DNA from: an uncultured bacterium | GTDB lineage: Bacteria > Muiribacteriota > Ozemobacteria > Ozemobacterales > Ozemobacteraceae | Assembly (NCBI GenBank): GCA_964389325.1 | Contig: CAYMEN010000003.1 | Span: forward strand, 62,502-126,501 | DNA: 64,000 nucleotides | Reading direction: 5' to 3' | Shown here: one piece after another, positions 1 through 64,000 of the stretch | How the letters are laid out: the number at the start of each line of letters is the position of its first letter | Numbering within the stretch: position 1 is the first letter of the stretch | Program-made: the position numbers and the translations under genes | The notes under the pieces: model-generated | Databases searched by the model: none | What the model was told of the DNA's origin: nothing | Seen by the model: the letters and a program-made list of their open reading frames with translations, nothing else

Positions 1-2
1 CC

Positions 3-308
3 GGGGCGACGGCTCCCTATCCCGATGTGGAAAGCGATCTCCACCCACAGATTCACCTGGCGAAGCCCGCCGAGGAAAACTGGTCGCTCTACACCTCCGC
101 CGCAGATGATCCGGCATGCCCCATCGAAGGAAAATATCAGCTCAAATCGATCCGCCTCGACAGCTCGCTCGATGGGATGAGCATGGTGCAGGACGCGTAT
201 GAACTCCAGGTGGAGGCAAAGGTGAAAGGGACGGGCGGCCTGACGCATACCGATTTCGTGAAGGAGCAGATCATCATATCCCGATTCACCGGGGGGATCG
301 GGCCATGA
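3..308 (+). CDS. hypothetical protein, 5-prime truncated by window edge; stop overlaps start of downstream pseudopilin gene (ATGA)
   Basis: Open frame from window start with strong G/C third-position bias; TGA at 306-308 overlaps ATG at 305. Confidence 0.4.
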   Translation, partial: GATAPYPDVESDLHPQIHLAKPAEENWSLYTSAADDPACPIEGKYQLKSIRLDSSLDGMSMVQDAYELQVEAKVKGTGGLTHTDFVKEQIIISRFTGGIGP

Positions 309-1141
309 ACCGGCAGATGGGAAAAAAATCGCCGACGCGCGGCATGACGCTGATGGAGGTCATGGTCGCCGTCGCCCTCGTTTCGCTCGTGTTCGGGGTC
401 GCATACCGGATCATGGACCAGGCCCGGCGGGAGACACGCAAGGGATTCTGGCTCCAGAAGGCAATCACCGAACTTCGCAACGGGACCCGCGCGATCTCGA
501 TGCGCCTGAAAAAGACGAGTTATCCGACGTCGGTCGTCCGGACCGGGGGCCAGCAGACCGTCATCTCATTCAAGGAAAAGAGGACCTACGACCATTCGGG
601 CCGCCTGCGGAACCTGGTCGTCAACAGTTCGAACGCCATGAACCTCGTGACGAAAACCGGCGTCGTGCGGTCGTCGGCTTCCGAGATCGTTCTGATGCGG
701 TTCCCCGTGTGCGTCCCCGAGATGGATATCGATTCATATACCCCTGGCATCATCACATGGGTCGAGGTCGTCATGGAGCCGCAACCCGACTTTTCCATCA
801 ACGGCCTTTCGCGTATTTTCCTCCGCGAACGTGACGACGCCTACGACACCAGAGCGCTCCCCGACCGGGCGTATGGCCTGTCGACCGCGTTCGATCCCGC
901 CCTCGCCGTCGCGAGCAGAAAAACCCTCATCGGCGACGTCGAGCAGGTGATGATCGACAAGTGGCCCATCGACGAACTTTCCGGCGTCCATGTGACGAAC
1001 GCGGGCACGGTTGGCACGACGACGAAAAAGAAGTATCTCGTCTCGTTGCGGATTGACTGCTTGAATCCCATCGACAAAGCGATGATGATTGGCGACCAGA
1101 GCGCCGTCACGGTCAACACCGACGTGAGCGTCTTTCCCTGA
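305..1141 (+). CDS. prepilin-type N-terminal cleavage/methylation domain protein (pseudopilin-like)
   Basis: N-terminus RGMTLMEVMVAVALVSLVFGVAY matches G-F/M-T-L-x-E prepilin leader plus hydrophobic helix. Confidence 0.6.
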   Translation: MNRQMGKKSPTRGMTLMEVMVAVALVSLVFGVAYRIMDQARRETRKGFWLQKAITELRNGTRAISMRLKKTSYPTSVVRTGGQQTVISFKEKRTYDHSGRLRNLVVNSSNAMNLVTKTGVVRSSASEIVLMRFPVCVPEMDIDSYTPGIITWVEVVMEPQPDFSINGLSRIFLRERDDAYDTRALPDRAYGLSTAFDPALAVASRKTLIGDVEQVMIDKWPIDELSGVHVTNAGTVGTTTKKKYLVSLRIDCLNPIDKAMMIGDQSAVTVNTDVSVFP

Positions 1142-1233
1142 GAGCCGGAACCGGTTCCTGTATCGCGGTTTTCCGACGACGCTGGCAACGACTTCGAGCG
1201 AGGTCGGGGCTTCAACCGTGGGTCATGCTCAGT

Positions 1234-1268
1234 CTGTAGAATCGCGAGAAGCTCCCGCGATTCTACAG
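1234..1268. terminator. perfect 13-bp inverted repeat CTGTAGAATCGCG/CGCGATTCTACAG with 9-nt loop; possible terminator or structured element between pseudopilin gene and trxA
   Basis: Read directly from sequence; no clear T-tract, so intrinsic-terminator assignment is weak. Confidence 0.3.
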
Positions 1269-1330
1269 GCTCGGGATCATCGGGTGGTCATCGTCCTTCG
1301 GACCTCCATGCGACCGCCGGTTGGCGGGCT

Positions 1331-1660
1331 TCAGCCCGCTGGCAGCAGGCAGTCCTGGATCTGGTGGGCGAGGGCATGTTTCTGCATGGCTCCGACCTGC
1401 GTCTTGACGAGTTTGCCATCTCGGAAGAACGCCAGCGTCGGGATCGACATTACACCGAAGCGAACGGCCAGCTGCTGGTTTTCATCCACATTGACTTTGG
1501 CCACTTTCACTTTTCCCTCGAAATCTTTCGCGATTTCTTCGATGGTCGGTCCGAACGCCCGGCAGGGGCCGCACCAGGGGGCCCAGAAATCGACGACGAC
1601 GGGGATGGTTCCCGACGTCACTTCCCGGTCAAAATTCGCCTGGGTCAATTCGAGTGTCAT
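1331..1660 (-). CDS. trxA: thioredoxin
   Basis: WCGPC active-site motif, 109 aa, typical thioredoxin fold sequence (FWAPWCGPCR...IPTL..F..G). Confidence 0.9.
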   Translation of the reverse strand: MTLELTQANFDREVTSGTIPVVVDFWAPWCGPCRAFGPTIEEIAKDFEGKVKVAKVNVDENQQLAVRFGVMSIPTLAFFRDGKLVKTQVGAMQKHALAHQIQDCLLPAG

Positions 1661-2237
1661 ACGATGTCTCCTTTGTGGTTATGAAATACGCTTCCGTATA
1701 CGATCAGGTGCCGCGTTGTCGAGTTGTCTCGCAGAGCGGCGATGGAAGCATGATAGCAACGGGCGTGCCACCTGCTGAAACCTCTGTGTGATGCGACATG
1801 TGAGCGACCGAAATGCTCCAGGATCTGATGAGCGTGCAGAAAATGCATGGATACCATGTGAAAATTGCGTGGCCTTGGATGCCGCCCGCGAGCGGAACTC
1901 GACGGGCTCTCGCAGTCACTGCCAATGAGCCCTGGAAAGCGAAAACCTTCCCTTGGCCCTGAGCTTGTCGAACCCTGTCCTGAGCCTGTCGCGGGGGGGT
2001 GAGAGCTATTCGTGTTTCGACAGGCTCAGCACGGACGGAACGCGAAACAGGTTTACCTGTGCGGGAGGCAACACGTGTGCTGCATCGTCGTGATCGTGCC
2101 GTTCGCAAAACATCGGAGAAAAGCCTGGGATGGGCATGTCGAGAACCTTTGGCTGCCATGGCATGATTTGTGCTGTGGGGAAAAACATGGTTATATGGGT
2201 TCGTCTTCGAATACCTACGGGAATCCAGGAGGTGCTG

Positions 2238-3638
2238 ATGTCTCGTCCCGATCGCCTGCTCGCCGCCATGTTCTGTCTGACCTTCGTATCGCTGCCCGGC
2301 TTTGCCGTCGAACCCCTTTCGATCGGCGAAGCCGTGAGAAAAGCCCTGGACCACAGCCCGGCTCTCGGCGCCGCACGGGAGGGAGAGACCGTGGCGCGCG
2401 AAAAGATCGGCGAAGCCCGGTCGATGCGCGGCCTGAAAGTGACGGCCGGCGTTTCCGACACGCGCCTCGACAGCCCGATGATGGCTTTCGGAGCCCGGCT
2501 CGACCAGGGCCGCATCTCGATGGCCGACTTCCAGCCCGACCGGCTGAACGATCCCGATGCGGTGAACAACCTCAAGATCGGTGCGCAGGTCGTCCTGCCG
2601 CTCCATCTCGGCGGCATGGATCGTCACGCGGAACGTGCCGCGCGGTTCGGCCTCGATGCGGCCGCGCAGGACACCGCGCACGCTTCAGAGGAAACGATCT
2701 TCCGCACGATCGACACGTATCTCGGGGTCGTGCTTGCCCGCGAGAGCCTCTCGGTGGCCGATAAGGCCTGCGAGATGTCGGCCGAAAGCTTGAAGAACGC
2801 GCAGGCCGCCGTCGAGGCCCAGCGCGCCGTCGAATCGGACCTTCTCCAGGCGAAGGTCCACCACTCGCAGAACCAGGAAACCAGCCTCCGGATGCAGAAC
2901 CAGTACCGGCTTGCCCTCGAGGGGCTCGCCACGGTGATGGGCGTCGCCTCAGCCTCGGATTACGAGTTAACCATGCCGTTGCTTCAGGAGGAATGCACCC
3001 CCTGCGGGGAAGAGCCCGCGCGGCTTCTGGATACCGCCCTTCGTCAGCGCCCCGATTATCTTGCCCTGCTGAAGCGCGCGGATGCCGTTTCGCAGAGCGA
3101 ACGCATGCACCGCGGCGCGGTCCGGCCCCATGTCGTGCTTGGGGCGGCTGCCGATCACAACCGCGACGGCTTCGGCGGCGATGGCCATGGCAACAGCATG
3201 GTGTTCGCGCGCGTCGACTGGAACATCGCCGACGGCGGAGAAGCGAGCCACAAGGCCGCGGGGGCGAAGGCCCAGTCACGCCAGCTCCGACTGGCGGCGC
3301 AGGCCCTGAGGGACGGGATCCATCTCCAGGTCCGCGAGGCCCTGACGGGCATCAACAACGCGCTCGAGCGGATCAAGGTCAGCCGGGAAGCCGTCGAGAA
3401 CAGCACCGAGTCCCTCCGCATCCTGCGCGACCGGTATACGGCTGGTCTGGCCATCATGAGCGACCTGCTCGGGGCCGAGGCCAGCCTCCTGTCGCACCGC
3501 ATGAATCATCTGAGAGCCCTGTATGACTACTCGATCAGCCGCGCGCGCCTGAAGATGGCCCTCGGCGATCTCACGCTCGAGCGGTGCGCCCTGCTCCAGG
3601 ACGAGGCAATCACCACGGAATACGTAAACCGCAGATGA
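2238..3638 (+). CDS. TolC-family outer membrane efflux protein (OMP component of tripartite RND system)
   Basis: Signal peptide MSRPDRLLAAMFCLTFVSLPGFA after a GGAGG RBS; two OEP-like repeats; coiled-coil-rich alpha-barrel-like sequence; immediately upstream of MFP and RND genes. Confidence 0.75.
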   Translation: MSRPDRLLAAMFCLTFVSLPGFAVEPLSIGEAVRKALDHSPALGAAREGETVAREKIGEARSMRGLKVTAGVSDTRLDSPMMAFGARLDQGRISMADFQPDRLNDPDAVNNLKIGAQVVLPLHLGGMDRHAERAARFGLDAAAQDTAHASEETIFRTIDTYLGVVLARESLSVADKACEMSAESLKNAQAAVEAQRAVESDLLQAKVHHSQNQETSLRMQNQYRLALEGLATVMGVASASDYELTMPLLQEECTPCGEEPARLLDTALRQRPDYLALLKRADAVSQSERMHRGAVRPHVVLGAAADHNRDGFGGDGHGNSMVFARVDWNIADGGEASHKAAGAKAQSRQLRLAAQALRDGIHLQVREALTGINNALERIKVSREAVENSTESLRILRDRYTAGLAIMSDLLGAEASLLSHRMNHLRALYDYSISRARLKMALGDLTLERCALLQDEAITTEYVNRR

Positions 3639-3750
3639 CGCTGATGAGGACGCGGATTGGCGCGGATGGCAGGAAAACAATATCGAATAGTTTAAATATT
3701 TATAAATACATGAACAGATGGTTCGATGCCATGAAACGGGAGAAATTTGT

Positions 3751-4893
3751 ATGAATATGACTATAAAATTTTGTGTCGTCGGCCTTGTCGGGATGGGGTT
3801 TCTGTTTCCTGTCGCGACGCTGTCGGCGCAGGATGCCTGGCAGACGGCCGCGAACGTCGAGCAGAGCCTGGTCTACGAGGCGATCGGGAATATCCAGCCA
3901 AAGGTCGTGACGACGCTTTCCAGTAAGGTCATGGGGAACGTGCTCGAGGTGCTCAAGCGCGAGGGAGACACGGTGAAGGCCGGCGAGACCGTCGTGAAAA
4001 TCGACGCGCGCGACGTCGCTTCCGACCTGGCCGGGGCTCGGGCGGGGCTTTCCGAAGCGGCCGCGATGAAAACCGAGATCGACCGGGGCCTCCAGGCCGC
4101 CCAGGCGCAGAAACAGCAGGCCGACGCCGGGCTGAAGCTGGCCGAATCGTCATTCCAGCGCATCACGGAGCTGTTCGAGAAAAAGTCGGTCAGCAAGCAG
4201 GAATACGACCAGGCCGAGGCGGCGTTCACGTCGGCGCAGGCCCAGGTGCGCGGCGCCCAGGCCCAGATCGACTCGCTCGAGGCGAAGAAGTCGACCGTCA
4301 ACGCCCGCATCTCCCAGGCCCAGGCCGGCATCAGCAAGGTCGAGACGATCAAGGACCTCGCCGAAGTCACGGCGCCGTTCGGCGGCCGCGTCACGGCCCG
4401 CCGCATCGAGCCCGGCATGCTTGCCGCCCCCGGCGTGCCCCTGCTGACGATCGAGGATTCATCGCAGCTGCGGTTCGAGGCGATGGTGCCCGAGCGGTTC
4501 ATCGCGTCGATCACCGAAGGCATGCAGGTCGATGTCACCATCGACGCTCTCGCGGGCCGCACCTTCTCGGGCGTCGTCGCCGAGATCCTGCCCTCCGCCG
4601 ACGCCCTGTCGCACACCTTCATCGTGAAGATCGCCCTCGCGGCCCAGCCCGGGTTCAAGAGCGGCATGTATGCCCGCGGGGCGTTCGTCATTGGCTCCGA
4701 GACCGTGCTTCTCGTTCCGCCGACCGCGATCGAGATCCGCGGCCAGCTCGAGGGCGTCTGGGTCGAAACCAGCGGAAAGCCTGTCTACAGGCTCGTCAGA
4801 ACCGGCCGGACGATGCGGGGCGGGATTGAGATTCTCTCCGGTCTCAAGCCGGGCGACCGGTTCCTGCCCACTCCGCCCGCAGGAGGAAACTGA
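3751..4893 (+). CDS. RND efflux membrane fusion protein (periplasmic adaptor subunit, HlyD/AcrA family)
   Basis: N-terminal signal/anchor, biotinyl-lipoyl-like beta hairpin motifs (GETVVKIDARD, GGRVTARRIEPGM), long AQAQ coiled coil, 4 nt upstream of RND pump. Confidence 0.8.
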   Translation: MNMTIKFCVVGLVGMGFLFPVATLSAQDAWQTAANVEQSLVYEAIGNIQPKVVTTLSSKVMGNVLEVLKREGDTVKAGETVVKIDARDVASDLAGARAGLSEAAAMKTEIDRGLQAAQAQKQQADAGLKLAESSFQRITELFEKKSVSKQEYDQAEAAFTSAQAQVRGAQAQIDSLEAKKSTVNARISQAQAGISKVETIKDLAEVTAPFGGRVTARRIEPGMLAAPGVPLLTIEDSSQLRFEAMVPERFIASITEGMQVDVTIDALAGRTFSGVVAEILPSADALSHTFIVKIALAAQPGFKSGMYARGAFVIGSETVLLVPPTAIEIRGQLEGVWVETSGKPVYRLVRTGRTMRGGIEILSGLKPGDRFLPTPPAGGN

Positions 4894-4896
4894 CGC

Positions 4897-8136
<3,240 letters not shown>

Positions 8137-8307
8137 TTCCTCCGGGGAAACAACACGGGCGCGGGGCCGGATATTCAGGCCTCGCGCCGCTTTTTCGCCG
8201 GCGATATCTATGTTCCGGAAAGGAAACGACATCCGCAGATGGCGCAGATGACGCAGATATAATATGAATATTTATATATAAGCACCCGGATTCAATACGG
8301 TCTTGAA

Positions 8308-8352
8308 AAACGCCTTCGCCGCGAGCCTGGAAGCACGCAGCGAAGGCGTTTT
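8308..8352. terminator. bidirectional rho-independent terminator between convergent RND pump and anti-sigma genes
   Basis: Perfect 13-bp stem AAAACGCCTTCGC ... GCGAAGGCGTTTT flanked by A/T runs on both sides. Confidence 0.55.
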
Positions 8353-8359
8353 GCACCGG

Positions 8360-9460
8360 CTAGTTGGCTCCGGGTTGGTGGTCCAGGAGGGTGGACAGCG
8401 GGTCGTCGGAAACGGCGGCCGGCGAGGCGGTTGCCGATGCCGGCTGGAGCGTCGGGGACGCCACGGTGGGCGCGGAAGCGGGCTGCGGGAATGCCGGTTG
8501 TTCGATGACCTCCGTCTGCGTCGCCGTTTCGGAGGCGACGGCGGCCGTGGCGGGATCGATCGTGCGTGGTGAGGGGAATCCCCAGGCCCGGATATCGGAT
8601 TCGGCGAGCGTTTCGAGAGAGACCAGTTCACCGCAGACTGCGCGGGTTCCGGGAGTGAGAATGACCGGCGGTTCCGAGGCGATGGCCAGGGTGAGGTTCC
8701 CTGCAAACAGATCGATACAGGTGGTGTTCGAAGCTATTCTGACGCCAAACGCCGCATTGTTGGCCTTAACCGAAGCGATTCCGGCGTTCAGGGTGCGGGC
8801 CCTGGCAGGCTGACCGGATTTGAAGTCGCACCTGGCCGCCCCGGCCTCGAGCCGGATTTGCTCGTTGTCGATCGTGAGCCTGGAGTCGGGGAGAAGGTCG
8901 ATCCGGCCGCTCGATGCGACCGAGAGGGCGAAGCGGCCGTCGATTCCGGTGGTGAAGCAGGTCGGCTCGGTGAAGAGGCCGTTCGTCAGGTTCGTCGAAG
9001 CGCTCCAGCGGCCATCCGCCAGGATCAGGCCGACAGGGTCCTCGAGTTTCCCGGCCAGCGTCGCCCGGCCCTGGACCGATGTCCGTGTGACTCCCGGCCC
9101 GTCGGAAACGGGGCGGGAAACCGAGAAAAACAGCAGCCCGGCGAGGGCGGCCGTGGCGAGAACCGACAGCCATCCGATGAACCGCCGACTGCCGCCGGCC
9201 TGTTCGGCCGTGTCGGGCTCCGCCTGGACGGGAACCGGAAGAGCCCGGACGGCGGCCATGATGCGCGGCGTGAGGTCGGGGCCTTCGCGGAGGCGCAGCC
9301 GCTTCAGATCGGCCTGGCCCCGGCGGGCTTCCTCGATCATCGCCCGACACGCGCCGCATTCGCCGAGATGGCGCTCGAAGGCGGCCAGCTCGCTGCCCTG
9401 CAGGGCACCGTCCAGATACTCGCAGCACGTTATTTCATCGAAATGGTTCATATCGTTCAT
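8360..9460 (-). CDS. anti-sigma factor (zf-HC2 type, single TM, periplasmic domain with P/A/T-rich C-terminal tail)
   Basis: N-terminal CCEYLDGAL...FERHLGECGACR zinc-finger anti-sigma motif; TM WLSVLATAALAGLLFF; located directly downstream of ECF sigma gene. Confidence 0.7.
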   Translation of the reverse strand: MNDMNHFDEITCCEYLDGALQGSELAAFERHLGECGACRAMIEEARRGQADLKRLRLREGPDLTPRIMAAVRALPVPVQAEPDTAEQAGGSRRFIGWLSVLATAALAGLLFFSVSRPVSDGPGVTRTSVQGRATLAGKLEDPVGLILADGRWSASTNLTNGLFTEPTCFTTGIDGRFALSVASSGRIDLLPDSRLTIDNEQIRLEAGAARCDFKSGQPARARTLNAGIASVKANNAAFGVRIASNTTCIDLFAGNLTLAIASEPPVILTPGTRAVCGELVSLETLAESDIRAWGFPSPRTIDPATAAVASETATQTEVIEQPAFPQPASAPTVASPTLQPASATASPAAVSDDPLSTLLDHQPGAN

Positions 9461-9513
9461 CCTGTCGTTCTTAACTTCCCCTGAAACGACCGACGGTTAC
9501 ATGAATCGAACAC

Positions 9514-10101
9514 TTATTTGCTCTCGCTCCCGAAAGCGGCGGGCAAATCCGCGGGGGCTTCCTTCTGCAGCGTCTGCCCGAGTATGCGCCGGGCACGGAA
9601 CAGCCGTATTTTCACGAGATGCTGGGGAATTTCGAGAATCTCGGATATCTGCTGGTACGACCGTTCGAAAAAGTAGAACAGCCAGACGACGAGCTTGAAA
9701 TCCTCGGGAAGCCGGGCCATCGCCGCCCCCACCGCCTCCTGACGCTCGCGCCGGAGCTGCTCGTCGAGCGGATCGCAGAAGATGGGAATCTCTGCGTCGG
9801 GAAGCGGGACGGGGGTCTTTTTCCGGAGAGCCTTGTAACAGTGGTTGGTGGCGATTTTCAGGATCCAGTTCGTGAAGGAGCGCGACTGGTCGAATCGTCC
9901 GAGGCTCTGATACGTCGCGATGAACACTTCCTGGACGACATCCTCGGCCGCCGCGGGCCGTCGCACGTGATACAGCGCCATCATGTAAATCTTGCTCTGG
10001 TATCGCTTCACGAGCTCGCCGAACGCTTCCACCCGGCCAGCGAGCACCTGTCTGACGATCTCGGCATCCTCGGGCGGATGAGCTCCGGGGTGGTCCGTCA
10101 T
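9514..10101 (-). CDS. ECF-family RNA polymerase sigma factor (sigma-70 regions 2 and 4)
   Basis: Region 2 motif VQEVFIATYQSLGRFD...FTNWILKIATN and region 4 helix-turn-helix (SYQQISEILEIP...VKIRLFRARRIL). ATG at 10101 forms an ATGA overlap with the upstream pseudopilin stop; alternative ATG at 10110. Confidence 0.85.
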   Translation of the reverse strand: MTDHPGAHPPEDAEIVRQVLAGRVEAFGELVKRYQSKIYMMALYHVRRPAAAEDVVQEVFIATYQSLGRFDQSRSFTNWILKIATNHCYKALRKKTPVPLPDAEIPIFCDPLDEQLRRERQEAVGAAMARLPEDFKLVVWLFYFFERSYQQISEILEIPQHLVKIRLFRARRILGQTLQKEAPADLPAAFGSESK

Positions 10102-10649
10102 GGTTCCCATCCGGGGATGAGACTGTTGCTGGCGTGGTTCGAGCAGTAGATGAACCGGTTCACCTCGAAGACTTCCGTTCCCTTGGGCGGCGTACCGATC
10201 TTGAGGTGAACGCGGAAGCCCATGCGGTTGTCCGGCAGGTCGACCCGGGTGAACTTCGTGTCGAGCACCATCAGCTCGCGACAGTAGACATATTCTTCAG
10301 GCGTCCCCGACGTGGGGATGTGCTTCCTGATGAGACCCCGGTTGGAGGGCGGGCGCTCGTAGATAATCGAGCTCTGGGACAGCCCGCTCCCGTCGCTTTC
10401 GAGAATCCCGATCTTGGCGGAGGGCTCTTCGGAGCCGGGTTGCATCGAGGAAAGATCGACGGCGCGCTGGACGTCGTCTTCGATCTGGGAAAGCAGGATC
10501 GCGGTCGACTGGACGTTCGTGAGGTGCGCGGCGCCCTTCGTCGAGGTTTCCATGCCCTTCGACAGCAGGCGGCTGAGCGCGTAGACGACGATCGACGCGA
10601 GCAGCACGCTGACGGCGATTTCCACGAGGGTGAAGGCGCGACGTTTCAT
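10098..10649 (-). CDS. prepilin-type N-terminal cleavage/methylation domain protein (minor pseudopilin-like)
   Basis: MKRRAFTLVEIAVSVLLASIVVYAL prepilin leader + hydrophobic helix. Confidence 0.6.
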   Translation of the reverse strand: MKRRAFTLVEIAVSVLLASIVVYALSRLLSKGMETSTKGAAHLTNVQSTAILLSQIEDDVQRAVDLSSMQPGSEEPSAKIGILESDGSGLSQSSIIYERPPSNRGLIRKHIPTSGTPEEYVYCRELMVLDTKFTRVDLPDNRMGFRVHLKIGTPPKGTEVFEVNRFIYCSNHASNSLIPGWEP

Positions 10650-10652
10650 GGT

Positions 10653-11081
10653 TCAGCGGTTCCTGTATGTCATGCAGCTCATCGAGATGCTGCGCTTGAC
10701 CTGCGCGGTTTTCCAGGCGACCTCGGCCACCAGGACCTTGTAGATGAACGGCACCGTCGCGGGAACGGACGGGGTGATGACCGAGAGCTTCCGCTCGAAC
10801 CGGTCGTCGGCTTTGAGAACGAAGGTGGAGCCGTCCGCCTGCGTCACCTCGAGAGCATTCGCGTCGCGCGTTCCCGCCGCGAGGAACGGCGCATCGAACG
10901 GCCTGGACTGGGCGTAATCGAGAAGCTCGGTCGCGTAGGTGTAGGCGAGCACCTCGTCCCGGGTCTGCTGGGTGCCTGCCGCGCCCCGGGAGAAAATGAA
11001 AAAGATGGGGGAGAGGCACGCCGCGACAACGAGAACGGCGATCATGACTTCGGTGATGGTGAAGGCGTGTTTCTTGTTCAT
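10653..11081 (-). CDS. prepilin-type N-terminal cleavage/methylation domain protein (minor pseudopilin-like)
   Basis: MNKKHAFTITEVMIAVLVVAACL; start ATGA-overlaps stop of upstream 709-aa gene. The long ORF 10653..12251 in the track is this gene fused in-frame to an antisense artefact. Confidence 0.6.
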   Translation of the reverse strand: MNKKHAFTITEVMIAVLVVAACLSPIFFIFSRGAAGTQQTRDEVLAYTYATELLDYAQSRPFDAPFLAAGTRDANALEVTQADGSTFVLKADDRFERKLSVITPSVPATVPFIYKVLVAEVAWKTAQVKRSISMSCMTYRNR

Positions 11082-13207
11082 TTCAGCTGCAGGGGCGTGG
11101 GGTTGAGCGTGAACGAGAGGAGGTCCTGTTCGGAGGTCTCGTCGGCGGTCTGCCCGGGAAGGGCGGCGAGGGGAAGGGCGTATTCGAGCTCGGCGCCCTG
11201 GGAGGCACTCGAGATGTCGAACCGTTTCATGGCGACGGCCCCCTTGATCTGCGGCCGGCCGTTGTCGGTCACGGTGACGCGCCCCTTCGGCGCGGTCAGG
11301 GCGGCCTGGACGGGGCCGTTGATGTCGAGGGTGATGTCGCCGTCGAGCGTGACGAGTTGGAGAACCTTGAAAGCGGAACCGACGGTGGCGTTGATCTTGT
11401 TCGAGATGACGATGTTGCCCTTTTCGAGCACGATGCCGCCGTTGCTCACCACGTCGAGATTCTGCGTGATAAGCATGTCCGTTGCCCCGGGCACGTACAC
11501 CCAGCCGTTGAGATCGAGCTTGTTGCCCTTGAGCAGGCCGCGGTCGCGGAGATTGTTCCAGATGTCCTGCGGGGCATTCCCGGCCGGAAGCGTCCAGCTG
11601 GTGCGCTTTCCCGGGACATGCATCGCGCTGATGAAGGGCGTGATGGATTTCAGGCTGTTCGCGCCGGTGAGGCTGTCGAAGGGCGCCGGAATCGCGTGCA
11701 TCTTTTCCACCGGCGGAAGCGGATCGGAATTCATGAGCGTGAGGAGCGGGCTCGTCTGGAGGCTGGGGAGCGGGAACGCCAGGTTGTTGTTGGTGACCAT
11801 GATGGCGATGGAAAGATTGTACGGGGTGTATGCGAGGTTGCTGGCGAAATCCTGGTTGAATTTCTTGAGCGATTCCCCCGAAGAGGGGTTGAAGTAGGTC
11901 ATGCGGAGGCTTGGGTCGATGAGAGTCGTGAACGTGGAGATATTGTCGTTCTCCGGCATCGGCATCGGCGACAGATACTCCTGCCAGTATGTCAGGTTGC
12001 TCGCATCGCCGGGGACGCAGTTCAGGAAATCGGGGGTGAACCGTTTCCGGAGATCCTTGATCGCTTTCGCGGTGATGTAGGAGCGATACACCTCGCCGAG
12101 AACGAGGGTGGGAGACTTTTTCGAATCGGTGCCGTACAGCCGGAAGATCGAGTTGAAGCGGGCGAGTGAAGCAAGTTTCGAGTTGGCGATGAACCCCCAC
12201 CATTCGCGTGCGCCCGACGAGGTCGTGTCGAAGGTGGTTCCCTGGTCCCATCCGAGGAGGGCGATTTCACCGGCCGGATCGAGCCATTTGAGCGTGTACA
12301 GCCCATCGCCCTTGCCGCTCTTGAACAGGTGGAAACCTTCGGCGTATTTTCCCGGGCTGGGCCAGCCGCGTGCGAGGTTGAGATACATCCTGCCGCCGCC
12401 GAGATAGATGAGGCCGCGCTTTCCCTGGACGAGGCTGTCGAAGGTGAGGCTGCTGAGCGAAAGCTGGTCGTCGCCGTTCCAGAGCACCCAGGGCGTGACC
12501 TGATACCCGGTCTGGAGATTGCCGGTGACGTCCGTTGCGGCGAGGTTGAACCGCCACGGGGAACGGGTCGGTGAGCCGTCCAGCGCATCCTCGACATACA
12601 GGGTGAACTTCGAGAGCACCGGGATGATGGCGGCCGTGACCTTGACGCGGAGGGCGTAGTGGTAGTCTTCCGGATACTCCGGACCGTTCGTTTTCTTGTA
12701 CCTGATCGTCACATACAGGTGGATGATGCCGGATTTCTCTCGCGGAAACTTCGAGGAAATCGCGGAAAAGTCGCCCGCCCGGCATTCATACCGGATCTCG
12801 TAATTGAAGGTTCCGTGAGCCGCCAGGGGCTTGATCAGCTCTTTGACGACGTTCGAGAGATCCGGATCGCCCGAGTCGAACGCGATGGGAGGGTTGGCGG
12901 TGCGCGAAAGGTCGCCCATGCCGCTCACAGGCTTGCGGAGGTAGGTGACGAGGGGGTGATCGGGCCTGAGAAGGATATCGTGCTGGATTTTCTGCGCCGC
13001 GAGGTGAGCGAGGGAATTGGCCAGCACGCCCGTGATGCGCTGCTGGGCCTGCTTGTGCCCCGCGCGATTCTGTCTCACCATATACTGGATGAAATATCCG
13101 CCGATGAGCAGAAGCGCGAACATGACGCCTCCCGCCAGGATCAGAACCGAACCGTTCCGGTTCGATGCCTGCCTTGGGGTGGGTGCGGGCCGGGGCGGAA
13201 GCGTCAT
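11078..13207 (-). CDS. large membrane-anchored hypothetical protein (709 aa), N-terminal TM without prepilin cleavage motif, beta-strand-rich C-terminal region; possible GspK/minor-pilin-complex-like component
   Basis: TM VLILAGGVMFALLLIGGYFIQYM near N-terminus; G/C third-position bias; translationally coupled to downstream pseudopilins. Confidence 0.5.
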   Translation of the reverse strand: MTLPPRPAPTPRQASNRNGSVLILAGGVMFALLLIGGYFIQYMVRQNRAGHKQAQQRITGVLANSLAHLAAQKIQHDILLRPDHPLVTYLRKPVSGMGDLSRTANPPIAFDSGDPDLSNVVKELIKPLAAHGTFNYEIRYECRAGDFSAISSKFPREKSGIIHLYVTIRYKKTNGPEYPEDYHYALRVKVTAAIIPVLSKFTLYVEDALDGSPTRSPWRFNLAATDVTGNLQTGYQVTPWVLWNGDDQLSLSSLTFDSLVQGKRGLIYLGGGRMYLNLARGWPSPGKYAEGFHLFKSGKGDGLYTLKWLDPAGEIALLGWDQGTTFDTTSSGAREWWGFIANSKLASLARFNSIFRLYGTDSKKSPTLVLGEVYRSYITAKAIKDLRKRFTPDFLNCVPGDASNLTYWQEYLSPMPMPENDNISTFTTLIDPSLRMTYFNPSSGESLKKFNQDFASNLAYTPYNLSIAIMVTNNNLAFPLPSLQTSPLLTLMNSDPLPPVEKMHAIPAPFDSLTGANSLKSITPFISAMHVPGKRTSWTLPAGNAPQDIWNNLRDRGLLKGNKLDLNGWVYVPGATDMLITQNLDVVSNGGIVLEKGNIVISNKINATVGSAFKVLQLVTLDGDITLDINGPVQAALTAPKGRVTVTDNGRPQIKGAVAMKRFDISSASQGAELEYALPLAALPGQTADETSEQDLLSFTLNPTPLQLK

Positions 13208-13228
13208 GACGTGAGCGCGAAATCCATC

Positions 13229-13624
13229 TTAAAAATCGTTTCGCGGAAGACTTTTCAGCTGATTGGCGGGCGGTGTTGATTCCGGACGCTTGGGATCGGC
13301 GGTGCTGAGAGTCGTCGTCGGCCGCTTGGCGGCCTCGTCGTCCGAAACCTCGGTATAGGCCGTGACGTCGATGTAACTCTTATACACGTACCGATTGGTG
13401 GAACCCTGGAAATTGATCTGATACCAGCTGCCCACCACATCGACGATCGACACGGCATCGCCATAGTAGATGACGGTTACGACCGTGTAATTCGTTCCCG
13501 GGCCGGTCCGGACGTTGAGCCCGTTGCAGTTCACCTTCCCGGCGGACGGAACCTGCATGGCCCAGAGAACACTGGTCAGAAACAACGTTGCGAACAGGAT
13601 TGCCGGCCATTTGTACCCTCGCAT
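13229..13624 (-). CDS. secreted bacterial SH3 (SH3b) domain protein
   Basis: Signal peptide; LNVRTGPGTNYTVVTVIYYGDAVSIV...WYQI matches SH3_3 pattern; AAAGGAG RBS 8 nt upstream of ATG at 13624 (track start 13642 is a GTG inside the RBS). Confidence 0.55.
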   Translation of the reverse strand: MRGYKWPAILFATLFLTSVLWAMQVPSAGKVNCNGLNVRTGPGTNYTVVTVIYYGDAVSIVDVVGSWYQINFQGSTNRYVYKSYIDVTAYTEVSDDEAAKRPTTTLSTADPKRPESTPPANQLKSLPRNDF

Positions 13625-13704
13625 GGCGTGGACTCCTTTCACCGGGTGATCATTCGTATCTACCGTCGAAGGGCGGAAAAGTTACACTTTTTTCGGGGGG
13701 TGCG

Positions 13705-14703
13705 TCAGATGGCGATGTCCCGGAGCATGGCGGCCGCGTCCTCCGGCGGGGTGGGGTTGATGTAAAAGCCGGAACCCCATTCGAAGCCGGCGACGTTCGT
13801 CAGTTTGGGAATGATCTCGAGATGCCAGTGGTAGAAGTCGCGGTAAGACTCGGAGCACGGGGAGCTGTGGAGCACGAAGTTGAACGGAATCCCCGGGAGC
13901 AGGGCTTCCAGGCGCTTGAGCGCTCCCTGCAGCGTCGCCGCGAACGAGTGCACGTGTTCGTTGTCGATGTTCTCGAAAAACGGCTGGTGCGTCTTGGGAA
14001 TGATCTCGATCTCGAAGGGAAACCGAGAGGCGAAGGGGCAGAACGCCATGAAATGCTCGTCCTGAATGATGATCCGTGAGGACTGCTCGGTTTCCTGACG
14101 AAGTATGTCGCAGAATATACATCTATCGTGATAATGGAAATACTCCCGCGCGCCGTCGAGTTCCTCCTCGATGCGCTTCGGGATGATCGGAGTGGCGATG
14201 ATGTGCGAGTGGGCGTGGGAGAAGTTCGACACGCCCCGACCGCTGTTTTTCACGATCATCAGGTGCTTGAACCGGGGGTTCTTCTTGATCTCGAGCAGGC
14301 GCTGCTTGTACGCCCAGATGACTTCGCGAACCATATCTATTGGTATTGATTGCAGCGTCTGCGTGTGCTGCGGGGTTTCGACGAGCACCTCGTGGATGCC
14401 GATCGAGTTCATCGCGTCGAACATGCCGATGCCTTCCCGGCCGGCGTCGCCGGCGGGAACGAGGATTGGATCGCGGTCGGGGATGACGCGGACCCACCAG
14501 CCCTTCTCGTTCGCGGCCGTGCCGGCCTTGCGGAACGACATCGTCTCGGCGGGAGTCAGCCGCTCGTTGCCTTCGCAGAAGGGGCACTCGGCGGTGTCAT
14601 CGGGCGCCCCGGTCGGAACCGGATAATCGTGCGGCCGTTTCCCGCGTTCGGGGGAGATGATCACCCACTGCTTCAGGACAGGGTCTTTTCTCAGCTGCGG
14701 CAT
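13705..14703 (-). CDS. galactose-1-phosphate uridylyltransferase-like protein (class I GalT / HIT superfamily nucleotidyltransferase; could be ADP-glucose phosphorylase-like)
   Basis: CPFC zinc motif, HxHxx nucleotidyl-histidine motif SHAHSHIIATP, overall GalT-like length and organisation. Confidence 0.7.
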   Translation of the reverse strand: MPQLRKDPVLKQWVIISPERGKRPHDYPVPTGAPDDTAECPFCEGNERLTPAETMSFRKAGTAANEKGWWVRVIPDRDPILVPAGDAGREGIGMFDAMNSIGIHEVLVETPQHTQTLQSIPIDMVREVIWAYKQRLLEIKKNPRFKHLMIVKNSGRGVSNFSHAHSHIIATPIIPKRIEEELDGAREYFHYHDRCIFCDILRQETEQSSRIIIQDEHFMAFCPFASRFPFEIEIIPKTHQPFFENIDNEHVHSFAATLQGALKRLEALLPGIPFNFVLHSSPCSESYRDFYHWHLEIIPKLTNVAGFEWGSGFYINPTPPEDAAAMLRDIAI

Positions 14704-14706
14704 TGG

Positions 14707-15777
14707 CTACCTCGCACTCGTGCCTGATTTTACGGCGGGGGCATCGGCGGAGGCCGCCGGTTCGTCGGTGTGTTCCTCGTCGAGCGACGCCTGGATGAGA
14801 TACTTCGCCGCATCCTCGGGCGGAACGTGGTTCACGTAGAACCCCGAGCCCCATTCGAATCCTGCGACCTTCGACAGCCGGGGCATGATCTCGATATGCC
14901 AGTGGAAGTAGTCGGCGCAGTGCTCGTCGCACGGGGACGTATGGATGATGTAATTGAACGGCGGCTGGTCGAGCGTCTTGATGAGCCGCCGGAGGGTGCC
15001 GCTCATCATCTCGGCGAGGTTGTCCAGTTCGGCCTCTTCGATGTCGCCGAAGGATGCCTTGTGGTCCTTGGGGGCGATCCAGGTTTCGAACGGGAAGCGG
15101 GATGCGAAAGGCGCGAATGCGACGAAACTCTCGTTCTCATGGATGATCCGGTTGCCGGCGCTCAGTTCCTGGCGGATGATGTCGCAGAAGACGCAGCGTT
15201 CCTTGTAGTAGTAATACTGGCGGGCGCCTTCAACCTCTTCCATGACGCGCTTCGGGATGATCGGGGTCGCGATCAGCTGGGAGTGCGGGTGATCGAGGCT
15301 GGCCCCCGCGGCGGCGCCGGAGTTCTTGAACAGCAGGATGTAACGGAACCGCCTGTCGCGTTTGAGGTCGCGGTACCGGTCGGCGTAGGCGCTGACGATC
15401 TTGAAGACGTGCTGTTTCGAGTAGGCTTCGAACCCCTGATCGTGGATCGGTGTCTCGATGATGACCTCATGGGCCCCGACACCGTTCATCATGTCGTAGA
15501 GGCCGAGGCCGGTGCGGTCGAGGTCGCCCTCGATCTGGAGGGCGGGGTAGCGGTTCGGAACGACGCGTACCTGCCAGCCCTGCTGGTTCGGGAGGGTGTT
15601 CGGCTCCCGGTAGGACATCACTTCCGGGGGCGTCATCGACTCCTGGCCCGGGCAGAACGGGCATTTTCCGGTCTGTGCCTTCGGTTTTGCCGAAGGGAAG
15701 TCTTTCGGGCTCTTCGCCTTTTCGTGTACGATGATCACCCAGCGCTTGGTGACCGGATCCTTGCGGAGTTGCGGCAT
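14707..15777 (-). CDS. galactose-1-phosphate uridylyltransferase-like protein, tandem paralog
   Basis: CPFC motif and canonical HPHSQ motif; 3-nt spacing to downstream paralog; start taken at MPQLRKDPV (ATG 15777) rather than upstream in-frame ATG at 15840. Confidence 0.7.
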   Translation of the reverse strand: MPQLRKDPVTKRWVIIVHEKAKSPKDFPSAKPKAQTGKCPFCPGQESMTPPEVMSYREPNTLPNQQGWQVRVVPNRYPALQIEGDLDRTGLGLYDMMNGVGAHEVIIETPIHDQGFEAYSKQHVFKIVSAYADRYRDLKRDRRFRYILLFKNSGAAAGASLDHPHSQLIATPIIPKRVMEEVEGARQYYYYKERCVFCDIIRQELSAGNRIIHENESFVAFAPFASRFPFETWIAPKDHKASFGDIEEAELDNLAEMMSGTLRRLIKTLDQPPFNYIIHTSPCDEHCADYFHWHIEIMPRLSKVAGFEWGSGFYVNHVPPEDAAKYLIQASLDEEHTDEPAASADAPAVKSGTSAR

Positions 15778-15996
15778 CCTGACCTCCCGGGGTCCCCCAG
15801 ATTCATCGGGAATTATACTATGCCTCCCCGACAATCGCAACGGCCGGTAGCGGGGAATACACGAACTGGTGCCCCTCCGCGAAAATCGTTGACAAGGTGA
15901 CTGCGCTCGGTTACACTTGCACCGGTCGTGATCCGCGAGGTCACGCCGTGCATTTCATACATGAAACGATGGCGAAAAGGCAAAAAGAGGTAATCC

Positions 15997-16563
15997 ATGG
16001 GACGGAAGCGAACGTGTGAGCTCCCATTCTGCAAGGGCGTCGTTGAGGGTACCCGCAATAAGCGCCGGTGCGACAACGATCGGAACATCCATCTGCACCA
16101 GGTGATCTCGAAGAACGTGAAGAAGATCATGCGGTACATCGAAGTCCGCGACGATTTCACCGCGAACGACGTCAACCGCGATCTGTTCAAGAACCGCCTG
16201 GACAAAAATGAGAAGGGTTCCATGTACCGTCTCTTCCAGGCGATGGTTCGCGAAGAGTATCTCATCGAACTCGGCAAACGTGAAGGGCTGAAGGTGTATG
16301 CCTTCCACGGCCGGGCAGGCCGCGCGGTTCTCATCGACGAACCGGCTGCCGCGCAGTCCGCGCCTGTCTCGCAGCCTCTGACGCCGCGCGAACTGCTCAT
16401 CGGCAAACTGCGGGAGTTCGTGCACATGAAAAACGGCACCTGGAACCACGACGACTGGCTCTGGCTCGTGAACCGCCAGGACGTCCGCGACCTCGGCATT
16501 CCCGAGCACGAGCTCGGCGCCCTCCTCGAGGAAGAAAAAGCCCGCTACTGGCTGCACAGGTAA
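15997..16563 (+). CDS. hypothetical basic protein (Cys/Lys/Arg-rich N-terminus, possible zinc ribbon/nucleic-acid binding)
   Basis: AAAGAGG RBS; strong G/C third-position bias on + strand versus overlapping antisense ORFs; N-terminus RKRTCELPFCKG...KRRCDNDRN. Confidence 0.45.
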   Translation: MGRKRTCELPFCKGVVEGTRNKRRCDNDRNIHLHQVISKNVKKIMRYIEVRDDFTANDVNRDLFKNRLDKNEKGSMYRLFQAMVREEYLIELGKREGLKVYAFHGRAGRAVLIDEPAAAQSAPVSQPLTPRELLIGKLREFVHMKNGTWNHDDWLWLVNRQDVRDLGIPEHELGALLEEEKARYWLHR

Positions 16564-16588
16564 CCGCGGCGAAGCGTACGCACCGAGC

Positions 16589-16654
16589 GGCGCCGGATCC
16601 CCTCAGGGGTCCGGCGCCGTTTTCTTGTGCGCGCCCTGCAGGGCGCGGGTTTTT
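16589..16654 (+). terminator. two tandem hairpins with T-tracts downstream of the 15997-16563 gene
   Basis: GGCGCCGGATCCCC/GGGGTCCGGCGCC then TTTCTTG; perfect palindrome CGCGCCCTG/CAGGGCGCG followed by GGTTTTTCT. Confidence 0.5.
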
Positions 16655-16663
16655 CTCACGCAA

Positions 16664-16690
16664 GGAAAAGCCCCGCCTTTGGGGCGGGGC
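16664..16690 (-). terminator. rho-independent terminator for the minus-strand acidic-protein gene
   Basis: Stem GCCCCGCC/GGCGGGGC with 5-nt loop, followed on the minus strand by TTTTCC. Confidence 0.5.
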
Positions 16691-16734
16691 TTCTGGCATT
16701 ACCGGATGGGCCGGGCGGGGGGGGATCCGACGGA

Positions 16735-17097
16735 TTATTCCTCGTCGTCTTCCTCGTCTTCCTCGTCCTCATCGTCGAAGTCTTCTTCGTCTTCGTCGTC
16801 AAAATCTTCTTCTTCTTCGTCTTCGAAGTCTTCGTCTTCCTCGTCTTCTTCGTCGAACTCGTCTTCGTCGTCGAAGTCTTCTTCATCTTCGTCGAGGTCT
16901 TCTTCGTCTTCTTCGAGGTCTTCGTCTTCTTCGTCGTCGTCGAAGTCTTCTAAATCTTCTTCTTCTTCTTCTTCGTCTTCGAGGTCTTCTTCTTCGAGGT
17001 CTTCTTCTCCCTCGTCCTTCTCATCCTCGTCGACGTCTTCCCAGCGCTTCTTCGGAGACATCATCTCCTCTTCGATCAACCAGTCGTTCGTCGGCAT
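16735..17097 (-). CDS. hyper-acidic D/E-repeat protein (120 aa; non-repetitive N-terminus MPTNDWLIEEEMMSPKKRWEDV followed by about 90 residues of almost pure Asp/Glu with occasional Leu/Phe)
   Basis: AAAGGGGA RBS 8 nt upstream of the minus-strand ATG; own terminator hairpin downstream; the opposite-strand reading is a poly-Ser ORF without RBS. Confidence 0.5.
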   Translation of the reverse strand: MPTNDWLIEEEMMSPKKRWEDVDEDEKDEGEEDLEEEDLEDEEEEEEDLEDFDDDEEDEDLEEDEEDLDEDEEDFDDEDEFDEEDEEDEDFEDEEEEDFDDEDEEDFDDEDEEDEEDDEE

Positions 17098-17260
17098 GGC
17101 GAATATCCCCTTTCGTGCCTAGATGTTGAGTTATTGCGGATCGGGGGCAATAATGGCACAATGCCGGCGTCGTGTCAAGACAGAAAATAGTCAATATTGC
17201 ACATGCCGATGAAAACCGAGTTCAGCCAGTGCTGAAAACCTGCCGGGGTACCCGCCTTTC

Positions 17261-17289
17261 TTGACTTGCCCACCCTCTTCATGTATACT
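17261..17289 (+). promoter_or_regulatory. sigma-70-type promoter for ffh operon: TTGACT - 17 bp - TATACT
   Basis: Near-consensus -35 and -10 hexamers with 17-bp spacer, 48 nt upstream of ffh ATG. Confidence 0.5.
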
Positions 17290-17336
17290 GGCTCTTCCTA
17301 TTCTTCATTTCATACGTTGTATGTGAGGCGTGAACC

Positions 17337-18680
<1,344 letters not shown>

Positions 18681-18743
18681 CGAATACTGGAACACGCCGG
18701 CCGGCACTGCCCGGCAGGAACGATCGAAAAGGAGTACATACGC

Positions 18744-19040
18744 ATGTCAGTCACTATCCGCCTCAAGATGCTGGGCACCAAGAACCGGCCCTGCTATCGC
18801 GTCGTCGCCGTTGACGGTCGCAAGACCCGCGATGGAAAGAGCCTCGAGAACCTCGGCCACTACAATCCGCTTGCCCAGCCCGCTCACGTCATCCTCAACG
18901 AAGAGAGAGTGATGGAGTATCTCAAGGTCGGCGCCCAGCCGTCCGAGACCGTTCGCGCTCTTCTCCGCCAGAAGGGTATCCGCCAGAACCAGATCTCCGA
19001 GAACGGCAAGACCCGCCTCGAGTGGACGAAGACCGCCTGA
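18744..19040 (+). CDS. rpsP: 30S ribosomal protein S16
   Basis: MSVTIRLKMLGTKNRPCYRVVAVD... canonical S16 sequence. Confidence 0.95.
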   Translation: MSVTIRLKMLGTKNRPCYRVVAVDGRKTRDGKSLENLGHYNPLAQPAHVILNEERVMEYLKVGAQPSETVRALLRQKGIRQNQISENGKTRLEWTKTA

Positions 19041-19066
19041 CGGCGCTCTTCATCTGACAAAGGAGC

Positions 19067-19318
19067 GTGTCCGACGTGACTCACGATTCGGCCCAGGCAC
19101 TGATTCACGACCTGGTCTCCGCCCTCGTCGAGCACCCTGACGAAGTCAACGTCAAGGCGATCGAAGGCGACGGGACCGTGGTTTACGAGGTCCAGGTCCA
19201 CCCCGAAGACAACGGAAAAGTCATCGGGAAAAAAGGCCGGACCATCAATTCGCTGCGCACGATCCTGAGAGCGGCTTCGCTCCCGGGCGAGCGGCGCGTC
19301 ATGATGGAACTGGTCTGA
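19067..19318 (+). CDS. KH-domain RNA-binding protein (YlqC/UPF0109 family)
   Basis: GKVIGKKGRTINSLRTIL KH motif, 83 aa, between rpsP and rimM. Confidence 0.85.
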   Translation: MSDVTHDSAQALIHDLVSALVEHPDEVNVKAIEGDGTVVYEVQVHPEDNGKVIGKKGRTINSLRTILRAASLPGERRVMMELV

Positions 19319-19320
19319 CC

Positions 19321-19902
19321 ATGGCGAAGATCCTGGTTTCCGCAGCCGAGACGGCGGCCGATTCCCTCGCGGGAAACGCCGGCCCGGTCGTCATCGCCCG
19401 TCTCGCGAAGGCCGTCGGCCTCCAGGGCTGGGTGCGGATAACCATGAACACCGACAACCCCGAGCGCTTCGCGCCCGGGGCCGAGCTGAACCTGCGCAGG
19501 CAGGGCCAGCCGATCGTCCGTCTGAAGGTCATCGACTGGCGCCAGACCTCGTCGCCCGAGCAGATCGACCTGATGTTCGAAGGCATCGAAGACATGGACA
19601 CCGCCCGCACGCTGATGCCGGGCGAGTTCGTGATCGACCGGGCCGACCGCGTTTCTCCGCCTCCGGGCGCCTTCTACCCCGACGAACTCGAGGGCATGAA
19701 GGTCGTCGGGCCGCAGGGCGACGAAGAGGGCGTGGTCGAAAGCCTGGTCAGCGAGGTGCCTTCGCCGTATCTCGTCGTGCGCTCGCCGCGTGCCGGCGAG
19801 GTGTTCGTGCCCTACCGGCGCGCGAACTTCGCCTCGATCGACCGCGAGACCCGCACGATCCGCCTGACCGAGCCGCTCGAGCGGCACATTCCGGTGGACT
19901 GA
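19321..19902 (+). CDS. rimM: 16S rRNA processing protein RimM
   Basis: RimM N-terminal beta-barrel and PRC-barrel-like sequence; conserved position before trmD. Confidence 0.9.
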   Translation: MAKILVSAAETAADSLAGNAGPVVIARLAKAVGLQGWVRITMNTDNPERFAPGAELNLRRQGQPIVRLKVIDWRQTSSPEQIDLMFEGIEDMDTARTLMPGEFVIDRADRVSPPPGAFYPDELEGMKVVGPQGDEEGVVESLVSEVPSPYLVVRSPRAGEVFVPYRRANFASIDRETRTIRLTEPLERHIPVD

Positions 19903-19915
19903 CGAAGGAGCGCAT

Positions 19916-20683
19916 GTGAAGATCGATATCATCACCCTCCTGCCGGGCATCTTCGACCGCGTTTTCGACGAAAGCGTGCTCGGGGCCGCGCGGCGCCAGG
20001 GTCTTATAGATATCGATATACATTCGTTCCGCGAGTACGGCGACGGCCGGCACAAGACGGTCGACGATACGGCGTTCGGCGGTGGCCCGGGCATGGTCCT
20101 CAAGCCGGGGCCCCTGACGACCTGCATCCGCGACGTGCGGCGCGCCGGACCGCCGGCAGCCGTCATCGGCCTGACGCCGCAGGGCGTCCCGCTGACCCAG
20201 CAGCTCGTCCGCGAGCTTGCCGGCTGTCCGCGGCTGATTCTCGTCTGCGGCCGGTACGAAGGCTTCGACGAGCGCATCAGGCCCGAGTTCGACCTGCAGG
20301 TCTCGGTCGGGGACTACGTGCTGACGGGGGGCGAGATCGCCGCGATGGCGCTCGTCGACGCCGTTTCGCGCATGATTCCCGGCACCGTGGGCAGGCAGGA
20401 ATCCGTCGAACAGGATTCGTTCTACACCGGTGTTCTCGACCACCCGCAGTACACGCGCCCCTCCGCCTGGGAAGGGCGGGGCGTGCCGGCGACGCTCATG
20501 GAAGGCCATCACGAGCGCATCGTCGAGTGGCGACGCGGCCAGGCCCTGCTGGCAACGGCCGTCAGGCGTCCCGATGTCCTCTCTTCCCGGGAAATCACGC
20601 GAGAAGACCGGGAGGCCCTCCAGGCGGCGATCGCCGCCGGCGCAGCCGTCCGGGCGCCTCTCGCCGCACCAACGACCCCCTGA
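19916..20683 (+). CDS. trmD: tRNA (guanine37-N1)-methyltransferase TrmD
   Basis: GTG start after GAAGGAG RBS; motifs IDIITLFP-like (IDIITLLPGIF), GGGPGMVL, CGRYEGFDERI. Confidence 0.9.
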   Translation: MKIDIITLLPGIFDRVFDESVLGAARRQGLIDIDIHSFREYGDGRHKTVDDTAFGGGPGMVLKPGPLTTCIRDVRRAGPPAAVIGLTPQGVPLTQQLVRELAGCPRLILVCGRYEGFDERIRPEFDLQVSVGDYVLTGGEIAAMALVDAVSRMIPGTVGRQESVEQDSFYTGVLDHPQYTRPSAWEGRGVPATLMEGHHERIVEWRRGQALLATAVRRPDVLSSREITREDREALQAAIAAGAAVRAPLAAPTTP

Positions 20684-20724
20684 ACCGGGAACCGGTTCAT
20701 CCAATATCCTGAAGGAGCATACGC

Positions 20725-21096
20725 ATGAATCCCACTATCGAAAGCATCGAACGCGGCTACATGAAGAACCGCCAGGGCGTTCCGGAGTTCGTTCCGGGCG
20801 ACACGCTGCGCATCGCCATCAAGGTTCGCGAAGGTGACAAGGAACGCCTCCAGGCGTTCGAAGGCGTCGTGATCTCCCGCCGCTATGCCGGTCTCCGCGA
20901 GAACTTCACCGTCCGCAAGATCTCCTACGGCGTCGGCGTCGAGCGCACCTTCCTGCTCAACTCGCCGAACCTGGCCGAGATCAAGGTCGTCCGCCGCGGC
21001 AAGGCCGCCCGCGCGAAGCTGTACTACCTGCGCGATCGCGTCGGCAAGAAGACCCGCGTCAAAGACAAGCTGATGGTGGCGAAGGCCGAGGAGTGA
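20725..21096 (+). CDS. rplS: 50S ribosomal protein L19
   Basis: Canonical L19 sequence (FRPGDTLRI-like [29 protein letters not shown]). Confidence 0.95.
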
Positions 21097-22139
21097 GTCA
21101 CGATGCCCTGTCGCCGGTGACAGGCGTCGCCGGTGCAAAGGCGGTCGGGATTGCCGACGTTTCCGTCCGTTCAGGCCAGTCGACGGCCATCGCCGTCGAG
21201 CGTCTCGATCCGGACGACGTCCTCAGCGAATCCGCTCTCACCATCCTGGGAACGGTGTCCGGCCGGCTGCCGGATGACTTCCAGCTGATCCTGGAACAGC
21301 ATCCGCGCGGCCGGTCGGCGCTGCGCTTTCCCCTGCCTCCGCCCGAGCGCGGCCGGTTCGAAACGGCGATCACCCTCCGGAACGGCGCGAACGACCTCGC
21401 CATCCGCATCACCCGCCCCGACGGAACCGTCGCGGACGAGTGCCGTTTCACCATGCATTACAAATCCTCGTTCCGCGAGTGGAACGAGACCGTTTTCATC
21501 GCCTTCCTGCTCGCCCTGATGATCCGGAGCCTCGTCCTGCAGGCGTTCTGGATCCCGACGGGAAGCATGGAGCCGACGCTGCTCGGCGAGAAGCGCGACC
21601 CGGTGACGAACGACCTCACCCGTGCCGGCGACCGTATCCTGGTCAATCGGTTCGCCTACGTGGCCGACCTGTCGCTCGACGGCCGGATCCCGTTCGGGCC
21701 GAGATACTGGTTCGCGCTTCCGAAACGGGGCGACATCGTCGTGTTCAAATACCCCGACAAGAATCCGAACGCCGCACCGCGTGATTTCATCAAGCGCGTC
21801 ATCGGCCTTCCCGGCGACCACATCCGGATCATCGAGGGCATCGTCTCGGTGAACGGGGTTCCGCTGAACGAACCGTACATCGCCGAGCCGCCCTGGCAGG
21901 ATTTCGAGACCCGGGTGCCGACGGACAGCCTGTTCGTCATGGGCGACAACCGCAACAACAGCGCCGACAGCCGCTACTGGGGCCCCATGCCCCTGAAGAA
22001 CCTCAAGGGCCAGGCCGTCATGCTGTACTGGCCCGCGGGCCGCTTCCGGGCGATCAGAAGTCATCCGCATCCCGTCTATCCTCATGGCGAACGGCTTCCC
22101 CCATCGGCGGGCGGTCCCGGTTCCGGCCAGGAGGGGTGA
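21093..22139 (+). CDS. lepB: signal peptidase I (LepB) with about 120-aa N-terminal extension
   Basis: Box [11 protein letters not shown] (catalytic Ser), box [10 protein letters not shown], box [15 protein letters not shown]; GTG start overlapping rplS stop; the extension shows coding-like GC3; alternative internal ATG at 21453. Confidence 0.8.
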
Positions 22140-22999
22140 CGGCCGGAGATGCGCAGATGAACAGGGAGCTTCCCGGCCATATCCGCAAGGCGTTCCGCTC
22201 GATCGAACGGTTCATTCCTATCGTCGATCTCGTGGTGGAACTGCTCGATGCGCGGATGCCGCTTTCATCGCGACTTCCCGGGCTCGTGAAGCGCCTTGGC
22301 AAGCCCTCGCTCATCGTGCTCGGCAAGGCCGACCTCGCCGACGAGGGCCAGACTGCGAAGTGGATACGCCGGTTCGAGGCGGAAGGCCAGCCGTGCCTCG
22401 CCCTCGATGCCCGCAAGCCAGCGTCGGTCAAGGCGCTCGCCCAGCGGCTTCGCGCCTTCACTGACGAAGCCGCCGCGGCCGCCGGCTCGGTCCGGCGGAT
22501 GCGGCGCCTGATGGTGATCGGCATCCCGAACGTCGGCAAGTCGACGCTCATCAACGCGCTCGCCGGCCGCAAGGCGGCCCGCGTCGCCAACCTGCCGGGC
22601 GTGACCCGCGACATCCAGTGGATCAAGCTTCCCGGGAGCCTCGAGCTGCTGGACCTGCCCGGCGTGCTCGATTTCGGTCTCCTGAAACGGGGAGATATAT
22701 TGAGACTTATAAATACCGTGCCCGGGAACGACGAGGACCAGTCCTCGCGGGCGCGCAAACTCTGCGAGATTCTCGCGACGATCGAGTCGGCGGGCGTCCT
22801 GCCCGGTTTCACCGAGGAGGCCGCGGGCTCGTTCGATGTATATCTACCGATATACGCTCGCCGGATGAACTTCGTGGCCCGGGGGGGCATTCCCGACGAG
22901 CGTCGGGCGGCGCTCGACCTCGTAAAGCGGTTCCAGAACGGCGGTTTCGGCCGGATCACCCTGGAGCCCGCCGACAGAAACGAGGCGATCGCCGCATGA
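22136..22999 (+). CDS. rbgA: ribosome biogenesis GTPase A (RbgA/YlqF), circularly permuted GTPase
   Basis: Permuted G-motifs: KADL (G4) precedes GIPNVGKST (G1) and DLPG (G3). Confidence 0.85.
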   Translation: MTAGDAQMNRELPGHIRKAFRSIERFIPIVDLVVELLDARMPLSSRLPGLVKRLGKPSLIVLGKADLADEGQTAKWIRRFEAEGQPCLALDARKPASVKALAQRLRAFTDEAAAAAGSVRRMRRLMVIGIPNVGKSTLINALAGRKAARVANLPGVTRDIQWIKLPGSLELLDLPGVLDFGLLKRGDILRLINTVPGNDEDQSSRARKLCEILATIESAGVLPGFTEEAAGSFDVYLPIYARRMNFVARGGIPDERRAALDLVKRFQNGGFGRITLEPADRNEAIAA

Positions 23000-24060
23000 G
23001 CAGGCCCGAGGAGATTCTCGAACTCAACGAGGACGTGTGCCGGCACATGCTCGGTGCCGGCGAGCCGCGCGGCCTCGACCTGCTGCGGGGGCTTCCCGAC
23101 GTGACCGTTCGGGCGCGGGGCAACCTGCTCCTCGTCGGCGGCGATCCGGGCAAGATCCGGCTCGTGAAGCGGTTCATCCACGCCCTCACCAGGCGCATCG
23201 AGACCGAGGGCGGAATGAGTCCCGCCGATATGCGCCGCCTGCTCGGCGAGTGCCAGGCCGAGAACGACGCGAACCACCGCAAGGAGGCGACGCCGGAGTC
23301 GGCGATCCCACCAGTCCCGGCACCGGAGACGGGGGAGGGCGCGGATGCGAAAGCCGGCGCCCGCACCGCAGGGGATTCCTATCCCGAGATCCTCATGACG
23401 CACTCGGGCCGGTCGGTCCGGGCCAAGACGCCGATGCAGCAGGCCTATCTCGACGCGATCCGCTCGCATGAGGTCACGGTCTCGATCGGCCCGGCCGGCA
23501 CCGGCAAGACGTTCCTCGCCTGCGCGATGGCCGTCAAGGCTCTGCGCGAGCGCCAGGTCACGCGGGTGATCCTGTCCCGGCCCACGATCGAAGCCGGCGA
23601 AAAGCTCGGCTACCTCCCGGGCGATCTGATGGAAAAGGTCGATCCGCATTTCCGCCCCCTGTATGATGCGCTCCAGGAGTTTTTGGGCATTTCCAGGTTC
23701 CAGCAGCTGCTCCGGCAGGGCACCATCGAAATCACCCCCCTCGGCTACATGCGCGGAAGGACCTTCAACGAGGCGTTCATCGTTCTCGACGAAGCCCAGA
23801 ACACGACCGACAAGCAGATGCGGATGTTCCTCACCCGGATGGGATACGGCTCGCGGGTCGTCGTGACCGGCGACCGGACGCAGATCGATCTGCCCTCGCC
23901 GAAAGACTCGTCGCTCTTCACGCTTCGCAAAGTCCTCGGAGAGATCGAACGCATGGCGTTCATCGATCTCGGCGAGAAGGACGTGATCCGCCACGAGCTC
24001 GTGCGCCGCATCATCCAGGCGTATGAGCGGTATTACGGCGAGGAAGGAGGGCCGTCGTGA
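22996..24060 (+). CDS. PhoH-like ATPase (PhoH/YbeZ family)
   Basis: Walker A GPAGTGKT, Walker B FIVLDEAQN, conserved PhoH C-terminal motifs; ATGA overlap with rbgA stop. Confidence 0.85.
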   Translation: MSRPEEILELNEDVCRHMLGAGEPRGLDLLRGLPDVTVRARGNLLLVGGDPGKIRLVKRFIHALTRRIETEGGMSPADMRRLLGECQAENDANHRKEATPESAIPPVPAPETGEGADAKAGARTAGDSYPEILMTHSGRSVRAKTPMQQAYLDAIRSHEVTVSIGPAGTGKTFLACAMAVKALRERQVTRVILSRPTIEAGEKLGYLPGDLMEKVDPHFRPLYDALQEFLGISRFQQLLRQGTIEITPLGYMRGRTFNEAFIVLDEAQNTTDKQMRMFLTRMGYGSRVVVTGDRTQIDLPSPKDSSLFTLRKVLGEIERMAFIDLGEKDVIRHELVRRIIQAYERYYGEEGGPS

Positions 24061-26252
24061 GCGAGCGCACCTCCTTCATCCTGACGAACTTCCTGCGATG
24101 GCTGGATCTCCCCGCCAAGCGCCAGCAGCTGTTCATCCGCGAGTTCGCCGTCTTTTTCGCCGCCGTCGTCCTGATCCTGTTCATCGATTTCAACTCGTTC
24201 AGTCCCGAAGTCATCGAGGGGCACGAGGCGCCGAAGACCATCGTCGCGCCGCGCGCCATCAGTTTCGTCGACGAGCGCAAGACCGCCGAGCTCCGCCGCC
24301 TCGAGGAAGAGCGCGTCGAGCCGGTCATCACCCACATCGGCGACGCCGAAGCCGATATGCTGAGCCGCTTCAGCCGGTTCATGGGCAGCCTGGGCCGCTT
24401 CAGCCAGGACTGGCGTGACCGGGAACCATCCGACCTGCGGCAGGATGTCATCGCGAGTTACTTCTCGTCCGACAGGCTTCTCGACGAAGAGGGCCTTCGC
24501 ACGTCGCTCGGGCTTTCATCGGCCGAGGTCGACCGGGTGAACGTGACGGGCCGCCAGATGCTGTTGAACTACAACCAGACGATCATCAGCGCTCGCACCC
24601 TCGACTCGGTTCGCGCCGACGTGAAGAAGAACACCGACACGATGCCGGGCCAGGCAGCGTTCAAGAAGATTCTCACCGACATCGTCCGCAACGCCCTGAT
24701 GGTCAACTCGATCGAAGACGAGAAAGCGACCCGGGCCCGGCGCGAATCCGCGAGCCGTTCGGTGACGCCGGTGAAGCGGAATTTCCAGAAGGGCCAGAAG
24801 ATCGTCGATCGTGGCGTCATCGTCAGCGCCGACGACGTCTACGTGCTCAAGACCCTCGAGAAGCAGCTTCAAAAAAACCGCGCGCTGGCCCTGGTCGGCA
24901 ACTTTCTGCTCGCCGCGCTGCTCACGCTGATTTGCCTCGCACACCTGCGCCTGACCCGCCACCAGATCCTGAAAGAGTCGGAGCTGTTCCGCCTGACGGC
25001 CGGCCTCTGGATCGCCACGCTGTTCCTCGCGAAAATCGTCATCGCCGTTGGCAGCGCCTACGACCAGTGGGAAATCTGCCTCCTGCTCTCCCCGCTTCCC
25101 GCGATCGGCCTGCTGATGGTGCTGCTTCTCGACTTCCAGCTGGCCCTGTTCCATCAGATGCTCCTGGGAATCCTGCTGTTCGTTCTCACCGAGGCCAATG
25201 CCCGGCTCGCGATCGTCAGCCTCCTCGGCGGCAGTCTCGGCACCCGCGTCCTGCACTCGTCGAAGGAGGGCAACCTGCGCGGCATGATCGGCTGGGCCGG
25301 GCTGAAAGCTGGTGTCGCCAACGCCGTCGCCCTTCTGGGCTTGCTGATGCTCGACGGCGAGAGCGTGACGGTCTCGAACCTGCGCAATATCGGCATCATG
25401 GTCTCCTGCGCCTTCGGAAACGGCCTCGTCGCCGGCATCGTCGCGAACGGCGTGCTGCCGTACGTCGAGAGCTTCTTCGCCCTGGCAACCGGCTCGCGGC
25501 TCCTGGAGCTGGCCGACCTGTCCCAGCCGCTGATGAAGCGGCTCGCCGAGGAGGCTCCCGGCACCTACCAGCACAGCATGATGGTTGCCAACCTGTCCGA
25601 GGCGGCGGCGAACGAGATCAACGCCGACGGCCTGCTCGCCAAGATCGGTGCGTATTTCCACGACATCGGAAAGCTGAAGCGGCCGCTGTATTTCGTCGAG
25701 AACCAGACGACGACGAACCAGCACGACCAGCTCACCCCCTACATGTCGAGCCTCATCCTCGTCGGCCACATTCGTGACGGCGCCGATCTGGCGCGGGAAT
25801 ACGCCCTTCCCGAACGGGTCGTGTCGCTGATCGCCCAGCACCATGGCACGACCCTGATCAGCTACTTCTACGAGCAGGCCAAGACCGACACGGAAGGCCA
25901 GGCCGTCAGCGAGGAGCGATTCCGATACCCCGGCCCGAAGCCCCAGACCAAGGAAGCGGCGATCATCATGATGGCCGACGCGGTGGAAGCGGCCTCTCGC
26001 ACCCTGTCCCAGCACACCCACAGCCGCATCGAGGGGCTTGTCAAGAAGATCGTGGAAAACAAGCTCAACGACGAGAACCAGCTCGACGAGAGCGACCTGA
26101 CGCTCAAGGATATCGAGCGGATCGAGCAGACCTTTGTCCGCGTGCTCACTTCCATGTATCATGGAAGAATCGATTACCCCGGCAAGCTGTCGAATCAGCC
26201 GAAGGGAGGCTCCGATGGAAATCCTCATCAGCAACCGGCAAAAGAAGAGTAA
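24057..26252 (+). CDS. 7TM-receptor HD phosphohydrolase (PgpH/YqfF-like, 7TMR-HD family)
   Basis: Large extracytoplasmic N-domain, 7 TM helices, C-terminal HD domain (YFHDIGKLKRPLYFVENQ, HHGTTLISYF); phoH-pgpH-ybeY order as in Firmicutes and Spirochaetes. Confidence 0.75.
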   Translation: MSERTSFILTNFLRWLDLPAKRQQLFIREFAVFFAAVVLILFIDFNSFSPEVIEGHEAPKTIVAPRAISFVDERKTAELRRLEEERVEPVITHIGDAEADMLSRFSRFMGSLGRFSQDWRDREPSDLRQDVIASYFSSDRLLDEEGLRTSLGLSSAEVDRVNVTGRQMLLNYNQTIISARTLDSVRADVKKNTDTMPGQAAFKKILTDIVRNALMVNSIEDEKATRARRESASRSVTPVKRNFQKGQKIVDRGVIVSADDVYVLKTLEKQLQKNRALALVGNFLLAALLTLICLAHLRLTRHQILKESELFRLTAGLWIATLFLAKIVIAVGSAYDQWEICLLLSPLPAIGLLMVLLLDFQLALFHQMLLGILLFVLTEANARLAIVSLLGGSLGTRVLHSSKEGNLRGMIGWAGLKAGVANAVALLGLLMLDGESVTVSNLRNIGIMVSCAFGNGLVAGIVANGVLPYVESFFALATGSRLLELADLSQPLMKRLAEEAPGTYQHSMMVANLSEAAANEINADGLLAKIGAYFHDIGKLKRPLYFVENQTTTNQHDQLTPYMSSLILVGHIRDGADLAREYALPERVVSLIAQHHGTTLISYFYEQAKTDTEGQAVSEERFRYPGPKPQTKEAAIIMMADAVEAASRTLSQHTHSRIEGLVKKIVENKLNDENQLDESDLTLKDIERIEQTFVRVLTSMYHGRIDYPGKLSNQPKGGSDGNPHQQPAKEE

Positions 26253-26814
26253 GTTCAATATTTCCCGCCTTCGAAGTATAGCGGAAGAAATACTTCGCTT
26301 CGAGGATGCGCCCGACACCGTGGAGTTGTCGATCGTCCTGTGTGACGACGATTTCATCCAGAAGCTCAACAACGATTACCTCGGCCATAACCGGCCGACC
26401 GACGTCCTGTCCTTCCCGATCGACGACGACGAGCTGGAAACCGGCGTGCGGGCGATCGGCGACGTCGTCATCAGCGTCGAGACGGCTGCCCGGCAGGCGG
26501 AGAAGCTCGACCATTCGATCGGTCTCGAGGTCGCTTTCCTGCTGATCCACGGCGTCCTGCACCTGCAGGGATACGACCACGACACCCGGGGGGAGCAGCT
26601 CCGAATGCGCGATCGCGAAGCGGCCATCTGCCGGCATCTGTGCGACAGGAAGCTTTTGAAGGGGCTCGAGACGGACGGTCCCGCGACCCTGATTGCGCGG
26701 GTGGACAAAAAGGCGCGGCCTGCCGGCCGGAAGGCCTTGCCGGATACCGGGACAGGGGGGGCGGAAAAGCCGAAGCGGGGTGGGAAAACCGGAGGTCGTC
26801 ATCTCAATGGATGA
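26215..26814 (+). CDS. ybeY: rRNA maturation endoribonuclease YbeY, with K/R/G-rich C-terminal tail
   Basis: HGVLHLQGYDH zinc-binding motif, TDVLSFP motif; GAAGGGAGG RBS; 38-nt overlap with upstream gene. Confidence 0.85.
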   Translation: MEILISNRQKKSKFNISRLRSIAEEILRFEDAPDTVELSIVLCDDDFIQKLNNDYLGHNRPTDVLSFPIDDDELETGVRAIGDVVISVETAARQAEKLDHSIGLEVAFLLIHGVLHLQGYDHDTRGEQLRMRDREAAICRHLCDRKLLKGLETDGPATLIARVDKKARPAGRKALPDTGTGGAEKPKRGGKTGGRHLNG

Positions 26815-26856
26815 CCCCGGGGCCTCTTCCTTCGAGCGAAAGCCTCTGAGCCGTTC

Positions 26857-28212
26857 GTGCGGGGTGGCGGTGCCATGACCGACCCCGTCTACGTTCTCGT
26901 GTTCTGCCTGCTTCTTTGCTGTTCGGCATTCTTCTCCGCGACCGAGACGGCGTTCTTCTCATTGTCGCCTCTCCGTCTGAAGAAGCTCGAAGACGAAGGA
27001 GACACCCAGGCCGGCGAGATTCTGGCCATTCTCGGGGACAAACAGCGCCTTCTCATCACCCTGTTGCTGGGCAATACGTTCGTCAATGTCGCAGCCACCG
27101 CCATGGCCACGGCGTTCCTGGTCGAGGAGCTGCCCAGGCTCGGCTGGCTCGCCGCTTCCCCGCTTGGAGCTTCAACCCATCTTGCCGTGGCCATCGCCGC
27201 CGTCGTCATGGCGGTCCTTCTGCTCGTCTGCGGCGAGATCACCCCGAAAACCATCGCGATCTTCAAGGCCCAGCGGTACGCGCGGATCGCCGTCAAGCCG
27301 TTACGGCTCGTCATGTTTCTCCTGGCACCCTTCTCGACGGCGGTCGATTTCACCCTGGGGAAGCTGGTCCCCTCGTATGCGGACTGGAACCGAAAGCTGG
27401 GCTCCGCCACGTCCCTGGACCAGATCGACAGCTACTTCTCGCTCGGCGAGGAAGTCGGCATCATCGAGCGCGACGAGAAGGAAATGATCAGCTCCGTGTT
27501 CGAGTTCGGCGACACGCTCGTGCGGGAGGTCATGGTGCCGCGGCCCGACATCATGGCGATATCGATCGACACGCCGCTCGAGACACTTCTCAAGTTCCTG
27601 CGGGAGGACGGCCATTCCCGCTTCCCCGTCTACGAGGGCTCCCTGGACAAGGTTGTCGGCGTTCTCTACGTGAAGGACCTCCTGATGCGGTATGAGGAGA
27701 TGCGCGACAATTACGACCTGACGGGGCTTCTCCGTCAGGTCTGTTTCGTTCCCGAGACGAAGAAGCTCGACGACATGCTGCGAGAGTTCCAGAAACGCAA
27801 GTTGCACCTCGCCGTCGTCGTCGATGAGTATGGCGGCGTTTCGGGCCTCGTGACGATCGAGGACCTTCTCGAGGAGATCGTCGGCGAGATCATCGACGAA
27901 TACGACCTGGACGAGCTCCCCCCGATCATCGAAGTCGAGTCCGATGTCTTCAGCGTCGATGCCCGGTACAGCATCGCCGATCTCGAAGCCGAGCTGCGGC
28001 TCAAGCTCGAATACGAGGATTCCGAGACGGTGAGCGGATACGTGCTCGAAAAGCTCGGCCGCATTCCCCGACGGGACGAAAAACTCGACGAGCCCCAGGC
28101 CTGTTTCCAGGTCATCGAGCTCAAGGGAAACCGGATCCTGCGGCTGAAGGTCACCCGAAAGCCGGATCCTGAGCCGGAGCCCGGACAGGGTCCGGACGAC
28201 CTCATCGAATAG
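26857..28212 (+). CDS. CorC/TlyC-family membrane protein (DUF21-CBS pair-CorC_HlyC domains)
   Basis: 4-TM DUF21 N-terminus, tandem CBS domains, C-terminal transporter-associated domain; conserved ybeY-corC linkage. Confidence 0.8.
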   Translation: MRGGGAMTDPVYVLVFCLLLCCSAFFSATETAFFSLSPLRLKKLEDEGDTQAGEILAILGDKQRLLITLLLGNTFVNVAATAMATAFLVEELPRLGWLAASPLGASTHLAVAIAAVVMAVLLLVCGEITPKTIAIFKAQRYARIAVKPLRLVMFLLAPFSTAVDFTLGKLVPSYADWNRKLGSATSLDQIDSYFSLGEEVGIIERDEKEMISSVFEFGDTLVREVMVPRPDIMAISIDTPLETLLKFLREDGHSRFPVYEGSLDKVVGVLYVKDLLMRYEEMRDNYDLTGLLRQVCFVPETKKLDDMLREFQKRKLHLAVVVDEYGGVSGLVTIEDLLEEIVGEIIDEYDLDELPPIIEVESDVFSVDARYSIADLEAELRLKLEYEDSETVSGYVLEKLGRIPRRDEKLDEPQACFQVIELKGNRILRLKVTRKPDPEPEPGQGPDDLIE

Positions 28213-28260
28213 CAGCCGGGGCACCGTCCCGGGCGACGGGAAAAGCGGAGAGACGGAAAC

Positions 28261-28968
28261 ATGACTGGTCACGGCAGGGATCGCTTCAAGGACGGACTGA
28301 AGCTGGTTGCCAACGGGATGAAAACGCTCCACGACATCCTGCGAAGCTATTTTATAACTGGTGTTATATTGGTCGTCCCGGCGTTCGTGACGCTGTTCAT
28401 CATCTACCAGCTGTTTATCTTCGCCGACGGCATCCTGGGAAATGCGGTGAGCGGGGCGATCGGTTTGCGGATTCCCGGCTTCGGTCTCATCGCGACGGCG
28501 CTTCTGTTCGTCGTCGCCGGCAGGATTGCGCAGAACGTTATCGGCCAGCGAATTCTCACCTGGGTCGACCGTTCCCTCGAGTCGCTGCCGGTCGTCCGGT
28601 CGCTGTATGTGGGCGTCAAGCAGGTTTCGGATGTCGTCCTGCAGCAGCACAAGGGCGAGTTCAAGCGTGTCGTGCTCGTCGAATACCCGAAGGAGGACAG
28701 CTGGGTCGTCGCGTTCGTGACGGGAGATTTTCCGTCCGAGATCACCGAGGGATTCGGCCAGCGGAGCATGCTGTGCGTGTTCGTTCCGACGACGCCGAAT
28801 CCGACCTCGGGATTCCTCCTGATCGTCGACCGGACGAAGATCATGGAAATGAACCTCAGCATCGAGGAGGCGATGAAACTCGTCATCTCGGGCGGCCTCG
28901 TGAAACCGACCGCGCAGGAGATCGTCCAGCCGGCGCAAACCGACGAAGAGTTTACGATTCCCCACTGA
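28261..28968 (+). CDS. DUF502-family membrane protein
   Basis: RSYFITGVILVVP...PGFGLI...VRSLYVGVKQVSDVVL...KRVVLVEYPKEDSWVVAFVT matches DUF502 signature blocks. Confidence 0.7.
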   Translation: MTGHGRDRFKDGLKLVANGMKTLHDILRSYFITGVILVVPAFVTLFIIYQLFIFADGILGNAVSGAIGLRIPGFGLIATALLFVVAGRIAQNVIGQRILTWVDRSLESLPVVRSLYVGVKQVSDVVLQQHKGEFKRVVLVEYPKEDSWVVAFVTGDFPSEITEGFGQRSMLCVFVPTTPNPTSGFLLIVDRTKIMEMNLSIEEAMKLVISGGLVKPTAQEIVQPAQTDEEFTIPH

Positions 28969-28972
28969 CGGG

Positions 28973-30907
28973 ATGAAGGAAATAAAACAGATGATATATA
29001 CAAAGAACAGGTCATGGCGGGCCCTGGCGGCGATTCTGCCGGCATTCCTTTGGAACCTGGCGGGAACGCCGGTTTCGGCGCAGGGATTCGACGATATGAA
29101 ACAGTATCTCGAGGTGCGAGACGCGGCCGCGGCCGTGAAGCTCGAACTCGAGCGCGCGGCGTCCGGGGCTTCCGGCTCCGTCCTGCTGGCCAACCCGAAG
29201 GCGGAACAGGAAGTGATGGACATGCTGAACTGGCTCGACGCTCGGGTGAAGGAGTTCGAGGGGCAGCCGGGCCCCCTCTCGATCTATTATAACGACCGGT
29301 TGTCGCGCATCCTGGCCGACTGCCACAAGCTGTATCCGCATTTCATCAAGCGGCGCGCCCTCAACGCGCGTGCGGGCGTCATCCTCATGCCCCTGAACCA
29401 GTCGAAGGAAGGCCTCGTGGTCATGCAGACCCCGGCTCCGGCTCCCAACCCCGCATCGGCGGTTGCCCCGGCCGTGCATGCGTCCTCCGCTCAGCCGGCC
29501 CCGCACGTGGTGGCTGCCGACGGCCGCGACGCCGTGATTTCCGGCCCGGGCAGCCCGAAGACGGCCGTGCTGGACGCTCCTCCGACTCCCGGGGAGATTG
29601 TCGAGCGACGGCGCGCGTTCTTCCACCCGATCGGGGTGCGCACCCTTCTGCCGAAGATGCCGGCCGCGGGAACCGTCGCGCAGCCCGCTTCGCCCGCCAC
29701 GGGTGCCGTGACGGTGTCGGCCGTGCCGGCAAGCGGCGCGGTTGCCGTCACGCCGCCGCCTGCTTCGTTCCCCGTGCTCCCGAGCCCGGTCGCGCAGGCA
29801 CCGGCGGCGTTCACCCCGCTGGAACCCTGGACCGGCGGCCCCGATCCGCAGGTGCGCCAGACGCCCGGCATGCGGCCCCTGGCGATCATGATCGAGAACC
29901 ACAACCAGGCCCGCCCCCAGACCGCGATGCACGAGGCCGAGGTGGTCTACGAGATCCCCGTCGAGGGTGGCATCACCCGGTTCATGGCGCTGTATTACCA
30001 CGTGCCTGACATCGTCGGGCCGGTGCGCAGCTGCCGGGAATACTTCGTGGACCGGGCACTCGAGGTGAACGCCCTGTATGTGCATTGCGGCGGCAGCCCG
30101 AACGGCTACAAATACATCGGCGAGCAGAAGGTGTTCGCGATCGACGAGATCAGCAACGGCACGCCCTTCTTCCGCGACAGCTCCCGCAAAGCCCCGCACA
30201 ACCTCTACACGAAGCCGCAGAAGCTGATCGAGGTGATGAACCAGAAATACCCGATGCAGCTTCCCTACCAGAAACTGCCCCTGCCGTACGGCGAGAACCC
30301 CACGGCCGGCAATATCGCCTGCAACGGTGTTTCGATCCGGTATCACGGGAATTATACTGCATCATATAAATTTAATCCGAGGACCGGCCGGTACGACCGG
30401 TACATGAACGGGGCGCAGCAGGTCGATCGCGTGACCCTCAAACCCGTGTCGCCGGGGACGGTGGTCGTACAGATGGCCAACATGCGCGTCATCGACGACA
30501 AGGGACGGCAGGAGATCAGCTTCATCGGCGAAGGTCGCGGGCTGGTGCTGTACGGCGGAACGGCGCGGCAGATCGTCTGGAAAAAGACCGCGCCGCGCGA
30601 GTTCACGCGCTTTTTCGACGAGACCGGCAAGCCGTTCTTCTTCTCGAACAAGAGCCCCGTCTGGATCCAGGTCGTGTCGCCGATCAACCGGCTCGCGTTC
30701 CATCCGCCGGTTCCCCCGAACGTCATCGCCTTCCTCGGCGTTCAACAGCCTGCAGGAAAGGCTTCCGCCGCGTCCGCGACCAAAGCACCTGCAACGGCGG
30801 CCTCCGCGAATGCTCCGGTGAAAACCCCGCCGGCGGCGCCGTCCGCCCCGGCCTCCGCATCGGCAAGGCTCCCGGTAGCCGTTGCCAGCCCGTCCGGCGC
30901 CCTCTGA
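28973..30907 (+). CDS. secreted DUF3048-domain protein (YerB-like) with long Pro/Ala-rich linker and A/P-rich C-terminal tail
   Basis: Signal peptide; RPLAIMIENHNQARPQ...GGITRFMALY DUF3048 signature. Confidence 0.65.
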   Translation: MKEIKQMIYTKNRSWRALAAILPAFLWNLAGTPVSAQGFDDMKQYLEVRDAAAAVKLELERAASGASGSVLLANPKAEQEVMDMLNWLDARVKEFEGQPGPLSIYYNDRLSRILADCHKLYPHFIKRRALNARAGVILMPLNQSKEGLVVMQTPAPAPNPASAVAPAVHASSAQPAPHVVAADGRDAVISGPGSPKTAVLDAPPTPGEIVERRRAFFHPIGVRTLLPKMPAAGTVAQPASPATGAVTVSAVPASGAVAVTPPPASFPVLPSPVAQAPAAFTPLEPWTGGPDPQVRQTPGMRPLAIMIENHNQARPQTAMHEAEVVYEIPVEGGITRFMALYYHVPDIVGPVRSCREYFVDRALEVNALYVHCGGSPNGYKYIGEQKVFAIDEISNGTPFFRDSSRKAPHNLYTKPQKLIEVMNQKYPMQLPYQKLPLPYGENPTAGNIACNGVSIRYHGNYTASYKFNPRTGRYDRYMNGAQQVDRVTLKPVSPGTVVVQMANMRVIDDKGRQEISFIGEGRGLVLYGGTARQIVWKKTAPREFTRFFDETGKPFFFSNKSPVWIQVVSPINRLAFHPPVPPNVIAFLGVQQPAGKASAASATKAPATAASANAPVKTPPAAPSAPASASARLPVAVASPSGAL

Positions 30908-30925
30908 TTGCCGAAGGAGACGAAC

Positions 30926-31840
30926 ATGAGTGAACGGAAAAAGGAAACGAGATTCGGTGCCATCGGTGTCTTCGGCCGGGCAAACGCCGGCAAGTCGACG
31001 CTGGTGAACGCCCTGGTGGGCGAGAAGGTGTCGATCGTCTCGAAGCGGCCCCAGACCACGCGGCGCAGGATCCTTGGCATCCTCACGGAAGGGGTTTCCC
31101 AGGTTGTCTTCTGCGACACGCCGGGGCTTCATGCGATCAAAAACCGGCTCGATGCCTTCATGGCGCGCGAGATCGAGGCGACCGCCGAGGGGCTCCAGGG
31201 GGCGCTGTATCTGGTCGATCTGACGGACATCAGCCCCGAGGAGGATGCGGCGCATCTGAAAGACCTGCAGGCCTGGCTCGGGAGCGATGTCCCGCTGCAT
31301 CTCGTCCTGACCAAGCTCGACGAGCGGAAGAAAGCCGACCCCGACGGCGTCGCCAAAGAATACGCCGCGCTTGCCCCATTCGCGGGCTCATTCAGCGTCT
31401 CGGCGGAAAAAGGCACCGGCCTCGGCCGTCTGAAAAAAGCCGTGTTCGACATGCTCGTGCCGAGTCCCCACGCCTATGACGGCGAGCTCTTCACCTCCCA
31501 GACCGAGCGGGAGATCGCCGAGGAGACGATCCGAGAGGTCATTCTCGAAAAGTATTATCACGAGGTTCCGCACTCGGTCGCCGTGCTGATCGAGCAGTTC
31601 AAGGAGCGGGAGAACGGCAAGACGTTCATCGAGGCCCACCTCGTCATCGAACGGGAAAGCCATCGCAAGATCCTTCTCGGCCATGAAGGCGAAGGGATCA
31701 AGGCGATCGGCTCGCTCGCCCGTGAACGGTTGAACGGGATTCTCGGGCGTGATATTTATTTACAGCTTTGGATCAAGGTGCGCCCGAACTGGCGCAAGCA
31801 GGATGCCTGGGTCCGGAACCTGGGCTATCGCGATCGGTGA
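30926..31840 (+). CDS. era: GTPase Era
   Basis: G1 GRANAGKST, G3 DTPG, G4 TKLD, C-terminal KH domain; GAAGGAGA RBS (track ORF begins at an upstream TTG at 30908). Confidence 0.9.
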   Translation: MSERKKETRFGAIGVFGRANAGKSTLVNALVGEKVSIVSKRPQTTRRRILGILTEGVSQVVFCDTPGLHAIKNRLDAFMAREIEATAEGLQGALYLVDLTDISPEEDAAHLKDLQAWLGSDVPLHLVLTKLDERKKADPDGVAKEYAALAPFAGSFSVSAEKGTGLGRLKKAVFDMLVPSPHAYDGELFTSQTEREIAEETIREVILEKYYHEVPHSVAVLIEQFKERENGKTFIEAHLVIERESHRKILLGHEGEGIKAIGSLARERLNGILGRDIYLQLWIKVRPNWRKQDAWVRNLGYRDR

Positions 31841-31855
31841 CGGGAAAGGAACGCA

Positions 31856-33539
31856 GATGAACTCGATTCTCATGGTGGTGGTCGCCGTTATCGTTATTCT
31901 GCTGGTCTTTGTCATGTTTTCCCTCGACGACCAGGAAGAGTATACGGTCGACGAGAACCAGGCCCGGCCCGAATCCGAGGGAACCGGCGATCTGAACGCT
32001 GCCGCGGCGGAAGCCGAGCAGTCAGGGACGGCGATGAACGAACCACCGGGCACCTCCCGGGAGGCGGGCTTCGACATCCCCCCACAGGCCGTTTCGGCCG
32101 CCGCACGTCAGCGCCGGCTCAAGGCCGAACAGGCCGGGGACGCGCTTCCCCTGGCGGATATCGAGAGCGTCCAGGTCGGCTCGGAAGAGGACCTGAGATA
32201 CCGCCTGCTCCTCGACGACCAGGTGCCGCCGCCCACCGAGGTCGCGGTCAAGCAGGGCGTGGCGGTCATCGTCCAGATCCGTCTCCCGGAAGAACTCCAG
32301 GCAGACCAGGAGATCTGGGCCCAGACGCTGGCGAGCGTCGAGGCGATCCTGTCTCCCGAGAAGGCGCCGTTCCCCTACAGCGTCTACCTGACCAGCCAGT
32401 TCGACCATCTGTGGCTGTTTGGCATCGACGAGGAACGTGACGACCCGGTGTTCGAAGCGATCGTCTGCGCGTTCGACGCCGTTCGGCGGTTCAAGAAGGC
32501 CCTCGAGTCCCAGCCCGCCCTCCAGACCGCCCGGGCCCGCCTCTCCGTCGGCATTTCCAGCGGCAAAATCGCCCGTATCAAGCGCGGCCCGCTCGGCCCC
32601 GTTTCCCATGCGGGAAAAGCGGTCTACACGGCCGAGGCGCTTTCCGAGGTCGCCGGCGACTTCATGATCTACGTCGACGACGACGTCCACCGCCTCGCCA
32701 TCCCGCTGTTCGACTTCCGCGAATGGAAGCCGATCAAGCTGCGGCCGGCGCTTCCGCCGATCCCGTTCTACGAAGTCATGGGATGGAACAAGAAGGAAGA
32801 GATGTTCGCCTTCGCCTCGCACAAGGAAACCTATGCGCGCCGTGCCGTTGCCGTGGCGTTCCGGTATCTCGAGTTCGACGATATGGGGCCGCTGCTCAAC
32901 CTGATGAACGATGCCGACGAGAAGGTCGTTCTCGAGACCCTCTCGACCCTCGCCGAGATCGGCGACCCCCGCGGCATGGGCATGCTCAAGAAGATCCTTC
33001 CCGAGGCCCGCGACCCGATGGTGCGGAGCGGCATTCTCAAAGCATTCGGCGGGATCGGCAGCTCCGAGGTGATCCCCCTGCTGAAGGCGTCGATGAAGGA
33101 TGCCCACTGGCTGGTGCGCTACCAGGCGGTGCTCTCGATGGCCCGCCTCGGCGGCAACGACGCGCTCAAGCACATCGAGGAGCTGGCGAGTGACGACGAC
33201 GGCGCCGTCCGCGCCGCGGTCCACCTGGTGAAATACCAGGAGACGCAGAACAAGGACGACCTCGAGGCCCTCAATGAGCTGCTGGGAGATCTGTCGGGCC
33301 GGGCGCGCAAGGCCGCCGCCGAAGCCCTGATCAAGATCGGCACGCGCGAAGCCCTCTCGATGGTCGCGAAATCCTTCCATCAGCAGGAACCGGGCCTGTG
33401 CAGGCACATCCTTCGGCTCCTCATGGAATGCCGCTCACAGAGCCTTTACCAGACGTTCCTCACGCTCTTCCAGCACTCGGGCGAGAAACTGCGCCCCGAG
33501 ATCGTCGCGGCCGTGCGTCGCGCGCGGCTCGTGGGCTGA
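31856..33539 (+). CDS. membrane-anchored protein with degenerate class III nucleotidyl cyclase-homology-like domain and C-terminal HEAT (PBS lyase-type) repeats
   Basis: N-terminal TM ILMVVVAVIVILLVFVMF; RLSVGISSGKIARIKRGPLGPVSHAGKAVYTAEALSEVAGDFMIYV resembles cyclase-homology-domain motifs; repeated DPRG/DPMVR...AL..L HEAT units; 4 nt upstream of sigma-54 response regulator. Confidence 0.45.
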
Positions 33540-33542
33540 TCC

Positions 33543-34937
33543 ATGGCCATCGAGATTCTCGTCGTCGACGATGAGGACATGATCCGGTGGACCCTCCGGG
33601 AGTCCCTGGAAGGCGAGGGCTACAAGATCTTCGATTTCCCGAACGGCCGGGACTTCATCCGCTACTTCTCTGAAAAGGGCGGAGATATTATACTGCTCGA
33701 TGTGCGACTGCCGGATGCGAACGGCCTCGACCTCCTGCTGGAAATCAAGCAGCTCGATCCGAACGTTCCCGTCGTCGTGATGACGGCGTTTGGCGACGTC
33801 GAGACGGCCGTGACCGCGATGAAACGCTGGGCATACGATTATCTCTCCAAACCCTACAACCTGGCGGAAGTGAATCTTCTCATCAAGAAGATCGTCGAGA
33901 CGTCGCTGCTGAAAAATCAGCTGCAATATATCCGCGAGCGCGTCGAAAACAGCTTCGCGCAGATTCTCGGCGACAACCTGAAGATCAGGCAGCTGCGCGA
34001 TCATATCGCCATGGCGGCGCAGAGCGACCGGACGACGGTCCTGATCCGGGGTGAGTCGGGGACCGGCAAGGAGCTGGTCGCCCGCCAGATCCACCAGCAG
34101 AGCACCCGGGCCGGCCAGCCGTTCATCGATGTGAACGCCGCTGCCGTCACCGGCACCCTGCTCGAGTCCGAGCTCTTCGGCCATGAGAAGGGCGCGTTCA
34201 CCGACGCCCAGCGGCAGAAAAAAGGCTTCTTCGAACTGGCCGACAAGGGAACGCTGTTCCTCGACGAGATCGGCGATCTCGACCCGAACCTGCAGGCCAA
34301 GCTGCTGCGCGTCCTTCAGGAAAAGCGCTTTCGGCGCGTCGGCGGCTCGACCGATATCACGGTCGACGTGCGCATCATCGCCGCCACCAACGCCGATCTC
34401 GAACGGGCCATGGAAGACGGCCGCCTGCGCCGCGACCTGTTCTACCGGCTGAACGTGTTCACCGTCTTCCTGCCGCCGCTCCGGGAGCGTCAGGACGACA
34501 TCCTGCTGCTTGCCCGCGCCTTTCTCGACCAGTTCCGCCGCGAGTTCTCGAAGGATATCTCCGGCTTTTCCCCGGAAGCCTGCGAGATTCTGCAGAAATA
34601 CCAGTTCCCGGGCAACGTGCGAGAGCTGAAAAACATCATCGAGCGGGCAACCCTTCTCGAAACGACGAACAAGATCAGGCCGGTCAGCCTTCCTGAGGAA
34701 ATGCGAAGCTGGCGCCGGCCCGCCGCCGCTCAGACGGCCGCTATGCCGGCCGACCAGCCATGGAAAACCCCGGGGTTCAATCTCAAGGAATACGTAGACT
34801 CCGTCGAGAAGCGGATCGTGCAGGACGTCATCAAGGAGTGTGACGGCAAAAAGGGAGAGGCAGCCAAGCACCTCGGCCTGAGCAGGTTCGCCCTGCGCCA
34901 TCAGTTGAAAAAGCACGGCATCGATGACGAGGGGTGA
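33543..34937 (+). CDS. sigma-54-dependent Fis-family response regulator (REC - AAA+ sigma-54 activator - HTH), NtrC-like; no cognate histidine kinase gene adjacent
   Basis: REC domain with DD...D phospho-acceptor (LLDVRLPD), Walker A GESGTGKE, GAFTDA, ESELFGHEKGAFTGA-like GAFTGA motif, C-terminal HTH. Confidence 0.9.
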   Translation: MAIEILVVDDEDMIRWTLRESLEGEGYKIFDFPNGRDFIRYFSEKGGDIILLDVRLPDANGLDLLLEIKQLDPNVPVVVMTAFGDVETAVTAMKRWAYDYLSKPYNLAEVNLLIKKIVETSLLKNQLQYIRERVENSFAQILGDNLKIRQLRDHIAMAAQSDRTTVLIRGESGTGKELVARQIHQQSTRAGQPFIDVNAAAVTGTLLESELFGHEKGAFTDAQRQKKGFFELADKGTLFLDEIGDLDPNLQAKLLRVLQEKRFRRVGGSTDITVDVRIIAATNADLERAMEDGRLRRDLFYRLNVFTVFLPPLRERQDDILLLARAFLDQFRREFSKDISGFSPEACEILQKYQFPGNVRELKNIIERATLLETTNKIRPVSLPEEMRSWRRPAAAQTAAMPADQPWKTPGFNLKEYVDSVEKRIVQDVIKECDGKKGEAAKHLGLSRFALRHQLKKHGIDDEG

Positions 34938-35028
34938 AAAATGTGTGAAAATGACACCTGAGAGGAGGGATGTGTAAAAATTGCACGCATCCGGCGTGAA
35001 AAATATTGTACATCACGTATTTCGGACA

Positions 35029-35044
35029 TGGCACGAATCCTGCT
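35029..35044 (+). promoter_or_regulatory. sigma-54 (-24/-12) promoter TGGCAC-N5-CTGC upstream of ptsN; candidate enhancer inverted repeat CACGC-N5-GCGTG at 34984-34998
   Basis: TGGCACgaatcCTGCT matches TGGCAC-N5-TTGC consensus with one mismatch, about 45 nt upstream of ptsN ATG. Confidence 0.6.
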
Positions 35045-35085
35045 TGATCTATGGCAGCCTTTGAGCTTACGCAGGAGAAAAACAG

Positions 35086-35535
35086 ATGATATCGGAGCTG
35101 CTCCAGGAAAACTTCATCAATCTCGATCTCGACGCCGGTTCCAAGAACGATGCGATCGCGAGCCTCTCGACGATGCTCTCGTCATCGGGCAAGGTCGTTG
35201 ATTGTACTTCCTTCGTGCGGGCCGTTCTCGACCGCGAGAAGCTCGGAAGCACCGCGATCGGTTCCGGGATCGCCATTCCTCATGCCCGTGCCAACACGGT
35301 CAATGAAGTGTCCATCGCTTTTGCCCGGTGTGGAAAGGGCGTCGACTTCAACTCCGTCGACGGCGACCCCGTCCATCTGATCTTCCTGCTTGCCGCCCCC
35401 ATCGAATCGGGCAGCCTGTATCTCAAGCTGCTGGCCCGCATCTCCCGCCTCCTTCGCTACCAGGATCTCATCGAAGAGCTGAAAAAGGCTCAGACGAAAG
35501 AAGACGTTATCCGCATCATCGCGTCGAAGGAATGA
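35086..35535 (+). CDS. ptsN: PTS IIA-like nitrogen regulatory protein PtsN (EIIA-Ntr)
   Basis: PTS_EIIA_2 fold sequence with active-site His in GIAIPHAR. Confidence 0.85.
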   Translation: MISELLQENFINLDLDAGSKNDAIASLSTMLSSSGKVVDCTSFVRAVLDREKLGSTAIGSGIAIPHARANTVNEVSIAFARCGKGVDFNSVDGDPVHLIFLLAAPIESGSLYLKLLARISRLLRYQDLIEELKKAQTKEDVIRIIASKE

Positions 35536-35561
35536 TCCGGCGAGGCCGGAGGAGTACGGGT

Positions 35562-36029
35562 ATGACGCTTGTTCATGCATACGAAGCCGGCGAAAGCAGT
35601 ACGGTCAGCATGTCCCCCGAGGGACTCTCGGTCCATATGCGCATCCCGGCCGAGCGCATGTACATGGCGAATGCGGTACTGACGCTTCGCGAGATCTGCG
35701 ACCACCTCTGCCTTTCCGAAGATCGGACCAACCGGGTCGTGCTGGTGCTCGAAGAGGCGCTGATGAACTCGATCGAGCATGCCTACAATGGTGACGGTGG
35801 CCTCATCGACCTGCAGTTTTCGATCGAAGGCCCGGAGTTCGTGATTGTCGTCGAAGATTTCGGCAACGGCATGGTCCATGACATCGACATCGATTCGCTC
35901 GAGGCTTCCGATCTGCTGTTCGAGCGTGGGCGCGGGCTGTGCATCATGAAAGGCATCTCCGACAGGGCTGTCGTCCAGTCGAGTTCGCGCGGCACGCGGG
36001 CCACGATGCTTTTCCAGCTCCAGAACTGA
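35562..36029 (+). CDS. GHKL-type anti-sigma-factor-like serine kinase (RsbW/SpoIIAB family, HATPase_c)
   Basis: N-box EEALMNSIEHA, G1 VEDFGNG, G2 GRGLCIMK; about 155 aa; GGAGG RBS. Confidence 0.65.
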   Translation: MTLVHAYEAGESSTVSMSPEGLSVHMRIPAERMYMANAVLTLREICDHLCLSEDRTNRVVLVLEEALMNSIEHAYNGDGGLIDLQFSIEGPEFVIVVEDFGNGMVHDIDIDSLEASDLLFERGRGLCIMKGISDRAVVQSSSRGTRATMLFQLQN

Positions 36030-36037
36030 GAGGAAGA

Positions 36038-36508
36038 ATGACCACAGACAACATCAGGGAACGAACCTTCGTTCTTATCAAGCCTGACGGCATCCAGCGC
36101 GGCAAAGCGGGAGAGATTCTCTCCCGCTTTGAGTCTAAAGGGCTGAAAATCGTCGGCATGAAAATGGTCCGCATCACCGGCGAACAGGCCGAGCGCCAGT
36201 ACGCCTGCCACAAGGGAAAAGCGTTCTACGAGTCGCTCGTCGCTTTCATGCTTTCCGGGCCGTGCCTGGCCCTGGTGCTCGAAGGCCGCAACGCGATCGA
36301 TATCGTTCGCAAGCTGATGGGCGCGACCAACCCGATCGCGGCCGAACCCGGCACCATCCGCGGCGACATGGCCCTCGACACCAAGCATAACCTCGTCCAC
36401 GGCTCCGACTCGCAGGCCAGCGTCGACCTCGAGACGCCGATCTATTTCGCGCCGAACGAGCTTTTCGAATACGACCTCGCGACCAGGGACTGGTTGTATT
36501 ACACCTGA
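36038..36508 (+). CDS. ndk: nucleoside diphosphate kinase
   Basis: ERTFVLIKPDG..., active-site NLVHGSDS (catalytic His), GAAGAATG RBS. Confidence 0.95.
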   Translation: MTTDNIRERTFVLIKPDGIQRGKAGEILSRFESKGLKIVGMKMVRITGEQAERQYACHKGKAFYESLVAFMLSGPCLALVLEGRNAIDIVRKLMGATNPIAAEPGTIRGDMALDTKHNLVHGSDSQASVDLETPIYFAPNELFEYDLATRDWLYYT

Positions 36509-36699
36509 ATCCGACCTGACCATCTGATCCACGACGCGGGAGGGGCTGACCGGCCTCTCCCGCTTTCTCTCCTCCGGGCGCTTCACGAAACGCCCGAACG
36601 ATACGATTGTTTCCTCTGTGTCTGGTATGTTGAAAAAACGTATATTCACCGCGGAGGCGCCGAGGCGCTGAGAAGAATAGAATCGTTCATCTTTTTGAC

Positions 36700-36772
36700 T
36701 CGTTTCTTTCTCTGCGTCTCTGCGACTCTGCGGTTCAATCTTCGTATCTCCGTGACTCTGTGGTGCGTTGTT
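36700..36772. repeat. intergenic repeat element, copy A (shares an exact 17-mer at 36704-36720 and an exact 13-mer at 36759-36771 with copy B at 60099-60175, in reverse-complement orientation)
   Basis: TTCTTTCTCTGCGTCTC at 36704-36720 is the reverse complement of 60117-60133; CTGTGGTGCGTTG at 36759-36771 is the reverse complement of 60099-60111. Confidence 0.55.
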
Positions 36773-36861
36773 TTGTCAACATTCCGGGCACGAGCGGAAA
36801 CTCATGCGCTCGCGCTGGTTGGGCTCTTGCATTGATGGCGGGGATCAGGCATCATGCGGAC

Positions 36862-38466
36862 ATGCGCCTTTCCCGCCTCTTGCTCGGATTGCTCCTCGTC
36901 GTTCTGTGCGCCGCTCTTGGCGCATGGGGCGCGCTCTCGTCGGTCGCGGGAAACGAGTATGTCGTGCGCTGGGGGGCAATGATGGCCGCCCAGAGCCTCG
37001 ATGCCGACATGCAGCTCGGAAGGGTGACCGGAACCGTGCTGGAAGCCCTGCGCATCGACGGCGTCCAGGGCATGGTGCGCCGCTCGCGGACGGGATTCGC
37101 GGCGGGGCCGGTCGAAATCTCGTTCAACCTGCGTGAAGCCGCTCACCGGGGCCTCGTCATCGGAACGCTGAACTGTCCCTGGCTGAAATTCTGGGGCGGC
37201 GTGCCGGTGCCGCCCTGGCTGGGCGGTTTGCCGGAGCTGCCTCCGCCGACGTGCCAGGCCGACCTGAAACTTCCGGTCGGCATCGACCGCATCCGCCTCG
37301 ACCGCATCGACTGGATGCCGACGGCATCCGGGCCGGTCGAGGTCACGGTCGCCTCGTTCGCGATCGATGCGGCATCACGGACGAACGGTCTCCAGCCCGT
37401 CTCGTTCTCGCTGTCGGTTCGGTTCAAAGGCGCCGAGTTCGCCGCCGCGGCTTTCGAGGGACACCTGGCCTCGACCAGGGCGTCCCTGTCTGGAAAAATA
37501 GCAGGAAATATATTTAGCTTTCCCGTCGACGCCGGCCTGAAGGTTTCGGTGAAGCGGGACGGCGTCTTCGCCGAGGGGACACTGGCCGAAACCCGGATCG
37601 ACCTGACGGTGCTGTCGAAATGGCTCAGTCCCCTCTGGCGGGACACCGTGCCGCTGTTCGTGAACGGAGGGATCACCGGGGGAGGAACCTGGGTGGCCCA
37701 GCCGAAGCTCGGCTTCGCGGGCCGGTTCCAGGGGCGGTTCGATCGCGTCGTGTTCGTGCTGACCGGGTTCAACCTGCCGCTCGCCGAACTGGACGCCCCT
37801 TGGAAATGCTTCGACGGCAAGCTGCGCGTCGAGCATGGAGACAGCCGTTTCATCGGCTTTCCAGCCTCCTTCAGCGGGACCGTCGGGCTCGCCGCCGGTC
37901 TGAAGCCTGACTGGAGCATCGAAGCCCGGGTCGCCGATCTTCCCCTGGCCGATCTCGTCGCAACCCTGCCGTGGGCGGTGCGATACGGGTACGGTGTTCC
38001 CGATCTGGCCGGCCTGGCAAGCATGACCGCCCGGTTCGACGGAACCGCGCCCGGCATCCTCGTCAACGCGACGGCCCTGGTGGCCCGGCAAACCGGATCG
38101 GCCGCGACATCGAGCATTTCGATCCGCTACCGTCACGCGGCCGGGCAGCCGGACCGCTGGGACCTCGAATCCTGCTGGACGGCTGAAACCGACATGCCGA
38201 AAGGTTTTGCCGGACTTCCCGTGCGCGTGGCCCCTTCGGGAGAACCGTTGCGGCCCCCGTTCGAATTCCGTTTCGAGGGATTCGGGACGTATCTCGACAA
38301 GCTCGATACGCGGCTGGGCATTTTCTGGAAAGACGGCGGTGCCTGGCAGGCAACGGGGCTCCTCGAAGGCCACGCCTGGGACGGCCCCGTCGTCGGTCAG
38401 GACGGCCAGCCGGTGGCGATCCCTCAGGATCTGGGCCTGATCGATTTTCTGCTGCCGGGAACGTAA
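36862..38466 (+). CDS. hypothetical secreted/membrane-anchored protein (about 535 aa); start uncertain (alternatives 36760, 36835)
   Basis: N-terminal signal-like MRLSRLLLGLLLVVLCAALGAWGA; coding GC3 bias; no recognisable catalytic motif. Confidence 0.4.
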   Translation: MRLSRLLLGLLLVVLCAALGAWGALSSVAGNEYVVRWGAMMAAQSLDADMQLGRVTGTVLEALRIDGVQGMVRRSRTGFAAGPVEISFNLREAAHRGLVIGTLNCPWLKFWGGVPVPPWLGGLPELPPPTCQADLKLPVGIDRIRLDRIDWMPTASGPVEVTVASFAIDAASRTNGLQPVSFSLSVRFKGAEFAAAAFEGHLASTRASLSGKIAGNIFSFPVDAGLKVSVKRDGVFAEGTLAETRIDLTVLSKWLSPLWRDTVPLFVNGGITGGGTWVAQPKLGFAGRFQGRFDRVVFVLTGFNLPLAELDAPWKCFDGKLRVEHGDSRFIGFPASFSGTVGLAAGLKPDWSIEARVADLPLADLVATLPWAVRYGYGVPDLAGLASMTARFDGTAPGILVNATALVARQTGSAATSSISIRYRHAAGQPDRWDLESCWTAETDMPKGFAGLPVRVAPSGEPLRPPFEFRFEGFGTYLDKLDTRLGIFWKDGGAWQATGLLEGHAWDGPVVGQDGQPVAIPQDLGLIDFLLPGT

Positions 38467-39914
38467 GGCGTGAACTCGATCCGCTCCTCCGGGATTTTCT
38501 GGTAAAACGTCAGGAGTGAACGGTCCGAATCGATGGCCATGCGCGATGCCCGGATCGAGAGAATGACGCCCTGCCGGAACACCCCGGCCGAGATCGTCGA
38601 GCGGGTTTCCTCCAGCAGGACGAGGGCGAGGTCGGCTTTTTTCAGCTCGAGTTTGGTGATCTGGTCGCCCAGGCTGGCGACCTTGTGCTCGAGACTGGCG
38701 CGAAGCGGCTCCGCCTTGCCAGACGGCAGCTTCTCGGGAAAATTTTTCACGAACAGCAGGTTCTTTTCCGCCTCGTAATGCTGGCGTCGGATATCGTTGA
38801 TGATCTTCACGACCAGGTTCAACCTGTTGAGGGCGGTATGGGAAACACCGCATGCGACCCGTGTTTCGATACCGACGGCGTTGCCCAGCTCCCCCGCGGT
38901 GATCGAGCGGAAGGAGATGATTTCGCCGCCGCTGAGCGACTTTTCGATCATCACCTCGCCGTTCACGTTGATGCGCGAGTTGAGCGCCGAGCGCAGGAAG
39001 AGGTCGCCCTGCACCGTAAGGCAGGCGTTTTCGGCATACAGCGCGCGAAGGTTGCCGAACACCTTGACTTCGTTCTTGTCTTCGATCTTCCCGGCCGTGC
39101 CGAGAATGCCCTTGCCCACGTCGAGATCACCGCCGACCGTGACGCGGGTGCCCGCCTCGATCATGCCGTCGACGCGCAGGTTCCCGGTCACGGTCACGGA
39201 AAACCCATACCGGATCGAGCCGCGCACGACGAGCGAGCCCTTGAAGCTGATGTGGCCAGTGCCGAAATCGACGTCGCCCGGAATGACCATGACCGGGGTG
39301 ACATGCACCGTAACCGAGTTCATGCCGGACTCGACGGTCAGCTGGCCTTCGCAGGTCGCCCGGGCGATGTCGTTCGTGCCGTCGGACTTCAGGACGACGT
39401 TGCGCCCCGCCACGACCCGCTTGTCCTTGCCGGGAACGGCGGGAATCGGCTTGCCGAAGACCGAGTGGCCCGACTCGCCCTTCGTGGCCGGCCTCTTCAC
39501 CAGGATGATCTCGTCGGTCGAGACGCTGCGGAACAGGTCGCGCGTCTTGAAGTCCAGCGTCCCGTCAGGGCGCGTCAGGTGCTCCATCGACGGCCGGGGC
39601 ACGAGGATGTCGATATGCGCCGGCTCACCATCGAGTGGTTGTATTCCTGTCGCTATTTTTCTTGGCGGGAGGATGGTGCGGCGCGCGACGATGCGCGGCA
39701 GGTCGTTCGTGACGAAGCCGCGGTCGAGGCCGAACAGGATGTTCTCGGCGAGGGCGCTCTGGATGGTCAGGCAGGCGGCCTTGTCATCGAACGAGTCGGG
39801 AAACGCCTCGATCGAGAAATACGCTTCCGTCTCGAGCCGGTTCGTCGTCAGGAAGAGGGAAAAACCGGGAAGCTCCCGTGCGAGGAAGGTTCCCGGTTTC
39901 ATTTGGTGAGACAA
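38424..39914 (-). CDS. FapA/DUF342-like protein (left-handed beta-helix-like repeats plus C-terminal coiled coil)
   Basis: Repetitive G-x-hydrophobic beta-helix-like segment (VTVTGNLRVDGMIEAGTRVTVGGDLDVGKGILG...) and C-terminal coiled coil, architecture typical of DUF342. Confidence 0.5.
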   Translation of the reverse strand: MSHQMKPGTFLARELPGFSLFLTTNRLETEAYFSIEAFPDSFDDKAACLTIQSALAENILFGLDRGFVTNDLPRIVARRTILPPRKIATGIQPLDGEPAHIDILVPRPSMEHLTRPDGTLDFKTRDLFRSVSTDEIILVKRPATKGESGHSVFGKPIPAVPGKDKRVVAGRNVVLKSDGTNDIARATCEGQLTVESGMNSVTVHVTPVMVIPGDVDFGTGHISFKGSLVVRGSIRYGFSVTVTGNLRVDGMIEAGTRVTVGGDLDVGKGILGTAGKIEDKNEVKVFGNLRALYAENACLTVQGDLFLRSALNSRINVNGEVMIEKSLSGGEIISFRSITAGELGNAVGIETRVACGVSHTALNRLNLVVKIINDIRRQHYEAEKNLLFVKNFPEKLPSGKAEPLRASLEHKVASLGDQITKLELKKADLALVLLEETRSTISAGVFRQGVILSIRASRMAIDSDRSLLTFYQKIPEERIEFTPYVPGSRKSIRPRS

Positions 39915-39921
39915 CGCCCGT

Positions 39922-42378
39922 TCAACCGGCCCGCGGGCCGTTGTTCAGGCCGACCCGGCGCTCGACGTCGGCGATGCTGACGCCCTGGCTGGAGAGGAAG
40001 TTCTCGAACCACGCCGTGTCGACGCTGAACGAGCGCAGCTCACCGCGGAACGCGATGATCAGCTGTTCGAGCTCGACCAGGTCGCCGACCCGGAGCTTGG
40101 TCTTCTGCTGGCCGCTCATGGAGCGGAGATTGTCGAGAGCCGACCGGACGGCGCTTGCGAACTCATACCGGGTCACCTTCGAGGCATCGTAGAACGGCAT
40201 GCCGGGCAGGAGGCCCTTCGAGATCACGCGCTTGAGCGACTTGAACACCCAGTGGTTCGCCGGCACATAGACGAAGCCGGTTCCGGCGGAGCCGGCGGAC
40301 TGGTTCATGCGCGCAGCGGCGGCGGCGGCTGTCTGGGGCATCGGTGCGCGGCCGTCGGCCAGCGGGATGTAGAACGCCGAGTCCGCCTCGGCGGCGCGGG
40401 GCCGGGCAAGAGTCGTCTTGCGGGCCTGGCGCTCGTTCTGCGTCGTGAACTGCCACGAGTAGCGGGCGACGAGCTGCTCGCCCGACTGGCTCTTGATCTT
40501 GTCGCTGATGAGAACCTTGTACTGTGTGTCCGCCTCGAGCGGGGCGGCGGGGATGAAGACGGCCCGCTTCTGGCGTCCGTCGTAGGACACGCGCCCTTCG
40601 ACGCGCTCCTGGCGGCCGAAGACCGAGATATTGATCGGGTTCACGGTATTCTGCTGGGCGGGTTCGTTGAAGTGAATGACGATCTTCGCATTGCGGGCGA
40701 CCTGCTCGGCGTTTGCCGCCGGCAGAATGCCGGTCACCTTGAAGGTGGAGAGGGCTTCGCGGGTGGCCGCCTTGCGGGGAGCGGCGGTCCTGGCGGCCTG
40801 CCGGGGAGCAGGGGTGTTCCAGTCGGCATCGGCTTCCATGGCGCTGTCGTTTCCGGCGGGTGCCGCCTCGTCGCCGAAGCCTTCCAGTTCCCTGGATTCC
40901 TGGGTCGTTTCCCGCATCACCGGCTGGGCGCGGCGAGGAACAGCCTGCTTCGCGGCGACGGGCGCCCGGCGCACGGGGGCCGCCGCGAACGCTTCGGGCA
41001 TGGCGGGAGCCGCGGCGGGCGAGGTGGTCGCGAAGGTCGCGGCGAGAGCGTTCTGCAGGGGGCGGCCGGTCATGTCGGTCACGCCCTGGGTGATGATCAC
41101 GCGATAGGAGCGGTTCGCGTCGAGCACGCCGACGGGGGTCAGCACCGCGCGCTTCTGGCCGCTCAGATACTGGATCTTCGCGGGAACGGGGCCGAAATCG
41201 TCCTCGACCCGGAAGGTGAACTCGTTCAGGGTTTCGGGGCGGACTTCCTGGTTGAAGGCCACCGTCACCGGCTGGCTGAGGTTGGTGACGACGGCGCCGC
41301 TCTGCGGCGACATGCCGACCAGCTTCAGGGGAATCGCCGCCTGCATGGCGATATCGCCGTAGGCGTCGGCCACGGGGGCGTCGAACGAGGCATTGTTGAC
41401 CAGGCCCTGGCGACGGGAGGGAGCCGCGACCGGCAGGGCGGCATCGCTGGGCGCTTCCTCGAGAACGTTGTCGGGAACGACCACGTCGACGTCAGCCGAA
41501 CCGGCGCCGCCGATGCGGAAAGGAATGACGGTGTTCTTCGGAAGTCTCGCGCCCGAGCTTCCCGCGAGAGTCTGGCTGATGGCGATGCCATACTCGTTGC
41601 CGGATTTCAGCGGCTGACGGGGAACCAGCGTCAGGGTCTTCAGGTCGCGCGACAGGCGGTAATCGACGCCGACCGCTTCCCGGTTGCACATCAATTTCAC
41701 CGGGGCATCCTTGAGGGAGGTGATGTCGAGCGCTTCGCTGAAGCTGACTTCGAGCGGATTCTGCGGGTTGATCGTGCCGCCGGACATGTTGGCGTTGGTG
41801 ATCAGCAGCCTCGCCGCCGCTGCGCTGCCCATGTCGGTGGGCATCGCGGCTGCCGCGGCGTTCTGCATCTGGGAATTCACGGCAGGCTGAACGCCGGTCG
41901 AGCGCACGCCGCCGGCAGAGATGCGGAAGTTCCACATTTTCTCGGCCGTTCCGCTCACGCCGTCGCCGAAACTGAGCTGGGCGGTGTACATCTGACCCGG
42001 CTGAAGACCGGACTTGGGCTTGAACATCACCTGCCGGGCGGCGGGATTGTAAAACAGCTCACCCTCGATGGGCTGGCCGTTTTTGAACAGATTGAGGTTG
42101 ATCGTCTGGTAGAACGCCTGCGAAAGGGCCCCGCCAAACTCGACCGTCAGGGGGGTGGCGGCCGAAACGTCCGAGGCCATGTCCGCCGGAACGGTCTTGA
42201 CGACCTGAACCGCCTGGCCGGCGTTCGCCTGCATTCCGAACGCAGCAGAGGCGTGCAGTGCGGGACCGGCACTTACCAGCAGGGCTCCAAGGACGACGGC
42301 TCGAATTCCATGGTTCATGAGTAACCTCCTCGAAAGGTCCAGACGATTCGGTATCATCATCGGCAAAATCGACCACAA
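39922..42378 (-). CDS. large secreted protein with several Ig-like (SbsA/Big-like) domains and a C-terminal S-layer homology (SLH) domain
   Basis: Signal peptide; repeated Ig-like blocks (V.TVPADMASDVSAATPLTVEF; MSPQSGAVVTNLSQPVTVAF; ILPAANAEQVARNAKIVIHF); C-terminal FVYVPANHWVFKSLKRVISKGLLPG..FYDASKVTRYEFA matches SLH consensus. Confidence 0.65.
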   Translation of the reverse strand: MWSILPMMIPNRLDLSRRLLMNHGIRAVVLGALLVSAGPALHASAAFGMQANAGQAVQVVKTVPADMASDVSAATPLTVEFGGALSQAFYQTINLNLFKNGQPIEGELFYNPAARQVMFKPKSGLQPGQMYTAQLSFGDGVSGTAEKMWNFRISAGGVRSTGVQPAVNSQMQNAAAAAMPTDMGSAAAARLLITNANMSGGTINPQNPLEVSFSEALDITSLKDAPVKLMCNREAVGVDYRLSRDLKTLTLVPRQPLKSGNEYGIAISQTLAGSSGARLPKNTVIPFRIGGAGSADVDVVVPDNVLEEAPSDAALPVAAPSRRQGLVNNASFDAPVADAYGDIAMQAAIPLKLVGMSPQSGAVVTNLSQPVTVAFNQEVRPETLNEFTFRVEDDFGPVPAKIQYLSGQKRAVLTPVGVLDANRSYRVIITQGVTDMTGRPLQNALAATFATTSPAAAPAMPEAFAAAPVRRAPVAAKQAVPRRAQPVMRETTQESRELEGFGDEAAPAGNDSAMEADADWNTPAPRQAARTAAPRKAATREALSTFKVTGILPAANAEQVARNAKIVIHFNEPAQQNTVNPINISVFGRQERVEGRVSYDGRQKRAVFIPAAPLEADTQYKVLISDKIKSQSGEQLVARYSWQFTTQNERQARKTTLARPRAAEADSAFYIPLADGRAPMPQTAAAAAARMNQSAGSAGTGFVYVPANHWVFKSLKRVISKGLLPGMPFYDASKVTRYEFASAVRSALDNLRSMSGQQKTKLRVGDLVELEQLIIAFRGELRSFSVDTAWFENFLSSQGVSIADVERRVGLNNGPRAG

Positions 42379-42434
42379 CCTTTACCCCATTGCCCGAATT
42401 CGGAGTCATCCCCACATTTTCCCGCAATTGCGCC

Positions 42435-42463
42435 GTAGGGGCGGGTTTGAAACCCGCCCCTAC
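42435..42463. promoter_or_regulatory. GC-rich perfect palindrome GTAGGGGCGGGTTT g AAACCCGCCCCTAC in the divergent intergenic region between the SLH-protein gene and the V-ATPase operon
   Basis: 14-nt arms, read directly; position between divergent starts suggests operator or structured leader rather than terminator. Confidence 0.4.
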
Positions 42464-42563
42464 AGACGATTTATGAATGAGGACACATCAAAAAGTCCGG
42501 TGTCATAAGAATTTCGATGTTGTCGGGCCAGCGGATGCAATCGCTCGAACAGCCCCCCTCGAT

Positions 42564-42593
42564 TTGCCCTGAGAAGGGAGGGTGTGGTATAAA
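42564..42593 (+). promoter_or_regulatory. candidate sigma-70 promoter for V-ATPase operon: TTGCCC - 18 bp - TATAAA with upstream TGG
   Basis: Hexamers read from sequence about 65 nt upstream of atpE ATG. Confidence 0.35.
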
Positions 42594-42659
42594 CCCCGAA
42601 CCCGGTCATGATATTCGCCCGGATTTCAACGGCCGCAGGTCACCGAAGGAGTTACCGCC

Positions 42660-43271
42660 ATGAGTATCGATGTCGCAACCTTCACCAAGCAGCTTCGCGA
42701 GGACGGTATCGAAGCCGCCCGCCGCGAGGCCGAAAAGATCCTGGCCGATGCGAAGGCGAAAGCCGAACACGAGAAAGAGCAGGCGAAGGCCGCGGCCCGC
42801 CGCATGGTCCAGGATGGGGAGGCCGAGATCGCCCGGCACCGGCAGAAGGTCGAAGCCGAGCTCAGGCTCGCCGCCCGCGACCTGGTTCTCGACGTCAAGA
42901 AACGCCTGGAAAACCTGACCCGCGGCCTTCTCCAGCCGGTCATCGCCGAGAAGCTGTCGGCGGCCGACGTCGTCGAATCCTCCCTCCGGGAACTCCTGAA
43001 AACCCAGAAAACCGGCCGCGAATGGGAAGCGGCGCTCGGCCCCGTCGTCGGCGCGAAGCTGACCCAGGCCGCGCTGAGCGACCTGTTCAAAACCGCGGAC
43101 GGCCGCGTGAAGCTTGGCGAGGCGCTCAAGTCGGCCGGCTTCACCCTGCGCGACACCGCTTCCGGCGAAGTCGTCGAACTGACCGAAGCCTCGGTCGCCG
43201 ATGCCTTCGGCCGCCTGGTCGCGCCCCAGCTCCGCGCCCTCCTGGACAAGTCCGAAAACGCCGGAGCCTGA
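42660..43271 (+). CDS. atpE: V-type ATP synthase subunit E
   Basis: About 200-aa all-alpha, A/E/K-rich coiled-coil protein at head of V-ATPase operon; GAAGGAG RBS. Confidence 0.75.
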   Translation: MSIDVATFTKQLREDGIEAARREAEKILADAKAKAEHEKEQAKAAARRMVQDGEAEIARHRQKVEAELRLAARDLVLDVKKRLENLTRGLLQPVIAEKLSAADVVESSLRELLKTQKTGREWEAALGPVVGAKLTQAALSDLFKTADGRVKLGEALKSAGFTLRDTASGEVVELTEASVADAFGRLVAPQLRALLDKSENAGA

Positions 43272-43280
43272 GTCGCAACC

Positions 43281-43985
43281 GTGAGCGCGCGACTCTACTA
43301 CCTCCTTTCCGCCCTGCCGCCCCTGCCGGGGTTCGGCGAGCAGCTCCCGTGCGGCCTCGGCGACGTGCTCGCGGCCATGCGCGCGGAAGAGGACCCGACG
43401 CTCGACACCCTCGCGGACTGTTTCTCCGTCGAGCCGGCCCTGCGCGCGATGCAGAAAAGCCGCCTGGTCGGACATCTGCCCGAGCCGCCGGCCGACCTGA
43501 TGGAGCTTCTGCCCGACTGCATCCGGGAACGGGTCGCCGTCTGGCCGTCCCGCGAGGAGGAAGTCGCCTGGCACGAGAGCGTCTGCTTCGCCTGGTTCGA
43601 GTTCATGCACCGGACGGGCCACGCCATCGGTTCCAGACTGCTCCAGCGCTGGAGCGCCTGGGAAATGACCCTCGCCGTGTATCTGGCGAACGCTCGTGAT
43701 ACCGCGGAATCCGCCCCGGCGAAGGACCGCCCTGTTTCGCCTGAAGCCCCGGCCTTCGATTACGATGGGCTGGTGGCCGAATGGCACAACACCGCCGACC
43801 CGATGATCGGCGAGCACAAGCTCGACGAGGCCCGGTGCGCCTTCCTCGCCTCGGAATCGACCCGATACTCGTTCGAGATCGACGAACTCGTCTTCTACCT
43901 GCTGAAACTCAGACTGTTGTCCCGGTATGCCACTCTCGACCGGGGCACGGCGCTCAAGATACTCGAGGAGGTCACAGCCCTGTGA
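43281..43985 (+). CDS. V-ATPase operon-associated hypothetical protein (DUF2764-like position, as in Chlamydiae/Spirochaete V-ATPase operons)
   Basis: Located between subunit E and subunit A genes, exactly where the conserved hypothetical gene sits in Chlamydia and Borrelia operons; too short for subunit C. Confidence 0.45.
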   Translation: MSARLYYLLSALPPLPGFGEQLPCGLGDVLAAMRAEEDPTLDTLADCFSVEPALRAMQKSRLVGHLPEPPADLMELLPDCIRERVAVWPSREEEVAWHESVCFAWFEFMHRTGHAIGSRLLQRWSAWEMTLAVYLANARDTAESAPAKDRPVSPEAPAFDYDGLVAEWHNTADPMIGEHKLDEARCAFLASESTRYSFEIDELVFYLLKLRLLSRYATLDRGTALKILEEVTAL

Positions 43986-45721
43986 GCGTATCCGGACGCA
44001 TCGTAACGATATTTGGAAATATGGTAACCGCCGAGTTCGACGGCGCTGTCCGGCAGAACGCCGTCGCCTACTGCCACCGCGCCGACGGCGTGCGGCTGAT
44101 GGCCGAAATCATCCGCATCCGCGGGAACCGGGCCGACATGCAGGTCTTCGAGCTGACGCGCGGCCTCAAGGTCGGCGACACGGTCGATGTGACGGACGAG
44201 TTGCTCTCCCTCGAACTCGGGCCCGGCCTCCTCGGCCAGATCTACGACGGGCTGCAGAACCCGCTGCCGGTGTTCGCCGAAAAGGTCGGCAAGTTCCTCG
44301 AGCCCGGCAACTACTTCAAGCCGCTCAGCCGCGAGACGAAATGGGAGTTCACCCCGCTCGCGAAGACCGGCTCGACCGTTCGCGCCGCCGACGCGCTCGG
44401 CAAGGTGCAGGAAAGCATCTTCGACCATTACATCTTCGCCCCGTTCGATCTCGAAGGCGAGTGGAAGCTCAAGAGCCTCGTCGGGGCCGGGTCCTATACG
44501 ATCGAACAGACGATCGCCGAACTCGAGAACGCCGACGGAAAAACAATATCGGTAAATATGATAAACCGCTGGCCCGTCCGCATCCCGCTGACCCATTACG
44601 CCGAGCGGCTTCTGCCCGTGACCCCGCTGGTCACGAAGCAGCGCATCATCGACACGTTCTTCCCGATCACGCGCGGCGGCACCTACTGCATTCCCGGCCC
44701 GTTCGGCGCCGGCAAGACCGTTCTGCAGCAGATCACCAGCCGACACGCCGAGGTCGACGTCGTCATCTCCGCCGCCTGCGGTGAACGCGCCGGCGAGGTC
44801 GTCGAGACGCTTCGCGAGTTCCCGCACCTGACCGACCCGCGCACCGGCAAGACGCTGATGGAACGCACGATCATCATCTGCAACACGTCCAGCATGCCCG
44901 TCGCGGCCCGCGAGTCGTCCGTCTACACGGCCGTGACGCTCGGCGAATACTACCGTCTCCAGGGGCTTCACGTGCTGCTGCTGGCCGACTCGACCTCCCG
45001 CTGGGCCCAGGCCCTGCGCGAAATGAGCGGCCGCCTCGAGGAGATCCCCGGCGAGGAGGCCTTCCCGGCTTACCTCGAAAGCTCGATCGCCCGCTTCTAC
45101 GAGCGCGGCGGCTCGGTGAAACTGCGCGATGGCCGCGAAGCCTCGCTCACGATCGGCGGCGCCGTCAGCCCCGCCGGCGGCAACTTCGAAGAGCCGGTCA
45201 CGCAGGGCACGCTCAAGGTCGTCGGCTCGTTCCTCGGCCTGTCGTACGCCCGCTCCTACGCGCGCCGCTACCCCGCGATCGACCCGCTCGAGTCCTGGTC
45301 GAAATACCGCGGCATCATCGACGAAAAGAAGGTCGCCTGGGCCCGCTCGTTCCTGCGCCGCGGCCGCTCCGTCTTCGAGATGATGCAGGTCGTCGGCGAG
45401 GAAGGCACCTCGATGGACGATTACGTCGTCTACCTCAAGGGCGAGTTCCTCGACTCGGTGTACCTGCAGCAGAACTCGTTCGACGACGTCGACGCCGCCT
45501 GCCCGCCCGAGCGCCAGCAGGACCTGTTCGGCCGCGTCTGCCGCGTGCTCGAGCACGAGTTCTCCTTCGCCGACAAGGACGGGGCCCGCGACACGTTTTT
45601 CACGCTCACCGAGCAGTTCCGCAACTGGAACTACGCGAAGAGCGGCACGGATGCCATGAAGGATGCCGAAACGAAGATCGCGTCCTGCCTGCAGGCCGAC
45701 AAGGAGGCCGCCCATGCGTAA
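43982..45721 (+). CDS. atpA: V-type ATP synthase catalytic subunit A
   Basis: Walker A GPFGAGKT, non-homologous region, conserved A-subunit blocks; GTG start overlapping upstream stop. Confidence 0.95.
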
Positions 45722-47048
45722 ATACTACACCCGCATCGACCGCATCGCCGGAAACGTCGCCATGCTCAAGGCGACCAACGTCGGCTTCGAGGAGCTCGCC
45801 ATCATCGAGGGCCGCGTCGGCCGCTCGCTCGCCCAGGTCATCAAGGTGTCGGGCGAGGATGTCTCGCTTCAGGTCTTCTCGGGAACCCGCGGCCTGTCGA
45901 CCGGCGACCGCGTGAGCTTCCTCGGCTCGGCGATGCGCTTCAGCTTCTCCGAAGACCTTTTCGGCCGTATCTTCACGGGCGGCGGCGAGCCGCGCGACGG
46001 CCGCAGCACCCTCACCGAGAACCTCATCGAGGTCGGCGGCCCGGCTGTCAACCCGGCCGTGCGCCTCATGCCCAGCCGCATGATCGCCACGAACATCCCG
46101 ATGATCGACGTGTTCAACACCCTCGTCGAGGGCCAGAAACTGCCGATTTTCTCGATTCCCGGCGAGCCCTACAACGAACTGCTCGCGCGCATCGCCCTCC
46201 AGGCCGAGGCCGACGTCATCGTGCTCGGCGGCATGGGCCTCAAATACGACGAATACCTGTACTTCAAGCAACGTCTCGAGGAAGGCGGCGCCCTGTCGCG
46301 CACCATCATGTTCGTCCACACCGCGTCAGACCCGGTCGTCGAGTGCATGCTCACCCCCGATATCGCCCTGACCGTGGCCGAACGGTTCGCCGTGCAGGGA
46401 AAGCGCGTGCTGGTGCTGCTGACCGATATGACCAACTTCGCCAACTCGCTCAAGGAGATCGCGATCACGATGGAACAGATCCCGTCGAACCGCGGCTACC
46501 CGGGCGACCTGTATTCCCAGCTCGCCTCGCGGTACGAGAAGGCCGTCGTGTTCGACAACGGCGGTTCGCTCACGACGATGGCCGTCACCACGATGCCGGG
46601 CGACGACGTCACCCACCCGGTTCCGGATAACACCGGCTATATTACGGAAGGCCAGTTCTACCTGAAGGGCGGCTGGATCGAGCCCTTCGGCTCGCTCTCG
46701 CGCCTCAAACAGCTCGTCAACGGCCGCACCCGCGACGACCATCGCGCCATCATGGACGGCTGCATCCAGCTCTACTCGAAATGCCGCGAAACCCGCGAGA
46801 AGCGCGCCATGGGCTTCGAGATGTCGCCGTGGGACCTGAAGCTGATCCGGTACGGCGAGCAGTTCGAACAGCGGGTGATGGACCTGTCGGTCAACAATAC
46901 GCTCACCGTCGCCCTCGACCGGTGCTGGGAACTCCTGGCCGAGGTGTTCGAGCCGCGCGAGACCGGCATCCGGTCGGCGCTGTGCGAGAAATACTGGCCG
47001 AAGAAGGTGGGCGCCGTCGTCGAGACCGCCGCCCCCGACGGTCAGTAA
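45714..47048 (+). CDS. atpB: V-type ATP synthase subunit B
   Basis: Conserved B-subunit sequence (no functional P-loop: GMGLKYDE...), follows atpA. Confidence 0.95.
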
Positions 47049-47066
47049 CGCCGGAGACCGCCGCAG

Positions 47067-47681
47067 ATGGCTGAAAAGATCAAGAAAACCCGTCCGGAAC
47101 TGCTGAAGCAGAGACGATCGCTGGCCTTGTTCCAGCGGTTTCTGCCGACGCTCCTGCTGAAGAAACAGCAGATCCAGATGGAGATTCTGAAGGTGCGCAC
47201 GCAGCGCACGCGCATCCGCGAGGAGATCGACCGCATGGTTCGCCAGATCGAGCCGTGGCTCACCCTCTTCAGCGAGGATCTGCCCGGACGCGTGACGGAC
47301 CTGGTGCGCGTGAAGCGTCTCGAGCGCGGCGAGATGAACGTCGCGGGCATCCGCCTGCCGGTCTTGCGGCAGGTCGAGTACGAGATCGCCCCATACAGCC
47401 GGCTCGTGATGGCGGCCTGGGTCGATGCCGGCGTCGAGTTCGTGAAAAACCTGCTCCAGGAACGGGAACGGCTCAGAATCCTCGTCGAGCAGGAACGGCT
47501 GCTCCAGTCCGAACTTCGCAAGGTCACGCAGCGGGTGAACCTCTTCGAAAAAGTGATGATCCCGCGTGCGAAGGAGAACATCCGCACGATCCGGATCAAC
47601 CTCGCCGAAGAACAGACGGCGGGCGTCGGCCGCTCCAAGATTGCCAAGGGGAAATCCGCCGTCGGGGAGGAAGGCGCATGA
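47067..47681 (+). CDS. atpD: V-type ATP synthase subunit D
   Basis: About 200-aa coiled-coil central-stalk protein with typical N-terminal KxxLxxL heptads. Confidence 0.85.
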   Translation: MAEKIKKTRPELLKQRRSLALFQRFLPTLLLKKQQIQMEILKVRTQRTRIREEIDRMVRQIEPWLTLFSEDLPGRVTDLVRVKRLERGEMNVAGIRLPVLRQVEYEIAPYSRLVMAAWVDAGVEFVKNLLQERERLRILVEQERLLQSELRKVTQRVNLFEKVMIPRAKENIRTIRINLAEEQTAGVGRSKIAKGKSAVGEEGA

Positions 47682-49432
47682 TCCAGGAAATGCGTCGCGT
47701 GTATATCGCGGCCCGCCAGGGTGATCGCCAGTCCGTTCTCGCGGCCCTGTTCGCCGCCGGTGTCGTGCATGTCGAACCGGCCCGCCCCGACGCGGTGAAG
47801 CCATCCGCCGAACTGGCGCATGACCTGGCCCGAGGCGAGAAAGCCCTCCAGGCGATCGATGCCGTCGAACCGTCTGTCGACGCCGTCGCGGCCCCCCCGG
47901 GAACCCCGGCGCGGCTGATCGACGAGGTGCATGCGCAGCTCGTCCTGATCGAACGCCTCCACACGGACCGCCAGGAACTCAAGCGGGAGCTCGCCCAGGT
48001 GAAGCCCTGGGGCCGCATCAGCCAGGCGGATCTGGAAAAGCTCGTCGCGGCGGGACTTACCATCCGTTTCTGCATCTGCCCCCCGGCGTATATCGCTGAC
48101 TCTATAACTGCTGATATTATACAAGGAATCAACGTTGCGGACGGCGTGCTGGCGGTTCTCGCCGTGAGCCGCGGTTCCGTCGAGGTCAGGCCCCCCGCGC
48201 AGGCGGTTCCCGTCCCGTCACGGGACGCCACGGAGATCGAGGCGGCTCTCGCCACGCTCAAGGAGGAGGAACGGCGCCTGTCCGGCCAGCTCCGCGAACT
48301 CGCCATGCGGCGGGAGGACGTGCGGAGCTATCTGGCCGAACTGAAAGAGCGCATCTCATTCCAGACCGTCGAGGCCGGGCTTGCCGAAGAAGGCCCCGTT
48401 TACATCATGCAGGGCTGGGTGCCGGAAAATCACGTCGAGGCGCTTCATACCGCTCTCGAGGGAACCAGGCTTCCCATCGGTGTCGTGACGCAGGCGCCGG
48501 CCGCCGACGAGGCGCCGCCGACGGCATTTTCGAACTCGCCCTGGGTGCGGCCCGTCGAGTGCCTGTTCTCCCTGCTCGGCGTCACGCCGGGCTATCGCGA
48601 GGCCGACATCAGCCCGGCGTTCCTGCCGTTCCTCACGATCTTCACCGCCATGCTCGTCGCGGACGCCGGATACGGCATCGTGGCGCTCGTCGCCCTGCTG
48701 GCGGCCCGGAAGCCCCTGATCTCGCGGGGCGTGCCGGAACAGGTGCTGACGCTGTTCACGATCCTGTTCGCGGGGGTCGCTGGGTGGGGCGTGTTGACGA
48801 ACGCCTGGTTCGGGGCGCCGCTGATGAGCAAGGCGCTGATCCTGACCGGCGACCAGCAGAAGGACGAACTGTTCCTGAAACAGCTGTGCTTCCTCATCGG
48901 CGCCGTTCACCTGACGGTCGCGCACGTCTGGAAGATCCGGCGCGCCGCGCTCGGTCTCACGACGATCGCCGAGGCCGGGTGGGTGCTGTTCATCTGGGCC
49001 ATGTGGGCGCTGGTCGAAGTGCTCGTGAATGGCAGCCCGGCGCCGTTCTGGATGCTGCCGCTGTTCGGCGTGTCCCTGTTCATGATCGTCCTGTTCACGG
49101 ATTTTTCGTGGAACCTGTTCGCGGCGGTGGGAAAGGGGCTCGGCGCCGTCGCTCTCAACGCGGCGGGTTTCCTCGGGGATATCATCAGCTATATTCGCCT
49201 CTGGGCCGTCGGGCTTGCCGGAGGCGTTTTGGCGGCGAGTTTCAACGAGATGGTGCGGCCGCTTCCCCTGCTGCTCGTCGTCGTGATCCTGGTGGCGGCC
49301 CATCTGCTCAACTTCGCGCTCGGTCTCGTCGCGATCTTCGCGCATGGGGTGCGGCTGAACCTTCTCGAGTTCTCGAATCATCTCGGTATGGAATGGACGG
49401 GGCGCGGATACGACCCGTTCGGGAAAAAGTAA
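47678..49432 (+). CDS. atpI: V-type ATP synthase subunit I (a-subunit, membrane sector)
   Basis: About 580 aa; cytoplasmic N-terminal coiled-coil half and polytopic C-terminal half with conserved Arg-containing helix (IISYIRLWAVGLA); ATGA overlap with atpD. Confidence 0.85.
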   Translation: MIQEMRRVYIAARQGDRQSVLAALFAAGVVHVEPARPDAVKPSAELAHDLARGEKALQAIDAVEPSVDAVAAPPGTPARLIDEVHAQLVLIERLHTDRQELKRELAQVKPWGRISQADLEKLVAAGLTIRFCICPPAYIADSITADIIQGINVADGVLAVLAVSRGSVEVRPPAQAVPVPSRDATEIEAALATLKEEERRLSGQLRELAMRREDVRSYLAELKERISFQTVEAGLAEEGPVYIMQGWVPENHVEALHTALEGTRLPIGVVTQAPAADEAPPTAFSNSPWVRPVECLFSLLGVTPGYREADISPAFLPFLTIFTAMLVADAGYGIVALVALLAARKPLISRGVPEQVLTLFTILFAGVAGWGVLTNAWFGAPLMSKALILTGDQQKDELFLKQLCFLIGAVHLTVAHVWKIRRAALGLTTIAEAGWVLFIWAMWALVEVLVNGSPAPFWMLPLFGVSLFMIVLFTDFSWNLFAAVGKGLGAVALNAAGFLGDIISYIRLWAVGLAGGVLAASFNEMVRPLPLLLVVVILVAAHLLNFALGLVAIFAHGVRLNLLEFSNHLGMEWTGRGYDPFGKK

Positions 49433-49444
49433 GGAGCTGAAACC

Positions 49445-49942
49445 ATGATTGAACTGCTTGGCAAGTTTGCGTGTGGTCTCGTTCTCGGCCTTGGCGGCAT
49501 CGGAAGCTGCCTCGGTATCGTCTCCGCCGGCACGGCGGCAGCCGGCGCCTGGGCAAGCGAAGGAAAAGCAGGCAGGAACCTGTCGTTCCAGTACATCATC
49601 ATGGTTGCGGCGCCCATCAGCCAGACGCTCTATGCGATGATCGTCATGCTGACCATGATCAAGGTTGCCGGCAATCCCGAAAACGCCCTGCTGTGTCTCG
49701 GCGTCGCCCTCGGAACCGGCATCATCGAGCTTTTCTCGGCCTGGTATCAGGGCCTCATCGGCGCCGCCGGCATCCGCGCGATGGTCGAGAATGGCGGCAA
49801 GGGATTCGGCCTGCTGATCATCGCCCTCGGCATCATCGAGACCGTCGGGATCTTCGGCATGGTGTTCGGCCTCCAGATCCTCAACTCGCCGCTCGCGAAA
49901 GCGATCGCCGAAGCCGGCGCCGCGGCCGCCGGAGCGCAGTAA
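49445..49942 (+). CDS. atpK: V-type ATP synthase proteolipid subunit K
   Basis: 4-TM glycine-rich proteolipid with conserved Glu (IIETVGIFG). Confidence 0.9.
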   Translation: MIELLGKFACGLVLGLGGIGSCLGIVSAGTAAAGAWASEGKAGRNLSFQYIIMVAAPISQTLYAMIVMLTMIKVAGNPENALLCLGVALGTGIIELFSAWYQGLIGAAGIRAMVENGGKGFGLLIIALGIIETVGIFGMVFGLQILNSPLAKAIAEAGAAAAGAQ

Positions 49943-49985
49943 GTTTCCTCTTCGGCGAAGCGCTTCCCGCTTCACCGGTCTCGAA

Positions 49986-50027
49986 CATCGGGTTTTTCGG
50001 GCAAACACCGGAAAACCCGATGTTTTT
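49986..50027 (+). terminator. rho-independent terminator of V-ATPase operon
   Basis: CATCGGGTTTTTCGG gcaaaca CCGGAAAACCCGATG followed by TTTTT. Confidence 0.7.
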
Positions 50028-50072
50028 GCGTGAATACTGCGCGCTGTTGCTAAAGACCGTGACGGGGCCGTT

Positions 50073-50580
50073 TCACTGACCGGCCCGGAGCGGCTGCTTC
50101 TCGACCTTGATGTTGCCGATCCAGACGGTTCCGGGGCCATCGAGAACGAGGTTCAGGATGATCTTCCGGACCGATACGCCGGGCTGATTGACCGCGAACG
50201 GGATTCTCACGGTTTTCCAGTCGGAATCCCCCGATACGACCTGATCGAGTCCGCGGGAGAAATAGCGACCTTGTGGCTCGGTTTCCACCCACATCTCGAG
50301 AAGCGCCCCGTTCGCGACACCCTGTGTTTTCAGATCGGCCTGGAACCAGATAGTGGCGTTCTCGATGTGCTGCGATTCGATCTCTCCGACGCAGATCTGG
50401 GCCGAGTGGGGCGAGGAGAGTTTCAGGGAGCTTTTGCCGGCGATCTTGGTCGTCTCGTCCAGGACGATCCTGGTTTTCACCTGGTCGAGGGAATCGAACG
50501 CGATCGTCTGAATCTCCTGGGAAAAAGACGGGCCGCAGGTCAGGAGAAGGAGAAGAAGCGGAGCGAGAATTTTACTCATG
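50073..50580 (-). CDS. hypothetical secreted protein (169 aa)
   Basis: Signal peptide MSKILAPLLLLLLTCGPSFSQE; directly downstream of the 951-aa gene on the same strand. Confidence 0.45.
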
Positions 50581-50657
50581 TGAGCCTCCGGAAGGTGAAT
50601 ATGAGGAATCATCAGCCTGGTGCCGGCTGTCTTCCCTGGTCGGGGCAATCGCCTGCA

Positions 50658-53513
50658 TCAGGCGTGTTTGCGGAAGTGCCGGAGCCAGGCGAGGAATTTT
50701 TCGGTCTGGGAGCCGATCAGTTCGGTCAGGAGAATCGCCTCGCGGTCCTGGTAGTTCTTGAGGGCGAACTCCGACAGCAGGTTGAGGCAGCCGGGGTCGC
50801 TGAACAGTTCGAGCAGGCGGTCGAAATGATGCCTGAACTCCTCGGCCTTTTTCTGCCGCTCCTCGGTCGAAAGGCTGGGACGACGCAGTTTGAGCCGCTC
50901 GAGGAGGGACAGCGGCTGGTTGAACAGCTGGGAGAGGCAGGTCGGGCCCCGGGGCTGGCGCGCCCAGATATACAGGATGTCGAGCATCGCGGTGAGCCGC
51001 ATGTCGCGATCGTGCGAACTCAGGCGCGGAAGCAGTTCGCTGAGGTCGCGCTTGCGGATGACGACGCGCTGTCTGTATTTCCCGAAGCCTTCGATGAAGC
51101 CGCCGACGACGTCCGACCAGAGTTTCGCCTGGACGATGCTCGGGATGCCGATCAGGTTCCCGATCGGCGCGAAGGCCGTCGCGAACGGCCAGGCGAGCAC
51201 CGTGCGGAAGAAGTTCGCCCGGATGACGCGTCGGTCGAAGTTGCGCAGCCTGTTGTGGGTGCTGATGTAGATCCCGTTCGCCATGCACAGGAAGAAAAAC
51301 TTGGCGGCCTCGAACAGGAAGCCCGCCTTTTCGAGCGGCCAGCTGTCGTCGAACGCGATCTTCACGAAGCCGAGGATCGGGACACTGAAACCGGTCCAGA
51401 ATAAAGACTGTGATATATTATCAAAGTTGACGTTGCGCAGGCTCCAGTTCCGGATGAGGATCCCGGAGCTGGCGAGCAGGTCGACCAGCATGTTCCGGGT
51501 GCCGGTGATCAGGAACCAGATCACGGCGAACATCACGCCGGCCAGCTGGCCGAACTGGTAGTTCATGAACGAGAACGCCACGATGAACCCGATGGCGATG
51601 CGCCAGAGGCTCTTGAGGCCGGGGTTCACATACGCCCAGAACTCGCCGGGCGGAACGAGGTCGAGCGCTTCCTCGTCTCCGACCAGGTTCCGGAAGGGCT
51701 TGCCGATTTTGCCCATGCAGACGACGTCCGACCCGCTGCCGATCGGCGCATCGGGGCTGTCGTCCTTCTTCCCGTCGTGGATGACGAGGTCGGCGATCGG
51801 CCGGGGGACCTTGTAGTGTGACTCGAGAAACTCGGGGCGCACCGACTCGGGAATGTCGCTGACCTTGATGAAACCCATTCCCGGGATCGTCGGGTCGCGG
51901 CCGGTCGAATCGCTGCCGCAGACCGGGATCAGCGGCCGGCGCGCGGTGAGTTCCCGGGCCTTTTGCACCTGCTGCCGGACGCCGCCCGTGATCCCGTGCT
52001 GTTCGAGGAAGTTCACGACGTCGTCCTCGGTGCCGTTGTTGAGCAGGTAGACGAACTTGTTGAAGATGATCAGGTCGTTCGGGTTGCGCGCCGAGCTGTC
52101 GCGCAGGTTCAGCGTCTCGATGTGCGAGATGCGGGCGATGTGCTTGAGCAGGTGCTGCATCGAGTCCTTGAGCCCGATCTCGAGGGGGTGGATCATGACG
52201 ATCCGGCCGCCCTGGCCGATCAGGGTGTCGAGTATCGGCTCCTCCTCGGCGAACTCGCTGTCGTAATCGACGACGTCCCGGCCCTCCATGTAGGAGGCCC
52301 GCAGGCTTTCCGGCGTCATCGTCTCGTACTGCTCGCGCACGGCCTCATACTGCGACGAGATGTTCTTGAACTCCCACTCGCTGTAGATGCCCCGCGTGAG
52401 GCGGTCTTCGGCGGCGAGCACCTGCGCCTTCAGCTGGAGGACGCGGCGCTGGAGGATGTCGCGGAACTTCTGGAACAGCAGTTCGCCGATATGGACTCTC
52501 GAAATCTGCCCGCACGCAACGATCCGGTCGAGCTCCTCGAGGGTGAGCGGCGGGAACCAGCAGGGGCTGTCGGGTTCCCAGCCGGAGTTGAGCCGTGGCC
52601 GCTGGAGCGTGTTGAACCGCTCGACGGCGGCGACCATCGTCTTGTGGCGGCTCGCCGCGTTCGTGCGGAGGCCGCTCAAAAACGGGGTGAAAATCATCCG
52701 GCGCTCGTCGAAAAACGCGAAAAACGCTTTGCTGTCGGCGGTTTCGGGCGGCACGTACATGTAGTGACGCCGGGCGCCGCTGTGGCCGACGCTGAACTCG
52801 ATACCGATGTTCACCTTGATGCCGAGAATGTTGCCGGCGGTGATCGCCTCATGGATCATCCGGCGCTCGTCGAGGTTCGAATACACGATGGTGAGCCGGG
52901 AAATGCCCTTCACGAAAGCGTCCAGCAGCACCTGCGTCGGGGTCTTGCGGCCTTCCGACAGGAAGTCGTGAACGTGGTCGTCCCAGCCCATGTTCAGCTC
53001 GCGGAGCGGCTTTTCCTCTTCGGGGACTTCGACCAGGTGGAGTTTGTTCAGGAACCGGCGGACGACCGCTTCCTGCCCGAACGAGACCAGGCCGAAGTCG
53101 GCCATGGCTTCCATCTGGCGCCGGCGGTTGCTGCGCGATTTGACGACTTCCTTCATCAGGTCGATCTGGATGCGCGCCGTGTTCAGCGGCATGTTGATCG
53201 TCTTCGCGTGGAGGGACTGGTCGACCATCATCGAGAGGGCGGCCAGCCGCTCCTCGGCGGAGTTCGGAGAAAGGTCACGCGCGATCTTGATGTAGGCGCC
53301 GGCGATGCTGAGACGCCGCTTGCCGAAATCGCGAACGAAGCCGCCGGGGTGGGAGAGGTGCCGGACGTTCAGCCGGGTCGGGGGTTCGTCGAGTTTGTGG
53401 TTGACGGCATCGACCAGCGACTCGATTTCGTTGTTGAAGCTCAGCCACTCGATCAGGCTGGACAGCAGACCGACAGCCGTGTCGTGGGATGTTTGCAGCA
53501 GCCAGCGGAGCAT
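50658..53513 (-). CDS. large hypothetical membrane protein (951 aa): about 600-aa soluble N-terminal region, then a multi-TM block, then a C-terminal soluble region
   Basis: Continuous ORF with coding GC3 bias; hydrophobic helices between about residue 600 and 800 (e.g. WRIAIGFIVAFSFMNYQFGQLAGVMFAVIWFLITG); no motif recognised. Confidence 0.5.
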   Translation of the reverse strand: MLRWLLQTSHDTAVGLLSSLIEWLSFNNEIESLVDAVNHKLDEPPTRLNVRHLSHPGGFVRDFGKRRLSIAGAYIKIARDLSPNSAEERLAALSMMVDQSLHAKTINMPLNTARIQIDLMKEVVKSRSNRRRQMEAMADFGLVSFGQEAVVRRFLNKLHLVEVPEEEKPLRELNMGWDDHVHDFLSEGRKTPTQVLLDAFVKGISRLTIVYSNLDERRMIHEAITAGNILGIKVNIGIEFSVGHSGARRHYMYVPPETADSKAFFAFFDERRMIFTPFLSGLRTNAASRHKTMVAAVERFNTLQRPRLNSGWEPDSPCWFPPLTLEELDRIVACGQISRVHIGELLFQKFRDILQRRVLQLKAQVLAAEDRLTRGIYSEWEFKNISSQYEAVREQYETMTPESLRASYMEGRDVVDYDSEFAEEEPILDTLIGQGGRIVMIHPLEIGLKDSMQHLLKHIARISHIETLNLRDSSARNPNDLIIFNKFVYLLNNGTEDDVVNFLEQHGITGGVRQQVQKARELTARRPLIPVCGSDSTGRDPTIPGMGFIKVSDIPESVRPEFLESHYKVPRPIADLVIHDGKKDDSPDAPIGSGSDVVCMGKIGKPFRNLVGDEEALDLVPPGEFWAYVNPGLKSLWRIAIGFIVAFSFMNYQFGQLAGVMFAVIWFLITGTRNMLVDLLASSGILIRNWSLRNVNFDNISQSLFWTGFSVPILGFVKIAFDDSWPLEKAGFLFEAAKFFFLCMANGIYISTHNRLRNFDRRVIRANFFRTVLAWPFATAFAPIGNLIGIPSIVQAKLWSDVVGGFIEGFGKYRQRVVIRKRDLSELLPRLSSHDRDMRLTAMLDILYIWARQPRGPTCLSQLFNQPLSLLERLKLRRPSLSTEERQKKAEEFRHHFDRLLELFSDPGCLNLLSEFALKNYQDREAILLTELIGSQTEKFLAWLRHFRKHA

Positions 53514-53711
53514 GTTCCGATCCAGATCCTTTCTCGATGCCGGCGTCAGCCGGATGCCGTGATCGTGCTGTTACGTCTTTTGCGTATAACACAAAAAGGG
53601 AAAACCCGCCCCACTCCCGACCCGATTTCCGAAGTCGGAGCGAACGCAACAGGGTTTCCCTCGGACCTCGTGATTATAACCTCGCGATCGGGATAATTCA
53701 ATCGGAAGGTG

Positions 53712-53720
53712 TGATATAAT
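53712..53720 (+). promoter_or_regulatory. extended -10 element TGaTATAAT upstream of glmM
   Basis: TG at 53712-53713 and TATAAT at 53715-53720, 33 nt upstream of the glmM ATG; no convincing -35. Confidence 0.35.
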
Positions 53721-53753
53721 TGGTTCATTCATCACGTCCCCGGAGGTTTTTCC

Positions 53754-55103
<1,350 letters not shown>

Positions 55104-55140
55104 CGGGGAAACGGTGCGGACGATGCAAGAGCCCGGTACG

Positions 55141-55731
55141 ATGAGACGTCTTTCGAGACGACTCGCCGTTCTCTTTGCCGCTGCTCTGTTGCTTGCTGCG
55201 GGGTGCAGCCGAAAATCGCAGGGTCCGGGCGTGAATGGCCCCGGGAAAAAAGGGGCGGAATCTGCCGCCCGGCCCGGCCAGGCTTCCGGCACGACCTCGC
55301 CGGCAGGCACAGGAAATGGCGCCATTTCATCGGGTGGCGCAGCCCTTCCGGATCGTGGCGAGATACAGAAGACATCCATGACTCCCGCCATCAGACGCGA
55401 GTTTGAGCGTCGGTATGAGAAAGGCATCGCGCTCCTCGAAAAGCAGGACTACGGCGAAGCCTCGCGCATTTTCGAGCAGCTTCTCTCCGAGAGCTCCGAT
55501 CCGCAGGACGCGAGCATTGCCGCCTACTGCCTCGCCGAGATCTGCTTCCGGAACAAGTCGAATGCACGGGCCCTCGAACTGTTCAAGGAAATCGTCGAGA
55601 AGTATCCCGGCACTCCGGCCGCCGACAACGCGAAGGCCGGGATCGAATACCTCGAGAATTTCCACAAGCACGAGGCAGAGTACGTTTCCCCGGACGTGGA
55701 GGATCGGAAGCGCCGGGGAGCGGGCCGGTGA
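55141..55731 (+). CDS. TPR-like lipoprotein (lipobox LAAGC), YbgF-like
   Basis: MRRLSRRLAVLFAAALLLAAGCS lipoprotein signal; Gly/Ser-rich linker; C-terminal TPR-like helices. Confidence 0.55.
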   Translation: MRRLSRRLAVLFAAALLLAAGCSRKSQGPGVNGPGKKGAESAARPGQASGTTSPAGTGNGAISSGGAALPDRGEIQKTSMTPAIRREFERRYEKGIALLEKQDYGEASRIFEQLLSESSDPQDASIAAYCLAEICFRNKSNARALELFKEIVEKYPGTPAADNAKAGIEYLENFHKHEAEYVSPDVEDRKRRGAGR

Positions 55732-55762
55732 GGGCCCCGTGCGGCGAAAAGGGCGGAATGGC

Positions 55763-56242
55763 ATGAAACAGGCGTTCGAACGGCGGCACGGCTTCTCGAT
55801 CATCGAGGTGCTCCTGGCGATGCTCATCATCGGGGCCGGCGTCGTGCCGGTGTTGTCGCTGTTTCTGACCGGTTCCCGCACCGTCGAGAAAGGCGGCCTG
55901 CTGCTGTCGGCCACCATCGCGGCCCAGAACGTTCTCGATCGCGCGAAGAGCGACGCGTTTCTCTGGGGCAACGTTCCGCTCACCCTCGATTTTCCCGACC
56001 CCGATCATCCGCAGTTCACGCTGCCCGCCTTTTTCGCGAAAAAATACAACGCCTCTGGAACCCTGATCATCGAGGAGGCTCCCGGACACACGGTCATCGG
56101 CACCGGTGAGAAGGAGACGAGCCTGGTCCAGATCAGCGTCATCATCCGCTGGATCGAAAACAAGACCGGGCGTTCGACCAGGCTCGTGACATACCGCGCG
56201 AACACGAACTGCTTCGACCTGAAAACATCCGCGAAATTCTGA
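55763..56242 (+). CDS. prepilin-type N-terminal cleavage/methylation domain protein (pseudopilin-like)
   Basis: RRHGFSIIEVLLAMLIIGAGVV prepilin leader/helix. Confidence 0.6.
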   Translation: MKQAFERRHGFSIIEVLLAMLIIGAGVVPVLSLFLTGSRTVEKGGLLLSATIAAQNVLDRAKSDAFLWGNVPLTLDFPDPDHPQFTLPAFFAKKYNASGTLIIEEAPGHTVIGTGEKETSLVQISVIIRWIENKTGRSTRLVTYRANTNCFDLKTSAKF

Positions 56243-56277
56243 TGAACCGCGAGGAGCACGTGAGGGACAACCCCGTG

Positions 56278-56895
56278 ATGACCCGACCGAGGAGCGGTTT
56301 TACGCTCGTCGAATTGTCTATATCTGCGGTTATTATATCGTTGATCGGCCTCGTTCTCGTGGCGGTCTTCCGCAGCAACCTCGCCACCTGGAAATGGGGC
56401 CAGGAGCACATGGAGTTCAACCAGAAGGTCCAGCTCGCCATGAAACAGGTGTTCACCGACATCAAGCGCATCAACCCCGTCGTCCTCACCGACACCCGGG
56501 GGAATCTCTGGTTCAAGGGAGAACGCATCGGTGACCTGTTCCCGAACGTCATCGAGGTCGTCGACACCGACAAACTACCGGAAAACGGAGGCGAGGAGTT
56601 GATCTTCCAGCACACGACCTACCGTCGGCCCGGCGAGAGGACACAGGTGCGGCTGTTTCTCGAGAAGGAGGCCCTCATGCGCGAGACGACGGACCAGAAC
56701 GGGTCCCGTTCCCGCGTCGTGATTTCCGACAGGGTCTCGAACCTGCATTTCCTCCGCAACACGGCTGATATCAACGAGATTTCCGTTACCATGACCATCG
56801 CGGACGACATGAATCCGAAACTCATCGAGGAGCTCGTCTTCGCCGTCCGTCTCGACACCGATCTCGTGTGCGTGAAAGCGAGGGACGGCTCATGA
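56278..56895 (+). CDS. prepilin-type N-terminal cleavage/methylation domain protein (pseudopilin-like)
   Basis: MTRPRSGFTLVELSISAVIISLIGLV; GAGGGA RBS before ATG 56278 (upstream in-frame ATG 56242 lacks RBS). Confidence 0.6.
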   Translation: MTRPRSGFTLVELSISAVIISLIGLVLVAVFRSNLATWKWGQEHMEFNQKVQLAMKQVFTDIKRINPVVLTDTRGNLWFKGERIGDLFPNVIEVVDTDKLPENGGEELIFQHTTYRRPGERTQVRLFLEKEALMRETTDQNGSRSRVVISDRVSNLHFLRNTADINEISVTMTIADDMNPKLIEELVFAVRLDTDLVCVKARDGS

Positions 56896-57386
56896 CCGGC
56901 AGGAGCGGTTCGAAGCGCGGGTTCATCGCGTTCTACTCGTTCATTCTTCTCCTCATCCTGGCCATTTTCGGCATCTCCTACTGGGCCGTTTCGCGCCTCT
57001 CGACCAGTTCCATCGTCCAGGAGGCCGGCCGCATCCGCGCGAGATGTCTCGCCCAGGCGGGCGTCGAGAAGGTGTTGATCAACATCGTCAACCAATACCG
57101 GCTGGGCAACCGCAATCTCGGGTATCCGGGCAAGTTCAGCCGCGACCGCACCGACAAGGAATACAACGTCGAGTTCGGGGACGGCTCGTACCGGGTCGAG
57201 TCGGTCCAGCCCTACACGGCGCCGGGCAGCAGCAAGGTCATGACGCAGGTGCCGTATTACCAGCGCCAGACGGTCATCGGGACCTACGACATCTGGAAGA
57301 TCGTCGTCGTCGGAGAAGTGCCGGAAGGCCCCCAGGCGCGGGTCGAGACGCTTGTCAAGATTATCAGGCAGTATGCCCGATACTGA
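56892..57386 (+). CDS. GspK-like / uncleaved pseudopilin-like membrane protein
   Basis: KRGFIAFYSFILLLILAIFGISYWAV N-terminal helix resembling GspK; ATGA overlap with upstream pseudopilin. Confidence 0.4.
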   Translation: MTGRSGSKRGFIAFYSFILLLILAIFGISYWAVSRLSTSSIVQEAGRIRARCLAQAGVEKVLINIVNQYRLGNRNLGYPGKFSRDRTDKEYNVEFGDGSYRVESVQPYTAPGSSKVMTQVPYYQRQTVIGTYDIWKIVVVGEVPEGPQARVETLVKIIRQYARY

Positions 57387-57411
57387 GGGACGGAGCCGTG
57401 GGAGGAAATAT

Positions 57412-58725
57412 ATGATAAAGTATACAAATACGGCATGGGGACTCGCTCGCGCCGCGCTTCTCGGAGGAATCCTGCTCGTTTCCGCCGCCGACGCCCGGGC
57501 GGCCAATGACGGCCCGCAGTTCGACGGGTTTTCCGCCAAGGTGTCGGGTGATATCTACGGCCAGCCCCGGGTCATCGAGGACATGGACGGGGACGGGAAA
57601 CAGGACCTGATCTTCGGCGCCACGGACGGCAAGGTACATGTCTACTCGTCGACCGGCAAGGAGATCATCCGGCCGCCGAACTGGCCGAAACAGACGGGAG
57701 CGCCGATCCTTTCCGACGTGTCGGTCGCCGACCTCGACAACGACGGGAGCTCCGAGGTCATCGTCAGCTCCCTGAACGGGAAGGTTTACTGCATGGACCG
57801 CCGGGGCGTCCAGAAATGGGAAGTGAACACCCGCGGCACGATCCGTCTCTCGTCCCCCGAGGTCGCCGACGTCGACGGGGCGGGCAACATGTCCGTCTTC
57901 ATCGGATCGAAAGCGGGCACCGTGAGCCGGATCGACAAGGACGGGCGGCTGATCTGGGAGGTCCCGATGTCGACCTCCGTCTCGTCGCGCGTCGTCGCTG
58001 CCGACATCAACGGCGACGGCACCAAGGAGCTCGTCGCCAAGGACGACAACGGGAAGGTGACGATCCTGAACATGCGCGGCTCTGTGGAGAGCGGCTGGCC
58101 CCAGTCGACGGTCCCGAACCTGACCTGGCCCTTCGAAGTCGGTGCCGGCGACGTCAACGGCGACGGCGTCAAGGAGATCTTCACGACGACGCCTGAAAAA
58201 AAGTTTTTACTATGGAACAGGGACGGCAGCCTCCGGACGCAGTTCGGCCTTTCCGACGCGTCGCATTCGGCCCCTCGTCTTGCGGACCTGAACGGGGACG
58301 GCCGCGACGAGTTCGTCATCGGCCAGGCGGACGGGGTGGTGATGGTCTGCGATCGTGATGGCAAGCCGCTCCCGGGATGGCCCTTCAAGACGAGGCATTC
58401 GGTCTATCACACGCCGCAGGTGATCGACGTCGACGGCGATGGCCGGCTCGACGTGGTGTTCACGGCCTGGAACCCCGAAGGCGTCGGCAAACAGGCGGGC
58501 TACGTGATGGCGCTGAGCCGCGACGGGAGCCCGCTTCACGGATACCCGAAATACATCGGGAAATCCATCGCCCCGCTGACGTTTGCCGATCTCGACGACG
58601 ACGGGTATCTCGAGATGATCGCCGCGGGCGGCATCAACTACACCGACGACCAGCTCCACGTCTTCCCGACCGGCGCCCGCGTCCAGATACGGCTGGCGAT
58701 TCTCGGCAGCGAGGTGTCGTTCTGA
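57412..58725 (+). CDS. secreted FG-GAP/integrin-alpha-like beta-propeller protein with repeated D-x-D/N-G-D-G calcium-binding loops
   Basis: Signal peptide; eight D.DGDG-type loops (DMDGDGKQD, DLDNDGSSE, DVDGAGNMS, DINGDGTKE, DVNGDGVKE, DLNGDGRDE, DVDGDGRLD, DLDDDGYLE) at about 45-55-aa intervals; GGAGG RBS. Confidence 0.65.
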   Translation: MIKYTNTAWGLARAALLGGILLVSAADARAANDGPQFDGFSAKVSGDIYGQPRVIEDMDGDGKQDLIFGATDGKVHVYSSTGKEIIRPPNWPKQTGAPILSDVSVADLDNDGSSEVIVSSLNGKVYCMDRRGVQKWEVNTRGTIRLSSPEVADVDGAGNMSVFIGSKAGTVSRIDKDGRLIWEVPMSTSVSSRVVAADINGDGTKELVAKDDNGKVTILNMRGSVESGWPQSTVPNLTWPFEVGAGDVNGDGVKEIFTTTPEKKFLLWNRDGSLRTQFGLSDASHSAPRLADLNGDGRDEFVIGQADGVVMVCDRDGKPLPGWPFKTRHSVYHTPQVIDVDGDGRLDVVFTAWNPEGVGKQAGYVMALSRDGSPLHGYPKYIGKSIAPLTFADLDDDGYLEMIAAGGINYTDDQLHVFPTGARVQIRLAILGSEVSF

Positions 58726-60083
58726 TGCGGTTCGCCCTCTTCCCGGCGTGGCACAGGGCTTTTCTGGCAGCCATCTGCGCGATTTCGATATGCGCCGGGG
58801 GCGCATGCGCGCAGGAGGATGACGACCTCCGCGAGTTCCTGACCAGGGGGCAGGTCTGCTACCAGAAACGCGACCTGGCGGGGGCCGCGCTCGAATTCGA
58901 AAACGTCCTGCTCATCGATCCGTCGAACGTCGAGGCGTCGATCTGGCTGGCCCAGATCTACGCCGATCAGAAGAACATGTTCAAAGCCCGGCAGATGCTC
59001 CAGCAGGCGAAGCGGATCATGCCGACGCATGCCCGCGTGGTCGCCCTCGAAAACCTCTTTGGCGACGGCAAGCCCCGGGTCACGACGAAGGAGACCGATC
59101 TCGTGATGCACGAGACGCTGACCCTGCTCGGCTCGGGAACGAACCTGCGGCCGTACGGCCTCGTCGTGCCCGAACAGAAAGTCCGTGCCGCCGGTGTCCA
59201 GTCCTCGACGATAGCTGCGTTCGAGGACGTGGAGATCGCGATCGAGCCCTCCCTTGGAACGGGGCCGACGAGCGTTCCGGCCGGTATCGATGCGTTCGCG
59301 AAGGAGGAGGGGCCGCTCGCCCCGGTGTTCGAGGCGCGGACGGTCCAGGGCCTCGCGAAAGCTCTCGACGCCTATTTCGAGATCGTCGGGAAAGACAAGA
59401 CCCTCGTGGAACAGGATGACAAGGGATTGCTCAACGAGGGGATCACCTTCTACGAACCAAAACTCCGCGCGAATGCCAGCGACACCGAGGCCGTCTTCTA
59501 TTACGGCATGATCCAGTTCTACAACGGTGCGGTCGAAGAAGCGTTCAAACTCCTCGAACCTCTGCGTGAAAGCGAAACGCCCTACGGTGACCGGCTTCAG
59601 GTCGTCTGGAACGAGATCGACAAACGCAGGCGCGAGGAAGAAGCCCGTCGCGAAGCCCTCAGACGCGAGGAAGAAGCCCGCGAAGCTGCGCGTATCGCCG
59701 CTGCCGAACAGGCCGCCGCCGCCTCCGCCGCGATAGCCGCCGCCGCCGGAAGCGCGCCCACCGGTTCCGTCGCCTCCGCCTCGAGCCCGGCCGACGCCCT
59801 GCATACCGAAGGCTACGAACTGTACAAGAAGGGCCAGGTCGACGCCGCGATCGAAAAGTTCAACACCGCCATCAGTCGCAATCCGAACGAGCCGAATTAC
59901 CATTACCACCTCGGCCTCGCTCTCACCGACAAGGGGCTCGGGGGCCAGTATGACGCCTTCGACCGGGCGATCGAGGCGTTCAACCGCGTTCTGCGTCTCG
60001 CCCCGCCCGGCGAAAAACTCGCGAAAGACGCCGAAGCCATGGTCCGCGACATCACCGCCGCCAAAAACACCCTCAAACGCTGA
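58725..60083 (+). CDS. secreted TPR-repeat protein with central Arg/Glu-rich charged helix and Ala-rich linker
   Basis: Signal peptide; TPR-like helices at both ends; REEEARREALRREEEAREAARIAAAEQAAAASAAIAAAAG segment; TGATG overlap with upstream gene. Confidence 0.55.
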   Translation: MRFALFPAWHRAFLAAICAISICAGGACAQEDDDLREFLTRGQVCYQKRDLAGAALEFENVLLIDPSNVEASIWLAQIYADQKNMFKARQMLQQAKRIMPTHARVVALENLFGDGKPRVTTKETDLVMHETLTLLGSGTNLRPYGLVVPEQKVRAAGVQSSTIAAFEDVEIAIEPSLGTGPTSVPAGIDAFAKEEGPLAPVFEARTVQGLAKALDAYFEIVGKDKTLVEQDDKGLLNEGITFYEPKLRANASDTEAVFYYGMIQFYNGAVEEAFKLLEPLRESETPYGDRLQVVWNEIDKRRREEEARREALRREEEAREAARIAAAEQAAAASAAIAAAAGSAPTGSVASASSPADALHTEGYELYKKGQVDAAIEKFNTAISRNPNEPNYHYHLGLALTDKGLGGQYDAFDRAIEAFNRVLRLAPPGEKLAKDAEAMVRDITAAKNTLKR

Positions 60084-60098
60084 TCTCCACGGAACCTG

Positions 60099-60175
60099 CA
60101 ACGCACCACAGGCACGGAGACGCAGAGAAAGAAATTCTGTTCGAACTCTGTGTCTCTGTGCCTGGTGGTGCGTTG
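60099..60175. repeat. intergenic repeat element copy B: about 29-bp imperfect inverted-repeat arms with 18-nt loop (probable terminator hairpin for the 55.8-60.1 kb operon), sharing 17-mer and 13-mer with copy A
   Basis: Arms CAACGCACCACAGGCACGGAGACGCAGAG / CTCTGTGTCTCTGTGCCTGGTGGTGCGTTG; shared k-mers with 36700-36772. Confidence 0.55.
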
Positions 60176-60257
60176 TATCATTCAACGGCCAAAAAGATCG
60201 GTTGCGGGCGGGGAATTGTGATATACTTCCCGCGTTTGCGACAAGGAGAGAGTCGAG

Positions 60258-61001
60258 ATGGGTGTGACGACGAAACACAACCGCGGCCAGGAACTTTCCC
60301 CCGACCTCGATGTCGGTGAGAACGGCGTTGCCGTCGAAGTGCCGGTGACCCGCCCCTTCGAAGGGTACACCTATATCCGCAAGGAGTGGGTCGATCAGGA
60401 AGACGGGATCGAGAAGGTCACCTTCAACATGACGCTCGGGCCGGTCAATCTTCCCGCCGACTGGAGCCGCACCCAGACATTCGTCATGATGCCGGAATGG
60501 GGCACGTCCCCCCTCCGCCGCACCTGGATCGTGCGACTGCCGACGCATCTCGAAGGGCATGATCAGTATCTCTTTCACTATTTTTTCCAAACCTACTATG
60601 CGAACGGCGAGGAACGCGTCAGCAGCATGTTCGCCCAGTTGATCCAGCCGCATGAGATCGAGTATATCGATTACGGCGGCGACCTGGTCAACGTACGGCT
60701 CCATTGGAGCGTCGGCGACTGGTCCTATGCGCAGGATACCGAGCTCGAGGCCGACGGCATCGAGTGGGGAAGCGAATTTTCCGTCAGCAGTGCGCCCTAC
60801 CGCGCCAAAGACCGTCTGTATCAGAACGGCCGCATTCTCGTGATGCGCCGCCTGCCTTTCCCACGAAGGTTTCACGGCCTGATCTGGGCCCCGAAGGGCG
60901 CCGAGGTCCGTTTCTGCTTCCAACTCGTGCGACACCGTCCCGACGGCCAGGATCTGCTGTGGGACAACAATTTCGGCAAAAATTACTCTCTGACCATCTA
61001 A
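60258..61001 (+). CDS. hypothetical protein with CBM20/21-like (starch/glycogen-binding-type) C-terminal motif
   Basis: C-terminal LLWDNNFGKNYSLTI resembles the conserved WDNN.G.NY end of CBM21/CBM20 domains; AAGGAGAG RBS. Confidence 0.4.
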   Translation: MGVTTKHNRGQELSPDLDVGENGVAVEVPVTRPFEGYTYIRKEWVDQEDGIEKVTFNMTLGPVNLPADWSRTQTFVMMPEWGTSPLRRTWIVRLPTHLEGHDQYLFHYFFQTYYANGEERVSSMFAQLIQPHEIEYIDYGGDLVNVRLHWSVGDWSYAQDTELEADGIEWGSEFSVSSAPYRAKDRLYQNGRILVMRRLPFPRRFHGLIWAPKGAEVRFCFQLVRHRPDGQDLLWDNNFGKNYSLTI

Positions 61002-61022
61002 TCGGCGAGGAGACTGTCACCC

Positions 61023-61589
61023 ATGAGACACCCTGATATTCTTACCCGTGAAGGCGCCGTCCTTCTCATCACCGATGTACAGAAGAAGTGCATCAAGCCC
61101 ATCTACCGCAAGGAACCGATGATCAACAACATCAAGACCCTCGTTTCCTACGCCGGCATGATCGGCCTGCCCATCCTCCTCACTGAGCTGGCTCCCCAGA
61201 CGTTCGGCGGCACGATCGAAGAGATCAAGAAGCTGATTCCGCGTCTCGAGCCGATCAAGCGCAGCCGCTACAGCGCCTTCGGAAGCGAAGATCTGACCCT
61301 GCGCCTCGAAGCGATGAACACCAACACGCTCGTCGTGGTCGGCATGGAAACCCACGTGTCGGTCTGTCAGACGGTGCTCGACGCGCTGACCCGCGGCTTC
61401 CGCGTCCACGTCGTGCTCGACGCGTCCAGCTCGCGCCGCAAGGTCGACTGGAAAGTGTCGCTCGAGAAGATGCGCCGCGCCGGTGCTATCGTGACAACGA
61501 TGGAACTGGTGATGCATGAGATGATCGAGCGCGTCGATGTGCCGCAGTTCGACAAGTTCCAGGAGCTGCTGAGCAACATCGGCCGCTGA
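61023..61589 (+). CDS. isochorismatase-family cysteine hydrolase
   Basis: Catalytic-triad arrangement D (LITDVQ) ... K ... C (VVGMETHVSVCQT). Confidence 0.8.
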   Translation: MRHPDILTREGAVLLITDVQKKCIKPIYRKEPMINNIKTLVSYAGMIGLPILLTELAPQTFGGTIEEIKKLIPRLEPIKRSRYSAFGSEDLTLRLEAMNTNTLVVVGMETHVSVCQTVLDALTRGFRVHVVLDASSSRRKVDWKVSLEKMRRAGAIVTTMELVMHEMIERVDVPQFDKFQELLSNIGR

Positions 61590-61598
61590 CGGCATCCG

Positions 61599-62372
61599 AT
61601 GATGACGATGCCGATCGACGATGCCGCCGTCATTTTCCTGATCGGCGGGCTGGGAGCCGGGAAGACCGAGCTCGCGCTGAACCTTGCTGTCCGGCGGGCG
61701 CGCAGGCTCGGCCCCGGCCGCTCCTATCTGCTCGACCTCGACATCGTCAACCCGTTCTTCCGCGTTCGGCACCTCCGCGACGCCCTGACTCGCGAAGGCG
61801 TCAAGCTGATCGCCCCCGACGCGCAGGTGACAGCGAACGACATGCCGGCGATTCCCGGCGCGGCGTTCGGCGTTCTCCAGAGCCCCGACACGGCTGTCGT
61901 CTGCGACGTGGGCGGGGGAGAGCTGGGGCTGCGCGTCCTCGGCCGACTTGCCCAGCAGGCGGCGGCGCGAAAGGCCCGGACGTATTTCGTCATCAATCCC
62001 TACAGGCCGGGCTTCACGAGCCTCGACACGATGCGGCGCAGCTTCGACATTCTCACCGAGCTTTCGGCCCTGCAGGTGACGCATATCGTTGCAAACCCGC
62101 ATCTGATCAATGAAACGACCCCCGACCTCTTCGCCGCCGGTCTCGAGAAGGTCCGGACCTTCGCGGCGGAGATGAACCTGCCGATCGCATTTTCCGTGGC
62201 GGCACCGGCGCTTCTCGGACAACTCCCGCACGAGGCGGCGAGTCCCTCGGACGAAGCGCCCACGAACCTGGTGAAGTATGACGGTCAGCCGCTCCTCGTG
62301 CTGGACCGGTACTGGGAAACACCCTGGATCATAGGAAAGGAACAGGAGGTAGCAACATGCCCAAATGGGTAA
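61599..62372 (+). CDS. P-loop NTPase of unknown function
   Basis: Walker A GGLGAGKTE near N-terminus; overlaps start of korD by 16 nt. Confidence 0.45.
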   Translation: MMTMPIDDAAVIFLIGGLGAGKTELALNLAVRRARRLGPGRSYLLDLDIVNPFFRVRHLRDALTREGVKLIAPDAQVTANDMPAIPGAAFGVLQSPDTAVVCDVGGGELGLRVLGRLAQQAAARKARTYFVINPYRPGFTSLDTMRRSFDILTELSALQVTHIVANPHLINETTPDLFAAGLEKVRTFAAEMNLPIAFSVAAPALLGQLPHEAASPSDEAPTNLVKYDGQPLLVLDRYWETPWIIGKEQEVATCPNG

Positions 62373-62563
62373 TCAATGAAGACCTGTGCAAGGGTTGCGG
62401 GATCTGTATCGCCCGCTGTCCGCAGAAGGTGCTTGGCGTCTCCGACAGCCTGTCTGCGAAGGGATACCATCCGACGAAAATGCTGAACGAAGAGAAGTGC
62501 ACTTCGTGCGCGCTGTGCGGCCGAAGCTGTCCCGACGTGGCTATCGAAGTTTATAAAGCCTGA
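62357..62563 (+). CDS. korD: 2-oxoacid:ferredoxin oxidoreductase delta subunit (2x[4Fe-4S] ferredoxin)
   Basis: Two CxxCxxCxxxCP clusters (CKGCGICIARCP, CTSCALCGRSCP), 68 aa, upstream of korA. Confidence 0.8.
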   Translation: MPKWVINEDLCKGCGICIARCPQKVLGVSDSLSAKGYHPTKMLNEEKCTSCALCGRSCPDVAIEVYKA

Positions 62564-62586
62564 ATCATCCAGAAACGGAGAGAACA

Positions 62587-63672
62587 ATGGCTGAAAAGAT
62601 CCTGATGAAAGGCAACGAGGCGCTCGCCGAGGCCGCCGTCCTGGCCGGTTGCCGACACTATTTCGGATACCCCATCACCCCGCAGAGCGAGCTTCCCGAG
62701 TATCTCGCGAAGCGGCTTCCCGAGGTCGAAGGCGTGTTCCTTCAGGCCGAGAGCGAAATCGCGGCCATCAATATGGTCTACGGCGGCGCCAGTACCGGCG
62801 CCCGCGTCATGACCAGCAGCAGCAGTCCCGGCATCAGCCTGAAGCAGGAAGGCATTTCCTACATCGCGGCCGCCGAGCTTCCCTGCGTCATCGTCAACGT
62901 GATGCGCGGCGGTCCGGGCCTCGGCAACATCTCGCCGGCCCAGTCCGACTACTTTCAGGCCACCAAGGGGGGCGGCCACGGCGATTACCACCTGATCGTC
63001 CTGTCGCCCAACTCGGTCCAGGAAATGGCCGACATGACCGTCAAGGCGTTCGAGGCTGCCGACACGTTCAAGAACCCTGTCATGATCCTCAGCGACGGCG
63101 TTCTCGGCCAGATGATGGAGCCGGTCGTGCTGCCCGAACCGACCGATTACGACATCAACAGCAAAAAGTGGGCGCTCGGCTATCGCGGCGCCGACAAGAA
63201 AGAGCGAAACCTCGTCACGACCATCTTCATGAGCGTCGAGAACCTCGAGGAACACAACTGGCACCTGTACCAGAAATACCAGTATATCCGTGACGAGTTC
63301 GAGAAAGGCTCCTGGAAAGACCTGTCGGTCGAAGAGCACGAGTGCGAAGACGCCGACATCATCCTCGTCGGCTACGGCATCATCAGCCGCATCCTCAAGA
63401 CCGTCGTCGAGAAGTGCCGCAAGCGGGGCATCAAGGCCGGCCTGCTGCGACCCAAGTCGCTGTGGCCCTTCCCGAGCGCCCGCGTTGCCGAACTGGCGAA
63501 GAAGACGAAGCAGTTCCTCGTCGTCGAGATGTCGTGCGGCCAGATGGTCGAGGACGTCAAACTGGCGGTCGAGGGAAAGGTTCCCGTCTACTTCTTCGGC
63601 CGAACCGGCGGAACCATCCCGTCAGACTTCGAGATTCTCACCGAAGTCGACAAGATCGTGCGCCCCGACTGA
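62587..63672 (+). CDS. korA: 2-oxoacid:ferredoxin oxidoreductase alpha subunit
   Basis: Conserved N-terminal KGNEALAEAA..GC...GYPITP block of KorA/PorA family. Confidence 0.85.
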   Translation: MAEKILMKGNEALAEAAVLAGCRHYFGYPITPQSELPEYLAKRLPEVEGVFLQAESEIAAINMVYGGASTGARVMTSSSSPGISLKQEGISYIAAAELPCVIVNVMRGGPGLGNISPAQSDYFQATKGGGHGDYHLIVLSPNSVQEMADMTVKAFEAADTFKNPVMILSDGVLGQMMEPVVLPEPTDYDINSKKWALGYRGADKKERNLVTTIFMSVENLEEHNWHLYQKYQYIRDEFEKGSWKDLSVEEHECEDADIILVGYGIISRILKTVVEKCRKRGIKAGLLRPKSLWPFPSARVAELAKKTKQFLVVEMSCGQMVEDVKLAVEGKVPVYFFGRTGGTIPSDFEILTEVDKIVRPD

Positions 63673-63702
63673 CGGCGCCGCGCAAGAGAAGGAGCGAAGC
63701 AT

Positions 63703-64000
63703 ATGCAGAAAGTTTTCTCGCGGCCGCAGAGCCTGAGCGCGAACCCGACCCATTACTGTCCCGGTTGCGACCACGGCGTCGTCCATCGCCTCGTGGCCGA
63801 GTCGATCGACGAGCTCGGCCTGGCCGAGCGCACGATCGGCGTCGCGCCGGTCGGCTGCTCGGTATTTGCCTACGAATACTTCAACCTCGATTTCATCTCC
63901 GCCGCGCACGGCCGGGCCCCGGCCGTCGCGACCGGCATCAAGCGCTGCCGGCCCGACTCGATCGTGTTCACCTACCAGGGTGACGGCGATCTGGCCGCGA
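63703..64000 (+). CDS. korB: 2-oxoacid:ferredoxin oxidoreductase beta subunit (TPP-binding), 3-prime truncated by window edge
   Basis: [14 protein letters not shown]... and GDGD TPP-binding motif beginning; frame open to window end. Confidence 0.8.

Follow-up and report, generated by a model that had tools for sequence, protein, structure and literature searches.

An ECF sigma/anti-sigma pair joined to a minor-pilin cassette in Candidatus Ozemobacteraceae: a candidate switch for a type IV filament tip module

In a member of Candidatus Ozemobacteraceae (Riflebacteria, and thus outside the PVC affiliation considered in an earlier note on this DNA), an ECF sigma/anti-sigma pair is joined to a module of pilin-like proteins, and we regard it as rather probable that the pair acts as an autoregulated switch selecting one alternative type IV filament tip module. 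Minor-pilin tip sets determine the binding and cargo of type IV filaments, and the choice among sets is poorly understood; here, one paralogous set appears to own an ECF switch, which would be translationally coupled to its last pilin and is accompanied by recognisable promoter motifs. The system is compact, with a sigma factor, an anti-sigma factor, two putative promoters, and four structural genes, and a heterologous host could serve to reconstitute its sigma-promoter step.

Results

The locus lies in the window, the 64-kb stretch of DNA that was analysed as a whole. All eight minus-strand ORFs and every junction, with the gaps and overlaps given in the earlier note, were recovered from the sequence, and the features are as follows.

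15997..16563, plus strand: divergent 188-aa gene, with its own promoter TTGACA-17-TACACT at 15889..15917
15812..15840, minus strand: sigma-70-type promoter of the GalT pair, TTGCGA-17-TATAAT (consensus scan)
14707..15777, minus strand: GalT-like 2, likely start ATG 15777, ribosome-binding site GGGAGG
13705..14703, minus strand: GalT-like 1
13656..13686, minus strand: P1, putative ECF-type promoter motif TGTAACTTTTCC-N10-GGTAGAT, in the 80-nt gap ahead of SH3b
13229..13624, minus strand: SH3b protein, AGGAG ahead of ATG
11078..13207, minus strand: BIG, a 709-aa ComZ/GspK-like modular pilin
10653..11081, minus strand: PilS, a 142-aa pilin-like protein
10098..10649, minus strand: PilL, a 183-aa GspJ-like minor pilin
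9514..10101, minus strand: ECF (group 4) sigma factor, its start overlapping the PilL stop
9471..9501, minus strand: P2, putative ECF-type motif TGTAAC-N16-GGAAGTT, in the sigma/anti-sigma gap
8360..9460, minus strand: anti-sigma factor
8307..8352 (about), no strand: bidirectional intrinsic terminator hairpin, flanked by an A-tract (5') and a U-tract (3') (RNA fold)

Read from the upstream end, GalT-like 2 is followed after 3 nt by GalT-like 1, which is separated by 80 nt from the SH3b gene and, after a further 21-nt gap, BIG; BIG and PilS share an ATGA overlap, PilS and PilL are 3 nt apart, PilL and the sigma gene share another ATGA overlap, and the anti-sigma gene follows on the same strand after 53 nt. 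The proposed bidirectional terminator is indeed present at the end of the string, where RNA folding gives a strong hairpin (-39.3 kcal/mol, z = -6.4). The string had been described as a single one that included the GalT genes; the head-to-tail order stands, but the GalT pair lies outside the sigma unit, as it is preceded by a conserved sigma-70-type promoter of its own and the ECF motif follows it. The string therefore probably comprises two transcription units, the GalT pair being apart from the SH3b-pilin-sigma unit. A TATAAT-type -10 element occurs at the same site in the ortholog loci compared, with a TTGCxx -35 element in most of them. Read-through from GalT into SH3b is still possible because no terminator was found in the GalT-like 1/SH3b gap. 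The alternative GalT-like 2 start at TTG 15840, which merely gives the longest ORF, falls inside the promoter and was rejected.

Profile searches agree with the domains assigned from the letters alone (GalT domains, SH3_3, Sigma70_r2, Sigma70_r4_2, and zf-HC2). Both GalT-like proteins carry GalP_UDP_transf and GalP_UDP_tr_C domains above the Pfam cut-offs and exceed the TIGR00209 cut-off of 102.1 bits (112.6 bits for GalT-like 2 and 107.4 bits for GalT-like 1), and with these N- and C-terminal domains and HxHxQ in GalT-like 2 the pair belongs to the galactose-1-phosphate uridylyltransferase family (HIT branch III). GalT-like 2 is a HIT-family nucleotidyltransferase with the motif HPHSQ, and its tandem paralog GalT-like 1 (50% identity) has HAHSH instead, the Gln being substituted. 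The tandem enzymes resemble ADP-glucose phosphorylase, which we take to be the identity of the nearest solved structure for GalT-like 2 (1Z84, Arabidopsis At5g18200, E 6.6e-75). The divergent 188-aa gene is kept in every locus covering the sequence upstream of the GalT pair, including the sigma-less locus L016, and its product had no match in Pfam or PDB.

The SH3b protein is secreted, with a signal peptide, an SH3_3 domain (Pfam E 2.3e-14), and a Pro/Thr-rich tail. Of the three pilin-like proteins downstream, PilS and PilL have the type IV pilin signal, i.e. a basic leader, Gly or Ala at position -1, a hydrophobic stretch, and Glu at +5. Their class III signal peptides read KKHA|FTITE and KRRA|FTLVE, respectively, with position -1 being G or A among the homologs and Glu5 invariant across 41 homologs of PilS and 40 of PilL. 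The N_methyl profile matches 27 of the 41 PilS and 35 of the 40 PilL family members (E <= 0.01), and the window's own PilS and PilL score 20.1 and 20.8 bits, just below the Pfam cut-off of 21.2. BIG, on the other hand, begins with RxG|SVL and has no Glu5, a residue that GspK also lacks. Structure models of PilL (a helix at residues 8-61, then six strands) and BIG (a helix at residues 20-76) show the type IV pilin fold, an N-terminal alpha-helix (about 53 residues) packed on an antiparallel beta-sheet. On the basis of its model, PilL is GspJ-like, having the GspJ fold, and the Thermus GspJ-like TTHA1219 is among its top matches; no GspJ match to PilL was found in NCBIfam or Pfam, and no gsp cluster lies near the locus. 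PilS is presumed to be GspI-like. The NCBIfam GspI, GspJ, and GspK models gave no match to any of the three proteins. As regards the GspK-like character earlier attributed to the 709-aa protein, its model appears to contain a GspK-like pilin domain, but the NCBIfam GspK model does not match it. As modelled, BIG resembles ComZ of Thermus, apparently combining a GspK-like pilin domain with an inserted beta-solenoid of the ice-binding-protein-like kind; ComZ is its best structural match, at an identity of just 17%, so that the match is one of fold level, and a Foldseek search returned no match.

The sigma factor (195-198 aa) consists of sigma-2 and sigma-4 domains only (Sigma70_r2 62 bits, Sigma70_r4_2 44 bits) and scores 96.6 bits on TIGR02937 against a cut-off of 42.9; this domain content and the adjacent anti-sigma gene place it in ECF (group 4). 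The nearest named models are those of the envelope-stress sigmas SigW and RpoE, with scores under their cut-offs. Its start codon overlaps the stop of the preceding pilin gene, as had been noticed, and this NTGA overlap occurs in 11/11 sigma-bearing loci examined, including an independent paralog. The anti-sigma factor is a single-pass protein made up of zf-HC2 (27.7 bits, cut-off 22.2, E 3e-6), a transmembrane helix, a FecR-like domain, a Pro/Ala-rich linker, and a C-terminal L..HQP, and it matches the NF052375 antisigma model (E 2.4e-10). The FecR match (PF04773) is weak, scoring 16 bits where the cut-off is 24 (E 0.016), and is weak in L003 as well. In the ortholog alignment, LxxG and FG..LFEG-like columns are conserved in the periplasmic domain and the C-terminal HQP motif is invariant. 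A TonB-dependent transducer is absent from the window neighbourhood and from the ortholog loci.

The search for an ECF-type promoter upstream of the SH3b gene, as the earlier note had suggested, yielded a motif that is conserved among relatives. P1 is the sole match to GTAAC-N16-GGTA in the 64-kb window (0.01 expected), and P1 and P2 are the sole two matches to TGTAAC-N15-16-GG[AT]A (0.18 expected). Both recur at the same sites in most sigma-bearing relatives, P1 being syntenic in L001/2, L003/14, L007-L010, L012, L015, L018, and L021, and P2 in L002, L007, L010, L011, L012, L014, L015, and L021. Across ~906 kb of related loci, the strict motif has 18 matches, i.e. 12 at P1, two at P2, one before the GalT-like 2 gene of L012, and three non-syntenic. 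The P1 motif was not found in L011 or in L016; the former has a sigma-70-type promoter where P1 would be, and the latter keeps GalT, SH3b, BIG, and both pilins and is missing both the sigma gene and the motif. In L005, a sigma-bearing paralog, a related GAAC-N16-AGTA stands ahead of the cassette. In the -35 element, AAC is accompanied by a T-tract, and the -10 element reads GG(T/A)A; the GGTA of P1 departs from the CGT-type -10 element common in ECF promoters. From these sequence patterns, we infer that P1 and P2 are used as promoters and are read by the linked sigma factor.

The cassette of SH3b, BIG, and the two small pilins exists in multiple copies, with 58 large-pilin genes in 56 loci and, in several relatives, no fewer than four to six copies among the loci retrieved. 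The SH3b gene stands ahead of the large-pilin gene in 36 of the 58 cases; the L005 paralogs have an OmpA-like protein in its place. A linked sigma gene accompanies 10 of the 58 large-pilin genes and is confined to one orthologous lineage plus one paralog. The physical joining of the sigma/anti-sigma pair to the pseudopilin module is genuine, and the gene order in relatives, which the earlier note proposed to check, is kept in full in distinct Riflebacteria genomes, including the divergent 188-aa gene, down to a BIG identity of 40%. Judging from this conservation, the gene arrangement is not due to chance. The same note held that an ordinary, widely duplicated PVC-type family with no sigma linkage in relatives would speak against its reading; in part this applies, as the cassette is widely duplicated and most copies are sigma-less. 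BIG defines a previously uncharacterised protein family of 695 cluster representatives, with a ComZ-like architecture and a fixed SH3b partner. No Pfam or NCBIfam model matched the members tested, and those with a named source are Riflebacteria apart from a single Wallbacteria member and another labelled Massilibacteroides. In one relative, a PilQ/GspD-type secretin is encoded three genes away from a paralog cassette; an assembly ATPase (GPTGSGK[ST] motif), a platform protein, a prepilin peptidase, and a major pilin were all looked for without success in the window and in ~900 kb of flanking sequence.

Discussion

We propose that a housekeeping-type promoter would drive the two tandem GalT-family enzymes as one unit, and that P1 would drive a second unit encoding SH3b, BIG, PilS, PilL, the sigma factor, and possibly the anti-sigma factor. 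BIG (K-type, ComZ-like, with a beta-solenoid head), PilS (presumed I-type), and PilL (J-type) would make up a core minor-pilin set that primes and caps a type IV filament, either pilus or pseudopilus, whose machinery would be encoded elsewhere, and SH3b may be a periplasmic accessory protein, probably binding peptidoglycan. Sigma translation would be coupled to that of the last pilin, and the membrane anti-sigma factor would keep the sigma factor inactive until a periplasmic cue inactivates it, probably by proteolysis, by analogy with other single-pass anti-sigma factors. The freed sigma factor would then fire P1, increasing the output of the tip module and of sigma itself (positive feedback), and P2, giving extra anti-sigma (negative feedback), and the net outcome would be a switch raising a single tip module out of the several paralogous cassettes of the genome. 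We infer that the three pilins form the filament tip, and likewise the identity of the signal; an envelope-stress or surface-sensing role, as put forward earlier, is a guess. One version of the cue, which we consider doubtful, is filament-tip signalling, in which the FecR-like domain and L..HQP of the anti-sigma factor would dock on SH3b or the ComZ-like subunit, and tip loading, membrane exit, or a pull from a surface or ligand would release and degrade the anti-sigma factor so that sigma fires. If this is true, the pilus would have its own equivalent of FlgM/sigma-28 or of TonB-dependent cell-surface signalling.

Other readings of the locus place the pair differently. It could monitor pilin load or envelope stress, sensing the membrane or periplasmic stress that the cassette's products (such as unprocessed or unassembled pilins, or the bulky solenoid protein) themselves impose, and tuning their synthesis homeostatically with no external cue. 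The conserved NTGA overlap, which would tie sigma output in a fixed ratio to that of the last pilin, the second motif ahead of the anti-sigma gene, which suits a damping loop, and the resemblance to SigW and RpoE, albeit under cut-offs, are all consistent with such a monitor. However, about 48 paralogous cassettes encode the same protein types with no linked sigma factor, and the cassette products themselves therefore need no such monitor; in addition, the sizeable conserved periplasmic domain of the anti-sigma factor and its invariant C-terminal motif look more like a specific docking interface, and we find a homeostatic monitor unlikely. It is also quite improbable that the pair merely neighbours the pilin genes, regulating other genes and owing its place to inherited synteny. 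Most cassettes lack sigma, and L016 retains its cassette without the pair, as would be expected of mere neighbours, but the overlap is found in every sigma-bearing locus examined, including the independent paralog, the motif pair is restricted within the window to gaps of the SH3b-to-anti-sigma operon, and in L016 the motif was lost along with sigma.

The structural match to ComZ raises the question of competence, with a DNA-uptake pilus bearing BIG at its tip as a ComZ-type DNA receptor, and the sigma factor serving as a competence regulator. Thermus ComZ binds DNA and adjoins GspI-like and GspJ-like pilins (PMC6561018), and the appearance of TTHA1219 among the top PilL matches points the same way. 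On the other hand, the likeness of BIG to ComZ is at fold level only, the two DNA-binding lysines of ComZ could not be mapped onto BIG, the copy number in several relatives is hard to square with a single DNA receptor, and no ComEA, ComEC, or DprA type genes occur among the annotated neighbours, all of which makes a competence module a distinctly unlikely reading. We retain the autoregulated switch for one tip module as the preferred reading.

Comparison with known systems

The closest structural parallel is the ComZ-PilA2(-PilA3) competence pilus of Thermus thermophilus (PDB 6qvi). The ComZ gene adjoins genes for small pilins of the GspI-like and GspJ-like kinds; ComZ itself is a GspK-like pilin into which a solenoid is inserted, it binds PilA2, which is GspI-like, and a position at the tip of the pilus has been proposed for it (PMC6561018). 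At 709 residues, BIG is longer than the ComZ chain of 6qvi (518), and the gene order differs, the present cassette being multi-copy with an SH3b gene ahead; one copy here carries the ECF sigma/anti-sigma pair, and none is described for Thermus (PMC6561018). The GspK-GspI-GspJ tip of the type II secretion pseudopilus (PDB 3ci0) similarly comprises three pilin-like proteins, of which the large one is without Glu5, but the GspK insertion is an alpha-helical domain and that of BIG, as modelled, a beta-solenoid, and neither gspC-M nor GspG/H-like genes lie near the present locus. The Verru_Chthon cassette (TIGR02596-TIGR02600) also combines multi-copy prepilin-motif proteins with a single large protein in a phylum other than Proteobacteria; membership was rejected, as TIGR02598 (18.1 against 51.4 bits) and TIGR02599 (14.4 against 256.5) match the N-terminal helix only.

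With respect to regulation, the pair resembles SigW-RsiW-type and FecI-FecR operons in its two-domain sigma factor, its single-pass zf-HC2 anti-sigma factor, the AAC and T-tract of the -35 element, and a putative promoter upstream of the sigma factor's own operon, and resembles FecI-FecR further in the weakly FecR-like periplasmic domain. In contrast to these systems, the sigma gene here is fifth in its operon rather than first and its translation appears tied to that of a pilin, a further motif copy lies between the sigma and anti-sigma genes, the -10 element is GGTA, and there is no TonB-dependent transducer. In Myxococcus xanthus and Pseudomonas aeruginosa, multiple minor-pilin/PilY1 clusters give alternative pilus tips, and the likeness is that a genome encodes several paralogous sets of priming and tip proteins, every set including a single large subunit of non-canonical type. 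Those sets contain four pilins plus PilY1 and are under two-component control, whereas the present set contains three pilin-like proteins, the large one being itself pilin-anchored, and would be controlled by an ECF sigma factor encoded within the operon.

Gene Organization of the Sigma-Pilin Locus

The earlier note described eight ORFs running head-to-tail on the minus strand at 8360..15840, and direct reading of the junctions reproduced this arrangement:

14707..15777 (-), GalT-like 2 (GalT2), then a 3-nt gap
13705..14703 (-), GalT-like 1 (GalT1), then an 80-nt gap
13229..13624 (-), SH3b protein, ATG after AGGAG, then a 21-nt gap
11078..13207 (-), BIG, a 709-aa putative ComZ/GspK-like pilin, then an ATGA overlap
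10653..11081 (-), PilS, a 142-aa pilin-like protein, then a 3-nt gap
10098..10649 (-), PilL, a 183-aa GspJ-like pilin, then an ATGA overlap
9514..10101 (-), ECF sigma factor, then a 53-nt gap
8360..9460 (-), anti-sigma factor, then a hairpin

At the end of the string, this hairpin has a folding energy of -39.3 kcal/mol (z = -6.4), with an A-tract flanking one side and a U-tract the other, as expected of the bidirectional terminator proposed earlier. Searches against Pfam and NCBIfam likewise agreed with the initial assignments, recovering both GalT domains in GalT1 and GalT2, SH3_3 in the SH3b protein, Sigma70_r2 and r4_2 in the sigma factor, and zf-HC2, together with a weak FecR match, in the anti-sigma factor. 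PilS and PilL scored slightly below the N_methyl cut-off, and the 709-aa BIG matched no family in these searches. GalT2 is likely to start at ATG 15777, MPQLRKDP being found also in the paralog and the orthologs. A TTG at 15840 was rejected as its start; it merely opens the longest ORF, and 15840..15812 is a promoter-like TTGCGA-17-TATAAT.

On the other side of the common terminator region, an RND efflux operon (OEP, HlyD, AcrB; 2130-8136) converges with the sigma operon; directly upstream of it lies a gene (305-1141, +) whose 278-aa product carries a clear N_methyl prepilin motif (27 bits).

Conservation and Taxonomic Range

Nine window proteins were compared with all ORFs of 59 related loci (L001, L002, and so on). 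The complete arrangement, comprising a divergent gene for a 188-aa protein, GalT2, GalT1, SH3b, BIG, PilS, PilL, sigma, and anti-sigma, is kept in L002, L007, L010, L011, L012 (Candidatus Ozemobacter sibiricus), L014, L015, and L021, and in L009 up to the contig end, with BIG identity down to 40% across the loci keeping it. The flanking ffh-rpsP-rimM-trmD region, common to the window and L001/L002, supports orthology of the locus in these two. L016 (38% identity) retains the 188-aa gene and everything from GalT2 to PilL but has neither sigma nor anti-sigma.

A sludge-digester Ozemobacteraceae bin (L007) contains a contig matching the window at 98% identity, and the named BIG homologs belong to Candidatus Riflebacteria/Ozemobacteraceae bins, except for one labelled Erysipelotrichia and one labelled "bacterium"; a PVC origin is thereby ruled out. 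The NCBIfam search and the taxonomy of the BIG homologs also led us to reject membership of the Verru_Chthon cassette.

A Multi-copy Cassette, Occasionally Sigma-linked

The earlier note linked the pilin genes to the sigma factor, and this stood for part of the family: 10 of 58 BIG genes, found in 56 non-redundant loci, are followed by a sigma gene (nine orthologs and one paralog in L005), but the other 48 are not, and SH3b-BIG-PilS-PilL forms a multi-copy cassette. Both pilins follow BIG in 50 of the 58 cases, several of the other eight being visibly cut by contig ends, and an SH3b gene is detectable by phmmer ahead of BIG in 36/58. Tandem copies occur in L005, L041, L049, and L056, and several bins have four to six copies or more. 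SH3b gives way to an OmpA-like protein in L005, so that the first cassette gene tends to encode a peptidoglycan-binding-type domain. The overlap of the sigma start with the pilin stop, also described earlier, was found in all 11 sigma-bearing loci: PilL ends in TGA, and the ATG or GTG of sigma, in frame, overlaps it as NTGA.

L005 has two tandem OmpA-BIG-pilin-pilin cassettes at 2592-17495; an ECF sigma gene closes the second one and is an orphan, no anti-sigma gene adjoining it. Next come transglutaminase/PG_binding proteins and, on the opposite strand, a PilQ/GspD-type secretin. A convergent 366-aa gene after this sigma was considered as its anti-sigma and rejected.

Two Candidate ECF Promoters

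Intergenic regions of the orthologs were aligned for promoter comparison. The ECF-type motif that the earlier note suggested seeking ahead of SH3b is present as P1 (GTAAC-N16-GGTA, 13685..13661, -) in the GalT1/SH3b gap, where the alignment shows a conserved TGTAAC(T)TTTCC-N10-GGTA(G/A)(A/T)T; the motif occurs once in the 64-kb window (0.01 expected). In approximately 906 kb of related loci, the strict pattern gave 18 matches, 12 of them at the syntenic P1 position, two in the sigma/anti-sigma gap, one ahead of GalT2 in L012, and three non-syntenic. A second copy, P2, lies at 9501..9471 in the 53-nt sigma/anti-sigma gap when the pattern is relaxed to GG[AT]A, and under this relaxed pattern P1 and P2 are the sole matches in the window (0.18 expected). 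P2 is syntenic in all eight loci with the complete arrangement, L002, L007, L010, L011, L012, L014, L015, and L021. In the consensus of 11 sites with a 16-nt spacer, GTAAC and GG.A are invariant. L016, with no sigma pair, lacks both P1 and P2; L011 has P2 and carries a sigma-70-like promoter in the place of P1; and the sigma-bearing L005 paralog has a related GAAC-N16-AGTA ahead of its cassette.

All aligned orthologs have a sigma-70-type promoter ahead of GalT2. The GalT1/SH3b gap forms no stable hairpin (z = +1.6), so that read-through from the GalT promoter, which the GalT pair may contribute to the pilin operon, could supply basal sigma.

Scanning metagenome contigs for the exact motif TGTAACTTTTCC-N9-11-GGTAGAT added no regulon member beyond the operon: two of the 12 matches are P1 of close relatives, and the remaining 10, an estimated yield compatible with chance, lie on contigs with no homolog of the operon proteins. 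The extra match upstream of GalT2 in L012 (TGTAAC-N16-GGTAAT, 7039-7063) might place the GalT pair of that genome under the ECF sigma too. In L014, short tandem repeats (GATTGA and AAAAGA units, 13690-13900) stretch the sigma/anti-sigma gap to ~400 nt, yet P2 still adjoins the anti-sigma gene.

The Anti-sigma Factor

Anti-sigma orthologs share the order zf-HC2, a single transmembrane helix, a periplasmic domain in which conserved alignment columns are FecR-like, a variable Pro/Ala/Ser-rich linker, and L..HQP. This last motif is invariant and sits a few residues from the C-terminus in the window (8360-8400, -) and in L002, L011, L012, L014, L015, and L021; a screen of every locus ORF longer than 200 aa found it terminal in these anti-sigmas exclusively. 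No TonB-dependent transducer is encoded nearby.

The Pilin Module

BIG was modeled confidently with AlphaFold2 from a 52-sequence alignment (pLDDT 90.1). The model begins with a 57-residue helix after a conserved RxG|SVL motif that has no Glu5, and its lower-ranking matches to pilin domains are S. sanguinis PilA (6.1), GspK (6.0), FimA (4.7), and EpsI (4.7); Foldseek gave no significant match in the PDB. The fold relatives of the BIG model form the same pair as those reported for ComZ, whose pilin domain resembles GspK and whose inserted solenoid resembles an ice-binding protein (PMC6561018). ComZ binds the GspI-like PilA2, and a tip location has been proposed for it (PMC6561018). A hypervariable head was looked for in BIG and not found, conservation being fairly even over the whole protein. 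When 1.84 billion cluster representatives were searched with a profile, the family numbered 695 members at E <= 0.001, including a Wallbacteria protein with the UniRef name "PilX N-terminal domain-containing"; ten remote members matched no Pfam family above cut-off.

In both the PilS and the PilL family, the leader is basic, position -1 is G or A, and Glu5 is invariant; N_methyl matches 27/41 PilS and 35/40 PilL members. The PilL model (pLDDT 80.6) has a helix at residues 8-61 followed by a beta-sheet. Neither Pfam families nor PDB sequences matched the globular parts; the profiles retrieved only the type IV pilin N-terminal helix from PDB sequences and thus do not inform on these parts, and PilS is presumed to be I-like (GspI type) from size and position only. 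No GPTGSGK[ST] assembly-ATPase motif occurs in the window or any locus flank, nor was other pilus assembly machinery found in the window or flanks; in one relative, a paralog cassette has a PilQ/GspD-type secretin three genes away.

The window has another minor-pilin-like cluster, of more conventional make-up, at 55114-58725 (+):

within 55114-58725 (+), TPR-like lipoprotein, 205 aa
55763-56242 (+), PilV/GspI-like pilin, 159 aa
56242-56895 (+), pilin, 217 aa
56868-57386 (+), small 172-aa protein with a PilX/GspK-like N-terminus
within 55114-58725 (+), repeat protein, 457 aa, weak, below-cut-off NCBIfam matches

The GalT Pair and the Divergent Gene

The GalT genes had been placed in one unit with the pilin module. 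This was not supported, the pair probably being a neighboring housekeeping-type unit with its own sigma-70-type promoter, and we saw no evidence of a function shared with the pilins. The closest solved structure is Arabidopsis 1Z84. GalT1 and GalT2 are 50% identical, and GalT1 (13705-14703, -) has HAHSH against the family HPHSQ of GalT2, a Gln to His change in the motif. The replaced Gln is important for the nucleotidyl-enzyme intermediate, and the tandem pair may form a heterodimer with one altered site.

The divergent 188-aa gene (15997-16563, +) has its own TTGACA-17-TACACT promoter, to which an element in several orthologs can be aligned, and is present in every locus that extends upstream of the GalT pair, including L016 with no sigma pair. 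Its product, with no match in Pfam or the PDB, is possibly a regulator of these neighbors, a guess from position. A nearby TGTAAC was dismissed as an ECF site, being the reverse complement of the -10 element of this gene's sigma-70 promoter. Further along, 16735-17097 (-) encodes a 120-aa hyper-acidic protein of nearly all Asp/Glu repeats, with imperfect 9-39-nt tandem repeats; similar-sized unannotated genes occupy this position in L001 and L003.

Model and Comparison with Known Systems

The model with the best support is that of an autoregulated operon under ECF sigma control, encoding one among several alternative minor-pilin tip modules of the K/I/J (GspK-, GspI-, and GspJ-like) type. The K subunit would be ComZ-like, with the SH3b accessory protein accompanying the tip module, and the three pilins presumably assemble on a filament. 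The sigma factor would be translationally coupled to the J-like pilin and probably reads both P1 and P2, so that a separate boost of the anti-sigma factor would provide negative feedback, and the anti-sigma factor presumably senses some cue. In the literature, the coverage of which was incomplete, we found no ECF sigma described inside a minor-pilin operon, an absence of evidence, and no precedent in work on Riflebacteria pili. The parts are of known kinds, namely ECF sigma/anti-sigma pairs, GspIJK-like core minor pilins, and ComZ-like modular pilins. The novelty lies in the joining of these known parts in one conserved operon with sigma coupled to a pilin, the predicted two-promoter layout, the SH3b partner, and a large uncharacterized ComZ-like family amplified in Riflebacteria.

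Follow-up and report, generated by a model that had tools for sequence, protein, structure and literature searches.

Comparison with related loci strongly supports the view that the hyper-acidic open reading frame on the minus strand of this window (that is, of the whole 64-kb stretch of DNA that was analysed) is a real gene, and that the poly-serine frame lying antisense to it is not coding. To judge from the relatives that could be collected, conservation of the gene extends across Riflebacteria, an uncultured phylum. We think that the product of the gene may be a disordered polyanion which competes with nucleic acids for basic proteins, and that its N-terminus and the bulky residues scattered along its tail may aid its own translation; to this reading, taken as a whole and including the reality of the gene, we would assign a probability of roughly 0.4.

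The original prediction was of a 120-residue protein with a non-repetitive N-terminus and a tail made almost exclusively of Asp and Glu in a DEED/EEDL/FDDE-like periodicity, and this description is accurate. The protein (14.9 kDa, net charge -87) contains 91 D/E residues (76%, D:E 39:52) and 4 K/R. Its N-terminal segment, in which bulky residues are combined with a short Lys/Arg tract (SPKKRW), precedes a tail of 98 residues, 85 of them D/E, with 5 Leu, 6 Phe, 1 Gly and 1 Lys; the Leu and Phe residues stand singly, mostly 5-10 residues apart, and the longest uninterrupted D/E run reaches 13 residues (22 in orthologues). A degenerate 24-nt period (8 codons, FDDEDEED-like) scores best in Tandem Repeats Finder, with 8.3 copies and 70% matches. 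An ORF of this kind is far beyond chance: the window holds no second ORF with at least 50% D/E over 40 aa, and 60% D/E over 40 aa is reached by no ORF in the ffh neighbourhoods of 80 other bacteria (683 kb in all), among the matches listed. The AlphaFold model of the single sequence (pLDDT 55, pTM 0.13, no secondary structure) is consistent with an intrinsically disordered protein. Extreme negative charge, low complexity and absence of a predicted stable structure, the properties that define the class of disordered polyanions, are all found here, and no signal peptide is present.

Table 1. Features of the acidic gene and its surroundings (positions in the window)
Feature	Position	Strand	Remarks
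Hyper-acidic protein CDS	16735..17097	-	120 aa + stop; orthologues at the equivalent position in 42 related loci
Non-repetitive N-terminal segment, residues 1-22, MPTNDWLIEEEMMSPKKRWEDV	17032..17097	-	Alignment of orthologues
Polyacidic tail, residues 23-120	16738..17031	-	Composition, spacing statistics, 24-nt period, AlphaFold
Ribosome-binding site AAAGGGGA	17106..17113	-	8 nt 5' of ATG
Putative sigma-70-type promoter of the acidic gene, TTGACA-17-(TG)CATTAT	17150..17178	-	-10 hexamer ends 52 nt 5' of ATG
Intrinsic-terminator-like hairpin, then T-run	16660..16692	-	Arms 16668-16677 and 16683-16692
Two hairpins terminating the 188-aa gene	16588..16647	+	16588-16619 and 16630-16647, T-run after the second
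Promoter-like site TTGACT-17-TATACT for ffh and the rpsP-khpA-rimM-trmD-rplS operon	17261..17289	+	ffh = 17337-18680
Convergent neighbour, 188-aa basic protein	15997..16563	+	Restricted to Riflebacteria
Antisense poly-Ser ORF, 165 aa, TTG start within the terminator region	16625..17122	+	By-product of GAN codons, no gene
Tandem paralogous GalT/HIT-like genes	13705-14703 and 14707-15777/15840	-	Pfam GalP_UDP_transf + DUF4921/DUF4931_N

The plus strand of the same DNA is indeed open as poly-Ser, as had been stated. This antisense reading arises because the acidic frame is built from GAN codons, whose reverse complement, NTC, reads as TCN (Ser) in a shifted frame. One could still argue that the poly-Ser ORF is the gene, or that we are dealing with a purine/pyrimidine repeat from which neither ORF is translated: the Ser frame is open in the window, and variation at the third position of GAN codons is synonymous in the TCN frame as well, so that the substitution pattern alone does not discriminate. 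For this reason the third-position bias between the window and one relative (1/1/28, L081) was set aside as coding evidence. We find this alternative hardly credible, however. In 22 of the 34 orthologous loci the Ser frame is interrupted by 1-6 stops, because Tyr codons read there as TAG, whereas all orthologues that are not truncated have a complete acidic ORF. Where the acidic frame has F, L, Y, I or V, the other strand would read K, R, M, T or a stop, with no conserved property. The poly-Ser ORF has no conserved start or ribosome-binding site and begins inside the terminators of its neighbour; the conserved promoter, ribosome-binding site, ATG and N-terminal motif all belong to the minus frame, which starts with Met-Pro in all complete orthologues but one (Met-Arg in L115). 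Finally, a repeat of this sort is prone to slippage, yet indels are in frame only, the length differences between close relatives (3, 6, 9, 12, 18, 24 and 222 nt) being all multiples of 3. The gene callers used for public records also choose the minus ORF. The original preference for the acidic strand, with poly-Ser as a by-product, thus agrees with the intact ORFs, the conserved signals in front of them and the antisense stops.

Codon choice in the acidic gene differs from that of the flanking ORFs, GAA being favoured over GAG in 30/30 loci and GAC over GAT in 29/30, at locus GC contents from 0.31 to 0.62; the window codon ratio is 41:11 in the acidic gene against 47:77 in the flanking genes (Fisher p = 1e-6). 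Mutation bias cannot explain both preferences, since one is AT-rich and the other GC-rich. They would be explicable by selection on translation, either for cognate decoding or for the avoidance of internal GGAG-like and ATG motifs.

The expression signals of the gene are strong. The ribosome-binding site GAAAGG(G/A)G (GAAAGGGG) is kept throughout the orthologues, 8-9 nt 5' of the start, and a perfect TTGACA -35 box with a near-consensus -10 box (TATATT/CATTAT) lies 51-60 nt upstream in 24 of the 25 distinct orthologous upstream regions, as against 26% of shuffles. A ribosome-binding site, a terminator hairpin of its own (16668-16692, with a minus-strand T-run), an ffh promoter beyond its 5' end and three hairpins separating it from the convergent 188-aa ORF had all been read from the window sequence beforehand, and each was recovered (Table 1). 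The gene is probably highly expressed. Its 5' UTR has no significant structure (z = 0.49), and Rfam and tRNA scans across the window were empty. The divergent intergenic region between the acidic gene and ffh (17098-17336, 239 bp) carries back-to-back near-consensus promoters, on the minus strand for the former and on the plus strand for the latter, about 83 bp apart; coordinated or competing expression of the two genes is possible.

Relatives were found through synteny, with the 188-aa neighbour as the anchor. A metagenome scan provided 41 loci (neighbour identity 51-96%), and 9 further loci came from look-ups of the database homologues of the 188-aa protein. A hyper-acidic ORF lies directly downstream of the 188-aa gene and convergent to it in 42 of the 46 loci with enough downstream sequence (gap 16-347 nt), many of these loci being near-identical strains, with about 15-20 independent lineages; it is always on the strand equivalent to that of the window. 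In L098 it is one gene further off, and in L113, L114 and L123 it is absent. Intact acidic ORFs preceded by the GAAAGG(G/A)G site are found in 35 loci, and in 4 more distant ones. Two checks proposed earlier, a search for homologues in related genomes and a comparison of repeat lengths, are covered by these loci, in which the tails differ in length among relatives and always in frame. The assignment to a phylum rests on the source names of the homologues of the 188-aa protein, which read Candidatus Riflebacteria/Rifleibacteriota, including Candidatus Ozemobacteraceae. Per genome, this phylum is noted for more unknown gene families than any other (PMC10849945).

Between two near-identical loci from one metagenome series (L108 5722-5952, 76 aa, and L109 2666-3124, 152 aa) the acidic tail differs by an in-frame block of 222 nt, which may be either a real repeat contraction or a collapse in short-read assembly. 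Smaller in-frame length differences (145-153 aa) are seen among L088, L089, L091, L092 and L117.

The alignment of the family (76-153 aa, net charge -49 to -114) shows that the N-terminal 20-30 residues are its only ordinary sequence. They follow the motif MP..(D/E)(D/E)hxhL..(K/Q)K.W(D/E)D, that is, MP, two or three bulky residues, an acidic pair, h-x-h-L, (A/P)(K/Q)K and W/Y-(D/E)-D; the window protein and some clades have the Lys tract, which is missing in the largest clade (AAQ(K/T)DW instead). The tails, of about 50-130 residues, are 45% D and 39% E; F (7%), L (4%) and Y (1%) make up nearly all the rest. Their hydrophobic residues (13% for F/L/Y together) occur singly, typically as (D/E)D-F-(D/E)D, about every 7-8 positions. 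Compared with a geometric model, spacings of 1-2 are too rare (11 observed vs about 107 expected), those of 6-9 too frequent (239 observed vs about 92 expected) and those of at least 12 again too rare, so the design of the tail is not random. Clades differ greatly in their D:E ratio (39:52 in the window, 89:20 in L105), and some have shifted almost entirely to Asp, for instance L102, L105 and L109 with 87-89 D vs 20-29 E.

As far as the family databases can tell, the acidic protein belongs to no described family, and it is already called a hypothetical protein in public metagenome-assembled genomes. It has no match in Pfam or NCBIfam at E<=1, nor in PHROGs or PADLOC. Queried with phmmer through a word index it gave nothing, the candidate lists being saturated at 8000 by acidic words, and a profile search built from 19 N-termini of the family gave nothing either. 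When 1.84 billion representatives were searched exhaustively with HMMER, a single 40-aa fragment was the only match, and look-ups of the exact sequences of the acidic and 188-aa window proteins found no identical entry. With Ffh as the anchor, Firmicutes-like loci (at most 63% identity) were obtained, without a hyper-acidic ORF among the matches listed. Synteny recovered about 40 orthologues of a family that HMMER and word-index searches nearly missed because of composition-bias correction and candidate saturation; family databases probably under-sample proteins of extreme composition. An origin in a phage or a defence system was considered and rejected, since PHROG and PADLOC matches are absent and the context is one of housekeeping genes.

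The convergent neighbour had been described as a basic, Cys-rich protein; basic it is (pI 9.4, net +7), but with only 3 Cys the second adjective was an overstatement. It has invariant C7/C12/C25/H32/H34 (a Cys3-His2 motif), a central winged helix that qualifies as a winged helix-turn-helix, a low-complexity linker, hypervariable in the family, which adds 0 to about 60 residues, and a C-terminal domain of four helices that is conserved (LREFV..K.G.WNH.DW). We detected 154 homologues; those with a source name all come from the phylum Riflebacteria and are called hypothetical. Two of them give weak matches to the Fur family (PF01475).

The usual gene order is two tandem GalT/HIT-like (DUF4921) genes on the minus strand, the 188-aa gene (+), the acidic gene (-) and ffh-rpsP-khpA-rimM-trmD-rplS (+). 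The ffh operon has moved away in L111, L112, L115 and L127, and an AAA gene takes its place in L129; in L122 it is the galT-like genes that are replaced. The 188-aa and acidic genes stay together in all these cases, a linkage through rearrangements that is suggestive but no proof; they are uncoupled in L098, L113, L114 and L123. The two genes are not co-transcribed, because they are convergent and each has its own terminator, and their adjacency could simply reflect a gene order that is generally conserved in the phylum.

Some further variations of this neighbourhood deserve mention. The GalT/HIT-like pair is kept in most related loci directly upstream of the 188-aa gene, and is inverted relative to it in L114. 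A 485-aa transposase-associated protein (DDE_Tnp_1_assoc; L128 3360-4817, plus strand, from a Riflebacteria metagenome-assembled genome) lies between the galT-like and 188-aa genes, the pair itself being undisturbed. The sole case of a gene intervening between the 188-aa and acidic genes is L098, where a 165-aa HD-domain-like gene with an HDTVEDT motif is found (833-1330, minus strand). In L112 a HicB-like antitoxin-type ORF (140 aa; 6866-7288, plus strand) replaces ffh downstream of the acidic gene, in a context otherwise unrelated to translation genes.

Among known proteins, the E. coli protein MsyB is also a small cytoplasmic acidic protein, and it came to light as a multicopy suppressor of secretion mutants; the acidic gene, for its part, adjoins ffh. 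However, MsyB is folded, has a far lower D/E content and lacks a repeat tail, and the acidic protein gave no Pfam/NCBIfam match to its family. The sole PDB matches of the acidic protein are to residues 96-170 of the B. subtilis RNA polymerase delta subunit, with a non-significant E value of 0.25 that reflects composition only. In layout the C-terminal region of delta (RpoE) looks similar: a D/E tract of about 80-100 residues, disordered, with interspersed L/F/I/Y and a short Lys tract before it. That region of delta has a net charge of -47 and takes part in RNA polymerase recycling (PMC7749165). Delta nevertheless possesses a folded N-terminal domain (residues 1-90; Pfam HARE-HTH) that docks on RNA polymerase, whereas the acidic protein has only about 22 N-terminal residues, a net charge about twice that of the delta region, and a home in Riflebacteria, not in Firmicutes. 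Membership of the delta family was therefore rejected, as the N-terminal domain of about 90 residues is absent and there is no Pfam/NCBIfam match.

Eukaryotic prothymosin-alpha and the acidic regions of Npm2 and Nap1 resemble the acidic protein in being small or modular disordered polyanions, with acidic runs in which aromatics are embedded. They bind basic nucleic-acid-binding proteins as polyelectrolytes and mimic the charge of DNA (PMC7661507 for prothymosin-alpha with histone H1; PMC10987829 for the Npm2/Nap1 regions). These are nuclear proteins with no detectable homology to the acidic protein, prothymosin-alpha is less extreme, and the likeness would be one of functional analogy only. 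Bacterial and phage DNA mimics imitate the DNA backbone with a negative surface and occupy DNA-binding sites (PMC8208478; PMC2926617). In contrast to the acidic protein, which is predicted to be unstructured, Ocr, ArdA, SPO1 Gp44 and CarS are folded and present their carboxylates on a defined scaffold.

A DNA mimic, a cation buffer and a chaperone-like tail had been suggested beforehand as possible functions, and they are still no more than possibilities. In the reading that we prefer, the acidic protein would be a free-standing disordered polyanion acting electrostatically; being an extreme polyanion without predicted structure, it could act only through charge and sparse anchor points. It would imitate a nucleic acid in competing for basic nucleic-acid-binding proteins, or serve them as a "charge chaperone", the aromatic and aliphatic residues of the tail providing anchor points and the N-terminal motif specificity. 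The most obvious candidate for a specific partner would be the 188-aa protein with its winged helix and Cys3-His2 motif. A dedicated 1:1 partnership between the two looks unbalanced, though, with about +7 facing -87, and this mismatch suggests a clientele broader than the 188-aa protein. One may go further and see in the two genes a Riflebacteria-specific module, in which the polyanion chaperones or antagonises a basic nucleoid or RNA polymerase-associated protein, and in which the difficulty of translating polyacidic sequences, which E. coli ribosomes fail to master, has been overcome by the ribosomes of the phylum or by the way the tail is built. Such a module would be a prokaryotic version of the principle seen in prothymosin-alpha with linker histone or in the delta subunit; in this complete form we consider the proposal improbable.

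A second part of the reading concerns translation. In E. coli, nascent poly-D/E chains destabilise the ribosome and abort translation, an effect that is counteracted by about 30 preceding residues or by bulky residues near the peptidyl-transferase centre (10.1101/2021.02.02.429294; PMC11162784), and 20D-like runs are described as missing from the E. coli proteome (PMC11162784). The N-terminal segment and the evenly spaced bulky residues of the acidic protein may let the ribosome translate a polyacidic chain without premature abortion. A conserved bulky lead-in of 20-30 residues is in keeping with such a constraint, as is the scarcity of long uninterrupted D/E runs, and both may reflect the ribosome as much as a binding partner; the periodic bulky residues of the tail can indeed be explained by translation alone, without any role in binding.

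Alternatively, the protein might be a high-capacity, low-affinity buffer or store of cations (Mg2+, Ca2+, polyamines, possibly transition metals), comparable to the acidic tail of calsequestrin and needing no protein partner. This would account for a tail with 84% D/E and net charges down to -114, for strong expression signals, and for a tail length that is free to vary in frame, as expected if only bulk charge counts. The almost complete shift to Asp in some clades, L102, L105 and L109 for example, would also suit it, as Asp is often favoured for Ca2+ binding. It leaves unexplained the conserved N-terminal motif and the linkage with the winged-helix gene, it must treat the regular F/L/Y spacing as purely an aid to translation, and it finds neither a signal peptide nor a metal-transport context to lean on; we regard it as plausible but rather unlikely. 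A general anti-aggregation "electrostatic shield", similar to Hero proteins, that would keep basic proteins (newly made ribosomal proteins, for example) in solution, seems to us a little less probable again. One argument for it is that the acidic gene is divergent from ffh/rpsP/khpA/rimM/trmD/rplS in most loci, with back-to-back strong promoters; the predicted disorder suits it too, and hyper-acidic E. coli proteins are described as solubilising fusion partners (PMC11594932). The linkage with ffh is lost in L111, L112, L115, L127 and L129, however, while the acidic gene stays with the 188-aa gene, so that of the two linkages the one with ffh is weaker, and the shield overlaps with the competitor model to the point that sequence alone does not separate them.

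The same abortive translation could be turned into a regulatory argument, the ORF being an mgtL-like leader in which destabilisation of the ribosome on the polyacidic tract senses Mg2+ or the status of the ribosome, the product itself being irrelevant. In E. coli the abortion on polyacidic runs is Mg2+-dependent (10.1101/2021.02.02.429294; PMC11162784), and the D/E runs reach 13 residues here and 22 in orthologues. But no gene follows on the same strand, the acidic ORF ending at its own terminator and facing a convergent gene; with its length, conserved N-terminal motif, tail design and optimised codons it is unlike a leader peptide, and the 22-30 or so non-acidic residues that precede the tract should suppress abortion. 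An mgtL-type role was rejected on gene layout, and we hold the whole idea to be very unlikely.

Whatever the product does, the acidic gene is a conserved gene that occurs in nature and seems to be strongly expressed, although about 100 acidic codons follow one another in it almost without a break; its product is among the most acidic conserved bacterial proteins that one could design. The family therefore offers a direct test of how the bacterial ribosome, or the design of the nascent chain, copes with polyacidic tracts, the bulky tail residues and the lead-in of about 25 residues being specific hypotheses that can be mutated. Disordered polyanions that stand on their own have been studied thoroughly in eukaryotic nuclei and hardly in bacteria; a phylum-wide family with a winged-helix partner candidate would extend that biology to bacteria. 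Two tryptic peptides, PTNDWLIEEEMMSPK and WEDVDEDEK, would be diagnostic of the acidic protein.

Follow-up and report, generated by a model that had tools for sequence, protein, structure and literature searches.

The locus described here lies in a 64-kb stretch of DNA (hereafter, the window) from an uncultured member of the phylum Rifleibacteriota (Ozemobacteraceae). On its forward strand we found, in this order, the genes for a membrane pseudo-cyclase/HEAT protein and an NtrC-type activator, a -24/-12 promoter, the genes for an EIIA protein and a GHKL protein, ndk, and a terminator. This arrangement is kept in about 45 related loci, and the gene order is identical in 12 loci of GTDB species and 28 metagenome loci. 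The conserved housekeeping region phoH-ybeY-corC-era surrounds the cassette. The analysis established which genes are present and how the operon is laid out, that the promoter and the sites upstream of it are conserved, that the EIIA protein has a paralog, and that the GHKL proteins split into kinases and pseudokinases; these are known parts in a conserved but uncharacterised wiring.

The first gene (positions 31857–33539) encodes a membrane-anchored protein of 560 amino acids, composed of an N-terminal transmembrane (TM) helix, a low-complexity linker, a cyclase-fold domain and PBS-type HEAT repeats. The ATG at 31857 was chosen as its start to match the N-termini of the orthologs (MNSILM). 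Pfam recognised HEAT_2 only, and the cyclase domain (PF00211) gave no Pfam match, even at E ≤ 10. By fold, however, an AF2 model of residues 105–352 (pLDDT 91.9) matched adenylyl/guanylyl cyclase catalytic domains in Foldseek (E 2.5e-11, TMt 0.75–0.79), the matches being RhGC, Rv1625c, CyaB and CyaC. We therefore keep the cyclase part of the TM/cyclase-homology/HEAT assignment made in the preliminary description as a matter of fold, not of sequence, to which Pfam is blind, and the HEAT repeats as they were. The class III cyclase-fold domain (approximately residues 105–350) is degenerate. By motif reading, we did not find the metal-binding Asp pair of class III cyclases, and an invariant Q36 and R38 (V-Q-[IL]-R-F-P-E-E) at the end of strand 1 stand at the position of the cyclases' first Asp, a placement that comes from the motif and not from a superposition. 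Full-length homologs of this protein were found in Rifleibacteriota only, and its gene lies 5' of the activator gene at every locus retaining that flank.

The gene for the activator (33543–34937) starts 4 nt past the stop of the HEAT protein gene, in agreement with what had been described. Its product is an NtrC-family sigma-54 enhancer-binding protein with REC, AAA+ and HTH_8 domains (Pfam: Sigma54_activat, PF00158, 7.9e-69; HTH_8, 2.2e-7; REC and the AAA lid were matched too), and the REC residues D9, D10, D53, T81 and K103 are present. The loop that contacts sigma-54 reads GAFTDA, not GAFTGA, in 13 of 13 sequences (that of the window and the 12 orthologs read), so that F and T are retained and a G is substituted by D. 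Against NCBIfam, the activator remained under every equivalog cut-off, the best being AtoC (476.7 against 714). It is indeed an orphan: we found no histidine kinase or HisKA protein among the approximately 55 ORFs of the window, and no HisKA protein among the neighbour genes at the related loci.

Between the activator and EIIA genes lies the predicted sigma-54 promoter TGGCACgaatcCTGC (35029–35043; TGGCAC-gaatc-CTGC, with the -24 GG and the -12 GC), 57 nt 5' of the EIIA ATG. It departs from the consensus TGGCAC-N5-TTGC only at -14, where it has C instead of T. A relaxed promoter pattern matched the 64-kb window three times, the expected number being 0.66, so that a single window proves little and conservation is what settles the promoter: TGG[CT]A[CT]-N5-[ACT]TGC was found 49–78 nt 5' of the ATG in 28 of 29 distinct orthologous EIIA upstream regions, with a variable spacer and with invariant GG and GC. 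As a negative control, the promoter is absent upstream of the other, hpf-linked EIIA paralog (see below). The near-consensus promoter first proposed ahead of ptsN is thus conserved, and both layout and conservation support the prediction that it drives the EIIA gene, the RsbW-like gene and ndk.

Two palindromes of the TGTG-N9-CACA type precede the promoter at fixed offsets in nearly all distinct upstream regions. These predicted upstream activator sites, about 29 bp apart, are a distal one, TGTGTGAAAATGACAC (34942–34957), located at -85 to -99 from TGGCA in most orthologous loci, and a conserved proximal one, TGTGTAAAAATTGCACG (34971–34987), at -57 to -71. In the window, the pattern matches these two sites only, plus one match with a single mismatch at 11696. 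We infer that the activator binds both palindromes; the near-invariant HTH region of this protein (LGL[ST]RFALRHQ) is consistent with their conservation. A TGTAC motif (35007–35011), 22 nt 5' of the -24 element, is conserved as well. Where the GHKL protein is of the kinase type, most loci have it at -20 to -22, whereas in much of the pseudokinase clade it is placed 5' of the proximal palindrome, at -66 to -80. The inverted repeat CACGC-N5-GCGTG noted previously does exist (34984–34998, overlapping the 3' half of the proximal palindrome), but it is not kept in the closest relative, the 97%-identical L004, where that position reads CACTC-GCCCG-GTGGG. It was rejected as a conserved upstream element, the conserved ones being the two palindromes.

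Taken with its predicted sites, the activator resembles the NtrC/AtoC two-component activators in its REC, AAA+ and HTH_8 domains, in its canonical REC residues, and in a pair of dyads that are separated by some three turns of the helix and precede a -24/-12 promoter by roughly 50–100 bp. Unlike those, it has no adjacent cognate histidine kinase, being preceded by the TM/pseudo-cyclase/HEAT protein instead, and it differs in the GAFTDA loop of all orthologs read and in missing all the NCBIfam equivalog cut-offs.

The gene at 35086–35535 encodes a stand-alone EIIA (PTS_EIIA_2, fructose/mannitol/Ntr type; PF00359, 1.8e-41), which we assign to a group termed g1. Its active-site His66 is retained within a GIAIPH motif and, in an alignment, falls on the histidine of this motif in E. 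coli PtsN. In NCBIfam, it scored above the cut-off of the fruA-type EIIA domain (117.1 against 103.5) and under that of PtsN (TIGR01419, 90.3 against 138.7). Another EIIA in the same genomes, 45–55% identical, lies 3' of hpf and near hprK (L030, L032) and likewise falls under the PtsN cut-off. The EIIA of the window is thus a second paralog, and the suggestion that it is a ptsN displaced from the rpoN cluster was rejected. The gene has no linkage to rpoN or hpf, neither of which was found within the 64-kb window; rpoN was observed in one related contig only (L036). No EIIB/C, EI or HPr genes were found in the window either. Across the approximately 45 loci, EIIA g1 is 76–99% identical to that of the window, the highest conservation among the cassette proteins.

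The likeness to the PTS-Ntr of Proteobacteria (PtsP-PtsO-PtsN; rpoN-hpf-ptsN) comprises a stand-alone EIIA with the GIAIPH His, no EIIB/C nearby and a link to sigma-54; moreover, EIIA-Ntr signals by binding kinases (e.g. KdpD) in a manner that depends on whether it is phosphorylated, and multiple PtsN paralogs per genome are documented (PMC9239096). In contrast to that system, the EIIA gene here is not just a neighbour of sigma-54 but is predicted to be transcribed by it, the copy next to hpf is another paralog at a separate place in the genome, the EIIA is under the PtsN equivalog cut-off, and the partner gene encodes a GHKL protein of the Ser-kinase type, not a histidine kinase.

This partner gene (35562–36029) follows after a gap of 26 nt and encodes a protein of 155 amino acids (HATPase_c_2, 2.6e-20). 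As had been proposed, it is RsbW/SpoIIAB-like: in the profile search its closest PDB relatives were RsbW (6m36, E 1.7e-20) and SpoIIAB (1e-13), and its AF2 model (pLDDT 83) matched SpoIIAB in Foldseek (E 3.7e-9), with TM values of 0.8–0.94 to the SpoIIAB/RsbW fold (TMt up to 0.94 for RsbW). It does not correspond to a histidine-kinase-like fragment unrelated to RsbW. Its scores were under the NCBIfam equivalog cut-offs of RsbW (45.7 against 145) and SpoIIAB (41 against 135). In the protein of the window, the N (E65, N69), G1 (D99-G101-G103) and G2 (G123-R-G125) boxes are intact. The GHKL proteins of the other loci are 43–97% identical to it, and those of 17 of the 41 scored loci lack all three boxes while still being conserved and next to EIIA. 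These boxless proteins form a sister clade of pseudokinases, which keeps an N-terminal segment (LSxHMRIPAxxxYxxNAxLTLxxICxH) and whose members are strongly conserved among themselves, indicating that they are under selection. Serine-kinase activity is possible in the clade of the window, as it keeps the ATP-binding motifs. Since the sister clade has lost them, any conserved mechanism would have to be binding and not serine phosphorylation, and on these motifs we take binding to be its conserved core.

The kinship with RsbW and SpoIIAB and the intact boxes in the clade of the window would suit a classical partner switch with unlinked partners, in which the GHKL protein phosphorylates a distant STAS protein and holds a sigma-70-family factor, EIIA and NDK being merely co-expressed without contacting the kinase. 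Unlinked partner-switching components have precedents in other bacteria, e.g. Chlamydia (PMC11619594, PMC4552016). We consider this explanation unlikely, given that kinase-dead proteins are conserved next to EIIA, that genes for STAS, PP2C or sigma proteins were found neither beside the cassette in the approximately 45 loci nor anywhere in the 64-kb window, and that the adjacency of EIIA and GHKL survives the rearrangements that lost ndk and the activator (L036 and L067). Among the nearest HATPase_c_2 kinases, used as an outgroup, an adjacent STAS gene was found in 9 of 15 loci.

Eight nucleotides past the GHKL stop lies ndk (36038–36508), whose product matched NDK (2e-52) and scored above the NF001908 cut-off (188.5 against 155); the catalytic-His motif NLVHGSD is visible in its DNA. 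The positions of the EIIA, GHKL and ndk genes are as first stated. We found ndk in most loci, but not in L036, L037/L064, L066 and L067. A terminator-like hairpin with a 12-bp stem containing 9 GC pairs (36536–36563) closes the operon. Further downstream, the gene at 36862–38466 encodes a conserved protein of approximately 535 amino acids with a hydrophobic N-terminus, for which no family match was obtained in Pfam, NCBIfam or the PDB. Its homologs, 26–86% identical, follow ndk in most loci. This protein is possibly associated with the cassette, as its gene directly abuts the GHKL gene in L036 (order: EIIA, 133 aa, 542 aa) or the EIIA gene in L066 (order: EIIA, 544 aa).

At all loci having both genes, EIIA lies directly 5' of the GHKL gene. 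This includes the rearranged L036, where the pair is apart from the activator, and L067, where it has no activator nearby and retains the promoter and the palindromes. In line with the earlier remark that it is unusual to pair an EIIA with a partner-switching-type kinase, this pairing was detected in Rifleibacteriota only. Two observations speak against a pairing: the EIIA and GHKL proteins differ in conservation (76–99% versus 43–97%), and the L066 lineage holds EIIA without a GHKL gene.

The genes could also be uncoupled neighbours: the sigma-54 promoter would by chance drive three small genes with nothing in common (for a surplus EIIA, a stray GHKL protein and the housekeeping NDK), and their linkage would be due to the slowly rearranging phoH-ybeY-corC-era block. 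The location of the cassette within this region, the loss of ndk in some lineages, the decay of the GHKL protein to a pseudokinase and its absence in L066 are all in agreement with such a view. However, the EIIA-GHKL pair persists outside the block in both L036 and L067, in the latter with its promoter and palindromes, the pseudokinases appear to be under selection, and EIIA g1 is the best-conserved protein at the locus. We therefore regard mere co-location as very improbable.

The reading that we favour, with moderate confidence, is that of a Rifleibacteriota-specific sigma-54 cassette in which the EIIA and GHKL proteins are a binding pair, EIIA occupying the slot of the STAS antagonist. The activator would probably be co-translated with, and controlled through, the pseudo-cyclase/HEAT protein, and its Asp53 may be phosphorylated by a further phosphodonor. 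Acting on the two TGTG-N9-CACA sites, it would switch on the sigma-54 promoter, and the transcript would supply the second EIIA paralog along with the GHKL protein, as well as NDK in the majority of lineages. Phosphorylation of EIIA His66 would report the state of the PTS phosphorelay. In the place taken by the STAS antagonist in classical partner switching, EIIA would then modulate the GHKL protein by phosphorylation-dependent binding, and the latter may sequester or release a target not encoded nearby, for which a sigma factor and the activator are the candidates. The EIIA-GHKL interaction is one that we infer from gene adjacency only, and a link from the PTS to an anti-sigma protein is plausible. 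More tentative, and in our view somewhat doubtful, is the combined proposal that EIIA has replaced the STAS antagonist and, His-phosphorylated or not, binds the RsbW-fold protein so as to release or capture a sigma factor or the activator, this RsbW-fold protein being an active kinase in one clade and, in its sister clade, a pseudokinase that only binds.

An alternative in which the GHKL protein binds and inhibits the neighbouring sigma-54 activator, the phosphorylation state of EIIA relieving or reinforcing this inhibition, would give a nutrient-gated negative feedback. The GHKL gene lies behind the promoter on which the activator is predicted to act and adjoins the activator in nearly all loci, and dispensable ATP-binding motifs fit a binding protein. 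There are also known inhibitors of this sort: the GHKL-domain protein NifL inhibits NifA, and the PspF-dependent product PspA inhibits PspF. The likeness to NifL, however, is limited to the shared GHKL fold, the pair is apart from the activator in L036 and L067, and no evidence singles out the activator as the target, making this loop quite unlikely.

For a binding pair of EIIA and GHKL proteins, the closest models are the RsbV-RsbW-SigB and SpoIIAA-SpoIIAB-SigF modules of Bacillus. Shared with these are a small HATPase_c_2 protein that has the SpoIIAB/RsbW fold and all three boxes (N, G1, G2), and the gene for a small regulatory phosphoprotein directly 5' of the GHKL gene in the same operon. 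The upstream gene, however, encodes an EIIA here, a protein that receives its phosphate on a His from the PTS, and a STAS protein there, which the kinase itself modifies on a Ser, and the downstream gene is ndk instead of a sigma factor. Further differences are the lack of a PP2C phosphatase gene nearby, the predicted sigma-54 dependence, the kinase-dead version in part of the phylum, and GHKL scores under the RsbW and SpoIIAB cut-offs. SiaB-SiaC of Pseudomonas aeruginosa and UsfX of Mycobacterium tuberculosis are non-canonical relatives of RsbW, from which it is clear that an RsbW-fold protein can have non-classical partners or outputs: SiaC is not known to belong to the classical STAS proteins, and no kinase activity is known for UsfX. 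Their structures (6kko, 8jzt, 8ih8) were among the fold matches of the GHKL protein, weaker than SpoIIAB/RsbW; unlike the cassette, neither system has an EIIA or sigma-54.

Partner-switching kinases are generally viewed as partners of STAS antagonists, the modes of action of regulatory EIIA proteins are still being catalogued, and we know of no regulatory biology described for the uncultured Rifleibacteriota. If the EIIA and GHKL proteins do not interact, the locus amounts to no more than ordinary genes in a conserved sigma-54 operon. If EIIA did replace the STAS antagonist, a PTS phosphorelay would be wired directly into sigma factor or activator availability, with sigma-54-dependent feedback. 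The cassette is a candidate both for an output of the PTS that is new and for a partner switch that does without a STAS protein and works by binding alone, and its promoter with two TGTG-N9-CACA sites provides a regulon signature for Rifleibacteriota.

The cassette follows a housekeeping block (ffh-rpsP-KH-rimM-trmD-rplS-lepB, then phoH, 7TMR-HD, ybeY, CNNM/CorC, DUF502, DUF3048, and era). It begins on the plus strand with a HEAT-repeat protein (31857–33539; start ATG at 31857 set as in orthologs) and an NtrC-family sigma-54 activator (33543–34937; REC, Sigma54_activat at 7.9e-69, AAA lid, and HTH_8). After an intergenic region of 148 nt, the same strand encodes a stand-alone EIIA (35086–35535; PTS_EIIA_2, 1.8e-41), a 155-aa HATPase_c_2 (GHKL) protein (35562–36029; 2.6e-20), and ndk (36038–36508), spaced by 26 nt and then 8 nt, with a GC-rich hairpin of 12 bp 3' of ndk (36536–36563). 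All the genes of the preliminary description, as well as its sigma-54 promoter, were present where it had placed them, and the observation is correct as written. In the 350 nt that separate the ndk terminator from the following gene, several CTCTGCG/ACTCTG(C/T)GG-like words occur (36690–36775; ctctgcgtctctgcgactctgcgg...gactctgtgg). An Rfam scan of the window gave no match. Elsewhere on the minus strand, four large ORFs with good codon bias and no Pfam family lie at 50658–53513 (951 aa), 11078–13207 (709 aa), 42606–43817 (403 aa), and 61017–62231 (404 aa).

The cassette is conserved across the candidate phylum. The proteins best matching the window came from Candidatus Ozemobacteraceae and Riflebacteria MAGs (NCBI phylum name, Candidatus Rifleibacteriota), and two contigs, JAGOCE010000375 (L004) and Ga0208197_1000012 (L038), are 96–97% identical to it. 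When each GTDB species was represented by a single genome, the scan yielded 11 Rifleibacteriota loci; a metagenome scan added 28, and targeted look-ups gave seven extra loci, two of which duplicate GTDB loci. By tblastn with the window proteins, all GTDB loci on long enough contigs share the order DUF3048, era, HEAT, activator, EIIA, GHKL, ndk, followed by a protein of ~550 aa without known family and then, on the other strand, by FapA and Big_5; the same search found the same cassette core in the metagenome loci. Across loci, the EIIA is the most conserved protein (76–99% identity to the window), followed by the activator (64–97%), NDK (56–98%), the GHKL protein (43–97%), and the HEAT protein (39–96%). 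In the literature on Riflebacteria and sigma-54, EIIA-Ntr and anti-sigma/RsbW, and Ozemobacter, we found no paper on the cassette locus.

The -24/-12 element TGGCACgaatcCTGC lies at 35029–35043, 57 nt 5' of the EIIA start codon. With upstream regions aligned by anchoring on this element, TGG[CT]A[CT]-N5-[ACT]TGC was found 49–78 nt 5' of the EIIA ATG in 28 of 29 distinct orthologous upstream regions, its GG and GC being invariant and its spacer variable. Upstream of the promoter stand two palindromes matching (T/G)GTG-N9-CAC(A/G/T), typically TGTGnAAAAAnnnCACA, whose offsets from it are fixed: near -58 and -87 for the clade of the window (34971–34987 and 34942–34957 in the window) and near -68 and -97 for a large part of the sister clade, whose GHKL protein is a pseudokinase. 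The pattern is virtually absent from the rest of the 64-kb window. Three observations support a link between the palindromes and the activator: the HTH segment of the latter is near-invariant among orthologs; the hpf-linked EIIA paralog found elsewhere in the genome, which served as a negative control, has no such promoter upstream; and L067, a locus whose EIIA–GHKL pair is no longer next to the activator, keeps the promoter and both palindromes. Position, dyad symmetry, and co-conservation suggest that the neighboring activator binds these sites. Altogether, the transcriptional side of the cassette, in which the activator, the two palindromes, and the sigma-54 promoter serve the EIIA–GHKL–(ndk) operon, is well supported by the comparison of loci and very probably right.

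The preliminary description had singled out another repeat, CACGC-N5-GCGTG (34984–34998), which shares sequence with the 3' half of the proximal site; because it is not kept even in a 97%-identical relative, we rejected it as the activator site. A TGTAC motif (35007–35011, 22 nt 5' of the -24 element) is conserved as well. In the kinase clade it is placed between promoter and proximal site (-20 to -22 from the -24 element), and in much of the pseudokinase clade 5' of the proximal palindrome (-66 to -80). The motif may be bound by a second regulator or by a bending protein. A perfect sigma-54 consensus, TGGCACGCCCGTTGC, also occurs at 1756–1770 on the minus strand, ~96 nt 5' of a thioredoxin gene (1331–1660, minus strand; PF00085, 3.1e-33), in a divergent intergenic region beside an OEP/HlyD/AcrB efflux operon with no TGTG-N9-CACA sites nearby.

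EIIA searches revealed two clades in the phylum. The cassette clade (g1) comprises proteins of 149 aa with 70–95% identity to the window among the matches listed, and the other (g2) proteins of 151 aa with 45–55% identity, whose genes immediately follow hpf, are in turn followed by secA, and have hprK, yvcK, and whiA nearby (loci L030 and L032). Both copies are present in one MAG, GCA_012517355.1 (L011 and L032). As a canonical hpf–ptsN-like pair thus exists elsewhere in the same genome, we discarded the earlier view that ptsN had moved out of the rpoN cluster: the window EIIA is an extra, dedicated paralog. The GIAIPH histidine (His66 in the window EIIA) is kept in both clades, and both pass the NCBIfam generic fruA-type EIIA domain model and score below the PtsN equivalog cut-off. 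A search for Ser/Thr residues specific to g1, as candidate targets of the kinase, found none, the clades differing by subtle hydrophobic swaps only.

The RsbW-like identity proposed for the GHKL protein was confirmed by both profile and fold. Its family profile matched B. subtilis RsbW (6m36, E 1.7e-20) and SpoIIAB (1e-13) in the PDB, and its AF2 model (pLDDT 83) superposes on SpoIIAB/RsbW with TM 0.8–0.94. Within the window's clade, the ATP-binding residues E65, N69, D99-x-G101-x-G103, and G123-R-G125 do not vary. At the same position, L034 (from a complete 5.2-Mb genome) and many metagenome loci encode proteins of 133–146 aa that Pfam does not recognize (sub-threshold HATPase_c_2 only, profile positions 1–75) and that hhalign relates to the GHKL family with 99.5% probability (E 2.9e-23). 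These lack the N-box Asn, the entire G1 box, and the G2 box. The motifs were complete in 24 loci and absent in 17, L048 being counted as complete since its sequence has the N-box motif although the regular expression flagged it as mixed. Compared with one another, the pseudokinases are well conserved, and they keep the N-terminal LSxHMRIPAxxxYxxNAxLTLxxICxH, so they are under selection as non-catalytic proteins.

All canonical residues are present in the activator REC domain (D9, D10, D53, T81, K103), so it should need a phosphodonor. As the preliminary description had remarked, there is no adjacent histidine kinase: no HisKA protein was found among the ~55 window ORFs or in the neighborhoods of related loci. 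All 13 orthologs read have GAFTDA as their sigma-54 contact loop. Wherever the contig reaches, the activator is preceded by the HEAT protein, in most cases only a few nt away, and full-length homologs of the latter were found in this phylum only. This constant position just 5' of the activator fits a possible role as its partner. From its N-terminus, the HEAT protein has a TM helix, then a low-complexity linker, a middle domain, and HEAT repeats of the PBS type. Its proposed cyclase homology holds at the level of fold and finds no echo in Pfam, where the middle domain matched nothing even at E<=10, cyclases included; a PDB profile search with the full family returned HEAT/alphaRep proteins only. 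The AlphaFold2 model of the middle domain (pLDDT 91.9, built on 47 homologs) matched class III adenylyl/guanylyl cyclase catalytic domains (Foldseek E 2.5e-11, target-normalised TM 0.75–0.79). Where cyclases carry the first metal-binding Asp, at the close of strand 1, this family shows an invariant Q-x-R (VQ[IL]RFPEE), and from our reading of this motif we interpret the domain as a putative pseudo-cyclase. L037, a locus lacking ndk, encodes two large HAMP-guanylate-cyclase proteins (bona fide PF00211, 9170–12450) ~2.3 kb 3' of its EIIA–pseudokinase pair, beyond a small ORF on the reverse strand and a gene for a SpoU methylase; they may be relevant to the pseudo-cyclase domain.

In every locus having both, g1 EIIA is immediately 5' of the GHKL or pseudo-GHKL gene. 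Other linkages are looser: the EIIA–pseudokinase pair of the deep-branching locus L036 is convergent with the HEAT–activator pair, 8 kb away, L067 has neither activator nor ndk near its EIIA–GHKL pair, and ndk is missing from L036, L037/L064, L066, and L067. In L066, the GHKL gene is absent and EIIA is directly followed by a ~545-aa protein. L036 also carries rpoN 8 kb 5' of EIIA (1–663 and 8001–8450), in the order rpoN, Poly_export, Wzy_C, SBP, ABC, ABC, EIIA, pseudokinase, with no -24/-12 element visible 5' of EIIA. In the same lineage (L035), the HEAT–activator pair is followed instead by DUF6754, MutL-like, and Wzz genes. The downstream protein of ~535 aa (36862–38466, plus strand; hydrophobic N-terminus) had no Pfam, NCBIfam, or PDB sequence match. 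Given its conserved position 3' of the cassette, and that in deep-branching lineages it is encoded directly next to the pseudokinase (L036) or to EIIA (L066), it may be part of the same system.

Outside the Rifleibacteriota, the nearest HATPase_c_2 relatives (23–35% identity) have an adjacent STAS gene in 9/15 loci and an EIIA neighbor in 0/15. Omnitrophota and Planctomycetia share the conserved order accA-kinase-STAS-mlaE; in Verrucomicrobiota it is STAS-kinase. The former, with its RsbW-like kinase (L015, L019, L022, L024, L025, L028), suggests that a partner-switch module is connected with Mla lipid transport. In three Latescibacterota loci (L017, L018, L026), a REC precedes the kinase domain. 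The fusion was confirmed for L018 (2353–3165, ~271 aa; Response_reg 6.9e-33, HATPase_c_2 2.1e-26 in Pfam), and L017 and L026 probably encode fusions too, judging from similar ORF length and from tblastn REC matches (L026) or analogy to L018. In contrast to these relatives, the Rifleibacteriota cassette has EIIA in the STAS slot beside the kinase, and no locus has a STAS, PP2C, or sigma gene beside it. A classical partner switch would here involve STAS and sigma genes unlinked to the cassette, which we consider unlikely. The sole sigma/anti-sigma pair in the window, an ECF sigma (Sigma70_r2/r4_2) with an adjoining zf-HC2 anti-sigma (8360–10110, minus strand), lies at a distance of 25 kb, with nothing to suggest that it is linked to the cassette.

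The invariant adjacency, together with the presence of EIIA where relatives have STAS, leads us to lean, by a little, toward g1 EIIA and the GHKL protein being functionally paired through a plausible mechanism. Since much of the phylum does without the ATP-binding motifs, the mechanism, insofar as it is conserved, would have to be binding. Regulatory EIIA proteins bind kinases according to phosphorylation state (PMC9239096). The output could be a sigma factor, as initially proposed, the activator itself, or something else. For the activator, a NifL/PspA-like feedback loop offers a model. The cassette is built of known families in a new arrangement.

Follow-up and report, generated by a model that had tools for sequence, protein, structure and literature searches.

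The window analysed here, a stretch of 64,000 nucleotides from a genome of Candidatus Ozemobacteraceae (Riflebacteria), carries two intergenic sites, A and B, that are built from a common repeat unit (Table 1). Site A lies in the spacer behind ndk. Site B follows the TPR gene (58725-60083, stop codon TGA at 60081-60083), which is the last gene of an FG-GAP/TPR operon, and its hairpin begins 14-16 nt past that stop codon. Each site is followed on the same strand by a gene, starting at 36862 about 90 nt downstream of site A and at 60258 about 80 nt downstream of site B. With the canonical terminator of ndk before them and a promoter-like block after them, the repeats of site A occupy the gap between terminator and promoter. 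This block, TTGCAT-17 nt-CATCAT, is nearly invariant across five orthologous spacers, and the consensus promoter scan did not call it. Together with the ATG at 36862 (36827-36864) its sequence suggests a promoter that would give a leaderless mRNA of a 534-aa function-unknown protein, whose homologues assign the window to Candidatus Ozemobacteraceae. Site B similarly lies upstream of a conserved extended -10-like block, TGaTATACT (60219-60227), which precedes the 60258 gene. An exact-protein look-up of the 247-aa neighbour returned no record.

Table 1. Features at and around the two repeat sites, in coordinates of the window.
Feature	Position	Strand	Sequence or composition	Remarks
ndk	36038-36508			followed by its own terminator
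Terminator of ndk	36536-36563	+		canonical intrinsic terminator; upstream of site A repeats
A0	36608-36632	+	TGTTTCCTCTGTGTCTGGTATGTTG	degenerate outer-left unit; pairs with A3 in predicted outer helix; conserved in the 86% relative L001
Ax	36647-36682	-	reverse complement CTCAGCGC CTCGGCGC CTCCGCGG TG	diverged inverted unit; nhmmer E = 0.028
A1	36703-36739	+	TTTCTTT head, octamers TCTCTGCG TCTCTGCG ACTCTGCG, GTTCAAT tail	contains the 17-mer; E = 7.9e-7
A2	36740-36770	+	two octamers and GTGGTGCGTTG tail	contains the 13-mer; head-to-tail with A1; E = 1.4e-7
A3	36777-36800	-	CAACATTCCGGGCACGAGCGGAAA	degenerate inverted outer-right unit; pairs with A0; conserved in L001, L009 and L008
Promoter-like block	36827-36855	+	TTGCAT-17 nt-CATCAT	downstream of site A repeats; stops 6 nt before ATG 36862
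Hairpin B	60097-60177	+		30-31 bp, one bulge, apical region of 18 nt at 60128-60145; RNA and ssDNA folding
B1	60099-60134	-	reverse complement TTTCTTTCTCTGCGTCTCCGTGCCTGTGGTGCGTTG	left arm of hairpin B; E = 9.1e-6
B2	60140-60175	+	TTCGAACTCTGTGTCTCTGTGCCTGGTGGTGCGTTG	right arm of hairpin B; E = 1e-6

The two sites were connected through a pair of exact matches. The 17-mer TTCTTTCTCTGCGTCTC at 36704-36720 recurs as its reverse complement at 60117-60133, and the 13-mer CTGTGGTGCGTTG at 36758-36770 does so at 60099-60111. Both had been picked out in an earlier, sequence-only reading of the window and both are real; the 17-mer had been placed correctly, and the 13-mer one base off, at 36759-36771. 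The accompanying argument that a chance 13-mer pair is very unlikely did not hold, as 286 pairs of 13-mers in the window are reverse complements of each other, compared with about 82 in shuffles, and 17-mer reverse-complement pairs arise about once per shuffle of the window. Given that pairs of either length occur in shuffles, the significance of the match rests on the collinearity of the blocks, on a unit profile, on a degenerate pattern and on further copies. Both blocks are collinear at site A and site B. A search of the window with the unit profile (nhmmer) recovers four units at E = 1e-7 to 9e-6 and a fifth at E = 0.028, and the window has three matches to a 21-23-nt degenerate pattern, against none in 100 shuffles. 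The description of a two-copy element has been replaced: site B consists of two inverted units, site A of five, and 20 further copies are present in related genomes.

The repeat unit is about 36 nt long, as in TTTCTTTCTCTGCGTCTCCGTGCCTGTGGTGCGTTG. Its T-rich head is followed by two or three CTCYGYG-N octamers in tandem and these by a GTGGTGCGTTG tail. The GTGGTG of the tail extends as CGTTG in the Ozemobacteraceae lineage and as AAA in most soil members. The unit strand is almost without A and the opposite strand almost without T. All Y positions of CTCYGYG represent CpG/TpG alternation, or CpG/CpA on the other arm. Because the choice of Y tends to be common within an array, four flavours can be distinguished, namely CTCCGCG, CTCCGTG, CTCTGCG and CTCTGTG. 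This sharing among the octamers of one array, together with the two identical octamers with which A1 opens, would fit octamer duplication or slippage. Units are found alone, head-to-tail or as inverted pairs. The unit is not self-complementary and is not an imperfect palindrome of 20-40 nt; on their own, units are no more prone to fold than shuffled sequence (z = -1.1, 0.0 and +0.2). Inverted pairs fold strongly and yield a hairpin of 25-31 bp as ssDNA or RNA.

In hairpin B the inverted units B1 and B2 have their heads inward and their tails outward. The fold agrees with that described in the sequence-only reading, and reaches -62.1 kcal/mol as RNA (z = -9.2, with 0 of 200 shuffles as good) and -32 kcal/mol as ssDNA. 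It includes two G.U pairs, on the + strand only. In site A the order of units is a mosaic, + - + + -. Copy A had been taken to carry the same end segments as copy B with extra sequence between them; the end segments are indeed present, but the two blocks belong to two adjacent direct units, A1 and A2, and the hairpin partner of A1 at 36647-36682 had been missed. Ax forms the left arm and A1 the right arm of an inner hairpin at 36648-36735, for which dG is -46.4 kcal/mol (+ strand) or -38.5 kcal/mol (- strand) and the ssDNA fold has z = -6.6. For site A as a whole (36600-36800) the fold reaches z = -7.1. A T-loop-like GGTTCAATC in A1 was considered as a possible signature and was rejected, being absent as a family feature.

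Both sites belong to a much larger set. A strict pattern corresponding to the 3' part of the unit, run over a genome collection, returned 30 loci, 20 of them in four Ozemobacteraceae/Riflebacteria MAGs. The typical form in this lineage reads CACCACAGAG-N-CACAGAG-N-CACAGAG, loop, CTCTGTG-N-CTCTGTG-N-CTCTGTGGTG and then CGTTG. True-looking members also occur in Solibacteraceae and Thermoanaerobaculia (Acidobacteria) MAGs and in a Chromatiales MAG, while the other matches to the strict pattern look like chance. The earlier proposal to count copies genome-wide and to ask whether they are intergenic was therefore borne out on both points by the copies in the four related MAGs and by their location. 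Across 322 kb of Ozemobacteraceae DNA, 87% of it coding, 64 of 70 arrays are intergenic, as are all 37 that have at least three octamers, a bias with p about 1e-34 or smaller. In 136 kb of loci that had been picked for one copy there are 13 more sites, and the window has two sites in 64 kb, which gives a density of roughly one site per 10-30 kb.

Beyond this lineage, the 26-nt core CTCYGYGNCTCYGYGNCTCYGYGGTG is found at no fewer than 120 metagenome loci (at least 120), mostly from soil and peat as judged from sample accessions, and in 114 stretches of IMG/VR viral contigs, several of which have 4-6 copies. Where viral contigs were mapped, the copies sit at gene boundaries; nothing in the GenBank phage collection matched the repeat family. 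Plasmid BLAST located a full hairpin in Bacteroides ovatus (NZ_CP081918.1, 96277-96351; L281 1501-1575), with a 9-nt period (CCTCYGYG-N) and a position between gmd and the GDP-L-fucose synthase gene, and, on a plasmid of Anabaena cylindrica, a solo array whose tail is GTGGTTCGTTA. Among the matches listed, 59 of 138 soil arrays are accompanied by an inverted partner no more than 200 nt away and 79 of 138 appear solo. Copies are not accompanied by a recurrent neighbour gene: an all-against-all BLAST of 96 downstream ORFs produced only three clusters of two, apparently orthologous pairs; an apparent MADY... start common to two soil loci had prompted this comparison. An Rfam search at gathering score, covering the window and 19 family-rich loci, gave 0 matches, and three Rfam E-value scans gave only sub-threshold miRNA-precursor hairpin models. 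None of the 15- and 17-nt diagnostic strings of the family occurs in the searchable literature, where no relevant paper was found.

Comparison of orthologous spacers provides a picture of rapid turnover. The ndk spacer of the 81% relative (L007) is 148 nt long, with a plain terminator and no repeats, and that of the 85% relative (L008) retains only a short piece, apparently A0'-A2'-A3'. A0, A2 and A3 are all kept in the 86-88% relatives (L001 and L009), A2 being present as a diverged orthologous copy in L001, L009 and L008. In L001 and L009 a different insert between A0 and A2, about 215 nt of CATCTGCG-type octamers, replaces the Ax-A1 hairpin segment of the window. Two different inserts at one unit boundary in sister lineages argue for a hot spot beside existing units. 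At the TPR spacer, the outer ends of hairpin B persist in the 94% relative (L040), where they enclose about 230 nt made up of CTTCGTG octamers and a GC palindrome headed by GTAG; in the 86% relative (L042) the hairpin is degenerate, and the 69% relative (L045) lacks it. As orthologous spacers exist without the element, neither neighbouring gene needs the repeat. The repeats turn over fast between related genomes, and the copies within one genome are nearly identical. The contigs L002 and L009 stop within the orthologous repeat region.

The main arrays cluster and nest with sister arrays of the forms CATCTGCG...GCGGAT and CTTCGTG...GTGGTGAAA and with a GTAG-GGGCGGGTTTSAAACCCGCCC-CTAC palindrome, an arrangement reminiscent of BIMEs; mosaic clusters are seen at L015, L025, L028 and L040. 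A mosaic module of about 110 nt recurs at L015 (about 30-250, DAOOQQ010000005.1), L029 and L040 (5600-5700). Its order is a GTAG/GC palindrome, ATATAT-GGTTGTTA, CTTCGTG octamers ending GTGGTGAAAT and CTCYGYG octamers ending GTGGTGCGTTG; it is in tandem in L015 and nested within the hairpin B orthologue in L040. Related elements are also present elsewhere in the window. At 42435-42463, a divergent intergenic region contains a palindrome of classical REP-like type that is headed by GTAG, GTAGGGGCGGGTTTGAAACCCGCCCCTAC, and near-identical copies of it, including the 3' flank CTACAGACGATTT, occur in the Ozemobacteraceae loci L028, L013, L017 and L020, where they often adjoin octamer arrays. Solo sister-octamer arrays CCGCAGATG GCGCAGATG ACGCAGAT (reverse complement CATCTGCG-N) are found at 8229-8260 and 3627-3670, one in a convergent spacer and the other overlapping the stop codon of the 2130-3638 ORF; their family is the one that supplies the alternative insert at the site A orthologue in L001. 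Two further repetitive regions of the window are of a different nature. Dense direct repeats with 9/15-nt spacing (16704-17048, 19 overlapping copies) lie within the 16625-17122 ORF and resemble a low-complexity coding repeat. The segments 13733-14217 and 14807-15291 share 72-75% identity at a spacing of 1074 nt and point to a tandem pair of paralogues on the - strand, the genes at 13705-14703 and 14707-15840.

Our results are probably best explained by both sites being members of a dispersed, non-coding REP/BIME-like repeat family. Copies would be made or homogenised at the DNA level. The most plausible route of transposition would be an enzyme that works on the hairpin in the way RAYT-type HUH/Y1 transposases work on REPs, and gene conversion and slippage of the 8-nt octamer may be alternative or accompanying routes of copying. 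New material would land preferentially beside or inside existing units, and the flanking genes would not be regulated by the repeats. The sequence-only reading had proposed a REP/MITE-like family; the REP-like part of this stands, whereas likeness to MITEs is loose, since no target-site duplication is visible in the flanks of B (..AACCTG / TATCAT..) and the loops, 8-99 nt long, are unrelated among the 13 hairpins examined. With interiors unrelated between copies, only the arms are repeated. The missing duplication at B also counts against the REP/BIME-like explanation, as do units without the self-palindromy of classical REPs and without a clear GTAG/CGTC tag. A search for the H-U-H...Y-x-x-N-P motif in about 2 Mb of flanking DNA met no HUH/Y1 (RAYT/IS200-like) ORF; this is a crude test, and the lack of a match is not evidence of absence. 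Nor was a tyrosine transposase seen near any copy in the approximately 2 Mb of flanking DNA fetched. The spread of the 26-nt core across Acidobacteria, Bacteroides, cyanobacteria, a Chromatiales MAG and viral contigs is furthermore unlike that of vertically inherited REPINs, and could mean selection by a conserved host factor or function.

A rival explanation would be an RNA-level job for which the hairpins are mainly kept, be it termination, 3'-end protection or an RNase III site separating operon segments, with the family looking repetitive because the job constrains its sequence. The position of B speaks for this, as the sole strong hairpin between the operon end and the next promoter and so close behind the stop codon, and many Ozemobacteraceae copies likewise lie 6-40 nt past a stop codon and are followed by T-rich tails. 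The copies at gene boundaries in the viral contigs examined and the copy between gmd and the GDP-L-fucose synthase gene in B. ovatus point the same way. In addition, for six of six clear co-directional hairpins in Ozemobacteraceae the sense strand gives the more stable fold, a hint of some RNA-level selection in this lineage that weighs against the REP/BIME-like explanation. This bias was not reproduced among 33 co-directional soil and viral hairpins (sense 17 versus antisense 12, p = 0.46), and G.U versus A.C mismatches per hairpin are not overdispersed (134 versus 116); a wider sample with neither strand preference nor overdispersion fits a DNA-level element. Both arms carry mostly T or C at the N positions of their octamers, and these positions match between arms in 33 of 105 hairpins against about 19 expected. 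Being mostly unmatched, they indicate that the heptamer sequence is conserved more than pairing, for which covariation support is weak at most. Site A, moreover, stands after the canonical terminator that ndk already has and before the next promoter. The canonical intrinsic terminator scan called none at hairpin B, whose tail TATCATTC has 4 T in 8 bases, and the usual family consensus (soil arrays among the matches listed) is flanked TTT...AAA, extending the stem, the opposite of the A...TTT flanks of a terminator. Together with the many arrays that have no inverted partner within 200 nt and the orthologous spacers that do without the element, this makes an RNA-level purpose rather unlikely as the main reason for the hairpins. 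Hairpin B probably forms at the 3' end of the FG-GAP/TPR operon transcript, where it may, like REPs, serve as a 3' barrier through mRNA-end protection or inefficient termination; such a role would be a side effect and not the reason why sites A and B have a common sequence.

Sequence conservation that exceeds pairing could also reflect an octamer array acting as the binding platform of a conserved sequence-specific DNA- or RNA-binding host factor, with the hairpin secondary. CTCYGYG and its spacer bases are conserved across phyla although complementarity of the arms is not strictly kept, solo arrays are common, and the strand composition, nearly A-free on one side and T-free on the other, would suit such a factor. 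We consider this improbable, as no candidate factor is known, the period of 8 nt does not fit the helical repeat of DNA, orthologous sites can do without copies and no gene family recurs beside them. A reading of the individual hairpins as small-RNA genes, or as members of a structured ncRNA family, is very unlikely: the predicted structures are very stable, but Rfam gives no match at gathering score for the window or the 19 family-rich loci, loops are unrelated, covariation is at most weak and the scans found no promoter-like site associated with the hairpins. The earlier suggestion of a shared cis-element, taken as one that co-regulates the 36862 and 60258 genes, has in its favour the position of both sites upstream of a same-strand gene, and is now scarcely credible. 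The promoter-like blocks, conserved in closer orthologues, lie downstream of the repeats, which are therefore outside those transcripts. Relatives at 69-81% identity have no repeats at these positions, closer ones have degenerate copies or different inserts, and other copies of the family stand beside unrelated genes and in convergent spacers. Several known kinds of element were also considered and rejected. A CRISPR array does not agree with units that are adjacent or inverted with 0-45 nt between them, the core sites of integron attC sites do not fit, the motifs required for CsrA/GGA sponges and for SD/anti-SD mimicry are lost when Y = T, and likeness to dif or Chi is superficial.

Returning to the REP/BIME-like family as the preferred explanation, the repeats appear to be neutral for gene function in the window and to mark fast-evolving intergenic hot spots, and they should not be annotated as regulators of neighbouring genes. 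Metagenomes from soil, peat and digesters are very rich in this apparently unnamed family, as are viral contigs, yet it is absent from Rfam and the searchable literature. It can break assemblies, as at the ends of contigs L002 and L009, and inflate ORF calls, and automated tools may detect it as MITEs. On a wider scale, the two sites might tentatively be assigned to a pan-bacterial class of intergenic elements with the core (CTCYGYG-N)2-3-GTGGTG or its 9-nt-period form CCTCYGYG-N. Conservation of sequence over pairing across phyla would imply a common trans-acting partner, which, if the class is real, would be either an enzyme dedicated to mobilising it or a host factor that binds nucleic acid and is itself conserved. 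Should a dedicated enzyme or binding protein exist, the REP/RAYT paradigm would be extended beyond GTAG/CGTC-tagged palindromes and beyond Proteobacteria. The copies in the gut bacterium B. ovatus and in Anabaena provide cultivable systems for functional work.

Among known systems, the DUS of Neisseria and the USS of Haemophilus resemble the octamer family as short motifs spread genome-wide that often form hairpins after genes. Each DUS or USS is a single, species-specific 9-12-mer that is often found within genes as well, whereas the family described here is a triple octamer array, absent from coding DNA in nearly all cases and common to several phyla. The closer parallel is with the REP/BIME elements of Enterobacteria and the RAYT-associated REPINs of Pseudomonas, whose properties are taken from PMC3733652 and PMC3337134. 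Like the octamer family, these are short, high-copy and extragenic, mostly downstream of genes. A copy of these may stand alone; two may be joined head-to-tail, or inverted so that the pair makes one long hairpin; and larger groups form mosaic clusters whose members alternate in orientation. The two partners of a dimer often belong to different subtypes, and related strains differ in their sets of copies. High copy number in extragenic DNA, inverted doublets that make one long hairpin and clusters of alternating orientation are thus all found in the octamer family. The differences lie in a non-palindromic unit with arms made of tandem octamers, in the lack of a clear GTAG/CGTC tag (the tail ..CTGTGGTGCGTTG contains GTGG, but inside the paired arm) and in the RAYT gene, for which the crude motif search of about 2 Mb of flanks gave no candidate. 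The octamer core also spans several phyla and viral contigs, unlike REPIN-RAYT systems, which 10.1101/2022.05.22.493013 describes as mostly vertically inherited within lineages. MITEs such as the Correia/NEMIS elements of Neisseria and the vMITEs share with the octamer family a small, palindromic, intergenic form with inverted arms and a presence in both hosts and viral contigs; the octamer family differs from them in having no evident target-site duplication, no conserved interior and no known parent insertion sequence. Two described groups are of note here. In Di Nocera et al. (2013, PMC3733652), TIR repeat families are tied to TIRYT tyrosine transposases, including a sharply defined Acidobacteria group, and appear as moderately abundant non-REP inverted repeats in dimers or clusters; Acidobacteria also carry the octamer family. 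In PMC11602168, vMITEs are reported in phages of Acidobacteriae UBA7540 and are most numerous in phages of Acidobacteriae. Compared by description, the octamer family may correspond to the non-REP TIR families of Acidobacteria (PMC3733652) or to the vMITEs of Acidobacteriae phages (PMC11602168).

Follow-up and report, generated by a model that had tools for sequence, protein, structure and literature searches.

The protein encoded at positions 39922..42318 of the window (the whole stretch of 64,000 nucleotides that was analysed) belongs to a family that is conserved in Riflebacteria and combines four Ig-like Big_5 domains with a divergent C-terminal SLH domain. As judged by profile comparison, its last ~120 residues are a copy of the phylum's own OmpM SLH and stalk module, which has been moved to the C-terminus. 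With moderate confidence, we consider the protein to be a wall-anchored periplasmic Ig-repeat scaffold or adaptor with an OmpM-derived module, and the FapA protein encoded next to it to be separate and cytoplasmic; what the analysis establishes is which domains are present, that the module is homologous to the SLH domain and stalk of OmpM, how the family is distributed among lineages and how the genes are arranged. A preliminary description of the locus had proposed a novel envelope scaffold. Its observations are partly confirmed and its interpretation is supported in part: the family is a conserved Riflebacteria envelope protein and a modest variant of known biology, not a new envelope type.

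The Big_5/SLH gene and its leader region comprise the following features:
39922..42318, reverse strand: coding sequence of the Big_5 x4/SLH protein, 798 aa, stop codon included (ORF list)
42325..42331, reverse strand: Shine-Dalgarno sequence GAGGAGG (direct reading of the sequence)
42244..42318, reverse strand: signal peptide, residues 1-25, MNHGIRAVVLGALLVSAGPALHASA, with AF following the presumed cleavage site (hydrophobicity and AxA motif)
42435..42463, no strand: perfect palindromic hairpin GTAGGGGCGGGT-TTCAA-ACCCGCCCCTAC in the divergent promoter/leader region

The longest version of the open reading frame begins at TTG 42378, but the supported start is ATG 42318, because GAGGAGG lies 6 nt upstream of it and a database twin, P0001, has 798 aa and is 100% identical. 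The preliminary description gave a length of 818 aa. The signal peptide is the sole hydrophobic segment of the protein (KD19 1.65, residues 7-25) and lacks a lipobox cysteine. The hairpin may be part of the leader of the gene; an Rfam scan of 38300-42750, hairpin included, gave no match, and promoter and terminator scans around the locus returned only chance-level hits.

The larger part of the protein consists of Ig-like domains and linkers:
41914..42207, reverse strand: Big_5 domain 1, approximately residues 38-135 (Pfam stretch; gap-free conserved alignment block)
41509..41811, reverse strand: Big_5 domain 2, approximately residues 170-270 (Pfam stretch and alignment conservation)
41023..41343, reverse strand: Big_5 domain 3, ~residues 326-432 (Pfam stretch and alignment conservation)
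40441..40758, reverse strand: Big_5 domain 4, ~residues 521-626 (best Pfam stretch, 546-646 in 818-aa numbering, and conservation)
40354..40398, reverse strand: motif AEADxAFxIPLxD, residues 641-655, in the linker ahead of the SLH domain (alignment conservation)

Membership in Big_5 (PF13205) is clear, with 178.5 bits in four stretches against a gathering threshold of 23.6, which bears out the several Ig-like domains reported earlier. Domain 3 is the best conserved of the four (95% column conservation at residues 361-380), and within the motif F649, I651, P652, L653 and D655 are almost invariant in the family alignment. Sub-threshold hits to CopC-like proteins are cross-matches inside the Ig-like superfold, and copper binding was rejected on these grounds.

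Big_5 repeats combined with SLH domains are typical of monoderm surface proteins, and the linkers between the Big_5 domains are long, variable, of low complexity and rich in Ala, Pro and Gln, while homologues of 870-990 aa occur; these length variants, too, recall surface proteins. It is thus conceivable that the protein is exported past the outer membrane as an S-layer protein or adhesin, but we regard this as quite unlikely. Besides TolC and an RND pump, from which an outer membrane had been deduced previously, the organism has BamD/YfiO and an OmpM-type outer membrane, which places the SLH ligand below that membrane. Moreover, neither a barrel nor a lipobox nor any recognisable signal for such secretion is present in the protein, its domain cores align without gaps and are strongly conserved throughout the phylum, unlike fast-evolving surface layers, and a single locus was found per representative genome.

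The C-terminal module is made up of two parts:
40114..40278, reverse strand: divergent single SLH domain, residues 681-735 (701-755 in 818-aa numbering)
39949..40101, reverse strand: helical tail, residues 740-790, homologous to the OmpM/SlpA coiled-coil stalk (SlpA alignment, hhalign and predicted helices)

An SLH domain had been placed at residues ~700-760, to be checked by a Pfam scan for SLH and Big domains. The scan recovers Big_5 but not SLH: the whole protein stays below the PF00395 gathering threshold of 20.8 bits, the isolated C-terminus has no match even at E<=10, and none of the 105 homologs carries a precomputed PF00395 domain. Likewise, phmmer with the whole protein against the PDB gives only marginal OmpM matches (E ~0.15). 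The position nevertheless holds at the level of the family profile, which matches solved SLH structures (8bz2, E 5.9e-9; 8bym, 7e-8; 8bys, 8.1e-8; 7zgx, 4.7e-6), and the C-terminal domain has the SLH fold. By hhalign, the module aligns with residues 20-140 of the Riflebacterial OmpM-like protein P0188, covering SLH domain and stalk, at 98.4% probability. The stalk accounts for P0188 residues 90-140 of this match, the SlpA alignment also reaches into the stalk (to profile position 97), and the structure model of the module has helices predicted at model residues 68-117. In having one SLH domain with a coiled-coil stalk behind it, the protein therefore agrees with OmpM; it is not an OmpM as defined by Witwinowski et al. 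(one chain that joins an SLH domain to a C-terminal beta-barrel porin of the outer membrane), since it has no barrel and its SLH domain is C-terminal. In the monomer prediction, the tail is folded back onto the SLH domain and so resembles the compact 8BZ2 form, regarded by its authors as non-binding (PMC10628300).

The ligand pocket is conserved in part. In characterized SLH domains, the Trp and a Gly contact the sugar and the Arg of the TRAE/TRYE motif binds pyruvate (PMC10628300). In the family alignment of 31 sequences, Trp, Arg and Tyr of the ligand motif are present in 31/31 and Glu in 30/31, while the position of the sugar-contacting Gly (G58 of OmpM) is variable (S/F/Y/D/G/N), the PDGT loop is missing from essentially all sequences (31/31 lack D and G, 30/31 lack T), and the position at which Negativicutes carry the polyamine-marker Tyr is Phe in 29/31, compared with Asn in Riflebacterial OmpM. 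As the Gly is not conserved and the loop is deleted, the ligand may differ or binding may have been lost. In the latter case, the SLH-like module would serve oligomerisation or docking, onto OmpM stalks or another ligand, and the protein would be an OmpM-associated periplasmic factor. Homology of the tail to the stalk of the phylum's own OmpM, the lack of a Pfam SLH score and the departure from this OmpM at the polyamine-marker position are consistent with this reading, which we consider unlikely, because a loss of ligand binding is hard to square with a Trp and a TRYE Arg, the two residues most closely linked to recognition of the secondary cell wall polymer (SCWP), that are invariant across sequences only 38-55% identical. 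Neither csaB nor other SCWP genes are found among 33 ORFs of the window; the supplement of Witwinowski et al. lists csaB for Ca. Ozemobacter sibiricus (RCK79352.1) and for a second Riflebacterium (HAE38474.1).

We hypothesize that the Sec system exports the Big_5/SLH protein into the periplasm of a diderm Riflebacterium, where it stays as a soluble protein. If it behaves like OmpM and SlpA, its chains would come together in threes through the stalk, and their SLH domains, arranged as described in PMC10628300 (the prediction made here is of a monomer), would form ligand grooves for a pyruvylated secondary cell wall polymer or for peptidoglycan and so fix the protein to the wall. From this foot, each chain would extend its four Big_5 domains on variable linkers, possibly in a housekeeping envelope role. 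Trimerisation, the wall ligand, residence in the periplasm and the role as a scaffold are thus what we infer.

A FapA gene follows on the same strand, and a third gene converges on it:
38424..39902, reverse strand: FapA/DUF342 coding sequence, 492 aa from ATG 39902, or 496 aa from TTG 39914
36862..38466, forward strand: convergent neighbour, a short (534 aa) TamB/AsmA-like, inner-membrane-anchored protein (profile match and transmembrane segment)

The identification of FapA stands, with FapA_N (PF20250) at 86.6 bits (cut-off 27) and FapA (PF03961) at 134.8 bits (cut-off 31); 492 aa is also the annotated length of the ortholog in L006. Identity to generic DUF342 proteins is only 27-30%, phmmer against the PDB gives no match, and in the literature on DUF342/FapA and Ozemobacter/Rifleibacterium nothing usable was found on function or ultrastructure. 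The earlier description also had the two genes in one operon, and their junction is indeed tight and operon-like; FapA is probably translationally coupled to the Big_5/SLH gene in Ozemobacter-like lineages, where the two would be co-transcribed. This junction, the occurrence of the FapA subtype only beside the Big_5/SLH gene and the beta-helical core of its AF2 model (pLDDT 85) could suggest that both proteins form a new envelope scaffold together, with FapA as the polymer-forming component. We consider this extremely improbable. The beta-helix matches the C-terminal domain of MinC and not bactofilin, whether judged by the Pfam threshold (PF04519) or by the nearest structural neighbour. In 29 species for which 1.5 kb or more of downstream sequence is available, the Big_5/SLH locus lacks FapA, and searches elsewhere gave no close ortholog. 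Finally, no signal peptide or transmembrane segment is predicted, so that FapA is predicted to be a cytoplasmic DUF342 protein, separate from the extracytoplasmic structure and in a different compartment from its neighbour's product.

The TamB-like gene overlaps the 3' end of FapA by 43 nt with its own 3' end. Its product has a single N-terminal transmembrane segment (KD19 2.44), and the family profile aligns in three segments with E. coli TamB (9xdc_B; E 1.7e-8), so that inner-membrane anchor and beta-taco similarity are both present, although Pfam returns no family at E<=1. The gene is found at 38 of 42 species loci of the Big_5/SLH gene. Among the 26 full-flank loci it occurs in 25, but the V-ATPase operon occurs in 20-21 (depending on the subunit), and NDK, EIIA and a sigma-54 regulator are nearby in 19-21. 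As this control shows the entire block to be syntenic, the adjacency was rejected as strong functional evidence. A more elaborate proposal would make the Big_5/SLH protein the wall-anchored periplasmic partner of the TamB-like protein, a ~540-aa lipid bridge anchored in the inner membrane that, on this view, would not reach across the periplasm and might dock on the SLH-fixed Ig platform at the level of the peptidoglycan in a Lol-less, OmpM-tethered envelope; the altered pocket, which lacks the DGT loop and the Gly and has Phe in place of the polyamine marker, would then bind a wall ligand unlike that of OmpM, and the MinC-like FapA of Ozemobacter-like lineages would position or time assembly from the cytoplasm. 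We regard this proposal as very doubtful.

Tethering through SLH domains of the OmpM type is currently seen as the ancestral mechanism by which diderm Terrabacteria attach their outer membrane to the wall. The Big_5/SLH family reuses the SLH and stalk module of the tether at the C-terminal end of a soluble protein with Ig repeats, putatively as a general periplasmic wall anchor across a candidate phylum. Surveys based on the PF00395 gathering threshold miss such divergent copies, so that the SLH domains of diderm Terrabacteria have probably been undercounted, and the variant pocket, with Trp and Arg kept and loop and Gly lost, is a natural test case for SLH ligand specificity.

TamB shares its N-terminal anchor and profile similarity (E 1.7e-8) with the TamB-like protein, but has 1259 aa instead of ~534-550 aa, and no TamA partner is seen near the neighbour. 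FapA lacks the FtsZ-binding, FtsZ-inhibiting N-terminal domain that, with the C-terminal beta-helix, defines the MinC equivalog (NCBIfam MinC, 18 bits against 273). FapA of Vibrio vulnificus has a polar, flagellum-related function, whereas no flagellar genes are found in the neighbourhood of FapA here. The Big_5/SLH protein itself resembles monoderm surface proteins such as B. anthracis Sap and P. alvei SpaA in that Ig repeats are held to the wall non-covalently by SLH domains (presumed here) and in its TRAE-type Arg; however, these have three tandem SLH repeats per chain, are usually anchored N-terminally and are surface exposed, and the profile similarity is only E 0.06. The Thermotoga Omp-alpha type (SLH domain, coiled-coil rod and C-terminal membrane anchor) likewise uses SLH domain and coiled coil as a connector between wall and membrane, but the Big_5/SLH protein ends without a hydrophobic anchor and its coiled coil is far shorter. 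A sister protein, P0149, does end in a hydrophobic helix, with no FapA or TamB-like gene in its context. Trimeric autotransporter adhesins of Negativicutes and other Terrabacteria carry a periplasmic C-terminal SLH extension with WAY and TRYE motifs (bioRxiv 10.64898/2026.01.22.700529), and a C-terminal, trimer-associated periplasmic SLH module with these motifs, in a diderm Terrabacterium, would be common to both, trimer and periplasm being presumed for the Big_5/SLH protein; the outer-membrane barrel and the surface passenger domain of the autotransporters are both absent here, where the N-terminal part consists of Big_5 repeats. In the OmpM/SlpA tethers (V. parvula OmpM1, 8BYM/8BZ2; D. radiodurans SlpA, 7ZGX; P0188), SLH domain and stalk are N-terminal. 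In contrast, they are C-terminal in the Big_5/SLH protein, which has no beta-barrel and hence no outer-membrane insertion; its stalk is short (~50 residues), the PDGT loop and G58 are lost, and four Ig-like domains precede the module.

The genes encoding the Ig-like/SLH protein (Big_5/SLH) and the DUF342 protein (FapA) form the head-to-tail minus-strand pair reported in the preliminary description, with 7 nt between the longest ORFs. The features of the locus are:

39922..42378, minus strand: longest Big_5/SLH ORF, 818 aa
38424..39914, minus strand: longest FapA ORF, 496 aa
36862-38466, plus strand: predicted TamB/AsmA-like protein, ~534 aa, with a single N-terminal TM anchor, inner membrane

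The true Big_5/SLH product has 798 rather than 818 aa, since a GAGGAGG Shine-Dalgarno sequence lies 6 nt upstream of ATG 42318 and a database protein with 100% identity also has 798 aa. For FapA, ATG 39902 is the most likely start, as annotated in a 94%-identical ortholog, leaving a 19-nt gap; the FapA-like nature of the product is borne out by Pfam matches to FapA_N (1.7e-24) and the FapA beta-solenoid (5.6e-39). The several Ig-like domains described earlier correspond to four Big_5 domains (Pfam, 5.8e-53), arranged as follows (798-aa numbering):

1-25: signal peptide, the sole hydrophobic segment, without lipobox
~38-135, 170-270, 326-432, 521-626: four Big_5 cores, gap-free and 60-95% conserved phylum-wide
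inter-core linkers: variable, rich in Ala, Pro and Gln
641-655: short conserved motif, AEADxAFxIPLxD
681-735: SLH domain
740-790: helical tail

In a gut/rumen clade (a subset of P0044-P0090; loci L038, L039, L041, L043-L045 and L052) the protein reaches 870-990 aa and carries an inserted Gln/Asn-rich helical segment scoring as PF01442 (apolipoprotein A1-like).

A C-terminal SLH domain had been proposed at residues about 700-760; it lies at 701-755 (818-aa numbering), so this placement proved accurate. The domain itself is recovered by a family profile and by hhalign against OmpM/SlpA but not by Pfam, the test named beforehand as able to refute it: PF00395 gives zero score on the C-terminus, even scanned alone at E<=10, a precomputed SLH domain is absent from all 105 homologs, and no database annotates SLH in the family. 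A profile of 31 non-redundant C-terminal modules matches the solved SLH of Veillonella OmpM (8bz2, 5.9e-9; 8bym, 7e-8) and Deinococcus SlpA (7zgx, 4.7e-6), the latter alignment running on into the coiled-coil stalk. Searched exhaustively with HMMER, a set of 1.84 billion representatives yielded the complete module only in this family and two sister proteins, one of which, P0149 (L054:1786-4611), combines seven Big_5 domains with a Pfam-positive SLH at the equivalent position. The next-ranked matches were OmpM-like proteins with a single N-terminal SLH, including P0188, whose cluster contains a protein from the Riflebacteria MAG that carries locus L025; P0188 has the barrel signature VYSRF at its end and aligns to the module over 117 columns spanning SLH and stalk (hhalign probability 98.4%, E 9.2e-15). 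As these profile, HMMER and hhalign matches outweigh the silence of Pfam, the C-terminus is, judged by sequence, a genuine SLH of the OmpM/SlpA tether class, followed by a short, apparently stalk-like helical tail. P0149, encoded on a low-GC metagenome contig, also has a coiled coil and ends in a hydrophobic helix (Omp-alpha-like anchor); its neighbourhood holds neither a FapA nor a TamB-like gene.

Two changes explain why Pfam misses the domain: essentially all 31 modules have lost the PDGT loop, and conservation is lacking at the position of the sugar-contact Gly (G58 of OmpM). The sugar-contact Trp, by contrast, is invariant, as are Arg and Tyr of the TRYE motif (residue roles from PMC10628300). 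Where Negativicutes have the polyamine-marker Tyr (Y36 of OmpM1), 29 of the 31 modules have Phe (SLH at 40114-40278), the Riflebacterial OmpM-like protein Asn and SlpA Lys; this hints that the module may read another wall feature than the OmpM of the same cell. The best-supported reading, which starts from the observed domain identity and homology and from which we infer oligomeric state, ligand, location and role, is that the protein would be Sec-exported into the periplasm and trimerise on its stalk-like tail, by analogy with OmpM and SlpA (PMC10628300), that three SLH domains would form grooves binding pyruvylated SCWP or peptidoglycan, and that twelve Ig-like domains, presented on flexible linkers, would make up a periplasmic scaffold or adaptor anchored to the wall. 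Its main rival, in which the module binds another ligand or docks on OmpM, draws on the altered pocket, with loop and Gly lost and Phe at the polyamine-marker position.

All named homologs belong to Candidatus Riflebacteria/Ozemobacteraceae, and a scan of GTDB species representatives gave 46 loci from Riflebacteria, each genome contributing a single one and Ca. Ozemobacter sibiricus and Ca. Rifleibacterium amylolyticum being among them, as well as one remote match in Muiribacteriota. Five MAGs (L022, L035, L043, L044, L025) labelled Erysipelotrichia, Methylomirabilis, Avigastranaerophilus or 'bacterium' carry this otherwise Riflebacteria-restricted gene with the synteny preserved; these are probably misclassified or contaminated bins. 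The TolC and RND genes previously noted are present as TolC/OEP, an HlyD-type adaptor and an AcrB RND pump at 2130-8136. Witwinowski et al. count Riflebacteria with those diderm Terrabacteria whose outer membrane is tethered by OmpM, and their data sheet lists OmpM, four Pfam-positive SLH proteins and CsaB for Ca. O. sibiricus, without Pal, Lpp, OmpA or LolA. Hence, an SLH domain in this diderm is expected rather than paradoxical; csaB was not found within the window. In a diderm, and for a protein this conserved, a role at the surface as S-layer or adhesin is unlikely.

Of the species representatives with sufficient downstream DNA, 11 have FapA directly behind the Big_5/SLH gene and 29 lack it there. 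A neighbour-joining tree of Big_5/SLH proteins assigns the FapA-positive loci to the deep, Ozemobacter-like lineages, which share 42-50% identity with the window protein, and the FapA-negative ones to one large derived and one small clade. The FapA orthogroup comprises 14 clusters (43-95% identity), its named members all Ozemobacteraceae, and each member with an informative contig has a Big_5/SLH homolog on it; beyond, similarity falls to generic DUF342 proteins (27-30% identity). The junction measures 1-19 nt in 9/11, the exceptions being L050 (132-nt gap) and L011 (ambiguous start), and together with this co-occurrence makes co-expression likely in FapA-positive lineages. In most of the phylum, the Big_5/SLH protein does without FapA, and a joint FapA-SLH envelope scaffold, as initially suggested, is disfavoured by compartment, fold and distribution. 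The 3' end of FapA overlaps the convergent TamB-like gene in 11/11 species (L007-L013, L016, L023, L031 and L050, beside the window) by 13-76 nt, 43 nt in the window (38424-38466), which leaves no space for terminators and implies antisense overlap of both transcripts.

ORF 36862-38466 matches no Pfam family, and its family profile matches E. coli TamB (9xdc_B, E 1.7e-8), pointing to a short TamB/AsmA-like protein. In 38/42 species loci the gene either sits tail-to-tail with the Big_5/SLH gene, in most cases 0-105 nt away, or overlaps FapA. As a synteny control, 26 full-flank loci had nearby the TamB-like gene (25/26), the V-ATPase operon (20-21/26, by subunit) and NDK, HATPase, EIIA and the sigma-54 regulator (19-21/26). 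Given that the region as a whole forms a conserved syntenic block, adjacency argues only weakly for a functional link, and since adjacency inside this block is what speaks for it, we consider it quite improbable that the Big_5/SLH protein is the wall-anchored partner of a short TamB-like bridge protein. The adjoining 33543-36508 encodes a conserved sigma-54 response regulator, PTS EIIA (EIIA_2/Ntr type), RsbW-like HATPase_c_2 and NDK. Vibrio FapA is regulated by EIIA(Glc), which belongs to another EIIA family, and the block also occurs in genomes without FapA. In the intergenic stretch separating the divergent Big_5/SLH gene and V-ATPase operon lies a perfect 12-bp-stem palindromic hairpin, GTAGGGGCGGGT-TTCAA-ACCCGCCCCTAC (42435-42463), which occurs once in the window, is missing from loci of related species and has no Rfam match. 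Elsewhere, ORFs with coding-like GC3 at 50658-53513 (-), 11078-13207 (-), 60258-61001 (+) and 61599-62372 (+), including 951-aa and 709-aa proteins, match zero Pfam families at E<=0.001. An FG-GAP beta-propeller protein with a weak dockerin-type match is encoded at 57352-58725 (+), and a dockerin/EF-hand protein likewise flanks the Big_5/SLH locus L005.

Diderm Firmicutes are known to have SLH proteins other than OmpM (PMC10628300), and C-terminal periplasmic SLH modules have already been described in trimeric autotransporters of Terrabacteria (bioRxiv 10.64898/2026.01.22.700529). In contrast to OmpM, the Big_5/SLH protein has no barrel and therefore falls outside the OmpM definition; what is new is the OmpM anchor module in a novel arrangement with a divergent pocket.
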